Shown here one piece after another: positions 1-64,000 of a DNA stretch of 64,000 bases. Below the pieces are notes generated by a model. It ran no database searches, had not been told where the DNA came from, and worked only from the letters and a program-made list of their open reading frames with translations. The stretch comes from Zygnema circumcarinatum SAG 698-1b (lineage: Eukaryota; Plantae; Zygnematophyceae), in assembly GCA_037447605.1 (NCBI GenBank), contig CM074804.1:992001-1056000 (forward strand), written 5' to 3'. Made by a program: the position numbers and the translations under genes. The number at the start of each line of letters is the position of its first letter. Within the stretch, counting starts at the first letter, position 1.

Positions 1-27
1 GAGCCTGGCGACCCGTTGCGGCTCCAT
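1..27 (-). CDS. Possible first 9 codons (MEPQRVARL...) of a gene that continues left of the window
   Basis: ATG at 27-25 on the - strand, open to the window edge. It is preceded by a pyrimidine-rich leader, a telo-box (AAACCCTA, 60-67) and TGGGCY site-II motifs (55-60, 514-519). Too short to identify. Confidence 0.3.
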
Positions 28-54
28 CGAGCTCGGAATCGCCGGAAGAAAGGT

Positions 55-720
55 TGGGCTAGGGTTTTGAGGAGAGGAGGAGGAGGAGGGGGAGGGGGAG
101 GAGGACGAAGAGCAGAGGGGCCTGAGAGAGGGGATCACGCCCGACCCGACTCTGACAGCCGCTACAGCGTGCATGGCCATGGCTGCCGGAAAGCGAGAGG
201 CTGCCACGTGTCACAGAAGAAAGAAGGCCTTCTCCCTTCTCTTTCCTCTGCTGTCTTTAGGGTTTGAGACTGGCAGGCTCCGCTCGACGATGATTTATGA
301 CCGTCCGATGTCCTATCGACGGCTGCGATTGCCTCCAGTGCTTGCTTTGGCTCGCGCCCTTTCCTTCTGGATATGGCAGTTCTATGCGGCAGGTCGACTC
401 GGGATTGGAAATGTTCGAGCATGAACAAAAACCGTCCGATGGACAGATCGGACGGTCAAAAGCGAATGCACGCTCAGAAAGCTTGTTGGGGAGCTCGGAG
501 GTGCCTTTAGGGCTGGGCCCGAACGGCCGTTGCTGGGAGCCATCCGACGGCGGAGATGCGCTCATTCATCACACGGCATCATCCGACGGTGGTGAGGTCA
601 TCCGCGGGGGTCATTTGGCCATGAACGATGATACGTCGCTAAGGACAGAAGGGTCATCTAACGGCGCAGACACGTCCGTGGTAGAACCGTTCACCATCCA
701 ACGGTGCAGATGCAAGCCTG
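55..720. promoter_or_regulatory. Promoter-like region with a telo-box, site-II motifs, a G-box/ABRE and clustered ATC(C/G/T)(A/G)ACGG(T/C) motifs
   Basis: TAGGGTTT at 60-67; GCCACGTGTCAC at 203-214 (repeated at 1055-1066); seven ATC-N-R-ACGG-Y copies starting near 300(-), 431(-), 447, 542, 581, 656 and 696. Confidence 0.5.
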
Positions 721-1719
721 CGTTTCGGCGTGGCTGCTCGGAGTGGGGATGTGCGCATGTGAATGGAGCAACACAAAACTAGACTTTGGAGAGCTGCCAC
801 TTATCACTCGCATGTATTGGGGGGGTAATTAGGGCAGCGTTTGTACCACTAACACAGCATGAGAAGTGGGAAATTCAACACTGAATCTAGTTGAGACCCA
901 TTGACATTGGAATGATTTCCGAAACTGCTTGACGCCCTACCAGGGAGACTATAGTACAAGCTGCTTGTGTCTTAAACAGAGAAGGACAATAACAACCTGA
1001 AATGTTCAGACACCATGGTCCTACATGAGTTCGTCTCATCCCTACTGTAAGACAGCCACGTGTCACCCCCCCAATGAAAATGGACGATGTTGGAGGACCC
1101 ACTCCTCCAACTTAAACACCGGCCATGCAGCTACATGCAAGCCCATGCGGCCCCATACAAGGACTTAGCCATGCTCATGGCTCCCTCCCAGCACACACCA
1201 TTAGGATTTTATGGTTTCCGCAAGCAGCAGAACTAAAGGGGAGACGCACACACTGAGGAACCGCTAAGACGGCTCCGCTCTTATGTTTTTGCAAAGATAT
1301 TGACAAATTTCTTCTGTCTTTTAAAGTACAGACTAGGAAGCAAACGGCTGATAATGAAATGGACCCCAATGTTCGACAGCCTAAACTCTGATTTCTGGCG
1401 CCATGTACACGCAGACACACACGGGAGGAGAGGCCCCACAATGTATCCCCGAATTAGAGAGGAGGTGGGAGGGACACATGGTTGGACCTTTTAGGGAGGG
1501 ACAGGCAGCTCTCCTGCTCATCTATTCACACGGGCAGTCTGTCCAAGACCTAAACTATTCGAAAAGAAGTTGCAGAATAGAAGAAGAAGAAAGAAAAAAG
1601 GAACCTAATTGCACCCATTCTCAGCAGACCTAATTCTCCACTAATCCAGTCAAGACGCTACTCTAGACGAAATTGAGACCGCCAAAATGCTTCCTCTCCC
1701 TGCATCCCTGCTGCCCCCT

Positions 1720-4700
1720 TTACCGCCATCCGGTCCCAGCCCCTGCACCAGGCTGATGGTGCTTCAGTGCTCCCTGGAATATCTCCGCACCTCCCTCGGC
1801 CTCTTTCCGTTTTGCCCCCGCAGTAGACACTTGTTTATAAGCTCTCATATGCTCTACCAGCCATGCAGTCCCCCCAGGACTCCCCCCTCCTCCCGCTCCG
1901 CCATGGCCCAAATCTAAGTTCCTTGGAACCCCCATCATCCCCCCACTTCCCAATGCTCCTCCCAGCACAGCAGCTGCCTGAGGGCCTCCCACAGGCCCCC
2001 CAAACAGGCCTCCCAGAGAATTGCCAAGTCCTTGAACCCCCATGACTCGCCTTTCATCTCGAGGAGCCATTCCTTCTTGCAACTCTCGACCTGCATGGGA
2101 TTCTCTTGGACCCTCCGGACCTGCATTAAGGTCAAGCTCAGGCCTTCCACCCGCAGAAGAGGAGCTCCCTCCTCCTCCCACTGTCAATGCTCCCAACCCT
2201 GCAGGAGTAGTGGCCCTTGAACCAATTCCGAGGTTGGACCCCGACCCCCCCCCTCCTCCTCCGAGGCCATTTGTTAGGGATGCAGGAGCCGCGGCAGCCA
2301 TAGCCATCATGGCTGAAAGGTCAGGGGAAGCTGGGAAGGATGATCCTCCTGCTGGGAAAGGTCCTCCTCCGGATGCATAGTGGCCAGGTCCAGATGTAGG
2401 AGCACCACCCAATGTTGCTCCAAGGGGACCCTGATGGGGGGCTGAGTTATAGCTGAGGGGAGATGCTAAAGCAGGATAAGAACCGGGAAAGGAATTGCCA
2501 AAGAAGGTGGCTGCAGCAGCTGACTGGGATGAGAAACCAGTGGCAGAGGCGAAAGGAAATGAGGAAGATGCGAGTGCTGTTGATAAAGCAGATGGCAATG
2601 GGTAGCCGGACGGCAAATGCGAAGCTAAAGGAGGCATGGAATTGGTAGGATGTGATGTAAAGTTTCCTGCAGAAGCGGAGGCTGCAACCGCTGCTGCAGC
2701 TCGGTAGACATCTGCATTCAGCGCAGGGTAATTTCCTCCAGTTGCTGCAAAGTACGTGTTTGCAGCAGCTTGGGCAGCAGCTGAGAAAGCGGAAGATGAT
2801 TGACCATATGCGGCACTTACAGAAGGACTTAGCCATAAAGGAGCAGCCAAGCCCCCTCCTCCACCAGGGACACTTCCTCCTGCAACTCCAAGCCCTTGAA
2901 TTGAACCTAAATTTGCATTCAGATTTGTCCCTAGTGCCCCCCCTACAGCCTTAGCCTGCGCCTGCGGGCTGTTCATTACCAGACCCATCCCTCCTGCCTC
3001 TTTACCTGAGTTTCCCTGTCCACTAGGCCGGGCTTGGCCATGGTTAGCCAGCCTTGAAACCAAGCCCTGCGATAGGCTGCTTTGCAGATCCAAGGTAGGC
3101 CTTGAACCCCCCAAATTAGAAGGAGCAGATGCGTCATCCAAAGTGGGCCCATCGTTAAGGTCGAAGTCACGCATCACTTTTCCAAAGGAGGATCTATTGT
3201 TGCCTGGAAATGCCCCCCTCCGGGATGGAGAATTTTGGCCGGGAGAAGCCCCAATCTGAACCCCTGAACCTGAAAATGTGGACCCAACACCACCTGACCA
3301 TCCTCCATATGCTCCCCCAACAAGACTCGGACTAAGCCGAGGGGGGGGTTGCATTGGCTCTGAGCTAACCCCTCTAAGTGGAGGCCTTGTTGTCCCCATA
3401 GAGGAAATGCCTTTCAGCCCCAACCCTCTTGGACTTGCAGCATCTTCATTGGGATCCATACGGTTCAAATCGAGGTCTAACCTGCTAGATTCGGAAGCAG
3501 AGTGGTCTCTATGAAACATCCCTCCGGCAAGAGATTCAGTCAAATCATACGTCGAATGCATCATACCACCGTGCAGATTTGATGCAGGGCCATGCAATGA
3601 ATTCAGAGTCATCCCCGCATCTTCCAAAGCCCGCACATCAGTGAAGTTCAAATCAATATCCAGCGCTGGTCGAGATGCTCTCAACTCCTGCCCACCCAAG
3701 TTTCCTCCCCCTCTCTCCGCCCCTCCTCCGATTAAAGTGGAGTTTTCCAAAGGTTCGGGTGTCCTGAATGCGCTTGTGAGAGCAGGACCTCTCCAGCCTG
3801 ACTCTATCTTCCTGCCATTACTGCCACTTGACCCAAATACCCTCCCAAGGCCTCCGACAGAGTAGCCCACCTCAGGTGATCCAAAGAAGTTTCTCTCAGA
3901 AATGTTATCGCTCTGTCCAAGAGCGACTGTGCTTGCAGTCATGTCCTCCGCAATGCCAAGGTTTAGGTCAAAGCTCACTCGCTCCTTCTCATGCCTCACA
4001 CCATGCTCTCCCGCACCTCCTGAATGCCCATGTTGTCCATCACTCTTGTGCTCAGGAGTCAACGGATCATCAGCCCTCTTGTGCTGCTTCCCAGCTTTCC
4101 TTTTTCTGGGCCGTACTGCACCTGAAATCTCCAGACCTTTATCTGCAGACTTGAGTCCTCTTCCACGAGAGCCAATTGAATCTCCACCAGTTGAAATGGC
4201 TGCATCTCCACCTGAAACGCTGCCACCTCCAGCTTCACGTTCAACTTCCGGCAATGAAGGCATTTCCCCAACAGCTGATTTGACGTCTAATCCAATGAAC
4301 TTTGCATGGCCACTCTCCTTCACCTTGTGGCCAGCCAAAGTCGAAATATCCCCCTCGGGACCTCCAACCCAATGGGCTCCTTCCTTGCTACCAGAAATCT
4401 GCCGACCACTGTTTGCCTGCCCTCCCGAACGTGTGGGTTGAATCAAACTTGCATTTCTATCCTCTTCAGAGCCCTCTCCCGGCTTTTTTGAAACTAAAGC
4501 AGCAGCAGCAGCAGCAGTGGCCGATTCTGCAGCTTCTCTAGCAACTTGCTTAACCGTCACAGAGAAGTCATTCGAGAACAGCTTCCCAGCTAAACTGCCT
4601 GCTTTGCTCGGCTCATCTGGTTCAGCATTCATGTTTGGCAAATCCGGGCCTCTTGAACCTCTGTTAACTGCCTCAAGTGCCATATTGCTATCCTTCACTT

Positions 4701-7700
4701 GAGATTCTGCTGTAGGGTCGAATTCCCTTTGCGTCTGCACTCGAACATCTCCTTCAACTGCACCGGTAGCATCAGCAACAAGCTCCCCTTCGCCTTCAAT
4801 CTTACTGCCCGTCTTACTGCGCTTGTTCTTCCTTGGCCGTGAGGGAAGACCTGTTCCAGGCCCGTCTTGCTTTCTGCTCTTATACTTCCGAGAATGAGGT
4901 GCCGATGTCGCAGATGTGTCAATATCAGTTTCAGGACCTCCTATAACAGATATCTGATGAGTAGGTTTGGCGGTTTCTAAGCCAATAGCAGCCCCTATTG
5001 CTCTGCCATTCATCCTTTCCTCTGCAGAGCTCGTGCCTAACGCCATCAGAGGACCTCCTTTCTCCACAACACTGCTACCCCCCTTCTTCTCCTTCTGTTT
5101 TCCTGCATCCTTCTTTTGCTCTGATTCAGCGCCCTTTCTGAATTCTCCTTTGAGCTTCTCTGAGTCGGAAAGAGATGAAGGAGGCTTGGGTATGCCCCCT
5201 CCCGGACCCTTGGCAACACCCTGCCTTTTGCCATCTATCCCATTTCCCTCAGCATGTAAGGCCTGGTCTGCTTCACCAGAATTCTCCACTGAGATTGACT
5301 TCTTTTCATTTTGCTCCACTGGCCTATTCACTTCATCAGCGATTGAAGACTCTCCTAAACCAAGAGGGCTCGATTTCCCATTTGGCAACCTCGAATTTTC
5401 TTCTGTTGTAGCAGCTGATTTAGCCGTTTGCATACGAGTCGATTTAGAACCTTGTGCTTCCACAAAAGTAGGAGATTCCCCATCCTCACTCTCATTCTCT
5501 TTTCCCGCTCTGGCCTTCGGCACTTCCTGATTTTTACGGAACTCTCCAGGCACTTGCAAAACCTCGTTTTCTGCGTCCTTTTCATCTTCACATTCAGACT
5601 CCACTTCCCCACTTTCCCGGCTATCTACTTGAAAAGTGTAAGCGTCCCTTGGAGCAGGCCCACCTATACATACTGTCGTCTGTGAGCTTCTATTGACCCC
5701 GGCTGATCCTCCCCCTCCCGAGGAAGCCAATGCTAATCCTAACAATAACCGTTCCTGTAATTTCCCTTCCAATCCTTGTTCCGGGGCGCCAAGTTCAACA
5801 TCTGGAGAACTCGGCGTTTCTCCGCCGGCCTCTTTCTCAGCTTCCTTTCCAACCCTAATTGCCATCTCCATCACGTCCTCCGTTGACCCCAATGAAAGCC
5901 TTCTCCCATCATCGGCCCCCGTAGTCTCCTTGCGCTCCTCAGAACTACTGTTCCACTTGCCTGCTCTCCGTTCTCCAAGACTCAGAAAATTCTTCCCAAA
6001 TTTCACCCCCTCCTCTTTACCTATCTTAACATCTGCTCGTCTTCCTGTCCTACTGTGCTTCTCTTCTCCTTCCCTCCCTAAGCTTCCAAGTAAATCCCTG
6101 ACCTCTACTTTGATGCCCTTAGCATCTTTTTCAGCCGCCGGAGTCACACCCTGATCCTCCAGACTCTCATGTATCTTTCCAGCACTTGAACCGGGCCGCT
6201 CTACCTTCAAATCCACCGGCTCAATCGACTTGAAGTCCACATCATTCTTTACGTCTCCAGAAACTTTAGCCTCGTCCACATCCTCCTCATGCTTCTCCTT
6301 GGTCGAAGGTGCGAAGGGAACATCATCCAATGGTGCAACTCTACGAGGTTGTGCACCAGCGGCCTCCTCCATTCGTTCTTCGGGAATCTGTGTTTCAGAT
6401 AATCCTTTATTGAACCACTGTCCCGCTGCAACAGCAACTCTAGATTTGTCTTCACCACCGAGGTGTTTGCCTTCCTCCTCGTCAAGTAATGGGGACTTCT
6501 CTTTCAAGCCCTCCCTCGAACTTGCTTCCAATACTTCACCACCTGCAGCGATGTCGTTGCTTCCTTCCCCTGCAACGGCTATGTCTGCTTTTTCTTCTCT
6601 CACAGGCACAGAGCCTTGCACTTCTGCTGCTTCCACCAGCAAACTCATCAGGTCTTCTGCAGCCCTTGTCATCTGCTCACCTCCCTCAGATTGGCCACTG
6701 CCTGGAGGCTTCCTTTCATCAGCGGAACTACTCATTGCTTGGTTCTTTCCTCCTTCAGTTCCAGGTTTTGTGCTGGGAACCACCCTCGAGCCACCTCTCT
6801 CTCCCCTTCGCCCCTTTGCAGGTAGGCCAACAACATCCTCTCCGAGCCCACTGCGTGCACCTTTGACAGGCCCTGTCTTGTTCGTGTCTTCCTGAGAGCC
6901 CCTCCCTCCGTCCTCTCCCTTCAAGCCGGACAAGGAACCTTTCAGTGTGTCTGATAACCGTCTTTCAAGCAATCTGCCACCATCTATTCCCGGCCCTTGC
7001 GTGCATCCTGTAGCTGCAATGACTGCTAGGATGTCCTTGGTTTTTCCTCTCCCACCCTCCCAATCATCACCTCTGCTTGCAGTGACGGGTCGACCGATGC
7101 GTCCTGGTGATCCTCGCACATCTTTGCATCCCTCCGGATGCCTTCCCTTGTCTGCCTCTCCCGTGCTTTGTGATCTCAAAGGGCTCCTTCCCCCCAGTGG
7201 TATCCTGACAACCAGTCTACCAATAGGCACGGAAGAACTCTCCCCTCCCTGCTGCGCTTCACCTCCAGCTTTCTCAGACGTCCCTAATGGTCCGTCCAAG
7301 CTCCCCTCCTTTCCGCCTGCACTAGACTTAACACTTGCAGCAACCCCCCTCAGCTCTCGTCCAGTAGGTCCAGCCACTTGTGTTGCTCGAGCTACGCCAT
7401 CTTTGTTGCTCTTTGTTCCTTGAGACTGTACAGACCCTCCCTTCGGCCCAGCACTCCCTGAACTCCCTTCTCGGACATTTTCTGTATTTCCACTCCCATT
7501 CCCTAACTTTGCCAAACTGATAGTCTTGGGCTGCACATTTTCTTTGGGCAATTCTTCCTCCTTCTCCTCATGCCTTTCTTCAGGATGGGAGACAGAATCA
7601 TCGCCATCGCCCCTCCCGCTTGGATGACCTTCAGTTGTCAGCTCTCTGGCATGCTGCACTTCTGTAATCAATTCTCTTGCCTTCGCAATTGCACCTTCCT

Positions 7701-9045
7701 TAGGAGCAGGTGGTAAGAGCCCGACCCCTTGCCTCCGCAGCTTTACATGTTCAGAAACTTTTAGACCTTGGCCCTTATCACCCGCTCCTTCCCTCTCACT
7801 TCCCGACCCTTTCACAATTATAGCGCTATCACTCTCGCCGACCCCTGAAACCGTTGAAGTTATCTTATCTGTCAGACTGCACTCCCCTTCCTCAGGAGCT
7901 TCTTCCCCTCCCTGCTTCACAATGGCTGCCTCACCTGCCCCACTCACTGGCCCTGCAACACTAATTGAGGGAGAATCACCTCCTCGGATGTCGTTGCTCT
8001 GCCCTACGTTGGCGTCAGCATTGCTACTTCTACACTCCACGACTTTGCCCGAAACATCACCGTGGTTCCCGAGAACTGCCTTATTTAATTCATTGCTCTT
8101 TTGCTCCCCAGCTGCGCTTTTGCCCTCAACTTTGCCTGCATCTTCTTCCTGCATTGCCCCGTTTCTACTCTTACTTGTGCTGGGGCTGACAGTCATACCT
8201 GTTGCAGGAGTCGCCAATGGACGCCCTCCTGGAAGGGAACCCTCAGGCATAGTGCCTATGTCAGCTGCTTTGCTCCCATTGACTCCTGCTCCCTGCTTCT
8301 GGCTAAGCGCCTGTCCCATTCCAGCTCTCACAACTATGCCACCCTCCGTAGAGGGCACACTACTTCCTGAGCTCTCGATAACTTTTTCTCCTCCCTTCTC
8401 CTCAGCAAGTGTTTCGTCGACTCGTTTCTTCCAAATTTCAACTAGACGACGGGACTTTTTCTGAATCTCCAAATTCCTGTGGCTTCGTAACTGATTTACA
8501 GACTTGCCTATACAACACGACTTCAATGCCTCCAGCCCAACTGGCAGGCGGTCCAAGGCGCGCAGAAGCATGCACAGCAGATCCTCCACCAGGGATGAAT
8601 CACAGTCAGTAGCCCCTCCAGACCCTTCCCCTCCATTACCTCCCTTGCGCTTATGCGCCTCCTGCAACCATTCGTCAAGAAGTCGAAGCCCCCCTTTCTG
8701 CAGAAATTTCTCCAATATGCTCTGCTCCTCTGTCGCCGCCAACAGCGACACTAGGGCCCCTCGTCTCCAGGCTAACTCTGAAAATGTTTTGCTGCCATCA
8801 CTCTGCATTTCTCTCATTAAGTCAACAAGGCCTCCAACAGCATCTGGTCCTGTCAACCCTAACTCTGAACTTCCTAGTGCGGCGGCATCATCCGGTAAGG
8901 GAGCGAACCTCTCCGACAGTGCTTTAGACGCTTCCCCAGAGCTCCCTCCCTCCTGCTCGCTCCTCTCCCTCTTCCTCCCTCTCCCTGCCGCACTCCCTCC
9001 TCCCGAGCCCTGCGAATCCTCTGCTATCGCATGCTTACTCGCCAT
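1720..9045 (-). CDS. SUO-like TFIIS N-terminal (Med26/TFIIS-N) domain protein, single exon, 2441 aa, no BAH domain
   Basis: Uninterrupted ORF. N-terminal TFIIS-N-type segment LEKFLQKGGLRLLDEWLQEAHK...LLRALDRLPVGLEALKSCCIGKSVNQLRSHRNLEIQKKSRRLVEIWKKRVD. C-terminal motifs typical of plant SUO-like proteins: GWRGPALTSAFR, repeated (D/E)LDLN/FDLN, and KRKEAEGG. Family recognised from memory. Confidence 0.85.
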   Translation of the reverse strand: MASKHAIAEDSQGSGGGSAAGRGRKRERSEQEGGSSGEASKALSERFAPLPDDAAALGSSELGLTGPDAVGGLVDLMREMQSDGSKTFSELAWRRGALVSLLAATEEQSILEKFLQKGGLRLLDEWLQEAHKRKGGNGGEGSGGATDCDSSLVEDLLCMLLRALDRLPVGLEALKSCCIGKSVNQLRSHRNLEIQKKSRRLVEIWKKRVDETLAEEKGGEKVIESSGSSVPSTEGGIVVRAGMGQALSQKQGAGVNGSKAADIGTMPEGSLPGGRPLATPATGMTVSPSTSKSRNGAMQEEDAGKVEGKSAAGEQKSNELNKAVLGNHGDVSGKVVECRSSNADANVGQSNDIRGGDSPSISVAGPVSGAGEAAIVKQGGEEAPEEGECSLTDKITSTVSGVGESDSAIIVKGSGSEREGAGDKGQGLKVSEHVKLRRQGVGLLPPAPKEGAIAKARELITEVQHARELTTEGHPSGRGDGDDSVSHPEERHEEKEEELPKENVQPKTISLAKLGNGSGNTENVREGSSGSAGPKGGSVQSQGTKSNKDGVARATQVAGPTGRELRGVAASVKSSAGGKEGSLDGPLGTSEKAGGEAQQGGESSSVPIGRLVVRIPLGGRSPLRSQSTGEADKGRHPEGCKDVRGSPGRIGRPVTASRGDDWEGGRGKTKDILAVIAATGCTQGPGIDGGRLLERRLSDTLKGSLSGLKGEDGGRGSQEDTNKTGPVKGARSGLGEDVVGLPAKGRRGERGGSRVVPSTKPGTEGGKNQAMSSSADERKPPGSGQSEGGEQMTRAAEDLMSLLVEAAEVQGSVPVREEKADIAVAGEGSNDIAAGGEVLEASSREGLKEKSPLLDEEEGKHLGGEDKSRVAVAAGQWFNKGLSETQIPEERMEEAAGAQPRRVAPLDDVPFAPSTKEKHEEDVDEAKVSGDVKNDVDFKSIEPVDLKVERPGSSAGKIHESLEDQGVTPAAEKDAKGIKVEVRDLLGSLGREGEEKHSRTGRRADVKIGKEEGVKFGKNFLSLGERRAGKWNSSSEERKETTGADDGRRLSLGSTEDVMEMAIRVGKEAEKEAGGETPSSPDVELGAPEQGLEGKLQERLLLGLALASSGGGGSAGVNRSSQTTVCIGGPAPRDAYTFQVDSRESGEVESECEDEKDAENEVLQVPGEFRKNQEVPKARAGKENESEDGESPTFVEAQGSKSTRMQTAKSAATTEENSRLPNGKSSPLGLGESSIADEVNRPVEQNEKKSISVENSGEADQALHAEGNGIDGKRQGVAKGPGGGIPKPPSSLSDSEKLKGEFRKGAESEQKKDAGKQKEKKGGSSVVEKGGPLMALGTSSAEERMNGRAIGAAIGLETAKPTHQISVIGGPETDIDTSATSAPHSRKYKSRKQDGPGTGLPSRPRKNKRSKTGSKIEGEGELVADATGAVEGDVRVQTQREFDPTAESQVKDSNMALEAVNRGSRGPDLPNMNAEPDEPSKAGSLAGKLFSNDFSVTVKQVAREAAESATAAAAAALVSKKPGEGSEEDRNASLIQPTRSGGQANSGRQISGSKEGAHWVGGPEGDISTLAGHKVKESGHAKFIGLDVKSAVGEMPSLPEVEREAGGGSVSGGDAAISTGGDSIGSRGRGLKSADKGLEISGAVRPRKRKAGKQHKRADDPLTPEHKSDGQHGHSGGAGEHGVRHEKERVSFDLNLGIAEDMTASTVALGQSDNISERNFFGSPEVGYSVGGLGRVFGSSGSNGRKIESGWRGPALTSAFRTPEPLENSTLIGGGAERGGGNLGGQELRASRPALDIDLNFTDVRALEDAGMTLNSLHGPASNLHGGMMHSTYDLTESLAGGMFHRDHSASESSRLDLDLNRMDPNEDAASPRGLGLKGISSMGTTRPPLRGVSSEPMQPPPRLSPSLVGGAYGGWSGGVGSTFSGSGVQIGASPGQNSPSRRGAFPGNNRSSFGKVMRDFDLNDGPTLDDASAPSNLGGSRPTLDLQSSLSQGLVSRLANHGQARPSGQGNSGKEAGGMGLVMNSPQAQAKAVGGALGTNLNANLGSIQGLGVAGGSVPGGGGGLAAPLWLSPSVSAAYGQSSSAFSAAAQAAANTYFAATGGNYPALNADVYRAAAAVAASASAGNFTSHPTNSMPPLASHLPSGYPLPSALSTALASSSFPFASATGFSSQSAAAATFFGNSFPGSYPALASPLSYNSAPHQGPLGATLGGAPTSGPGHYASGGGPFPAGGSSFPASPDLSAMMAMAAAAPASLTNGLGGGGGGSGSNLGIGSRATTPAGLGALTVGGGGSSSSAGGRPELDLNAGPEGPRESHAGRELQEGMAPRDERRVMGVQGLGNSLGGLFGGPVGGPQAAAVLGGALGSGGMMGVPRNLDLGHGGAGGGGSPGGTAWLVEHMRAYKQVSTAGAKRKEAEGGAEIFQGALKHHQPGAGAGTGWR

Positions 9046-9339
9046 AACCCTTATTTATTTACGACAACTCACCAACCCTAATTCTGAAAACGCTTCCACA
9101 GACAAGATTGCCAACGAAACCGGTCCTCCTCCGCCCTGTCCGCAAGAAAATTCCCCCGACAAGGTGCACCTGTCGCAGAAATACGAACCCGATGCCATCA
9201 GCAGCGCGAACGAGCAGAGCAGGATCGTCAGACGAGCTCCGCCATGGCCTGCCCGCCTGCCTGCCTGCCACTCCCGCAGCAGGACGTCGCGGGAGGCCGC
9301 TGTGCGTTCAAAGTCAAAAATGGGCCGATCGACCGCCAC

Positions 9340-10020
9340 TGCGGAGGGCCGATATAAAGAATATATCGTATCGTAATGTACGTTCAGTATATTTTCGTAT
9401 CTTAATTGATATGGAACATATCGTATCGTACTGTGCATTCAGTATATCTCAGTATATCGTTAATATCTGAATCGATACAGTGGTGGGAGGCTAGATACCG
9501 CAGTTACCGAAGGCGTGTTGTTCGGCTTTTTGGGGTACTGTAGTGCAATGAAAGGGACTGCGGTAAAAATGTGAGGTGAGGTGAGGGCGACCATGGGTCC
9601 ATTGCCAGGCCTCCACAAACATGGGATATAGGCTAAATATCGTAAATAGGTTTTTTAGAGGACAATGTGAGATTAGTTTAAGGATTTAAACCTCAATTAC
9701 CATAACATCCCTTAAAAAAGCCGTTATTTTGGTTAGAAAAACGTAAGAAAAATTGGCATTGCACTCACGATGGCGATGTCATTACATGTACATGAACCCT
9801 ATTTATTTTTAGGGTTTTTGACACGTGTATTTGGCTATCACAACATATGGTTACTCATTCCAAGACCCAGTTGCATCAAAGCTTCGTAGACCCATCCAAA
9901 CTCTCCATCTCTATTTCCATCCATCATGAATTACTCCAAATATCACCTTCTTAGAATCCATATTTCCTGGTATTTGATTTTTGATATCAGTCATCGAAAA
10001 GTATTCGGTTTTAAAACTGT
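9340..10020. mobile_element. Possible degenerate non-autonomous DNA-transposon (hAT/MITE-like) remnant
   Basis: AT-richer block with TATCGTATCG subterminal-type repeats at one end and CGGTTTTAAAACTGTG at the other. A short - strand peptide DGNRDGEFGWVYEAL weakly resembles hAT (DUF659-type) transposase. No matching TIR pair or target-site duplication found. Confidence 0.2.
9363..9447. repeat. Two imperfect 30-bp direct repeats (ATATCGTATCGTA...AGTATAT)
   Basis: Copies at 9363-9392 and 9418-9447 match at 27 of 30 positions. Confidence 0.8.
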
Positions 10021-10379
10021 GAAGTAAAAGTGGGGAGATGTTGTCTTGTTGATACTCTACTATACTGCATTATAACCAAAAGCATGTAATTGAATTGGAC
10101 GAGAGAGAACCTGTTTGATTCATTGAAAGGGACAACCAATTGAGAAAGGAACGCGATTTCCCTTTCAATCGGCACATGCTTTTGTTAAGAATTTTGAGAG
10201 GTAAAGTAAATAGGTCTTCGTTATGAACAACCATCATCAGCAACGACTCTGTAGCAGACATGCTACATTTCCCCTAAAGGAGTCATACGATTGGTCGACT
10301 TGCGAGCTGCCTGCATGCAGGCAACAGCGCCTTTAGGCTTTTTTGGTGAGCTACAACCGGCCATAGTGAATGGGAGGAG

Positions 10380-12424
10380 TCACCAGCTGCTTGGCCAGTT
10401 ATTTCCAGCGAGAGGCTTTTCTGCTTGAAGACCCATCACCTCCCGGATGCCCTCTACCACCTGCAGGGTGTTTTAGGGTGAGCTCATTGTTCACAAAAGA
10501 AATGTCATCTGCAATAGATGCAATAGAGGCAAGGATCCCAGTGGGCAATAGAAGGGGTCAGACAATACTTACTAGCTTGATCTGAGCCTTAATATCCGCA
10601 ATCTTGCTTGTGCAATCATCTGCTTGCCTGCAGAACATCCAAAATTGATGAAAAAGCAGGAGTAATGGTCAGAGACAGTGTAAGTAGGATACATCTATAC
10701 CACAAGACAGCTCACATTCTCCCATGCTGCAAAGTGTTTCTGCAATCTAGCAATTCTAATGGCATGCAGACGATGGCCATGCTTTGACAACAGTTGCAAT
10801 ATTCACTTCTGGCACGTGCTTCAGGTAGAATAGTCCCCATGCTCTCGTGTCTCGTACGATAGTTCTGGTTAAGTTTGCAAACTGACTTTCTAAGATGTTC
10901 CTCCTTCATCTTTATGAAATCAAGCGCCTCCAGTTGAGAGAATTCCACATGGAAGCCGAGTCCCACGTCAACAAACACATGTGAAGTGTCGGGCCTGTTC
11001 CGCTCACCATCTGCCGTGCCCACAGTAAGTCACCCATACCACACCACATTGAAGAGTATGCTTCTGTCACATCTGTAGATGTGAAAGAGGAACAGGGTCT
11101 GACTTCAGTCTATTTTATGCTCGTAGAATAATTTGCCAGACTATAAATCAGTTAAACCCATGAAAGCCTGCTAGTAGCTCTAAGCTATTTTTCTGCTGGG
11201 ATAGCCCCTTGGTCTGTTGGGCTCGCCATTAATTTCATCTATGAATCCCGAGAGAGTTCAGATAATTACTTACACATCTGCCTGAACAAATACTTCTGAT
11301 CCAAGGTTAACCATTGTGCGCAGGCGCATCATATTGTTATCTTTCAGCATGTGGATGCTCTTTGCCAAATCAAAGCTGAGCTCCATCGATACAGAATGAC
11401 GAGTCAAGGCACCGACCGAACAATCTGGACAAGTCTTTCTCTATATTCCCTCTCTTCCCCACAAATCTCTCTGCTCTCATCCCCCTCAAAGACAGGACCT
11501 GCTCTACTCATTTCCTTCCATTTCCGATCTACCAACTTCCCCCTCCCGGGGAAAGATAGCTCAACGTGGAATCGAAGGAACCGTTTCTTTGGCCACTTTC
11601 AGCACCGTCAGTGTATCATATTAATTGTATGTTCTGGAGAGGGGAAAATTCTAAAACAGCTTCAAACAAGCCAAAATGCTGGCAAATACTTTGTCAAATA
11701 CGCTTGCTCTAAGATGTTGAGGTGGAAAAGAAGTGATAACAGCAAATAAAAACATCTAACTACGATAACGAGAATCTATGCTTTCGGTAAATCAGCTGAA
11801 GTCCAGATATCAGGAGAATACCTGTAACTCGGACAAGGATACTAAATCTTCATCTGCTCTAAAATTTTGTTTCTGCACGCCGCGACAAGATACACCCCAA
11901 ACTGCCGTATCAGGTCAGAAGGCTTCACTTAATCTAGGAATGGTTCGACATGGAAAAAGAAGCAAAAAACTGCAAAGAAGGGCAATAGTGAACTTGCAAA
12001 GTAAGGCGATTTCACTGTACATATGCCAGCCGTACAAGGGGAAATTAAATATGGGCTCTTGCTAGAACATTAGCTCTAATTCAGTCTTGCTTTCAGTCCT
12101 GCCCTTGCCCCACAATAAAATGATTGGGCAATTGTTTACCGTTAGCTTTGTTTGCCAGAATCGCAATGCGCTAACTTGTTAGCTATTTCTGATAACGATC
12201 TCTGACAACGATCCTCGCGTAGCAGTCCCCAGATAGCAATTAAATTCTCATATTTTTAGGGGAAAAAAAGCACTAATCACAATAAAATATCACACCTGAA
12301 CACATTTGTCTCACCGCTCATTCATAAGATGCTGCAAGTCAATCTTTAGCCTCTCTTCCACGAAGCGCTCGTACTCTGCAATTTTCGCCTGCAGGCGTTC
12401 TTGCTGCAAATCATCCTCTTCCAT
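10380..12424 (-). CDS. UXT: Prefoldin alpha-like protein UXT, 6 exons, 161 aa
   Basis: Exons 12424-12315, 11872-11843, 11375-11274, 10994-10887, 10627-10573 and 10460-10380 join in frame with GT-AG boundaries. Product includes KIAEYERFVEERLKIDL, RTMVNLGSEVFVQADVPDTSHVFVDVGLGFHVEF and IADIKAQIKLVVEGIREVM, which are UXT-family motifs. Confidence 0.92.
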
Positions 12425-13809
12425 TTCCTCACCTCCCTTTTTAATCTGCAACAGTTCTGCAAGTGCTCCTAACAACAGACTACCCTATAACCCAACAATA
12501 TCCAGAAGAGTACCACTCCTTAGCATCTCATTTTCCTGAAATTCCTCGTGGTCCGCCTCCCAAGTACCTGGACTCTGACGAGACTCCCCCTTTCAGACGG
12601 TCACTAACAAAGCCTGATTTAGGGTTATAACATGTAATATTCCATACTCTCAAAAGGGCTATCGTATACTGAAGCCGCTTGACAATTTGTTTTCATCCCC
12701 TCCTGGACACCTGGAAACGTCGAGATGGAGTTTCGACGAGGCGGCTCCCGCAACGTTTAGTCTGCAGATTCAGAAATGCAACAGTTGTCTACAACTTCCT
12801 TTTTTTCGCGTTCGTGCATGCGAGCGAGGGAGTCTGGCGCATGGATACGAATGGGCATGCACGGACGCTCTGGAAATATGGCAGCAAGGTGTCTCTGAGC
12901 TGCTGCTATTTCTTCTGCAGTATTAGTATCTCAGATGGAGTGGAGAGCGTTTGAGTCTTTACAGTGGGAGGGTGGAGCAAGGGATACAGCATGCATGATT
13001 CCATGGATTTCGCGAACTGGAGCAAGGAACTTCCATACAGCATGGGGAAATGACGCTCCAATTTAAGATTGAGAGTGTGGGAAAAGCTGCGTCAAGGTTA
13101 GATGGAGAGAAGGATGAGCTTGACTTCTGTTTTTCCTGTTTCTTCTCCAACACCAGTTCACCTGTTGGAAGGAGCCTCAAGCGCTTCTAGAGAAGGTAAT
13201 GGTTTGTAGTAAATGGTGTCTGTGCGTGCAAAGTATGGATATTCTGACCTTCCTGATCTCGCTAGATTGTTTGCTATTATCAAGTATAGCGCAATGACAG
13301 ACAGTCAAGCTGCTTTAAAGTTGCAAGTTAATTTGGACATCACAGATGGAAGGGAAAAGGTTTTGTGATGTCCAAATGGAATTTTATCTGCAAATTGAGG
13401 TTATATTTTTTCTTATTAATACCACGCATGGCCCTACTTTTAGCAGAATGTTGCCTTTGCCAACCTTGGGAAGGCTGGCTCCAAGAAAAAGATCGTAAAA
13501 TTTAATGATAGTATCGTCATGATTATTTGGAAGTCGTAGGCTTGAAAGGACTAAGCAAGTTTACAAGGCAGCCGCCAAAAGCATGATCTTGTCCACACAA
13601 CTCCTCGAAGCTCGTTCAAGAATTTGGCATCAAAATGCCATGCTCGGATAGATAAGAATGCGTTTGAATGATGCTCCGCCATCCACTTTGCAATAATACT
13701 TGAATTTACGCTTCTGAATTTCTATTTTAAACGTATACAACGAGACCCATTGAGAATATAACTCGTTAATATTTAATCTCTTACGTACTTGTCTTTGTTA
13801 TGTAAGCAG

Positions 13810-16800
13810 GTGTGGTGAAAGTGCTGGTTGGAGCCCTGGCGGACAGTGCACGTGAAGTTCGTAACGCTGCAGCGGCTTCGCTCAAAGACCCATGCCTTGC
13901 CCGGGAGTAAGTCTCCTCCTGTCACAGAGTTTGCATGCTATTTTCTGAATTTTTTGTGGAACCGATTTAAGTCCAATCTGCACGCACTTAGTGGCCTGAT
14001 GCGAAAACATCAGCGCCTGACGTCCCTACACAATGGCAGCATCCTTGTGAAAGTTGACGGTCGGCACTGTCTTTGTATGAAAGGATCGGGATCTTACGGC
14101 AGAAGTGATCATCTTTGTGATTATATCTTATTTAATTCCACCAACTTATGGTATTGGGCTCAATCTTCAGATTACGAATGGTTTTCCCCTGCTATGGTGT
14201 AGTGTAGTTCATTTTGTGATGTACACATGCTTTTAGAGGAGTAGAAGCTCTGCTGTATTTTGAATGTACTTGCATTCTTTAGATCAAGTTGCATCCTTCA
14301 GCTGGTTTTTTCTTTGCTTGTTTACCTCATAGCTGCCGATAGAACCTCAGAACATGCTGTCATTAATGATTCGCCCTGGTAGGCCAGCAGATCCTGCGGC
14401 ATCTAACCTTCATCCTCACGTGTTGGCTGCAGGAATGCAATCGCAATATTAGAAGCATGCAGTATCAGCTTGCGAAGTGGCAAGAGGGTGAGCTTTTCTC
14501 GGCAGTTACCACTTGCCTCTTCTAATGTGACGTGCATTGTAAGGGTAGGAATTCCAAAACATTGTCAAATGGTATTCGATAGGAGTGGCAGCATCAAGCC
14601 CGAACAGTGAAACAGTAAATTTTGTGCAGGAAGCTCAGCAGACTGAGTTGCTCATGATTCAGAACTCGTTGCCATCTAAGCCATGAAGTAAACACAAGCC
14701 ATGATGTGCTTGACGTAGTTCATGATAGTATTTTCCTGGGTTGTTTCATCTATCCTTATGGCTCTTTTTTCTCAAGACATTGAATAATCATGTCACTTCA
14801 GATTAGATTATTTCAGATGAACAGAACTATATTACATTTCAAGTTTTTAGAAGATCAGCATAAACTTGCAAGGCTGACAGGAAGGAGCTGATTTTTTTAA
14901 TGTAAGCTTGTTATCTACATTGCACACATTACTTGCATGTATGCATCGTCAGACGTCCCCAATAACGTCGACTCTTTTAAAACGTTCATATCAAAAGGCA
15001 TCAATACCTTTGTACTTCAAAACAAGAAATCATGTCCTTTTGTAGGTTGGGATTACTTATGAAATATCTTCCCTTGTTTACAACATATGGTCCATTTTTT
15101 CCGCTTCCATTCCTTAAAAGGATTTTAGCAGCCCACATGATGTGGTGCGATTTATGTTTCCTCGAAATGAGACGACGAAGATAAGGAATCTGATCAGCTA
15201 ACATGGATGTGTTGATGGCTGCAGAGAGGGGGCCATAATCCATTGGTGCTGGAGGTTATGGCCACAACAGTGGAGCACATGGAGGAAAGCCAGCTTGACA
15301 GTAATTTGCTTCACAGACTAGCTAAGCAGGCAATTCTCGAGATGACATATCCGAAGGTATGGAACTGATCTTAACAAGGTTTTCGCCGTTGTTGTGATTA
15401 TAACACTGACTTAATCTTGTTTTTATTACAATGCTACAGATGGATATTTGGAAGGAGGACATGAATGGGTGACTTAAGTCAGGTTGCTGTTCTGTTGACT
15501 AGTATCCGTAGTTTTGTGAAAATCGCAGGACCTTGATTCAGATGGAATCATGGCGGCGACAAGCCTCTTGGTGGCGACTGGATTGCGTATGCCTGATGTG
15601 GTAAACTCCTTGTAGAACTTCTTTTCTTCATTTGTTCCTTTTTTCCGAAGGCTTTTAACTTCAACTGATGCTCTTTTTTTTGAACTGGCCTGCCATGTGA
15701 AGAACCTGCAAGGTATAATCGTTAGTCAGGGATTTCTCAGACTTAACTGTACCTGGGTATTATTTGGACAACATTGTGGCCTAACAAGTCATAGTTCATT
15801 CAAACTGTTTTTCTTTTCTTTGTGTATTTCTTATCATTGTTTTAGAGCAAGCATCTCCAAGGCCAGGACGCTGTTTTTCCTGGGACATAGGATTTAATCT
15901 TTAGCATGAGATGTTCACATTTGCTGTCCTATATACGCAGATGATGGAGGAAGCTTTCAGGCCTCCAACAGGCTCCTCAGTTCCTACAGCTGCTGTTGTG
16001 CGTGCGTTGGCGCAGTTTGCTGAACGAAATGGTAATCATAACTTAGCAGAGATTTTTACCAGTTTTTTATGTGGATCAAGCTGCTGATTCTGCTGATTCT
16101 ATCACCTCTACTACACTCTTTGTGATTAATCTTTATTATTGCAATGGTCTGTGGGAGCACACAGCGGTGGAGATGGTTCCACGCCTCAAAAAGGTTTTGT
16201 CTCGAGTGCTTCCTGTGCTGGGGAGTGTTTACGATGGCCATCGCTTCATATTTGCAGAAGGTATTTTGTGCTTCAATAATTCGTATGCAGTTAGGTCGTT
16301 GTCAGGCGTAACGAAATGCAGACCAAGACCTTAACCCACTTCAAGTCTAAGACCACATGAATCAGCAGTTCTGCTGTTGTTGTAATGGGTCTATCAGTAC
16401 TATGGCACACACTATGGCACACACTTGTGCCATAGTACTTTACAACAACAACAGAAATTTCATGTGCAAACTTTCACTCTGCGGGAACAATGTTCAATCC
16501 GTACATTTGCTTCGCCTTCAAGTCTCTGAACTAGATTAGCTTCTTGACATTCTTGGTTTGCTTGGAAGGAGCTGCTTCAGCCATGAGCAGTTGGTGTGAA
16601 GCGATCGTGCAATACCGAGCCAATACTGGAACAAGTCCGTTGGACAACGATATGAAGTGAGTCCAAATTACCAACGGCTCTGAAAGATGGTCCCTTTACG
16701 TGTTCATGACGCAATTCTGCGGATTTTATGTAACGGTCACTAAAGTTTAGCAATATTGTAGCCATGAGAAACCTGAGTCAGTTCATTGGCTGGTGATCTG

Positions 16801-19800
16801 CAAACAGACAAAAGATTTCCTCACAAACCCATAGGCTCTTTTCTAGCACTTGTTTCGTTGTCAGTTGAAATCTGTTCTAGGGACATTGAAGATAAAGTTC
16901 GAAGCTGCTCTTGCGATTTTGTTGAAACCATGGTAGCTTTTTTGTAGTTTTGACATTGACGAAAATATCGAGATTGGATGAAAAGTAGGCTTCAGTGTCT
17001 TTACATGCAAGTCGCCCAATGTAATGCAGGGGCTCAGTTAAGTTTATCATTATTGTTTTCCTGGTGTCCGGGCCATACAGAGCAGCTATCCATTCAGCAT
17101 TTGAGCTATTTTCAGGCCGGTGGTTAGCCACTCGGGACTCCAAGGTGCGTTTCTGCAACTCTGTTCTACCTTTATGTGGGTTGATTGGCAACTGCAAAAA
17201 ACATGCTTGGCAAGGTTAGATCCTCGCACCGATAGATGGCTGGGAGTCTAGGGCTGTTATTGTTGAAATCTCTTGCTACTAATGTCCTTCTGAGCCACAA
17301 TTAGAGACATGCATAATGCCATGTGAGTCGTTAATCTCAGTTGCGTAGTATCAGTACCTATGTTTCAGGAGTCCATGCCCTCTGTTTTCCAAATCTGTCA
17401 CATCATCTCTCGAGTGTAGGACAGCACTAGCTGTGTGCCTCGACTACTTGTTTGCTTGTGAGTGACAAACCGATCACGCTACTAATGATCAAGGCTATGC
17501 GTTTTAGGGTTGCAGGTGCGAATGGCAGTGGTGGAGGCTCTGGGCCGCATGGCAGGCCTCATACGACGAGTCCATTTGAAAGCTGCATTATCCAAGCTTT
17601 TGCCTTCTGTTCTTTCCTTGTACGGTTTGTTCCTCGTAGGATAAACATTCGTAGTTAAAGGCGGCATTACACTAGCTCTCATATGTACTCTTCAACCAGT
17701 GTGTTTCTCTTGCTATTCTTGTTGGTCGAGGTACCTACCCAAAAGCTGATGGTTTGTGTTGCTCTTGGTTTTTTCTGACACATGTCCCCACGTTCTTTGG
17801 GAGATTTGAAAAGTGTATGCTTTGACACTCGATGCCTTTTTGGGTAATGGTGACGAGGTGCTATTGATCACAGTTTTCCTGTTATCTGGATGGATCAGGA
17901 AATGTTCTTGTATCAGATTCCACACTATACCAATCTTTTCCATAAACACATGCACTTTTTACAAGACAACATCTGTGACACTTTCTATCAGGTTAATCAG
18001 CATTTGTGTGTTGAAGGAGATGTTTCCTTAAACATGCCTTAAAACTGTTTAAGCGTTCAAGCGTTTTACTTAGGGTTGGTGCACAACTGGAGGCCGTGCA
18101 GATATCGCAAGGAAACTCAAGAGCATTATGGGATCTCACATGGTCTAAGAGCCATTCTGGAGGCTTGCTTGGGGAAAGATAATGGCCCTCCTTTGGTGGA
18201 CTTTCAGGTATCAACTTCCTTATTCCTCGGCCTCATCTGAACTTTGTACTTTGTAATTGAGGTGAACCTTGATGTATTGAGATTGAATGGTGAAGATGAT
18301 GTCGAGAATTATGTTAAGTTTTGAGAGGTAACTTTGCGTTTCATGAAGCTTACCTTGAACAAGAGTCATCAGCAATTTTATTCATACTGCATACAGACCT
18401 CGGACAACACATACAAACAGACAAAAAATTGTCTGGTACAACTTTGATTCTAATATCAAGAAGTGCATACTAATCATCACGATTGCTTAACATTGAGAAA
18501 GATGACTTTCATTGCGTTTTTTGCTTTGAACATCGACTACGCAAATGGCCATTGGACTTTGACTTGACCCAACTATTCCTCTTTACCGACTACGAAACTG
18601 AGTTCCGAGCGAATTTCTTGATTTTTGCTCTTATTTTGATTTACAGCAGCTGATACACACCAATACTCTCTAGTCATGTCTGAAGTGAACACTCAGCACA
18701 AAGGTTCGGAATTGAGAGGATTAACAAAGCATGAACTTTCTGAAGTTTTTTCTCTGGGCATGAGCTCCTCGGGCAAATCATGTGGATAGGGAAACAAATG
18801 TTGGGAAGCCATTTAGGTTGCTTTGCTACAGTCTTTGTGTGGAAGTGAAGCGACCTTTTGGTGTTTATTGTTTGACAGGCGATAGTCCTTGTGCTTACTG
18901 CACTGCTGCCTAAGGCCGGAGTCTTTCCCAGCAAAGATTCCCCAACAGACCCAAATTCTGCATTGAAGGTACTGACTGTTGCATGAATGTCGAGCTTGAA
19001 GAAGGGTTATGCTTTCAACATCTTCTTTTGAACACATCAACGCTTGCAAACAAACTGCATGAAGTTGACACGTCCTTGGTTTCTCAGAAGGTTGAGATTT
19101 CTGGTGTTACTGATGTGATATTTCTGCATTATAGTCTTGCAGCTGTAGTTGTTAGGGAGTTGTCTGCTGTATTGCAGGGCTGCCCTAGGAATGTGCGAGA
19201 AATCTTCACAATTGTGCACGGTGTTGCAGGGAGAGGGCTTTTCTCACTCCTTCTCTGTGTCTATTTGTGCGCAAATATGTCCTGCTTCTGCTTGTGATCG
19301 GGATATGTGCAAGCTCGTCATTTTGCCAGTAGTGGTATCGCCAGTGCGACTGATCTGAAAGATTACTTCTGCATTATTTTGTGGCGATCTTTGTTGAAAT
19401 ATTGGTGAACAGGAGCAGCTGTATGTGTTCATACCTGAAGCTGCATTGCCCTGATTGTAGTCTTATTACTTGGTGTGCAGAACTCTAATGAAGTGCTCGG
19501 ATGCTTTGGAGTCGTTGGAGCGACATACCCCGACGATATTTGCTCCTTTCTTGTCAATGTAACATACTGATAATTTGCCCTTCAGTAAATCCTTTGAGAA
19601 GGTGTACAGCTTTTTTTATCAGATTTGACTGAATTATTTATCTTCCAGAATGTATGCACCAATTTGCGGTGAATCTGCTTCTCCAATCCCCACTTACGAT
19701 GCCAGTACTGCTACTTGAGGACTCTTCATTTTTGCCCGAAATGCATTTGTAGAAGTTCAATAAATTGAAGTTTGAATGCATCTCTGATTAGGTGTATGGT

Positions 19801-22800
19801 CTGTTTACATGCATTCCAGAGGATAGGGCACAGAGATGAGCAAATGCGCATGGGAGTATATGCAGCGCTGCGATATCTTATATTTTGGTGAGTCATTCAT
19901 TTCGTTGGAGGTACAAGGTCCTAAAGTAGTGATCTCTTTCGTAAACCTTTGAAACCTCTGTAGGACAAGCTTATTTCCAGAAGAATGCATGGATGTAGAC
20001 TGATTGAAATTTGCATTAGCACTCACTAATTTGAAGCTTACAATATGGTCATTTATAGATCATGTCATGCAACTCGGTTGATGCAGAAGTAGATGCATAT
20101 CTGGCCATTTATACGACTGTCTATGTGTGATGCAATTACAATGAAAAGGATGACGTTTTTTGGATATTTTCTCCAATTCTAAAGTACAAGGTATTTGTAG
20201 AAGTGTCTAAGTGTCCAGCAATGGAACGATAAACAAACCTCAAACTCAACAGGCAGATCCGCGATAATGGGATATTGAGTTCCTCATTTCCTCCCAAGAG
20301 GCAACCGTTCTTGGGGTTCGTTCCTTCCTTACTTCCTTTCTTTCTTCGGCTTTTGGCAACAGTTTATATGGACGCTTTGGAACTGTATGCAGGTTGGGAA
20401 CTGCATGGGAAAGGAAAAAGCATGCTGTGGTCGATGCCGTGAAGAGCGCTTTGCATGAAGAGAATTTGAACCTTCGAAAGGCTCTTGCACAGGTGAGCTG
20501 CTTCCTACTCAACCCTCTTCATTCACTGACTTGCCAGAAAAATGGAAGCATCTCAACTTGTGTGTTCTTCGTTTGTTACAAGTCAATGTGCTTGCGATCT
20601 TGCTTGTTCAACAACTCAATCAAGCCCACTGCACCCTTAATGATCATCAAAGTTCAGATCCGGTGACGCACTGTTTCATGTAGTTGGCTTATCTTTGAAG
20701 CCCCTGGAGGTTAAGTATTTCTTTTACATATAGCAAACCTTATCTGTCAAGTGACTCGAGGGGTCGATGACTTATATCATGCGAGCATGATGTTACCATT
20801 GTCGAACAGAATGTAACGCATCGTAATTTTCTCTATCTATACTGGCGTTGTGAGTTCAAAGTGAAGCTATGGTCGTCACTCTCAGAATGCATTTTGGTGA
20901 GAGTGAAGATGTTTTATAAGCAGTTCTCGTGTTGCTTTGATTGCGCTGTTCAACTGAGAATCATGTGCTTGGGCAGGTGATCGTTGCCATGGCCAGTAAC
21001 GGCTATTTGGAGGAAGATAACGCAGAGCCATTCATTAAATTTTTGATTTGGCAATGCCGATATCGTGAGAATAATTTTTTACAACACAATCGCCCGGGCT
21101 TGTCCTTGCCTGCCGATGGACGACCTGTACGGCTTGGAGACAAGGATCAGGTGCCAAACAATCTTCCTTTGAAAAAGATTTTTTTGTTTGACAAAGGTCG
21201 AATGCTCAATGCTTAGCCATGCTGAGTCTGAACAATATTTATCATGGTAAACGCTGATTCTTGCAAGAGGATTTGCCGTTACAGCCACGACCTAGCAGAT
21301 AACATTGCATGAATGTTGATACTGAACCGCCAACCATTGGGGCTATGAAGTGACAACAGTTGAAGGTGGGAGCAACAACCATAGAGGAGATTTTTGCGGT
21401 GTGCAACAAGAGCTTGTTGCTCGTTGCAACCACTCTTCCAGGCCTTCAGGTGCTTTCATATGCTTGACTTCTGGGATGAAGCCGAAGTACAGAATAAAGC
21501 AATAAGCAGAATAAGCAGAATATGAGCACTGTTGTGACACTTTGTCGATGTAAATGTTTTCTGAAACTGTGGGATCTAGGAATACAACTGATTTGGTGCT
21601 GGGCACATACGTGTCTGACACAGTCCTATGGGGCCTTGTTTCACCTGACAACCTCAAAGTTCTGCATTCTTGTATCCTCCTTAGAGTGGAGAAGCTCCCC
21701 TTTTCTTTCGCTGGGAACGTATGCCGAACTAATGGTTGATTACTTCACTATTGGCTCGTCAAATCCTGACCTTCTTAGCAGCCCTTAGTCAGGATATTGA
21801 CTCATCCATGTACGGCGGCAGACTATCCTTCCTTCACCTGCAGTTTTACGCTGAGATTAGTTTCTGTCTGACGTTGCTGCAGCTGCTTGCCATGGCGGGA
21901 ACAGCGTTTATTATGGCCTGTGTTTCTCAAGCAGCTCATGCCTCGTCCGTACACGGGAGCGGTTGCCACTGTGAGTCTAAAAATTTCCCTCCTATGTCCT
22001 GGACTTGACCAAAATTCGAGCTGCTGAAAACTTAGTCGACAAGGCTTCTGACTCAGAGGCATCTTAACTTCTAAATCCCTCTCACAAAGCCCCCACTCCC
22101 GTCTTGAAAGTTCGGGCTGCAAACTTTAGGTATGGTGGGTCCAAAACAATTCGTATCATATATATTTTTTTCTTTGCGATTGTGTTTTGAATGCATGGAA
22201 GCAAGTATCACAGAAGGGAATAGCCTGGAAAAGGGAAATTTAGCTGTTGATGCTGTCATTGGGTGTCATTGGTGTGCAGAGCTTTTCTGCTAAGTTACAG
22301 GTCTGCTAGACGCTGACGTATTGCTAAGTAAGGTTTTTTCAAGTTGGCTTTTGGCAAGCAGATATGTAAATGCATTACAGTGCTTGCAAAGCATCAACAG
22401 CAAGACGCATCACTGCCCTTGTCTCCAGAACAGTGTCCTCAGCCGCAGGTGAGCAAAGAGGCCTGCATGTTCAATCGGACTGGACCCATTCATTTGTGCG
22501 AATTCAGCTTTCCTTCTATTGGTGATATAGTTTTGCAGGTATGTGTTTGGTGTGTGTTTTCAATCAATTGTGCAGGTGCTACTTGTGCGATTATTGGTCC
22601 TCCTCCAAAACAACAAAGCCCCGCATAGAAGGGCTCGTCACATATTGGAGGTCAGCCTTTATTCTTTTTTGTTTTGTTTTCTCGGTGCACTACGGATATA
22701 TGGTTGTAACCTTCGAGCAGCATAGAATCAAGAAGCTACGAGGAACTGCTGTAAAAGTGAACTCGTTGCATGCGGGTTGCATGTGAAGAGTAAGTGTATT

Positions 22801-25800
22801 GCACATTCTGTTTTTTTAATCCCATGTTTGAACCCTACAAGTGGCAAGATCATGTCTGGCCATGTATATGTTCTGAGGGATGGAGGGGGTATGGATGCTG
22901 TAGGTGCTCCGATTATTGGGGCTTTTTTTCCGTCAAGGAAATTCCGTTTGGAACCGACAGGTCAGTTAGCTTTTGCACCGCCCCTGTAGGCAAGTTATCA
23001 CTCTTGTCAAAAAATAGAATTTCCACTACTCTCCTCCGACCAGATTACAGAAATTCTATTCTTGTCATCAGCCAGGTGTCACTTGAGGGCTGTGGGCAGC
23101 CATCTTGAAGGATGCAATTATCGCAATATCGGATAAATCATCGTTTTTTGTTATTATTAAGATGTTTTTTAGAGTCTATCATGAAAGTAGTGGGGTTTTC
23201 CAGTTGCTTTTCTGCTCGTCTAGAGTTACTTTCATCATCCTGCAGGTTTTTTCTCCCAAGCTGCTGTCTTTAAAGGTTCCCGACCAAGGAAAGTTGGATT
23301 GGGAAACTAGAGGAAGATTCCCGTCAGTTCTCTGTAGCGGAAAGTTCGGAAAGCAGTAGAAAGAATCTCAAGCAAGCCATAATTTTCTATTTTTTCTCAG
23401 ACAATCCCCTCAAACTTATACCCCATATGCCGCTTTACTTGGGTTTGCTTTTGACTACAGATTTCAAAAATGGTGGCTTGTTTGAATGAAGAAGCACATC
23501 GAGTGATGCCATTGGATACGGGCCAAACAGTCTGGGAGAGTATGATTATGGAGGTAAGCAATAGACCCGTACTTCTTGCATCCACATATACGGAAAACAG
23601 ACACTTTTTGCTCGCTTTTGCTTTTTAATTTTCCGTCGCTTTTGACAACTGAAAATGCTTCATCTTCAGCTCGATGCACAGACTGCTTAAATTTATGGAA
23701 TTATTGATTTATGTGGTGCAGCTGCTCTCTATATCACTGGATGAGATTGGCACTGAGGCATGGGCAATGGCTATGGCCAATGCCATGGCTGCTCAATATG
23801 ACCTTTACCAAGGAGACCATCCTCACACCTCAATGCTCCACAGGTCTGCTCCGTTTGCTTGTTTTCTTTTTGTTTCATAAACTATGCTAAGAATCTGCAC
23901 ATACACGCTTGTGGAAGCCCTCATCTCGTGGGTTAGGGCAGTTGTGTGCCTATGTGTGATGTGAACATTCAGAAATTAGCGCTTCATCTTTATCCCGGAC
24001 ATTGCATTGTGTAGCAGACTGTGATCAACCCTTCAAGGATTTAAAGCGATTTTGAAAGACTTTGCCACGGTTTAGCTGTAGCGATAATAACTAAAGAAAG
24101 GAAATAAAGAGCTGCTTGTCTGAAGGTTTTTTAATTATGAGCACAACAGATTTTGCTGAGAAAGAGGCCCTTTATGTGGTCTGAGTTGAAGGAGAAGCTG
24201 GCGGAGATGCAGTGCATACTTGTCTTTAGTCAGTGGCTTAGCCACGGAACAATTTTTTGTTTGTTATAAGCGTGTTGAGAAAGGAAGCAGTTTCTCTTGA
24301 ATGTGGGAATGGCAATTGGTAGTGTGTAGTTGCATTTGATGGAGCTAACAACCACTTGTTTCTGTCATTTTGTGTTGCAGATGCTTTGCCCTTGCTGTAC
24401 AGAAATCCAATGACAAAGCTTATGTGAGAGACAAAATAAATGTAATGTATCGAAGAGCCGACATTGCTGTGGAGTTGAATCGGCACGGGCTTGGCATGGG
24501 CATGGGTCTGGTATGTGCACTTTCTAGACTTTGTAGCCCACAAAAAGGCAGGGCAGAAGCTGTTAGGAGAAGAGGAAATAGGTTGGAATTTGGCCTTTTA
24601 TTGTAAATAATTTTCGGTTTGCTCCTTCCGCATAGGCTCTCAAGTGACTGGAGATGTGTTACTTGGGTGCATGCTGTTTATCGCTTCTTTATTGGAATGA
24701 TTGACGCATTAGTACATGGAATATACCACAAGTGAAGGATTTTTTATGGCACATGAATGAACACAAGTGATGAGATTTGAAGCTGGGCTGGTCCAGGTGG
24801 CAGCACGCCATTTGGATACTGTGCTGACAAAGCTGCACAAGGTGCTCGAGACTGAAGGCAGATCATGGCTGCGATGGTCAGTACTCTTTTCTGTTTACGT
24901 TTGTTTATGTGTTGAAATCTTATTCAAAGAACCAAATCCAAGGTCATAAACAATGCCATTCATATGGTTGCAAATTACAGAAAGGAATCTATCTATTATG
25001 ATTCTAACTTTAGTCTGGCCCTGTTGTTGATTGTTTTACAAACTTTTCGCCATCTTATGCATTTTAGACTCCTCCCATGCCTCACAAAATGATTCTCTAA
25101 TGCCCAATGTTCTATCTTGCAAAGCACTCGATTCTCCTGCATAAAGAGTGTGAATGGCTACTGATGACATCCAACATGTTTGGGGCATTTTTCAAGTGCA
25201 AAACCAGATAACTGGGCATATCTATGTGGAGAACAGAAACCATATTCTTCCTTCTTACTTCTGTTTAGGCAGGAGATGTTCACCCTCTATCACCATACTG
25301 CCTGGGTTCGCAGGATTGTGCTTTACTTCGAAAAGAGCAAACAGCCAAGTGCTGATGATGTCTGTGCTGCATTAGCTCTCATGTACGGATATGTGGCTGC
25401 ATACGCTCCCTCCAACGTCATTGAGGCGCGTATTGAGACTCTCGTTGTAAGTGTTTCTTCATCCAAAAGAAGTGGGGAAAGGAGGGAGGGAGGGAGAGAG
25501 AGGGAGAAAGACACAGGGAAAGGAGGAGTCTTGATGTATTTGGAAGCGATGGGATCACAACATTGTGATCATCCGTAAAAAATAGAGTTTTGAGCCCAAG
25601 CTATTGTTGCTTTTGTGTAGGGCACAAATGTTCTCACCCATCTCATTGATGTGCGGACTTCATCAGCTAAGCAAGCCGTTATCACTGCTATCACCCTTCT
25701 TGGTATAGTGCTCTTATAGAACTTGGGATTGTGAACTGTAAGCTGTTCGAGCTAGTTACCAAAAGACAGGCCTGCCAATTATGTTCAGTTTGACTATGAA

Positions 25801-28800
25801 TTTGACTATGTTCTGAGATCCCGCCCTCAGCTCGGTTTCCATGTTTCTCTGGTGAAAGGAATACATCACACATCCTACCGAGATTTTTTTCAGTTTGCTA
25901 CTGACTACTCGTCTATGATGCAGCAAAGGCGGTGCACAAAGCTGCGATTAGCGGGGTCCCTTTTCCTCTGAAAAAGCGAGACGATATGATCGGCTACATG
26001 CTCATGTATATGGCAGACACGGGATACAGCTTGGGGCCACCGGATCAGGACCTTCTCAAAACACAGGTAATGTGCCCCTCCTTTAATCTCCCTTGGGCAT
26101 ATAAGTAAATGTACTATATTACTATATTCAATCCTGACTAACTGGCTAAAGGTTGCGAGTAGGTAAGATTGGATGCCTCACATATCAAGCAACGAGTCTC
26201 ATTTTCTTGAGGTGTTTCCTTATGCATAGCATTGTAAAGAAGGACCTATACATGATGTGGATGTAGCTGGTAGGGTGCTTTACCTTTTCTATAATTTCCA
26301 TTCAATAGTTTGCATTACTTCTGCAGGCAGGAACCCTCCTTTATAATATTGCATGCTAGGTGGGGGCTCTACACTCATTAAGTTCTTTTTCTGATTAAGC
26401 TGATTGAAAGTTTGCTGCCATATCAGCCACAGTTTTATTTGTAGCGTGTTTGTTCGATGGAATAATGGATCTTAGCTGTATATGGTCTGTAGATGTTATT
26501 TCACTCGTTTTCTCCCTTTTTTTGTAGGCTATGGCGCTGAAGGCTATCAGTGTTCTTGTCGTTGTTGAGCCGAAACTTGGCATTGTCATGCGCGATCGCA
26601 TCATTCAGGTAATGCGACAAGAGCCACTTTTTATCAAATGTCTCAATATTACAATGGAATCAAAGTTTTTATAGTTGATAACCTTAGGCTTAGGTTTTTT
26701 TTGTTTTTTTAGTTTTAAACATGGATCATATCTTTGGTGCTTCTAATAATGATGGATAATGATGGTAATGTCCTGTCATCTTTCCACAAACTCTTTCAGG
26801 CAGCAGGCCCATTTTTTGCCCTGCCTACTGAGCCATCCGACGGAGTACAGCCGATAATTGCAAATGTCACATCCGTCCTTTGCGCGCTTCTTCATACAAG
26901 GTATCGCAGTTGAGATTAATATTCTCACCTTGTTTATGCTAGGACCAACACTATACATTGCCTCTTTAAAAGGTCCAATAGGTGTTAATAGTCTGCATCC
27001 TGTGAAGTCTTTGTGCATGCAGACTTGTCAGTCTTACAAAAAAGTAATTTGAGATTTTTAGGCTCCATTTCTGCTTCCCCCCTTTTGTTGAGTAACCAGC
27101 TGTTTGAACTCACTCGCTTTGAACACTTTCCAGTTGAGTCCAGATTGTTGATTCAGGAAAGAAGTGTATCCATTTCCAAATTGATTTCCATTAGAGTAGT
27201 ACCTTCCACTGCCATTTTCTGCAAAATTGTCAGACCCGCCTTACTTGTTCTTTTTTTTCCCTGCTTCTTGCATCTCCTTGTTTGCATGGTGGTGAATGTG
27301 AGCTTCAGAATTCAGAGTAGAACATCCACAGTTGTCAAAAAACAGGGGATATCGTTTAAACCAGAAAAGACCTTCTCTTTCTTTTCCCTTTTTTTTTTTT
27401 TTTTTCTTGTCTTTGTCCTGTTCTCTCAAACTACCCTGTCCTTTGTTGGCTTTTTTCCTTTTCCATCCTTAGCCTGGAAGATGGGCATGTAACTCCTGAT
27501 CTACTCCTTCTCCTACTCCGCCAATTGGAGCCGTACGCCTCCTCCTTCCTCTCCCTCCGCCGAAGCAGAGCATGCAGCAGCTCTCTCGCTCTCCTCTGCC
27601 AGTTTCGTTTCATTTGCAAACAGGGCCAAAGTTCGCACCTTTGTGAAGCTCTGGCCCACCTGCATTGGGACTATACCAACATTCCCAGTCAGATGGAAAT
27701 TGCAGGTTTTTTCCTGAGCAGACCTTTCAGACTTTCGGTCTCCCTTTTTGCTCCTCCCCACTCTGCAATGTTGCTTTGAGTCATTTTTTTGACATTTCTC
27801 GAAGTAGGGTTTGTTTTAGTGATGTGGATGGAACGTTCGCTACGTGTTCTGTTGCATAGGTCTTGTTGGCTAAGAAATGTATGCCAGATGAGTACAGACG
27901 CCCTTTAGTCAATCCATCAAGTTTAGGTCAGAATTTTAATGCTTAAAAAATGACTTGGCTAGTGAAACTTGGAGGGTTCCATTCGGCTTTTTTTCTGTCA
28001 GCTTACACGCATACATGTCTTGCCATCATCATCTGTAAAACAGATGGATGCTGACAATGAGATTATTGTGGCTTTCCTTTAATTGCAGAGCCCCCATTGT
28101 TGCCTTCGAGGGCAGAATTGAAGCTGGGACAGCAGCTTGTCGTGTATATATCGCGTTGTGCTGATTCTTTGGGGGCTGTCCGATTGGCAGCCGTACGAGT
28201 GAGTGCTACATTGCACAGTCGTCTGCAGTCATTGTTAAATTGTTCCCAAGTGTATGTGTGACTGCTTAATGAGTGTGATGATTTGGATCTTGGAGGTTTA
28301 TCGTTTTTGGCCTCTCATTTTGTCTTTAGACTCTTCACAGTCTTGCAGAAAGATCAGACCTTCTGTTTCTGTCGAGTTCGATGTGGCTCGACTTCATCTT
28401 TCATTTGATTGCATGGAGAGTTGCTCATTCGAGTGATAAGTGATAATCGTTTCCCTTGTTATTTGAATGGCTATTGATGATCGCCTTTGTGACCCTAAAT
28501 TTTGAAGATATGAATGGAAAGAAATAAGAAACAGTTACATCATCGCTTCTCCGTCCCTGTGCATCTGTCAAAATAGTCAGGTTTGCCCTCTGCACACTTC
28601 TTTCCACAGGTTTTCCCTCCCCTCCCTCTCTCTCTCTCTTCCTCTCCCTCTACTGTTGGTGGTGCAATTTTTGACGAAGTTGCCACTCTGCTCTGTCTTT
28701 TGCTTGATGTTCTAATGCAGGCATTGTACCTACTTTTTAGCATAGCATTATTACTACCATCTGGGCCGGCAGCTGAAGTTGAAAAAGAAGCAGCACATGC

Positions 28801-31800
28801 AGCCCTTGCTGCCCTAGAAGGCCTTATTCTGCTGCTTGCGCAGGTAATCGTACTTACCTGCTACCAATGGATATTAGGCTTTAATGGTATCATACTCTAA
28901 TCAAATACTGATGTAGGTCCGGTTGTCTAGGAACTCGTTAAGAATGTTGGAAATTTCTATTCCAAAAGTGCGTGGCCTTGTGATTGCGATGGTGGGGTTC
29001 TCTGCTGTACAGGCGGAAGCATCGGATGATTCTGCCGACAATTTTAAGAAGATTGTTTCAGCTGTCGGTGTGCTGCTCACTCCAAATGAAGTACATATCG
29101 CTTGCCTTTTCCTGCATTCCTATGGCCCATTTCCAGGATACCATGTTCTCCATGATTTCCGCCACCCCCTTTAAAATGTAGACAAAAATTTATTAAAAAA
29201 AAAAAATTTTGAGGCAGACTTGGTGTGAATGCATCGCGGTCACATAGTTCAGGTTCCCATGAGTGATCTTCATGGAAAATCTCACTGACTACAAGATACG
29301 AAAGTCTTGGAGGTAGCTTATGTGCAGGCTTACAATCATCATTCCTTCTTTCCTTCTTGTAATGAGAAGGCCTACCCATGATTTGGATGGCAGCAAAATA
29401 GAAGCCTACCTATATTTATCTCACGCCTTTGTGATTTAGAAGGAAATAGCATTTCTGCCAGCCTTCTTTCTTGGCTGCATAAGGCTATCGGCTAATCTCT
29501 ATGTTGCCCTTTGGCTGTTTTCCTAAAAAATGTTTGTTGGTGTTCTGTGCAGCTTATAAGTTTCCTCCTCAATGTGAACACCGCTTTCACAGATAGGACT
29601 CTTTCTGCCGCACAGGGGGCCCTTTCAGCAGCCTTGCAACTTATCCTTCTGCGAGGCCACGAACTAAATGGTCCATCCCTCCCCAGGTAAGCATGGAAAT
29701 CCTTGTCTTTAGAGACTTAGAAGCAAATTCATGCTTAGTAACACGAAGATAAGAGGTAAAAGCCACTAAGATTTTAGGGAAAAACAACCTTCGTTTGAAA
29801 ATTGCTATTCATTTCCTAGTTGGTGTGTGCTCGTGCCTATGTGTTGCAGAAATGAAGAGCTATTGAAGTGTATTTATAACTCTGGGTGCTTGTTTCTCTA
29901 AATCTCTCCGGTTGTTCAATTTATCTCAAATCCCTTTTTTTGGGCATGAGATCTGGAATCTTTTCTCATGTGCAGTCATTGCAGGCGTGTGGTCTAATGT
30001 AGATGTTGTAATGGTCTTTCTCATGTCAATCATCTCAAACTTTGAAAGCCATTTGCTGAGGAGAGTGAAAACCTGTGTAGTTTTTGAGTGTTTGCCTCTG
30101 TTGCGTTGTGGGATCAGAATAACAGAAAACTTTATTTCTGCGGCTTCCATGATCTATGATCAAAGCCTTAAGCAATCAGTGATGACAACGGTACATTCTG
30201 CACCTTCACCTTTGTATATTTGGGTGTTATTGGAAAAGGTTCTTACTGGGATTGTTCGAATACTTATTGTATCCAAAGAATCCATGCCCGTGATTTGCAG
30301 GTGTGTGCTTTAGCAGAGCATGCTCAAGCCGGTGTTGTTTTCAATGAGCTTTTGGCGGCCCTTGAAAAAGACGCCGGTTTAGGAGCCCGCTCCCTCGGAG
30401 CTCGCAGAAGGGAACCCTGGCCCATACATGCTGTTCTACAGGTGGGTTCATGCCGAACTTTCCTTTTTTCTATATGGGGCGGACCCTTTTCTACGGCTTC
30501 CGAATCCTTTTGCATCAGCCCAAGATGCAAATATTCGTTCGGAAGATCACAGAACCTTGTTGTCTAGGTGTTCTATATAAGCAGCAGTGTGACTAGGAAA
30601 ACTTTTCTTGGATTCCGGAGATGCAGATGGTGGCAAATAGCCCGGTATTGGGCCGTCCTTTACTGGACCATTTAGTGGATGTGGTCGAGAAGGCCCCTCT
30701 CTTTTTGGACCTCTCTCAGGACGACGGAGAGCGGCCATGGACTCCTTCAAAAAGCCTTCTGCTAAGCCCTCTCCCGCAAGCAGCCGTGCTTGCGCTTGCA
30801 ATTGTCTTTCAGTATGTTTTCAAGAAACCCACCTGAAAAGATGAAATAAATATCCTTTACGATGAATATATATATGTGGCCCTCAATCCCGAGAATCACC
30901 TTCAGCCTTGAGGACAATATCTGTGTGGGATGATCAGTGGGTTTGGCATTCGTGCCAGAATATCCTGCTCTACAAGATTGTGTCGAGAGAGATTGAGAGA
31001 GATTGTGCAAAAAAAAAAAAAAAAATGTTTAAAGGTCATACTTGTATGGCAGTGTGTTGGGAAAATGGTTGTGTGCTTGGTTGAAGCTCATCGTTTTGCT
31101 CCCTGTTGAGCAGGTGTAATACTGAAAGCATTCGTCAAAATGTGGATTCTCGATATTCCGGCCTCTTCTGCACCCTCCTCCTCCGTACTGGGAACGTTCG
31201 AAGTAGTGTTGATTTGGACTTGCAGCAAATCAGGTAAGCCTACACTTAACATGAGCCAAAGGTTGGCTCGAATCTCAGCCACTGCATTGATCAACATCTT
31301 GACAGGCCAAGAGTGCTCCCTCCTAGAGAAAGGACTTTTCGACTTGCTTGGAGAATCGTACGAATCTGGAACATGCTTTGCAGTATTGTGGCTAAGTCAG
31401 GTATTTTGTACACTTCGTGCATCCTAAGTCAAACTATCATGTTGCGTGGTTTATCACTTTGCTATTGCTCACTCTATTGCTTTGTTGGCTTTTCTTTTGA
31501 TATAGAACCAGTGTCTGATATTGTGGCCTGATAATCAAGCAACTGTGAAATGCAGGGATTTCGTAAGCGCATTGCAGGCTTTCTGTGACTGCACAGGAGA
31601 CTCTGCTATGAAGGAGGTAAGTACTTTCTGAATAGCAGTCTCACCTATTTTAATATCAAATGCATCTTCATAATTGTGATTTGCAGCCGCGCAGGTAACC
31701 TTTCCTCTCAAAATAGTAGGGCTGCTTGTTTGCGAGCCTGTATGAACCGACAACACTATGGATAGGAGATTATACACTACTTCGAAACATTTCTCGTACT

Positions 31801-33645
31801 TTGTCATGCTAGGTCTCAGAACTCCTGTATGGGCTTGTTTCAGGACAAATATTGAGGGGCTTATCCCCTCCTTATTCAAGAATAGGGCCATCAAACTAGC
31901 GTTGGACCTATTTAGTAAATCATTAAAGGGTATGAATCGGAGTGCAGATTACAAATCAATATGCCGATACCCTCGCTGAAGGAGAGAATTGGATCCGACT
32001 TGTTGAGGAACTTGCAACATGTCAGGCAAAAGAATTGCCTGGACAGGTAATGGTCTCTGCTTGTCATTCGTCTGTAGAGAGGAAGAGAGTGAGAGAGAGG
32101 GTGGAAGGAGAAGCAGAAAAGTGAAGGACGGAATGTCTCAATGGAAGTAGGAAACTCCATCAAAGTGCACATTGCACAGTTTTTTTGGAATGCAAATCTT
32201 CCAGTGAATTGCTTGTCGTAAAAACACATGAAATTGATTGGCTGCAACGGTTTCTATGTTATGGAGCAGATAGATGCTGTTTGCAAGCGTCTCTTTCCCG
32301 CTTTAAAAAGCCTTCACGAAAGTGAGAGGGCTGCTGCCGCGGCCGCCTTTTCTAAGTACTTGCAGCAAAGGTACTGCCCATGACACTCGCCTCTGTATGT
32401 CTACGCTCTTGCACTGGAGCGAGAGAGAGAGGGAGAGAGAGAGAGAGAGAGAGAGAAATAGAGATAAAGAGAGCGATGTCAAGAAGGGAGATGCTCAGCA
32501 TCTGATGTACCCTTTTCTAAGTTTCTTCCCTGGTCGATTTGGAAGGTTCTGAAGTTCCTTAGCAGGGTGGGAGTGCTACTTTCTTCAACATTTATGAGAT
32601 GCTCTTGCGAGTGTGTGCAGCGATAATGAAGGGCTTTTGGAGCATCTCGTGGAGGCACTCTGCTCTCTCACCAGTGATGGCTCGCCACTTGTTCGCAGGC
32701 TCTGCATAAACGGCCTAGTGAAGGTCTACCCGACTTTTCCATTGCAGAATGTGGATTAATCTTTTCTTGCTTTATGCAGATTTCTATCGGTATTATTTAG
32801 GATGTCAATTTTGTCCTGCGATTCGCTTGAAAAATGAGACTAAAAGACTATAGCACGAAAGAGCCTTGCAAGGTTTTTGTTTGATCTTTGTGTCCATGTG
32901 AGATCCCTATAACTGCAGTTGGCCGTGATCTCTTTTTCAGATGTCCAGGGAAACGCTCGCTCAGCAGGTGACACGTGTGCTCTCAGTCACAGCCGCACTC
33001 ATCGACGATAAGGACGAGCATGTCGTGCTTTCCGCAGTTCAAGGCTTGCCTATTGTACGTGTGTTCCCCCATTTGGTAGTTTTTTCCTTTGGAAGGGAGA
33101 TGACAAAGATGGGGGAGATTTGCCGGACGGTAGACTACTTTTATGTTCCCTTGTTTTCTCGTTGTGGGGGGAAAGAGCTGGCATTCTTTTGGGGGGGAAG
33201 TTGAGGGAGAACTGTTCTGCCACTTACTGTTAGATGTTGGGTTGCAGGTGTTGGAGATGACACCGGAAAGTTTAGTCACACCACTTCTGCTCAGCGTTTG
33301 TGCTCGACTTTTTGTTTTACAGGTGCTACTTCTACCACTTGAAAACCTGGAAATATGATAGGGTTATATTTGAACAGCCCTGAATCTGTAAGAAATCCTG
33401 TCATAGGTTTTGATCTCGACACTACTTCCGTTCCCTCGCACCGATTTTTGCGTAGGTGATTTGTGCAACCTATAACGCTTTTCCTTTCTTTTGTGTATCA
33501 AGAGCAGAAGTCTGCCAGCGATGGAATGCGAGCAGCCGCTTTCATCGGGTTTGGAGCAATAAGCCGCTTCACTGATGTCGATCTCCAGACAATCATGCTG
33601 GAGCAGGTGAGCCATATTATTTCCGTGTGTGTTGTGTGTGAGAGT

Positions 33646-33732
<87 letters not shown>

Positions 33733-35964
33733 TGGGGGGGCGGAGGGGATTTGGAGAAAGAAAGGAGAGGGAGAGGGGAAAGAGGGGAAGGGGGGGGGGG
33801 GGTGGGGGGTTAAGGTGGTTGTTGATGCAGGGAAGATACGAGAGGTTGATGATGACATGTCAGGTGCATGTGTGTTATTGCCTGAAGAACGTTATCGGCT
33901 GCTTCGAATGACCAACTTACATCCTAATTAACCAGTTTAATATCATCGCATAAGAAATTTTGGGGCTCTGCAGATCCATTCGGTTCTTCCTCGGCTCTTG
34001 TTCCATGTGAATGATGATTCTGCTCAAGTGAGAGCTGCCTGTAAGGTGTGGAATTGGAATTGGACCCTGATGTTGAGGACTGCTTGAGGGAGCTTGCGTT
34101 AGTTTATTGCATTTTTTCTTCTTTGAACTTCTCCCTCTCACAATCAATTTTTTGTAGCTTTTGAGAATAGCAAAAGGGAGCGCATAATAGAAAAAGAAAT
34201 CGACTGTGAGAGGGAGGAGTTTAAAGAGGAAAGTGACCATACCTGTGACCTGGAGATTAATTGCATATACTCACTAAGTTGCAACGGCACACGCATGTCT
34301 TAACTTGTGATGCGTATGATGCGAGCCAGAGAGAGACAAAGAGCGAGAGAGAGAGAGAGAGAGAGGTGCGGATTGAACGTTGAGATGTGGGAATGCAGAA
34401 TTTCCAAAACGAAAGAAATGAAGTGCAGACAAAGAGAAAAGAAGAGATGTGGGTTGAAAGTACTGGTGAAATGCGATGAAGACACCAAACTCTAATCTCG
34501 AAACCTGAAACCCTAAACCTTATCATTGCTTATCATTGCTGCTCGCCTGCTTCCCTGCAGGGCACTCTTCGCAAGTTGGCACCTCAGCTTCACTCAGAGG
34601 CTCTGGAAGGACTGCTTGAACATCGAGCATTTCACACAGATCGGAGGTGCTGACTACGGCAGATAATGTCTTGAAATCAAAAAGTCTTTGAGGAAATGTG
34701 CAGGAAATGTCAACTCGCGTTTGTCTTACTTAGTCTGGTGTATATGTTTTGCTTGTAAGAGAAAAGGTTTGCCAAATTGCGGTCTGGACTGCACAAATGT
34801 CAACTGATGTTGCATGCTTTTGTTTGAGCTGCATAAGAGACATATATCGTTGGAGCACCTGTTTTAGCCTTCATAGTATGTCGAACTTGTTTGGATATTG
34901 CTTAACTGTGGCAAAAGGTGTGACCTGGTTTTGCAGGCTGAAATATAATGAGTTTGTAAGGGATTTTGTCTGCCATCTTGCGGCTCAGTTCGAGAAACAG
35001 ACAGGAGTGTACTTGAGCTCAGCTTTAGAGGTGGGATTCCATGTGAAATTATCGTTGGTCGCTTCTTTTGTGTATCGTTTGGGTTTTTAGAGTACATGGA
35101 GGCAATGGAAAGCAAAGCTTTGTTCACCGGTGTAGACGCTGCTTGGCACTGACAAATGATGTTTATTGAAATGAATCGCAGAGTTTAGAGAGTCCATGGC
35201 CCGCCATTCAAGCAAATGCAGCTTTCTTCATTGGCTGCTTCCTTTCTCGCGTGGAGGACGCCGACTTTTTGCAGCAATACATTCCCCAGGTACCCTATGC
35301 AGAAGCTTCAAGCCCTTTTTGTTAGATGTGCAACAGCAAAGCTTGAAATGGACGAGCTTCCTTTATTGCATGGGGGCGGGAGGGAGAGGGAGGAAGAAGG
35401 GGAATGGGAGAGTTCAAAAGAGGCGAGATACCCTACTTCCTCGCTTTTCCCTCCCACTCCTCTCTCTTTCTTTGTTTTTCTCCTTCCCCTTTTATCGCCC
35501 AAAGTCTATAGTATTGTGTACGTTTTATGATCGTGTGTGCTTCCCTCTCTTTCCCCTACCTATCCCCTCGCCCTCCCTCCCTCTCTCCCTCCCTTCCTTC
35601 CCTCCCCTCCCCTCCCCTCCCCTCCCCTGCCCCTCCCCCTCCCCCCTCCCTCCTCCCCCCTCCCCCTCCCCGCCCTCTACCCCTTCCTCCTCCCTTCNNN
35701 NNNNNNNCCCGCCCTCTACCCCTTCCTCCTCCCTTCTCGCCGCACTTCCGCCCTCCCTTCTCGCCCCACCCCCTCCCTCCCTTTTCCCTTTCCAAACCCT
35801 CTCCCATACCTCCCTTTCTTTCGTCATTGTTGCCTCCCCCACCATCACAGGCAAGCTTCCTCCTGGTCAGAATGGCGACCACCTCTACAAGTGCGGTGGT
35901 GCGGACCAATGCAGCGTCGGCTCTGAGCATGCTTTTGGGGAACATCCCCCCCGCACTCTCTTAG
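13810..35964 (+). CDS. SGR6: Large HEAT-repeat protein of the SHOOT GRAVITROPISM 6 / Maestro-like (MROH1) family, ~50 coding exons; true start codon not located (upstream of 13810)
   Basis: About 50 GT-AG exons traced in phase, e.g. [26 protein letters not shown] (13810), [16 protein letters not shown] (~16170), GPPLVDFQ (~18200), [18 protein letters not shown] (~21910), [26 protein letters not shown] (~25400), [11 protein letters not shown] (~31570), [15 protein letters not shown] (~35190), [13 protein letters not shown] with stop at 35962-35964. These are colinear with remembered Arabidopsis SGR6 segments. Confidence 0.9.
33651..33728. repeat. (AG)n microsatellite, ~39 units, intronic
   Basis: Read directly. 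Shorter imperfect GA tracts occur at ~32420-32462 and ~34328-34362. Confidence 0.97.
35560..35790. repeat. C/T low-complexity tract containing a 10-N assembly gap (35698-35707)
   Basis: CCCT/CCTC runs. The same ~29-mer CCCGCCCTCTACCCCTTCCTCCTCCCTTC flanks both sides of the Ns. Confidence 0.95.
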
Positions 35965-37118
35965 AGCATAGAAGCACAGGGATCTTGCTCATGCTGGGGT
36001 AGTTGCATACTTCTCGCTGTAAGATAGCTGCCAGGCGCACATCATGCATGTAAAAAGTAGCGGTGGTCGGGAGGGAAATGAAATCATGCACTCGCCGAGG
36101 GGCCGCATTTGGAGTATTGCCGTGAGGATAGCAAAAGCAGAAAAGCAGCAGCTGTGGAAGGTGACGCAGCATGTGCATTGTTGCAGCGGGAGGGGCATAC
36201 CCATGGTTCCGATGTTCCATGTGTTGCCCACTGAAAGGGTGGGCTTCACGTTGTTTTCACCTTTCCGTCTACTTATGTTTCTGTTCTGCTTTTGTTTTAA
36301 TTGGCCCGACTGGTTGCTGCTCTGGAGGCTCTGCCATGTTAAGGGATGCTATGTGACATTGGGAGGAGTGGCGTTGGATGTTGCTACTGGCACACACCAA
36401 CAGCATAGGGGGTTGCTGAGACTGGTAGTGAGAGCTGGGCTTGACTATTATGCTGTACCTCCTTGTTTATTCTTAATGGAGTTTTAAGCCCTTGGGGCTT
36501 TCTCCATTTTTATTCCGCATTTTGTGTGTATTTCTTTGTGCTTTTATGTCTTTGCATGTTTTCTTTGGAGTCAATTTGAATGCAATCTGCCCATAGTCAT
36601 GCTCTGAGAGATAAGGCATTAGAGGAGCACTAGCAGTGGATTAGAGCTTATACACTAACAGACTCTGCTCAACTTTATAGGAACGGCAGGGACCGGCAGA
36701 TTCGGTATGAACTGTTGTTTTTCCAAGGCAAGAAAGACTGGGGTGACGAGACTCGAGAGGGTGGCCCAAAAATCCAAAGGAAACATCAAAGCGTCGCCAA
36801 ACCCAAAGGAAAAAAATCCGAATACTGGCCAAAGCAGTCTGAAGATACCTGAAGTAGCCAAGAAAAACGACCGTAACCATCCTAACCTAGGCCAAACAAA
36901 GCGCTAAAATGTAGAACCTGTTACTGAAACATCCAAATGATATCGCCATCTGCAACAAAAAAACTTGCCCGCATTGAGAAGGGATCCATTCATCATGAAT
37001 CTGCCTCACTTCTGCAGTCCCAACGTAAGCTTTTGAACCGAGTCTCGAAACATCGCCATTGCTAACAGAAATTGAAAGCAAGCGTGCGGCCTCCTTCAAT
37101 AGAACTATCCATGGAACT

Positions 37119-38605
37119 CTAGTGGCCGGAAATCACCTGTAATGAATCCAACGAACACCAAAGCATCATGCTTGGGTGAGTTAGGCAAGATACTAGACCC
37201 AAGTGAAGAAAAAAAAAATTCCTTAAGTTAGGCAAGTACACGCACAGTGATAATCTTCGAAATCATAAGAAAAAGCAACAAAAGCGTTCAAATATGTCTA
37301 CTTCCTTCTTCAAAAAAGTAGATACACGTTCTAAAGGTGGGAATCCCTTACTTGGCGTATAAAGGTGAAGCGAACCCTTGGAAAGAGCTTCTGTAATTCT
37401 TCAATCTTCTTCACGAGGGCATCATCGCCGTAGACCCCCTGTGTCTCCTCGAAAAGCTCCTCGCGTAATTCGAAGCTGATATGTTGGAGCTCCGGGCTGA
37501 CTTTCAGCCATTCACGTGACATCTGTATGTCGATACTCTCCGCAACTATTGAAAGCGTAAGTTCAACAAGGCGAGGGAAAGACAAAGTATTCTTCAAAGC
37601 CTTACAAATGTTCGCCCAAGGTAGGCACTCCAACATGATCACATGCACCTTTTCCAGAGTTTTCATGCTCCTCAAAAGAAACCTTGAAATAAGATTCTCA
37701 TCAAATAAGGCAAATTCGAATATGGAATTGTGGAGGTTGAACGTATCCATTTCAAATTTGAGGTCACGTATCTCTGCGAGTAGACGAATCTCATCCAGGC
37801 GACCGTTGTTTCCCAATACCAACTCGCCTACACTTCCTCGAAGATTGAGAATTCTCAACCGAGGACATGTAATTCCCAAATGATATAAACTTCCAAAAAC
37901 AACTAACTCTTCCAAGATAGCGTGTTCGACCACATATGTAGACCATCCTGGGACCATCTCATTATCGTCGATCAAGCGCAAAAACGTGAGATTGGGAAAC
38001 AAGCAAAGAAAGCACGCAAAAACTCCATCGCCCCTTTGCTTTTTCACATCGACATGAAGCGTCTTCACACTTTCAAAAACTCTGCAACCGGCTATATCCG
38101 AATCAAGTTCAACCGTGGCCATTAGGCTTTCAAGAAGAGGTAAGTTGGCAAGCGCTTGGAAATGCTTCCAATTGAGACCTTCGTGTGTCTGGATAGACAA
38201 ATCTCGAAGAGTAGTCCCAATGACAGTCGACCAAGACGATATCATCGAAGGGACAACGTGAAAACGAGGCTCGTTACAGTCAGAGCAATCGTCGCGATTA
38301 AAAACAGTAAGGGACTCCACCTTAGGCGTTATACGCACGAGTTTTCCAATTTCAAGCATTTGAGCTTCCTCTCCATGGACCTTTTCTATGATGGTAGTCA
38401 CCGTTCTGCCTCCAATAATTGCTTCCGTGAATGCCTGCACCGCTTCTTGAAAGGCCTTGCAAACAGTTGACAGCTGCAAAGCGCTCTTCATAAAATCACG
38501 GCGGATGACAGCCCCGAGGAGAATCTGCACCAAGAGGAACATCGGAAGGCCCAGGATTGAGCCGCCATCGCAAGTGTCACTTTCTCGTTGGCTACTCGAG
38601 TCCAT
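37119..38605 (-). CDS. F-box/LRR-repeat (FBD/RNI-like) protein; large exon 38605-37352 plus a probable terminal exon 37136-37119 (VISGH*)
   Basis: N-terminal F-box-like ILGLPMFLLVQILLGAV...LQLSTVCKAF is followed by degenerate LRRs (LPLLESL, FPNLTFLRL, CPRLRILNL, FPRLVELTL). The ATG at 38605 follows a T-rich leader. CAA|GTAAGG donor at 37351; ACAG acceptor at 37137. Confidence 0.75.
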
Positions 38606-40390
38606 GGACGCAAGAAGGACGAAGAAAACGAAGGAAAGAATTTTTTTTAAAAGGAAAGAGAGACAAGCAACGGAATATGAGGAGAAATATGAGAGGAGGA
38701 CAAGGAGGGGGATGAGATGATGGCGATTGGAGGGAGAACCTTCACAGTCGCAACTCAGGAAGAAGAGTGCGCCGACAGGAAGGTTCTGGAAGTATACGGA
38801 CGCCACCGACGCTTGCCGCGTTTGCAATGCTTTCAACGTCACGGCGCAGCATTGGTTCAAATCTCAATTTTACATCGACTTAGAGCCAAAGGGAATTGGC
38901 ACTGAACTCACGATGGCAAGGCCATCAAATGTACATGGACAAAAGAAGCATGGGGAACCACGAGGGACTGGTCGCAAAGGACCTAAAGTCGCTTAGAGTC
39001 ATTCGTTGCCATTCAAGCACCCATTCACGGCGGATATCTCAAACAAGAGATATAGGTATAGATTTGTTTTCGCTGCAACCTGCATGCGCCGCCGGGCAAT
39101 GCGCGCGGCAGGCTGCCCTTGCGCGCGATTCCGTGTTACTGTGCAGAAAGGCGGACACACGTGTCGGTGTACGAGTAGCCGTACAGCCAATTGGGGTTAA
39201 ATAGGGTGAAATAGGGTTTAGAGCTTGGCTTGGATTTACCTTTTTCTGTTTGCTGTGTGCAATCAGCCCATGTGGAGGCTGAGCGGAGGAGGTGAGAGCT
39301 AGAATAGCTCAGGCTTATTTACTGTGATTAGAGAGAGGGATTTAGAGGATAGTGTAAGGTTGAATACTAGACAGATCATTTGTAATCCTCTTACCTTCGT
39401 AATGGAGTTTTAGGCTACAAAGCTTTCTCCAAAAGATTTGTAGTGAATGTTTGATTCCTTTGCATTATCTTCATTCTGAAATGTCTACTATGTATTTATT
39501 TATCGGAAGCCGAATTGGGAAGTGAAGTCGATGCATGCTTACAACGCAAACAGGCAAAAAACCCACTCTCCCTCTCTCCCCCATAGAGTCCAACCAGTAC
39601 TTCTGCTCCCTATGCGAATCTGAAAAAAACTTTACAAACAGTAACCTTACAAGCCACTTCCCATTTCTATGTGTCAAGTCCCAAAAAACTGTATAGTACA
39701 ACACATATAGTTCTTCATATCTCGCCTTTCCAAGAATGGAAAAAGTGTGCCTCTGTCCAATATAGCTATGGCTTACACGAGCCTCCCATAGACACCATCA
39801 AAAAGAAAGCGAACAATGGACACAGGCAGCCCTAAAAGGAGCAGCCGCAGTACAGCAGAGGCTGGTTATCTGCTCTCAGATCCCTATCGCACTAAAGCTA
39901 CACATTATCCTCTTGTCCCTCTCCTGAGGACAAACATCACCCGGAGCCCCTCAGAAGCTCACTCAGCAAGACTCACAGCTTCGTTGTTCTCCTCCTTGCG
40001 AGTACCTTCCTATACTGCATTCACAATAAACATCAATGGCTGATTGAAGGTCTGCCAGACGACTAAAGAATGACTGAGTCAGTGGAGCCTCCTTCTCGCT
40101 TACAAGCTTTCCATATTGGACCCCTGAGGATTCTCCACAGCCACAATCTGAACGAGATACTCCATTCCACTCCTTCCATATAAGGATGCTGTTTGCCCGA
40201 CAAGGCTGTTCTTGGCCAGCCATCTCGGTTTTATCCCCGCATCTGCATTCAAGACTGAGCTCCACCTATTCTTATTCCTAGAGGTTACCTGTCAAGGCGC
40301 AGACAACTTCTTACAAGTTCCAAGATCTGTTGACCTAAATCCCTTTGTGTCCAGCCTTGAGAGTGCTTGTCGAACCTTTTCTTGTTGAAT

Positions 40391-42009
40391 TTATAGCGTT
40401 CGACACTTCCTGTAGGAGAAATCTTCTTCAGTATTGTCAACTCTAGACACGTAGAAGCATTGAGACCAAGCTCCTTTCTTGTGAATAAGTCCAACCTGAC
40501 ACTCAGCCCATCCCACAAAAGGGAATCTCCTTACAAAGAGAAGGGACATAAATGCGATTTTTTGTTAAGCTTGGCTGCGAGTTACTCTCACTCTAGCACT
40601 TCTGGAGTGTGGTGGCACAATTTTAAGGGGAAATCAGTTTCACTTTGCAAATGTTAATGGAAAAAATTCAAAAGCAGTGAGGGTTTCCAGGGTAACGCAA
40701 GAATCAGCCTATGTTCCGGTCACCCGCAATGAACAAGCTTTTCACTTCCAAGGTTGCTCCTCCTGATTGTTCCCTCCTCTCTACTTTTCATCCCCTCACC
40801 TCCCCTCCCTCTCGCTTCACAATTGATTCCACACCTGCCCCACTCCCCTGTCTCCTGTCATCCATTCCCCCTGTTGTACCTCCCCTTTTGGAAAGTGAAG
40901 TTACCAAATGGTACAACAAGTGTTATGAGGAAGATAGCAATAGGCAAACGGCAATAGATGGGGAAATTCAAAGGTTACTGGGCAAAGGCTACTCTTCAGA
41001 TTGAGGATCTCTGCTCACCTTTATGCCTGCTATTCCTGCCCCAATCTTCTCATGCTTCCGAGGATGAAATGTGAGAATATAATCTTCAACGAACCTTTGG
41101 TCGTCTTTTGATAAAAATTGTCCTGGCTTGTACCTGCACGACACCGGTTGACTTGACAGCACTTAAAGTGGGAATCAAAAAAACAATTTAGGCCTTTCGT
41201 TCAGCAGCCTTTTCAAGACATACAGCCGAACTTGGCAGAAGTGATAGCAACGAAGACGGGGACAGACATCTTCCAACATCATCGCAAGCACACTGCAAGC
41301 CCGAGAAAACAGCAATGCCTATCCACATTGCCGGTCTTTCACCTTGGAAATGAAAGCAGTCAATGTTGCGCTAAAGTTGCTACTTGACAAAAAAAGCATT
41401 TAGGACAACAAATAAATCAGTTACGAGCCTAGAGAAATAAAAAAGCCAAAGAAAAGGTAACCAGCCAGGGAGAACTTTGACGCATTTTAGCCTAGCTTAC
41501 CTTGTGTGGAGAATATATCGGGCCATTGCACGTCGAATTTTGCGGGGATAAAACGCCTTATTTTCCGTCTGCATAGTAAACAAGATTCTTGCTTCAGTAG
41601 ATAGCAGTTTGCAGGAAAATAGCTTTTTTGCTTGTCTATTTGCGTTGTAAGGGTGCATCGACTTCAATTACCAATTCGGCTTCCAGTAGCTCAAAATACT
41701 ACACTGATCTCCAGAATCAATTCCAACTATTTGCAATCACATCCTAATGAGCAGCAGATGCATCGTCACTCTTATCTTCAGCTTTAACAATACCTCCAAA
41801 GACTCGTCAGGGCTGTCTGCGGAAGTATTGGAGGTACTCAAGGCAGGTGCGTCTTGATCAGAATGGCAACACCGCGCTTGGAGGTCCCTCAATTCCAATC
41901 CGAATCTCCAGGAAGCAGGAGATGCTTCAAAGGAGAAGCTGCCAGACAGAGCATTCCTGCACAGTTCGGCAACTTGCCCTGCAGTTCGCCTCACAACTGA
42001 AGCCCTCAT
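40391..42009 (-). CDS. DCL: DCL (DEFECTIVE CHLOROPLASTS AND LEAVES)-like DUF3223 protein with an organellar, probably mitochondrial, presequence; 4 exons, 167 aa as assembled
   Basis: Not shown as one ORF in the track. Exons 42009-41794, 41568-41501, 41133-41019 and 40495-40391 join in frame to give ILHTRYKPGQFLSKDDQRFVEDYILTFHPRKHEKIGAGIAGIKVG...SQCFYVSRVDNTEEDFSYRKC, the DUF3223 signature. N-terminus MRASVVRRTAGQVAELCRN is Arg/Ser/Ala-rich. Confidence 0.82.
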
Positions 42010-42259
42010 GATTGTCACGTTCACTTCTTGGTCGCAGCAGCTCTCAATAGATTTCTGTTATCAGAGCTATTTCTCTGTAAGTTTTTGGGAGCAGTTTCTT
42101 GCAGGAATCGTTTGAAGCCATGCGGACGAATGCGCCGCAGCAGCACCTTTTTTTCCGAACGAGTACTGTATACAACCGTGCCGCCATAAGTAAGTAAAGT
42201 TCTTTTGCTAACATGCATGGCGGAATCTTTCTGAATGGTTCTTAGTGTTCCTAAAGGAG

Positions 42260-44748
<2,489 letters not shown>

Positions 44749-45189
44749 TGGCGGACCTTCGGTGGCTGCATTGGAGGGAGGGAGGGGGAGGGAGGGAGGG
44801 AGGGAGGGAGGGAGTGAGGGAGGGAGGGGGAGAGGGATCGAAGCTGCTGCCTTCTCTTCTGTTCCGCGAGGCGCTTGATGCAGCACTTCTTCTTCTTCTT
44901 CTGCGATGATGCATGATGATGCGATTGATGTCTCCAAGAGAAGCTCGCACTTTGAATGAATGACCTCCTTCCTTCATCAGAGGAGAGCCGTTTGGGACAA
45001 ACATGAGACAAAGCATGTTTTTGTTTTTGCATTGGTCCAAGTTTGAGCTCTCTCTCAGTGAGAAACAGTTGTTCTGCAGACGCCCATTCTCTCCCCGACA
45101 AATAAGGGTTAGTTAGTGGCTGGCTAGTTAGTCAGCTAGTCAGCGGGGCATGCCCCGGCCATGACTCCATGGAGTGTGCCTCTACGGAT

Positions 45190-46810
45190 TTGCACGTGGT
45201 GGCTCTGTCCAACGTGGCATGCCACGTCGGATTGACGTTTTCCGTCGTGAAGAAAAAACGGTCGATTGGACGAATGGGGGAGAGCCACGTGGCAGGTCGC
45301 GCGCGCAGGTCCAGGTTCTCGACGATCAAAAAAGCCCCACCGCCCAAATCCTCCAATCGGTGCTTGCGCTGCGGATGTCGTAATCTGACGTGACAATCTC
45401 TGATTGGCCTGTTTAGATCGTGTTCATCGTCGCAATGCTCTGTTCTTGAAAAATCGTTCGTACAAGAATGAGCTCGGAACGAATACATTTTTTTTCGTAG
45501 AATAGCAGAGCGAAGCCGTACTGTTTTCGAAACGGATCCCGAAGCGAAAGCGCCTACGACTTTTTGAAGATCGCGAAACGCTGAGTGAGTGCGGTGACCT
45601 CAGGATGACGTATTTTTAGGGCTGGCATGGGTCGTCCCATGCAGGCTCTCCTCTTTTTTCAAGTTTGGTTTCCCGTAGAACGACACAGACTGAAATCTAC
45701 ATGGAACGGGGTAGCTTGGCTAATCGTGCTGTAGTCATAGTCCTTTGACTAAGATTGTGCTGGCCCTAGAGTTGGGGCTTGGTTGGCTGTTACCCCAATA
45801 TTTTCCTCGCTGTGTTTGTGGGGATTTGATGAGCATGTGCAGGAGGAGGATGAGTGTGTGAGGATTTGCAGGGCGTCCGTCTTATTCAATGCGCGCACAG
45901 TATGAACAAATTTTGGCTCATAATGTTGTGCATGACGCGATTGCTACGGTGGCACAAAAGGCCGGATTGACGCAAGCCGAGCCGCATTGTACCCCCTCGA
46001 TCCTCGCTACTTTTTATCGACAGCGCATTTTTGTACCCAAGTTTTTCTCTTTTAGTCCTGTGCGCCCAGTTCCTCGTGGTTTCCCATGCCGATGTCGTCC
46101 TTGTCCACTTGATGGCCTCATCCCCATGCGCGAATGCACCATCCTTCATCCATCACGCGCGCATGCATCTTGCCATTCCCGCACTCGCCCGTTACGTCAC
46201 CACATCCCCCTCCCCCCGCGCCCGACAAGCCCTCCCCGCTACGTGGCGGCCCCGCGGCCCCGCCCCCCGCATGCCCCCGTCCCCGCGCACATGGCCCGGC
46301 GGCGCTTTCTCGGCGCTTCCTCCGCCCGCCCGCCGCTCCGCGTTACGATATTTCCCCCGGATCGCTCTCTATGGCGCCGCCGATCTCTTCACGTGGCCTC
46401 GCACGTGCGAGCGGCTGACTCCGCGCGTGCACCCGCGTTCGCTGGCCGTTTCGGATCCCTCTTGCAACGCTTTCAACGGCTCAGATCGCACGATCCGCCA
46501 AACCGCACAGTCGGACGGTGCAGATCTCGTGCCCAACTAACCCCTTTCCTTGTCGGCACATGCTTCCCCCCATCCTGTACGGATACGCTATCCTGTCCGG
46601 CGCACCCACCGCCCGCCACGTGGCGCTGGCCCACCTGACTGCGGATCTTGAAGCGCCCTCTGATTGGCCGCCGGGGGCCGTACGGCCAAATTTGCCGCCC
46701 CGGCTGTCGTCTTGCCCCGCCCGGCCGCCCGCCCTGCCACGTCAGCAGCCGCCCGGGCCCGCGCCTCAAATCCCGTAGCCCGCGGAGAGCCCTCGGGGAT
46801 CACGTCAGCT
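45190..46810. promoter_or_regulatory. Dense ABRE/G-box (ACGT-core) cluster upstream of the TZF gene
   Basis: ACGTGGC at 45212(+), 45221(-), 45284 (palindrome GCCACGTGGC), 46241(+), 46391(+), 46615 (palindrome) and 46736(-). Further CACGTG/TGACGT sites at 45193, 45233, 45386, 45606, 46194, 46402 and 46801. Confidence 0.7.
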
Positions 46811-47018
46811 GCCCGAAAAAGATTTGCCAATAGTACAACCTGCCCGTTTTATCCAATTCCGCGAATCGCGTCCTTTCTGGACACGCTTAAATCAAAGTTT
46901 TAATTTTTCATCTGCCCGTTGCCCGGCCTTCACCCGGGCCCTTTCCGGCGGCCCCCCCCACCTTCCTGCCATTCCTCGGTCTCCCTCTCCCTCCTTCCCT
47001 CCCTCCCTCACGGAAACC

Positions 47019-49193
47019 ATGGCTGCGGAACGAGAGAGCAGCGCCGCCATGGCTGCTCTCTACGGAGAGGCCTTCGAGCTCCCATGGGACCTCCGCTCGC
47101 AGTCTCAGCTCAGGCGCCACCACTCTCTCCCTCCCCCTATCTCTACCTCTCCCTCCGATGACTCTTTCTCCCACCCTTCCTCCCTCCCCTACTCTAATTC
47201 TCCCTCTCCCTTCTCCCCACGCCCTCATCGCAGCCCTCCCACCTCCCCCTGCCCCCCTCCCGCCCCCGCTTCCTCCCTCTACCGTCTCAACCTCTCCCTC
47301 GCCGACTCCTTCCCCCCAGAATCCATGGCTTCCCCTCGCATCTCCGACGTCGGTGGCCTCTTCCGCTTCCTCCCCTCCAACAACGAGCCTGACGAAGAGG
47401 ACCTGACTGCCCTCTCTAACGCGCTTCGCCTCGCTGTCGGGGGAGGCTCTCCTGGAGGAGCTGTGGGAGGAGCTGCGGGAGAGCCCGGCTCCCACCCTCA
47501 CATCCAAGACATGTCCGTCTACTCCTCCGACGAGTTTCGAATTTACGAATTCAAGGTCCGCCGCTGCATGCGGGGCCGCAGCCACGACTGGACTGACTGC
47601 CCCTTCGCTCATCCCGGCGAGAAGGCGCGCCGGAGGGACCCCAGGCGCTACCACTACAGTGGGACCGCCTGCCCCGACTTCAGGAAGGGAGCCTGCCGGA
47701 GAGGTGATGCGTGCGAATATGCTCATGGGGTCTTCGAGTGCTGGCTCCACCCCGCCCGCTACCGCACGCAGCCCTGCAAGGACGGAAGGAACTGTAAGCG
47801 GAGGGTCTGTTTTTTCGCTCACAGTAACGAGCAGTTGCGGCTTTTGCCTGCAGCCGCGGCGGCGCAGAGCTTGGCAGCGCAAGGAGGGGCAGGGGGAGGG
47901 GGAGGACACGTGGCGCAGTGTGGAGGCACGGGGTTGTCGCCCACGTCAACGCTTGCGGCTCCGAACCCGAACGACACTTCTCCCGGGTGCTCGCCTCCCG
48001 CCACGCCGAAAGAATCTCCGCCGGGGTCTCCTCCTCTGCATGAGCGAGCTATGGGGGGAGGGGCAGCTTCTGGAGTGTGGGGAGGAGCGGCTATGGCGGC
48101 GGCAGGACCAGCACCGCAGTCTCTCTCTTCTCCGCGGTTCTTTATGGGGGTTCCTTCTCCGAGGGGAGGGGGGTGGGGATTAGGAGGGTCTGCCCTTCCT
48201 CCTCATCCGAGCAACAGCTTTGTGAATGGGTCTCCGCTCTCTCCCGGAGGTGTGGGAGGGAGCCAGGGGGGTATGGCTCAGGGCCAACTTTTGAGGAGCT
48301 TGAATGGAGCACCAGTTGGGGTTGTAGGCGCTGCTGCGAGCGCGGCTATAAGGCAAAGACAGCTCGAGCGCTTCCACTCTCTTCCAGCACTCGCTATTCC
48401 CGGAGGAGTGGATGGAGGGTCTCTCTCGCTCTCCTCTCCCTATGCAGCGCCTTCTCCCTCCCACCATCGCTTGGCCCTCATGCAAGCAGCTGCAGCTGCT
48501 GTGGCTGCAAGCGCTGGCTGCGGCTCACCTGGAGGATATCCTTGTCCAAGCTCTCCCAATGTGTTCCCTTCCTCTCCCTCTGTTTCCGAGCAGCATCAGG
48601 GAAGCCGAGCGGCGATGATGTCGGATCTTGTGGCGAATCTGCAGGCTCTGGAAGTGCAGCCGGGGGGCCCAAAGCCATGGCAGAACCAAGCGCAAGTTCA
48701 GATGGAGATGGAGGCCCAAGTTCGGGCGCAGATCCTGCAAGCTCAAGCTGTACGAGCACAGTGGCAGGCACAGCAGAGGGAGCAGATGAGAGAGGATTTG
48801 GAAGCGCAGGTGAAGGCGCAGGTTTCTATGCAGCAACAGCAGCAGCAGTTGATGGCGGCGGCGGCGAGTCTTCGGCAACGGAGCGGCGGTTCCATGTGCG
48901 AGGCTGTGGGGAGTAAAGCCTCGGAGCAAGCAGGAGCGGCAGGAGGAGGGGGAAATGGAAGTGAAGGAGATGGAGGGATAGGCAGAGGAAGGGAGTTCAC
49001 AAACGACGCCTTCTTCGAAAGCGCGGATTTTGGAGTGGGCGGGGAAGGGAAGGAGAGTGACCTTTCTTGGGTGAGCGATTTGGTGAAAGATGAGTCCGTA
49101 GGTGCGGGGCCGTACAGCCGCACGTCGGGATCGAGCCGAGCTTCAAATCCGTGGGCAGATGTGGGGCATTGGGTCCCTACAGCGAACGCATAG
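47019..49193 (+). CDS. TZF: Arginine-rich tandem CCCH zinc-finger protein (RR-TZF, non-ankyrin type), single exon, 724 aa
   Basis: [101 protein letters not shown] is the canonical RR-TZF motif. C-terminal [10 protein letters not shown]. The ORF-track start at 46824 is a TTG; the first ATG, in good context (accATGg), is at 47019. Confidence 0.95.
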
Positions 49194-50077
49194 AGACAGG
49201 AGCACAAAGAGAGAGAGAAAGAGAGAGCGAGAGAGTGAGAGGAGTGTTCTCTGCGAGATAGGAGGGAGGTGAGGAGGAGACGGTAGGAGCAGCGTATGGT
49301 GGACAACAAACAGAGGAATGGGGCGCGGTTCCAACTGTTTGTCCATTTTTTCCCCATTCTTTCCAGATTTAAACTACGTCAGCGGCCGACCGCCTCTTGG
49401 CAGCATTCGTCGACTTTAGGGCAATTCGTGTAAATTCTTCGCTACCACGGGCAACGGCGTTACCCTTTGTTTGTTGTGTTTTGGTGTCGTTTTTTTTCAT
49501 CCTTTTTTTTTTCCGTTTCTATATAGGGGTTAGGCCATTGCCAGATACCAAATTTTGTCAAAGGGAGCGGGCTTAATTTCTTAGCACTTTGCAAACCAGC
49601 AAGGTACAATTTGTTGCTCTAAGGAGAAAGGGAAGAGGGAAGGGGAGGGCGAGTCCGCAGCGTCTGAAGGTCATTGAGGAGGTTAACTTTGTATGATAGT
49701 GAAGGAGTGATATGCCGAGGTGGGGGTTGAGGCTCCCGCCATGTTCTCGTTCTCGCTTAGCAGCAGGACCTTTAGCGTTTCAGTGGCAGCCATTGCTAAG
49801 TCACACATTCCATTTTAGGAGGCTCGCAGTCTTCTCAGGATCTCTGTCTCGCGTTCAGAATTTGTTGGGGGGATTTTGGGGATGCAAATGAAACCAAAAA
49901 CAAACTTTGCTGTTTTCTTTGGCACGCTTCAGAATGGGAAATTGAGATTTTAGTGAACCTAGGAGGATGGGAATGATGATGGCGATGCCTATGGAGCCTT
50001 GTCTGCATGGTTGGCCTTCTTGCATTTGTGTGAGTGAGGCGAAAAAAAAAAGGAAAAAAAATAACAAAAATGATAAG

Positions 50078-51218
50078 AAGTTTGAACTCGCTATTATTTT
50101 TGACTTGTTCGATGGAGTGTCGTCAGTTGCACCCAAATGCGGAGCTTATCACATGTGAAATGGTGACATTTGGCTCAGTTAGAATTCCCATTCTCTCTCA
50201 TTTTAACTTCTATTTAAAAAAATAATAAAAAATGGAAAAAGTCGACCGAGATGAACTTTGTTATGTGTCTTGGAGCACTCCGAGGGTACTTCACTGTCTC
50301 ACTATAGAACGCAACTTCTTTATTCTTTTCTCGCCGTTACTTTTTTCTCTTATCGAATCTCCATCCTCGTGCAGTGCCACTGTCAAGCTCTTCTGCGCCT
50401 CCTGCGATTGAAACGAACTCGCCATATGGTCCTGCGATTGAAACGAACTCGCCATATGGTCCTGAAGGCTTCACATAGGGTCATTTCAAGCCACGGTGAT
50501 TCGACTATCCGCATCATACATTGGTCGGAAGAAAGATTAGCATCAGCCTTTATCTCCTAATTAAGTATGATGTTTGCAGTTTCCAATTCAACTTTTTGGA
50601 GAGTGGTTCATGAGATGCCCATGTGTAACTAAGCCAGCACAGCCTAAAGAGGTAGCCGCTCACGCTCAGTCCATTAGAGCACATGCAAGCTACATCCACA
50701 CATCCATGTATCCAAATATCCATGTATCCACCCATCCATCCGTTCTATGCACCATCCAATCACCCATCCCATCTAATCTTTCTTTTGACCGAGGTATGAT
50801 GCGGATAGTCGAATCACCGTGGCTTGAAATGACCCTATTTGAAGCCTTTAGGAACATATGGCGAGTTCGTTTCAATCGCAAGAAAGCTTGACACTGGCAA
50901 GGATGGAGATTCGATAAGAGAAAAAACAATGTAACAGCGAGAAAAGAATGAAGAAATTGCGTTCTATGGGTGAGACAGTGAAGTACCCTCGGACTACGCC
51001 CAGACACATGACAAAGCTCATGTCGGTATACTTTTTTCATTTTTTATTATTTTTTTAAAGAGACCCTAAAAAGTTTAAATGAGAGAGAATGGGAATACTA
51101 GCTGAGCCAAATGTCACCATTTCACATGTGATAAGCTCCGCATTTGGGTGCAACTGACGAGCCGTCAGTGCGGCACACTCCATCGAACCAGTCGAAAATA
51201 ATGGACGAGTTCAAACTT
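50078..51218. repeat. Large imperfect inverted repeat: arms ~50078-50540 and ~50773-51218, spacer ~230 bp
   Basis: The left arm is the reverse complement of the right arm along its length (e.g. CGTCAGTTGCACCCAAATGCGGAGCTTATCACATGTGAAATGGTGACATTTGGCTCAG; GGTCATTTCAAGCCACGGTGATTCGACTATCCGCATCATAC). The left arm has a 15-bp deletion and a 30-bp tandem duplication (50401-50460). Confidence 0.95.
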
Positions 51219-52551
51219 GTCATTTCATGGTAGGCAAAGGCCAGATTCAGCTCTTCCTCAATGGCCTGTTTCCACATGAATCTGCTGTACTCAGGCCTTT
51301 GCAGAATTCCAGTGCCCCTTAACATTTCCTCCCAATCAAAACTTCTCCCATCTTTCATTAATCTGCCCCTCTCATCCAAGACACCTCCCTCTTGAAGGGC
51401 ACGATAAACGGTCATAGAGGTCTTTACATCCAGCCTCACTATCCGCTCAGAAAAAAACTCGAGGGTAATCGGAACCTCCAAGCACGGCAACTCCGCAGCT
51501 TGAACGTTGCGTTTTCTCAAAATTCCTACAGCAATTTGCACTCTCTCTGCGGTATCTTCATCTTTTGGCATGTGAAGGAAAAGTGTGGGAGGGTAAGCCT
51601 TGCCGGATTTTAAGGGTGTGGAGTAGGCCTTTGTTATACCACTCGCAATCACAACTGCAAGTGCACTGAAATCCACCAAATGAGCAAGAATAGACACGAA
51701 ATAGCCCCCCGACGAGGCCCCGAGTGCAGCAATTGGCAGACCATTCAGACCATTCATGTTGCGCCACGTCTCAATCGCGTCTGATACTTTGCGGACCTCG
51801 TCAGAGCTTTCAGGGGGCCACAAACTCTGCCAGCAGACGGAAGAGCTGCAAAATAATCCTATACAAAACCGCGTTAGCCAGCAGGTAACATGTGATTGTT
51901 AGCAAGCTTTAGCAAGGAACAGGTCAATCTTTTTCAGTTATACAAGCCTAAAGAATGTCTGGCTTTATTTGCTTACCTATAATAATAAATGCTAATTCCC
52001 TTTACAAACAAAAGAAACCTGTCGAATTATCACAACACTCGCTCTGTCCTACTTTCTCCCTTCATACATTGAATTCAAGATCACCTGGAGAGGGCAAGCA
52101 CTGCGTATCCTCGTTGAAGAGCAGCAATGACCAATGCGCGATCCTCAGGAAGTCCAATACATTCAGGACAATTCGCATTCCTGTCCCAAAAATGCGTTGC
52201 CCGGTGTGTGCATCCATGAGCAAAAAAAACAGCTGCTTTAGGGTTGTCCGGAATCTGCCAGACCGCTTCCGCACCCGCTAGGGTCCCCTTAGTGCTATTC
52301 AATATCACACTTTCTTTCCATAAATCGTCAGATGCTCCCTCGTTACCGAGTTTCAGGGAACTATGTCCGCTTCTGGATGCAGGCATCAATAAATCTCCTA
52401 CCTTCGGATTCATAAGATAAAGGAAGCCCGCAAACGGGAGAAGGAGGATGCAAGTTCCAAGGAACAGAAGACGGGTGTAAAGGAGAGACAATGTAGCCGA
52501 CGACTGGCTGCGCACAGCCATGGCGGAACGCCTGCTGGAGCTCCCGGCCAT
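51122..52551 (-). CDS. Uncharacterised type-II membrane alpha/beta-hydrolase-like protein, 2 exons (52551-52085, 51845-51122), 396 aa
   Basis: N-terminal hydrophobic anchor LLFLGTCILLLPFAGFLYLM; AVFFAHGC...CPECIGLPED; nucleophile-elbow-like ALGASSGG; FLHMPKD; C-terminal HEMT. Exons join in phase (AG|C). Confidence 0.8.
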
Positions 52552-53576
52552 GGCTGCCTACAACCCGCAGCGCCGTAGTAAGCGGCGAGCCCTAACTGGC
52601 TCTCCATGACTTGTTTCCATGTGAGAGCTCCCCGTCACAGTTACAAAATTAGTTTTTTCTTTCCTATTTCCCTTGACCTTGGCTGAAACGTCTTAATAAC
52701 GGTCAGATTTCCGGTCGGCCAATCAGAGCCTGTTTTCAAATCGCGGTCTCCGAAATTGTGGGACCTCATCCCTTCCTGATTGGCTGGCGGCTCGTGGTCG
52801 TACAGATTTTCGTACAGTAGTAAATGACATTGTAGGAGACAAAATATAACCATGTTTTTCTGTTTTACAGCAGATTTGAACATGAAACAGGGCGTTTTAT
52901 GTCTAGTTAAACAGGTTTTTTACGAGAGGTTATAGTCAGAATGGGTGACTAAATTAGCGCAACTAATATGGGTTATTTTAGCTAGCAATTTTATTGACCA
53001 ATTAAGACAGCTAAATCTACCACCTTTGACCAAGAGATGCTGCCGAGGGCGATGGAATGATGACGTAAGAAAACGTCATCTGGATTCCAACCAAACGTAA
53101 GATTTTTTTTCGTTAAAATTGGACAGTTTTCCAGGCGGCCCCAAAGTATTCGGGCGCAAATGGAGTACAGAGTCGAGCCGGGAGGGAGCGCCACGCAGCA
53201 TCCCCTCCAACCAGAGGCTCTCAATCCCTGCAAGGAGAGCTCGGCTATGGCGGCTGTCCGCCGTGCTTCCGCCCGAAAGGCGGGCTCCCGCACGGCAGGA
53301 AGGGCGGGAGCACGGCAGGGATGAAACGATGGATGCCGGCTTTCTTCCTCTATCGGTGGATATGCTGAGAGTGGGTTCTCGGGAGAGCATTCATGCGACG
53401 GAGGCGATGTGACACGCAGTTGCTGCGAAAAGACTGATGGAGTGAACGAAAAGGAGAAATTTTATGTTTCTTATGTTTGGTGAGGGAGGAGAAGTAGATT
53501 TTCGACCCTTGGAAGAGGCCGGAGTGCTGCCCTTTGGAGTATTCTAAAGCCTCCTTGGAGGTTCGGTAGCTCAGCC

Positions 53577-56328
53577 ATGGTCGCGGTATTGCAAGAGCAT
53601 TTGGCTTTGCAGGTCGCAGAATGTGGCAGCTGTCCTTTGTCAGGAAGAGCAGAATCCAAGACTCGGTGCACCAGGCATACCATGAGAATCGATTGTAGCA
53701 ACAGAGGTTGCCAAACAGAGGCAGCAGCATTTAGGAGCAAGCTTAGTCGCCATTGGCTACAAAATAACAGCTTACCGTCCAGATTAGTGAATCACAGGTT
53801 TGATACAGTGAATGGAGGTCGACTTCAGTACTGGAATACACATCTGCGGTTTCAGCAATCAGGCAAAACAAGATGGTGTCAAGCAGTTCAAGTGGTAATG
53901 CCAACCCTGCTCGATACCCTTCTCGCTTTGTGACATCTGGCAAAATGGCTTTCGCAACAGGGCAGGGAATTGTTTGGAGTAATGCAGAGTACATCAGCAT
54001 GATCTTGAACCTGAATTTGCTTAATTTACAGGCATATCATGTTTTAGTCAGTCGGAAACGTTAGGGCGTTTCTCTCTCTCTCTCTCTCTATAAGGCTGAG
54101 ATAGGGTACATGGGCCCTTTGGTTCTTACAGCGACTCAGTCTTTTCCTTCTTTTCGAGTGAATTTTTCAGGGTGCAAGGCTGCTGGACCCTGTGGTCTTC
54201 GATGCCGCAAAGCTCACAGTCGACTTCATGGATGCAGTGAACCCAGCAGATGTGGCCTATCCACAGCAGCTACTGCCAAGATGTTACACTCTTACACACC
54301 ATGATGTGACCGCTGAACTCCAACTTTCCATAGGATCGTGTGTTAATGAGAGACAGGTCAGCCTCGTACTTTCCCCTGTTGCTCGCTTTAGGATGGTGGT
54401 GCCACTCATCGGCGACCGAAAACAGGAGGAATGCGAGGTCAATGTCTCTCAGAACATGATCGAGGGAGTGTGGTGTGTGAAGCCGTTTAACTGTAGACCT
54501 GCTTCTTGAACGATTAGTGAAATCTGCTGTTTCATGAATTGTAACTGAAATATTACGAGGCCAGACTCAGCTCATCATTTTTTGATCGGCTACTCCGTTC
54601 TAGAAGCCATCCTGGACTTTTCTTTGCAGATTATGTGGCGATGAACGGTAGTTAGATTGTTGTTCAAAAACTTGACATTTACACCGTCGTAATGTGAATG
54701 TACTTGAGCAAATGGCGCTCCATGATCCCCGCCAGCACGATGAAAAACTAGATATGGGAAGAGCTCTCCTTGCCTATTGTGGTTTTTGTTATGGACATGG
54801 CTAACGGGGGCAGACGCTCCACGCGATAATCTGGTTTGGTTAACCTCATTAGGCCGTGGGTTTAGTCCTCAGCACTAATTCTTTCCATTTCTCGCAGGTT
54901 TCCTTTTTGTTGTTCTTGGAGCTCCATCTTGTGCTTTACTGATCCTACACTTCACAAATAAGATTGGAAGAGTCCCTCTCCAGATTCATACACTCTTTAC
55001 TCATTGCTGTTAATCTGAGTTTGTATGATTGCAGCTTAGTGGCTGGTATACTCGCCTCCTGCGCGATGAAGTTGTAGCAGAGTGGCGGACGAATGGCCAT
55101 AATCCAAATTGTCTGTCATTGCATGTGCACTGCCATATAAGTGGAGGGCAGGCCTTCCTTGCGCCAGCATCACTTAGAGACTGGATCTTTCAAAGAGAGA
55201 TGCCCCTGGTGAGTTACTCAGCTCACAATTATGTATGTCTAGCCGTCTGTAAACTACACGCTGACCTCCATCTGTTAGAATGGCCGAGAATTGCACGGTA
55301 GATATATTTTTCTCTATGTCTTTGGCTAATGCTTTCTATCTTCTGTTTTGCAAAATAATATCTCATAGCGTTGTGTTGTCTTCTTGTTAAAACAGGTCCT
55401 ACAAGCGTTCAGACATGGGGATAGAGCACTTTTTGAGATGCATCCAAGTAAGTTTTTGATTGCCTTTCCATTTCTTGTTGGAATTGGACACACTAGGTCG
55501 GTGGCTGGCAGGCATGCATGGTGCCCTCTGTATTACTTTAAGAACTGCAGTTTTCACGGTAATTAATTGCTGGTGCCACATTTTGGTTTTTTTGGACACT
55601 AGTCAAGCATGGTTTGCCTCGATACTGAATGCGAAGTGCTAACAGAGGACGTATGCAGGCATAGAATGTCGCTTCAGAATATTCTAGGGTTTGATAATGC
55701 TTCTTCCGGCAGGGCTTGGTATTGGCGATTCTTGAACCTTTCTTGGATGTATAGAAATGATGGTATCTCATGAGGAGGGTTAAATTTCACTTAAAATCTC
55801 AGGAAATGGACGGCTAGGCATCTAGCTTTAGAATTCAGCCCTAAAACTAAACCAGATGTATGAAAATTCACTCAAATAAATACACATCTTGATCATTTTC
55901 ATAATCTTGTCTTGGGTGATGTCCAGAACGAGGACCTGAAATTGATCTCTCTTTCTCAGCCGTCGATTCTCATGTAATGATGATCTTTTTTTTGTGAATC
56001 CGCTGCAGAGCTTGACTTCGCAACTGTGTGGGTGCATTACCACTCAGTTGACCCTCGCTTCAGCCGCGCTGACTGTTGGGGTCCCTTACGCTTAGCAGTA
56101 GGCCACCTTGATTCCTCGTTAGATAATGGTGTAAGTAAGAATGAGCAGCCAAGGGCTTCAAGACTACATTCACTGCAGGACGAGGCAGACTGGATAAAAG
56201 ACCTCAATGTAATGCCAGACTTAGAGCTGAATGAGGCTCTCTTCCTCGGCTGTGATGGAGAGGAGCTGGTCAGCCTCGTGGAAGAGATACCGTCTTCAAC
56301 TCTGCTTGAAAGCGAGTCTGTACATTAG
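53577..56328 (+). CDS. SGR: STAY-GREEN (Mg-dechelatase; NYE1/SGR family), ~354 aa with a transit-peptide-like N-terminus
   Basis: In-phase exons 53577-53894, 54032-54046 (inferred micro-exon), 54171-54356, 55035-55208, 55396-55447 and 56009-56328 encode ARLLDPVVFDAAKL, LPRCYTLTHHDVTAELQL, RDEVVAEW, LHVHCHISGG, AFRHGD and VWVHYHS...CWGPL. The 5' exons are less certain. Confidence 0.92.
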
Positions 56329-56749
56329 TTGCAGAAATGTAGCTGTGTAGGAGCTCTGTGGGAGAGCTCGACTATAGTGTCCCCTGGGAAGCTCTGACTG
56401 TGTAAATTTACTCTGGAAAGAATAAGGGGAGGTGGGTCCGACTATATGTGGCTTGATCCAGGTAAGAAAAGAAGGCATTCCTCTCTTCGTGGAGAAAGGA
56501 GGCTCCGCCGGCTGTCCTGTAACTCTTCCACCGTATTTGGTCCATTGGAAGACCCGGCCTTCTACTGCCTGCTTTCGATATTCTTGCAGGGGTGGACCCT
56601 GATTTTGACACAGGTCCATCCCAGCACTTCTGGTACATTAATTTCATGCTGAGAACCCTAAAAATATGGCTTTGGAGGCTCATTTTGACTAGTCAACTTT
56701 CGGAGTTTGTAAGCACCTTCAGAGAGTTTTTTTTTATCACAACTCTCTG

Positions 56750-57200
56750 TTGACATCCCTCTCTCTCTCCCATCCTCACTCGTGACATCTCTCCCCCTCT
56801 CTCCCTTGACATCCCTTTCGCCTTCTCCAGTTCTCTCGTCGTGACATTTCTCCCTTCCTTGACATCTCTCTCGTTCTCTCTCCCTGACATCTTTGTCTCT
56901 TCCTTGACATATCTCTCTCTCTCTCCTTTTAACATCTCCCTCTCTTTGACATCTTTCTTCCCTCCCCTTTACAGCACGCTCTCTCTTTCGACAAGATTCT
57001 CTTTCTCACTCCCTTGACATCTCTCTCCTTTCACATCTCCCTCTCTTATGACATCTCTCGCTCTCTCCTTCACATCTCTCTCCTTGACATATATCTCTCT
57101 CTCTCCCTTGACACCCCCCCCCCCCCTCCCTCGTCATCTTCCACTCTCTCCCTCGACATATCTGTCCCTCGACATCTCTCTTTCCCTTCTGACATCACTC
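56750..57200. repeat. Irregular pyrimidine-rich minisatellite anchored on GACAT
   Basis: 14 exact GACAT copies (56752-57191) plus AACAT/CACAT/GACAC variants, separated by CT-rich spacers. Confidence 0.85.
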
Positions 57201-58571
57201 TCGGTCTAGGTGTTATGGTGAACCCTCCGCAGTTTCGTCAAAGAACAGCCTGAGACTAGTTTATTTTTTTCATGTATTGAAACTCGCCAAGAAAAGTGTT
57301 TCCCTCTGCTCGCAATAAGGAGGGATGGTTTCTTCCAAATGAATACTTTGTTTCAATCGGTAAAGTGATGGGAGGCCTTTGATGTGTCTGTGATGCCGGT
57401 GCCTATGTTGGGGGCATATTGCTGTCATTGCAGATAGATTGGTCAAGTATTTCGAATTATCAAGTCATGGAGAAGATTAGTTATGTTGCAAGATAATAAT
57501 AAAGTGAAATCAACTTCAGGCAGGATTGGAAAGCAGCCGCTTGGATGAGCAAAACCTACACCTATGTGGAAGTTCTAAATTTGAGCGTAGGTTTTCTAAA
57601 TCTTTATAACATTCACTGCCTAAACGCTTTAGTAGCTGACAGGATGATTTGCACGAGGGGCAATTGTAATGGCAGCATGCAACATGTGAACATGTGCAGA
57701 CGAGACAAGCCGTGATTGGCTCCCGTTTATAAGAATATCTGCAATGGAAGAGCAATTGCCAAGCCATAAATTGACGTGTGCCATTTTAAGAAGTGGAGGC
57801 TGTTACATTCAAGGGAATTACCAGCTGCTAGAAATGGGCGAATGGGTGTTGTTGTTGACCGTGTCGGTGGCCTTCCGCCGCTCCCTCCCTCCTGCCCTCC
57901 CTCCCTCCCTCCGCGCGATGTGCCACACATCGGCGACCTTCGCGGCTGAGAGAGGGCTTGAAGCGTTGCGGAGCCTAGGCGTAGCTTTCAGCTTTTTTTC
58001 TTTGTCCTTAGGTTCTTTGCGACCAGTTCCTCGTGGTTCCCCATGATAATTTTGGCCATGTAGATTTCATGGCATCATCGCCATTGTGAGATCAATGCTA
58101 CATCTCTCCCAGAAACAATGAAACAATCGGCAAACAAAACTGCAGAAGACTATCGACATAAAAGAGGTTTAGAACCAACGAATTCGACAAGGACACAAAA
58201 AAGCAATCTAAGGGTCACCACTGGCTCAACATTCGTCCCATAGAATCTTGAAGTTCCATGTCCTTCACAAACGCCAACGCCAGACGGACAGAGCACCGAA
58301 ACAGCAATACACGGCTCCCTTGCTTCTACAGTAACTGTGGGAAAAAAAAAAGCATTCCGTGATAGTAAAGTTGAAGAAAAGTGTACATGGGAGGAATGGC
58401 CTCAGCCTGCTGACGCCAAAGCTTGCGAAGAGCTACATCTTTAGATATACAAGCTATTGTAGCTCACTTATTCCGATAACTCTGAGCAAAGAAAGAGCTC
58501 GAAGAAGTGCTGTTGCTGAGAATACTAAGCATTTTTCAGACGGGTAAAACAAGGATGGGAAACCTAAGTAT

Positions 58572-59411
58572 TTATGAACCTGCAGCTTCAAAAGAAGCAA
58601 TCGCATTCACCCCCTCCAAAAGGTCCTCTGTCTGCTTCTCCAAAAGTTCCTCCAGGTTCTGCATCCGGTGTTCCATAATTTCGAGTTCTTCCATGACAGC
58701 TACTTTTGCAGCTTGCACGAATGCAGAAACTTCAGCATCATAGCTGTGCCTCCTTTTCTTCTTCGCGCTGCCAGGGGTTGTTTCAACGTCTGCTCTATTT
58801 GCAGAGCTTTCAAGCCTGCGCACTGAAAACTCAGGATTGAGATTCGGCTGATCTCCAAGCCACTCTTCTAATGCCAGGAAAACCCTATCGCTGAAGTAGG
58901 AAGGCAAACCATGCTCCTTTCTCTCACGCGGAGTCATATCCCAGTACGCAGGCTTGCCAGGCGGATTCCTGTACTTCACTTTCTTGTAATCTCGCTTCAA
59001 ATTCTCCCACTTTTGTCGGCATCGAGTCTTGTCCTTATCAGTCACGCCTTGCGCTACCATTTCCTCGGCTACAATCGTCCATTTTTCGTCTGCTGAAGCC
59101 GGAGGTCCATTCCATCCTCCCATCTTTTCAACTTGCCTCCTCCTTGACTCCACCAGTACAAGAGTTTCCAGTTCCGTCCATTTTGCCTGTCTGAAGCTCG
59201 TCGCCTCCGCCTGCTTCCAGCCATCATGCTGCTGTATCGGAGTCCACATGCTGCCGCCGAGCGGCGAAATATGGTACTCAGCATGCATCGGACTCATGTC
59301 CTGACCGTCGTCCTTCATGCCTCTCCTCATTTGCAGAAGTGAATGCTGAAAGGGAACTATCATGTTCCCTCCTGTAGGCGAGCCTCCCGGCCATAACTGC
59401 CGTCTCTCCAT
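58572..59411 (-). CDS. Trihelix (Myb/SANT-like, GT-family) transcription factor, ASR3/SH4-like clade likely
   Basis: KWTELETLVLVESRR...KWTIVAEEM...CRQKWENLKRDYKKVK...YWDMTPRERKEHGLPSYF; NLS-like KKKRR; C-terminal coiled-coil. ATG at 59411. A short extra 3' exon is possible via a GCAG|GT donor near 58580. Confidence 0.85.
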   Translation of the reverse strand: MERRQLWPGGSPTGGNMIVPFQHSLLQMRRGMKDDGQDMSPMHAEYHISPLGGSMWTPIQQHDGWKQAEATSFRQAKWTELETLVLVESRRRQVEKMGGWNGPPASADEKWTIVAEEMVAQGVTDKDKTRCRQKWENLKRDYKKVKYRNPPGKPAYWDMTPRERKEHGLPSYFSDRVFLALEEWLGDQPNLNPEFSVRRLESSANRADVETTPGSAKKKRRHSYDAEVSAFVQAAKVAVMEELEIMEHRMQNLEELLEKQTEDLLEGVNAIASFEAAGS

Positions 59412-59779
59412 AGCGCGCGCGCCGCACCGCTGCATTCAACCAATCCGCCATATTAAACTTCACACGATTATTATTCCTCCACTCAACTTCCCTTCCACCT
59501 TCAACCCCCTCCCTTCCAACTCGCTCCTCTCGCCCTTCCCGCTTCCCGCTCCCCCCTCCTGCAACCGCCCTCTTTGCAGCGCCTCAGAAAATCGAACCAT
59601 AAACAGAAAAAGCTGTAGAAGCATGAAGAAGCTGAACTGCGTGCGTACGTTTGTAAGCTTCACGCATTCCCACCGTTCACATGGCCGCCATAGCCATGGC
59701 CGCGTTCCCTCCCGCTCCTTGCCGCTGTCCCCTCCGCCATGAACAGTTCAACTGTCGCCAGCCCTAACGCTCTCTTTAA

Positions 59780-59827
59780 CACGTGCCAACCTCCTATTCA
59801 CACGTGTGAATTCGCCTCCCGCACGTG
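59780..59827. promoter_or_regulatory. Three CACGTG G-boxes at exact 21-bp spacing upstream of the trihelix gene
   Basis: CACGTG starts at 59780, 59801 and 59822. Confidence 0.6.
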
Positions 59828-60995
59828 TGACGGGGTCCCCCCATTCGCTCCAGCCGTGATAAGCCCCAGCCCTCGTCCGTACATTCAAACGGTTTTCATG
59901 ATCCCGTTTTAGGATTCTGCGTGTCTACCTCTCCATGCAGTTTTACGTCTGTGGAACGTTGTGCCACAGAACGGTGCACATGAGTCGAATTTTTGGGATT
60001 CAATTTTTGTTTGAATTTTTACGGAGATCGCATATATGGAGAGGCGTTGTTGAGCATCGAAGCAGAGCAGGCTCAAAGTTCAGAGCTCAGAGCTCATAGC
60101 CTTTTCCTTTCTGTCCTTGGAGGTTGGTTCTTCGTGGTTTCCCCAAGGACAAAGAATTTGTAGAATCCCTCTACATTTGATGGCGTCGCCATTGACTAAT
60201 GCAAATACACCTCGTGAGTTCAATCAAACATCTTTCCCCTTTCATTCTGTCCTATATTATTACAAAGTTTGCAATAGCAAGGAAACGAAACCAAGCATTT
60301 AAACTTTATGATTATATATATGCGTACGAACTTAGGAACCATCGAAGCTAAACCACATAATGAAGTGCAGCTGAAGATGTTCCTGTTTGTAGTTCTTAGG
60401 GCTTTCAGAGTTTTCGCTAGCCTGCTTATATCATGTGATTCCATTTGTATACTTTCGTTCTCAGTTTCCTTGAGTACGTGAAGGTCGAAAAACAGCAAGA
60501 CGTGCTCGAGCCATCTTTGACCCCTCTTCAGCCCATTTTCAACACATTAGGGATTTTTTCTTGTTCACAAAGGAAAAGAAACAAAGAAAGAAAACTGTAC
60601 AGGTCCATTGACAGTGACAGCTCTGGACCTCTACAAAGCTTCACATGTTGCAGTCCCCCCAGTCTCTTGCACTGGGCAGCAAATGCCCCTCTCACCCACC
60701 TCGCTAAGTCGCTGACCCTAATTTACAAGCAGCACAACAATCACTTCCCTCCTGTACACGCGTGCATGCTTTCTAACCTACAAACCATCCATCCATCCAT
60801 CCATGCGTCCTACCCTAGTTCATACACACTGCGGAGCAGCAGAAACCCTAAGCTCTCCAAAGCTTCAACCATCCGAACGTCCGTCCCACTCACAACGTTA
60901 CCAATAGGCCGTCAAGGAGCACATTCTCCCCTTGCAAGTGTTCAGTGTCCAGTGCAGCTCACAGAACAAGGAATTCCTTCGGAGATGAGATGCAT

Positions 60996-63900
60996 TCAGA
61001 ACCTGAACTTACAGCTCCCAAAGTAGTCTCCCCCCCCCCTCGAGACCTTCATCTTTTGTAGTATGAGGAGAGCCACCGCACACATCAGCCACGCCACGAC
61101 GAGCAATACCACCGCCACCTTCAGGGTGTTGTCCATATAGCGCCAACCATCCAGGAAGTCGTCCGCCATGGATGAGAGCTGAGCCCCAACATAAATCCTC
61201 CCACCATGTGAACTTCAGGAGGACATGACTTGTAGGAAAAGACGGCTACGAGACGCTCTTATTGAACTGGTCAGTTTCGATTTGATCAAGCCAGATCGTA
61301 CCTGACTAACGAGAGTGACCAAATGTACGAAAAATAGATTTAAGGTAGATTTGCATCCCGGGTAAAACAATAAGAAAGTAAAATGGGAGAGAGGTGCTTC
61401 TATGATTTAACAGCTCATCTTAGGGTGCGTTCCCTCTCTTGGAACCTTTCAACTCCGACAAAATTTTCAGTTACTTTAGGCACAACGAGGGACGCAACGT
61501 AAGCAGGAGCTGCACCCACCTGAACTGCCGTAGCATAGAAAACGTTCGGCTTATATGGGAGGTTCTTGTCAGCGCGATAGAGAGCAAACTCGAGCATTTC
61601 CAGCAAAGCCATATCTTCCGTGGAATCGGCTTTTCCCTCGTCTTCCACAGTTCTCCGCGTGTACCCTGACATGAAAAAGAAAACTTTCAAATTTCACAAC
61701 TTGGCTGAACAAAAGCCAAGGAAGGGTTCTGTGCAAGGCGTTCTAATGTCACAATGCTAGAAATTCACCATTATCATCGAAATAATTATTCGAAACTATT
61801 GTGTTTGGTGAAGAATCTGACGGTATTGGGATCTCATCAGCTGGAAGAAAGAAAGAACGCGGATAAACATGCAGAATTTCTGAAGCAGTTTGCAATTGAT
61901 GTCTACGTGTTACCCAGGCCTACTGCAGACTTGCTCTCGAAATTCCACACCAGCACAAGTTAAGTGAAGTGCAATAAGTGAAGGAAACGAACGCACCTGC
62001 AATGTCAAAGACGTAATCCACAGGGGACACCCCCAAGATCTTTCCGAGTAGAATTTGGGCCTCAATGCGGTCTTCAGCTTTCAAGCGGTCGCCATGCGTC
62101 ATCACCACTACAGGGCGATCATCTGACGCCACAAAAGAAGGGGGGTGAGAGAGAAAAAAGGAAAGAAGAACGAAAGGGGGAGAGGGAAGCGGGAGCGAGT
62201 GAGGGAGGGAAGGAGGGAGGGAGTTGGGTGGAGGGAGGGGGAGGGGGATCCTGATAACCGCTCCATACCTTTGAATGAAAGAAACGGGTTCGTGCACAAA
62301 CGTTTCAAATTTCGAATGGCCATCTCATCATTGCGCTCCAATATGCAATGCAGGGACACTGCCGACACCGCCAAGATAACAAAATTGACTTGTCGTTTTT
62401 CAGAAAGCTTGTGCAGCCCTTGGCGAGCTCGAGCATCAAGATTCTCCCTCTCACCGCTGCTGTCACTCTTCCTGCTCAATGCGCTCATCAAACCCAAAAC
62501 CAATTTCATCAAATTTGTACCCGAAGGAGCAGACAAGAACATACCTGCCTTATTAGCTCACATACACGTATATAGCAAAGGGAATTATTGTCATCATTTC
62601 GAAGCCATGTATGTTCAGGCTATGAGCCTGCCCTTCGCACTGAAAAGAAGGTACACTTATTCCTACACTTCAAATGGGAAATAATAGTAATGAGACCATT
62701 GCTTATCGCCAGACGCCACTGACTCCAGCAGCAACAATATTGTCTCTGGAGTTGGATTTCAGCTACTGCAACCCCATTGTCTGAAGCGTAGAACTCAACT
62801 TGTCCACCCAAGCGGTGCCCTTAATACTCAAGTAGCTTGTAATGCGAAGCAGTTGAGAATGGATGCACGACTTGACCCTGTAATCACAGTGAATATGAAT
62901 TACCTGACCACTTTCTGTCCATGGCGTACCCCTTTCACAATCCAGTTCCGGACAATTGCTCGACCTTCCTCGGAGTCCATGGATGGCAGGCCACGGCTGT
63001 CAAATACAACAATCTTGCCTGATTCCTCACATACATTATATTCCTCGAGAAGAAACGTTCCATTCTCCCCTTGTTGATCTGTGAAAACGAAAGAGCAAGG
63101 TTTAGCAGTATATCTCGTTACATTCCTCGGAGTATCGTCATGAAACAAACTCTTAATCGCGAAACTATTCAGGCCCCTTAAGGCTGTGAATGCGTTAACA
63201 GGTCGGAAAGCCCTATTCAATACCCGATGTGTGTTCCACGCCAATCATGCTTCCAAGCACGGAAGGACGCAGCCAACACTAGAAACAATTGCTCCAAAAA
63301 AGCCAACAAAAAATCATGATCTCGCCAGAGGCACCAACGAACAATTACAATGCTCTCACCAAGTACTTGAGCCATGTCGAATCCCTGCTTCTTTCCGTTA
63401 AGCACACGAATCATATTGTTGATCAATGTACTCTTCCCGGCTCCCATAGGACCCACCACTAAGAACGTTGTAGCTTTGGGGATTTGGTAGTCATGTTTGG
63501 TCCTGCCACCTGCTGGGTAGAGGTGATTCCCCGGTCGGTATCTGGACAAGGCCCCGGAATAAAAATAGAATTAGACAGTTTATTATACTGATTTTGGCAG
63601 CTAATTGAATACAACAGCCATCTGCTGGAAAAAGAAAAACAGCAGAAAAATACCCACAACAAGGCCGCCATTCTTCTTCAAAGACATCAAGCGTGGCAAA
63701 ACAGCCATTGCTGTAAGAGCAGAGAACAGCTCGAGAGGCATTGCCTTCATATGCAAACCAGGATGCTTTCAATTGAAAAGGATAAAAAAGGTAGTTCAAT
63801 TCTCCAGATATTAACAAGCACGAAGAAATGTAGGAGGTACATTGCGTTGTGTTTTAGATTAGCACAAGTAATGCAATTAGGCGAGATGAAAATAAAATTT

Positions 63901-64000
63901 CTTACTCGGCAATCTTCCGGCGGAACTCCTCAAGCTTGTCAGCTCGCTTTACGAGAGACTGCCGCTTCTGTTGAAGCTGCTGCTTTAGCCTCTCATGCTC
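60996..64000 (-). CDS. IFI44-like P-loop NTPase (putative GTPase) with an N-terminal coiled-coil and a C-terminal transmembrane segment; 5' end lies outside the window
   Basis: Exons 64000-63906, 63541-63360, 63078-62904, 62471-62269, 62122-61997, 61665-61520 and 61178-60996 all join in phase. Motifs: FLVVGPMGAGKSTLINN (P-loop), VFDSRGL (DxxG), VVVMTHGD (G4-like), and hydrophobic VAVVLLVVAWLMCAVALLIL near the C-terminus. Confidence 0.85.

Follow-up and report, generated by a model that had tools for sequence, protein, structure and literature searches.

The repeat described here lies between two convergent genes within a 64-kb stretch of DNA (the window), and the stop codons of the two genes are 1.9 kb apart. 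The plus-strand neighbor is an open reading frame (ORF) at positions 47019 to 49193 that encodes an AtC3H23-like tandem CCCH zinc-finger (TZF) protein. An AtC3H23-like CCCH finger matches PF25512 at residues 172 to 205 (E value of 4.5e-22; 77.9 bits, against a cut-off of 27), and a second CCCH finger follows at residues 216 to 237 (PF00642; E value of 3.6e-06), which bears out the TZF identity given in the original prediction. An (AG)17 microsatellite occupies positions 49208 to 49241, directly 3' of the TZF stop codon. A TGTAA motif is found 236 nt 3' of the same stop codon, and the left arm of the repeat begins 885 nt past it.

The minus-strand gene was delineated by tblastn with the Mesotaenium homolog P0003, which located two coding exons, running from 52551 to about 52086 and from about 51846 to 51122. 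The first exon (52086 to 52551), which ends at a GT donor, encodes an N-terminal membrane anchor and an HGC motif, and residues 43 to 116 of P0003 align to it at 52308 to 52087 with 68% identity. The second and last exon (51122 to 51846) follows an AG acceptor, encodes the GASSGG nucleophile elbow, and contains the minus-strand ORF at 51122 to 51823; tblastn with P0003, P0001, and P0002 covered it from 51847/51853 to 51131. The GT...AG intron between the exons is seen directly in the sequence. The exons were searched one by one and not as a joined protein, and the search with the last exon retrieved about 200 plant and algal homologs of approximately 350 amino acids each, under names as varied as “alpha/beta hydrolase fold,” “peptidase S9...,” and “like AT3G58800.”

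Searches of the gene product against Pfam and against PDB sequences gave no match. An AlphaFold2 model of the homolog P0003, built from 40 homologs, has a pLDDT of 84, and its top Foldseek matches are esterases, dienelactone hydrolases, and hormone-sensitive-lipase-type enzymes (E values of 2e-9 and weaker; probability of 1.00). The GASSGG motif, a GxSxG nucleophile elbow, is invariant across the homologs. It is through this modeled fold and this motif that the label “hydrolase,” already used in the original prediction, gains its support, and hydrolase is a fair name for the parent gene, with an alpha/beta-hydrolase fold as the predicted architecture. The family is plant-wide and membrane-anchored, with proteins of about 350 amino acids (“like AT3G58800”), and has neither a Pfam model nor a PDB sequence relative. 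The parent gene and its three closest homologs, P0001, P0002, and P0003 (Mesotaenium), have in common a C-terminal tail of the form WF-x-x-x-C...C-x-x-Y, whereas angiosperm homologs end about 15 residues earlier, without the algal Cys...Cys tail. This algal Cys...Cys-x-x-Y tail is disordered in the P0003 model.

Three further ORFs were noted on the minus strand of the window. One, at 1720 to 9045, is an uninterrupted ORF of 2,441 amino acids with an N-terminal Med26/TFIIS helical-bundle domain (PF08711; E value of 6e-11), an unusually long single exon for an intron-containing genome. The single-exon ORF at 37331 to 38860 weakly resembles an F-box-associated LRR, with a score under the Pfam cut-off, and that at 58572 to 59435 encodes a Myb/SANT-like DNA-binding domain (PF13837; E value of 4.7e-12), a domain often tied to domesticated transposase-derived genes.

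Self-BLAST of the intergenic region against the window returned a single inverted match, of 50078 to 50540 with 51218 to 50773, at an E value of about 1e-125. A repeat search of positions 49000 to 52500 recovered the collinear inverted segments I1 to I7, which join into one repeat. Beyond the BLAST limits of 50078 and 51218, 9 of 10 positions match when read by eye, if a 3-nt AAG insertion is allowed, and the outer homology is probably about 10 nt longer than these limits, reaching 50068 and 51228. The left arm (50068 to 50540) and the right arm (50773 to 51228) enclose a single-copy spacer of 232 bp (50541 to 50772), the would-be loop, whose right half contains an ATCCA/CATCC-rich low-complexity stretch at 50692 to 50739. 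Across the full 64-kb window, self-BLAST showed no second large inverted repeat and no further copy of either arm. Dispersed repeats of 84 to 91 bp with 75 to 82% identity link positions 38899 to 38986 with 58008 to 58098 and positions 46044 to 46127 with 58001 to 58084; these short sequences, which occupy three sites, may belong to a small repeat family that has no relation to the fold-back. An exact 27-mer from the best-conserved stretch of the arms had no match among JGI metagenome contigs.

When the reverse-complemented right arm was aligned to the left arm by MAFFT, 386 of the aligned columns matched and 31 did not (92.6% identity), and 7 indel events accounted for 75 columns in all. The left arm has deletions of 15, 8, and 4 bp and two of 1 bp, as well as extra segments of 7 and 39 bp. 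Most of the 39-bp segment is a perfect 30-bp tandem duplication (50400 to 50464; 2.2 copies, 100% matches, score of 130), which is confined to the left arm; the right arm has one copy. This tandem duplication is a secondary event, younger than the inverted copy.

The right arm, read on the minus strand, contains the last ~32 to 35 codons of the hydrolase gene, its stop codon (51124 to 51122), and about 350 nt of 3' untranslated region (UTR) or downstream DNA, and it runs unbroken into the last hydrolase exon. The left arm comprises a pseudo-C-terminus that ends at a stop codon at 50156 to 50158, followed by the copied 3' flank, and its plus strand is the sense strand of the copied tail. The parent gene end reads ...IFDWFDGVCRTDGSSVAPKCGAYHM up to its stop codon. 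On its plus strand the left arm reads ...FELAIIFDLFDGVSSVAPKCGAYHM where the parent gene reads ...LNSSIIFDWFDGVCRTDGSSVAPKCGAYHM, each followed by a stop codon, and alignment of the left arm to the gene tail leaves ...FELAIIFDLFDGV separated by a five-residue gap from SSVAPKCGAYHM and the stop codon. The 15-bp deletion in the left arm drops the codons for CRTDG, including that for the conserved first Cys. The other lesions of the left arm are a W-to-L change at a nearly invariant Trp and, further up, a frameshift caused by a 1-nt deletion.

The right arm is taken as ancestral because its C-terminal tail is also present in the algal homologs P0001, P0002, and P0003. Judged from the reading frames, the right arm is the parent and the left arm is a derived, noncoding copy. 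Upstream of the left arm, tblastn found no further pieces of the hydrolase, so that only the tail of the gene was copied, with ~100 nt of coding sequence and ~350 nt of downstream DNA. The original prediction had described arms of ~450 bp around a spacer of ~230 bp, a right arm formed by the end of the minus-strand hydrolase gene, and a left arm that is a diverged inverted copy with a 15-bp deletion and a 30-bp tandem duplication. All of this was recovered, the first by both the repeat search and self-BLAST with a spacer of 232 nt, the second from the ~32 to 35 codons, stop codon, and ~350 nt downstream of the ORF at 51122 to 51823, and the third from the alignment with its 31 mismatches.

The differences between the arms have the appearance of unconstrained decay. 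The 31 substitutions comprise 17 transitions and 14 transversions, and the transitions would give G:U pairs at 11 positions in a plus-strand RNA and at 6 in a minus-strand RNA, a split which indicates that pairing is protected on neither strand. No pairing-preserving bias was detected in the divergence of the arms, a comparison of low power with 31 substitutions and 7 indels. The arms differ at 3 of ~67 aligned coding sites, versus 28 of ~350 noncoding sites, as expected with a parent constrained only in its coding part and a copy constrained nowhere. Mutated CpG columns (7 of 42) are no more frequent than mutated columns among the other C/G positions (22 of 141; Fisher p = 0.81), and the observed/expected CpG ratios of the arms (1.12 and 1.04) exceed those of the window (0.64) and the spacer (0.29). 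Neither the column counts nor these ratios show a footprint of methylation-type CpG decay in the arms, at the low power that 31 substitutions afford. The contrast in CpG ratio between arms and spacer involves small numbers. The left arm thus appears to be drifting as nonfunctional DNA, with a neutral-looking decay.

A short core enclosed by long terminal inverted repeats is reminiscent of fold-back elements, and a fold-back or MITE-type transposon with terminal inverted repeats of ~450 bp, inserted at the end of the hydrolase gene, would have supplied the terminus of that gene. This origin is scarcely credible, as the coding portion of the right arm represents the ancestral C terminus of the family and is present in other algae, no other copies of the arms lie within the 64-kb window, the flanks (...GATAAG and GTCATT...) are unlike and show no target-site duplication, and the spacer contains no ORF that matches a family. 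A transposon was rejected on the conserved coding terminus, the missing target-site duplication, and the single-copy state in the window.

Fold-back chimeras are a known artifact of long reads, and an assembly error derived from one such chimeric read belongs to a recognized class of artifact. That this is the source of the repeat has next to no probability, since 7.4% of aligned sites and 7 indels set the two arms apart, with the tandem duplication in one arm only, and 232 bp of unique DNA separate them. The sole N-run of the window (35698 to 35707) is 14 kb away, and the locus lies in the middle of a large scaffold. The original prediction had likewise held that the divergence between the arms argues against an artifact, and the 7.4% difference, the 7 indels, and the tandem duplication internal to one arm led to the rejection of this explanation. 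A retrocopy was also rejected, on two grounds: the A-rich tract (50041 to 50077) marks the 5' and not the 3' end of the sense copy, and the copy reaches ~350 nt past the stop codon, beyond the likely poly(A) site.

The locus is probably a neutrally drifting relic of a fold-back duplication made during repair or replication, with a hairpin potential that is only latent. Its anatomy consists of an original in situ, a short single-copy spacer, and an inverted copy that starts right at the spacer. This layout of a spacer plus an inverted copy is a signature of fold-back repair (Hermetz et al. 2014, PMC3907307). In yeast, double-strand breaks induce fold-back priming (PMC10622511, PMC11724301). Such an anatomy is the mark of a broken end that primes on itself or of a template switch at a replication fork (PMC3907307, PMC10622511, PMC11724301, and PMC10766183, the last on ODIRA).

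The mechanism proposed for this locus is deduced from its anatomy alone. A break or a stalled fork may have occurred near position 50541, in the gap between the convergent genes and ~580 bp 3' of the hydrolase stop codon. The free 3' end would then have folded onto its own strand ~230 bp away, annealing near 50773, and would have been extended for ~450 nt into the hydrolase tail, to about 51228. Joining of the new end to the TZF-side flank would have left the parental arm, the single-copy spacer, and the inverted copy. Later drift of the copy would have brought substitutions, the frameshift, and deletions and then the 30-bp tandem duplication, while the parental arm stayed in a working gene. 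Junction microhomology amounts to ≤3 nt (AAG, at the outer junction) and is not separable from the copy, and the inner priming site is masked by the 7% divergence. The A-rich stretch at 50032 to 50083 adjoins the outer junction and may mark either the 3' end of the TZF gene or the site at which the break was rejoined.

The position of the poly(A)-type sequences bears on what transcripts of the locus could contain. A poly(A) role of AAUAAA and of A-rich blocks is assumed here from the signal architecture of land plants. The parental A-rich block identified by motif search (51023 to 51062, minus strand) lies 60 to 100 nt past the hydrolase stop codon, is preceded by a U-rich stretch, and contains an AAUAAA whose 5' end is at 51048, 74 nt past the stop. 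By analogy, it would serve the hydrolase mRNA as a near-upstream poly(A) element. The same search located the copied A-rich block at 50210 to 50246, with an AATAAA at 50224 that is in the sense orientation for plus-strand transcripts coming from the TZF gene; the copied signal that the original prediction had placed at 50221 is there, as AATAAT/AATAAA at 50221/50224 in the left arm. Between the two stop codons, the plus strand contains AATAAA only once, at 50224 in the left arm, and on the minus strand the first AATAAA encountered is the one at 51048 in the right arm. By composition, the block of the interval that is richest in A (83% over 30 nt) is at 50032 to 50083 on the plus strand, and the TZF gene may have its own 3' end in this region. 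Such A-rich 30-mers are rare: the 64 kb contain 66 start positions, of which roughly half are at this locus.

Because the copy is an inverted 3' end, the poly(A)-type region of each arm faces a polymerase arriving from outside in the sense orientation. The first arm met on either strand therefore presents a poly(A)-type region. This arrangement of motifs suggests that transcripts end within the first arm, and a hairpin can form only if transcription continues through one or two likely poly(A) regions. The alternative offered in the original prediction, in which the copied signal provides a poly(A) site for the plus strand, agrees with this arrangement no less well than a hairpin locus does.

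The same geometry raises the possibility of a co-opted back-to-back terminator, in which the left arm polyadenylates plus-strand read-through and insulates the convergent genes from antisense transcription. The copy spans from 96 nt before the stop codon to ~350 nt after it, and so includes the U-rich stretch and then the A-rich AATAAA block in the plus orientation. The block is relatively well kept, with 22 identical bases at 50213 to 50234, and its AATAAA at 50224 is the sole one on the plus strand between the two stop codons. Co-option nevertheless appears distinctly unlikely: the stronger A-rich block at 50032 to 50083 just upstream may already end TZF transcripts, the TGTAA motif is already present 236 nt past the TZF stop codon, and constraint on the left arm is not evident beyond what chance would give.

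The original prediction saw in the repeat a candidate hairpin-siRNA/proto-miRNA locus. In that reading, read-through from the TZF gene (plus strand) or from the hydrolase gene (minus strand) would yield a fold-back RNA of ~1.15 kb that is diced into small RNAs, which would lower the hydrolase mRNA and possibly tie it to the induction of TZF. The physical premises of this reading are well founded. As had been predicted for a transcript that covers both arms, the plus-strand RNA of positions 50070 to 51225 folds in silico as a long, imperfect hairpin (-703.8 kcal/mol), in which perfect duplex runs of 59, 45, 27, 26, 24, and 22 bp are left. The predicted match of its small RNAs to the hydrolase mRNA also holds, with 89 of the 443 left-arm 21-mers identical to the parental sense strand. 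Any read-through RNA would, on this predicted fold, be a good Dicer substrate.

A working locus of this kind is nonetheless unlikely. Its arms are gene derived, the predicted fold is extremely stable with long perfect duplex runs, and small RNAs from the plus strand of the right arm would by construction be perfectly complementary to the hydrolase mRNA. Among streptophyte algae, DCL1/AGO1-type machinery is encoded from Klebsormidiophyceae onward, and Zygnematophyceae also encode DCL2/3/4 (PMC7994812); inverted duplication of target genes is moreover an accepted route to plant MIRNA genes (PMC3237417). Against these points, the substitutions have no pairing-preserving bias (14 of 31 are pair-breaking transversions), the 7 indels leave bulges of up to 39 nt, and the arms have no CpG-decay footprint. 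On either strand, the first arm met carries a sense-oriented A-rich AAUAAA block, and a transcript of the TZF gene must run >2 kb past its stop codon to cover both arms.

Database and literature searches added little on this question. Rfam 15, including its MIR families, gave no match at the gathering score in the whole window, and in E-value mode positions 49200 to 51900 gave only two chance-level matches (E values of 2.3 and 4.9), neither of which lies in the arms. Exact-match queries with the TZF ORF and with ten ORFs within or near the arms came back empty. The small-RNA biology of streptophyte algae is almost undescribed (PMC7994812), and a literature search on small RNAs of this group, Closterium included, yielded only a gene-inventory paper.

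On the sequence evidence, a hairpin-siRNA or proto-miRNA function, with silencing driven by TZF, is mildly disfavored. Whichever strand is transcribed, the RNA must extend past an A-rich AAUAAA block before it can contain the hairpin, and the output of hairpin or small RNA, if any, is therefore probably minor and incidental, and not a selected function. A broader form of the idea places this locus in a set of gene-end fold-backs whose read-through transcripts are diced to siRNAs against their parents, a “birth stage” of plant-type MIRNA genes in an alga of the Zygnematophyceae type, the group of algae most closely related to land plants, coupled here to a stress-type TZF neighbor; this is highly doubtful.

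At present the repeat mainly documents that gene ends in this genome undergo small fold-back duplications and that these are retained. An expressed hairpin would represent a gene-derived silencing locus at an early stage, in the algal lineage that is sister to land plants, and a natural example of a convergent gene that controls its neighbor. The geometry itself is general, as a fold-back from the 3' end of a gene sets a sense poly(A) region against transcription from both sides. Since a hairpin RNA from such a structure demands read-through of a terminator, this feature may help in the triage of similar loci.

Several known systems resemble the locus in part. The inverted-duplication model for the origin of plant MIRNA and hairpin-siRNA loci was reportedly introduced by Allen et al. 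in 2004. Drosophila hpRNA genes are a comparable gene-derived hairpin system. The inverted-duplication model of MIRNA genes is available in an updated form (PMC3237417). As in that model, an inverted gene fragment is present, the arms are complementary to each other and to the parent, and the long, imperfect hairpin corresponds to a “young” stage. Unlike the loci of the model, which have two arms apart from the parent, this one uses the 3' end of the parent gene itself as an arm, and its pattern of divergence gives no sign of selection for pairing.

The SRO5/P5CDH pair of Arabidopsis is a cis-natural antisense siRNA locus formed by convergent genes. The present locus shares with it the convergent neighbors, one of them from a stress-associated family, and the potential for double-stranded RNA that covers the partner's 3' end. 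In contrast to SRO5/P5CDH, the double-stranded RNA could here form within one molecule, and the stop codons are 1.9 kb apart.

Fold-back inverted duplications (PMC3907307; Al-Zain et al. 2023, PMC10622511; PMC10766183) share with this locus an original in situ, a short spacer of normal copy number, and, so far as the diverged junctions can be read, little or no homology there. The published cases are kilobases to megabases in size, are recent, and often come with terminal deletions or dicentric chromosomes. The fold-back described here, unlike these, is 0.45 kb long, interstitial, fixed, and already diverged, and its formation would need a second, end-joining step.
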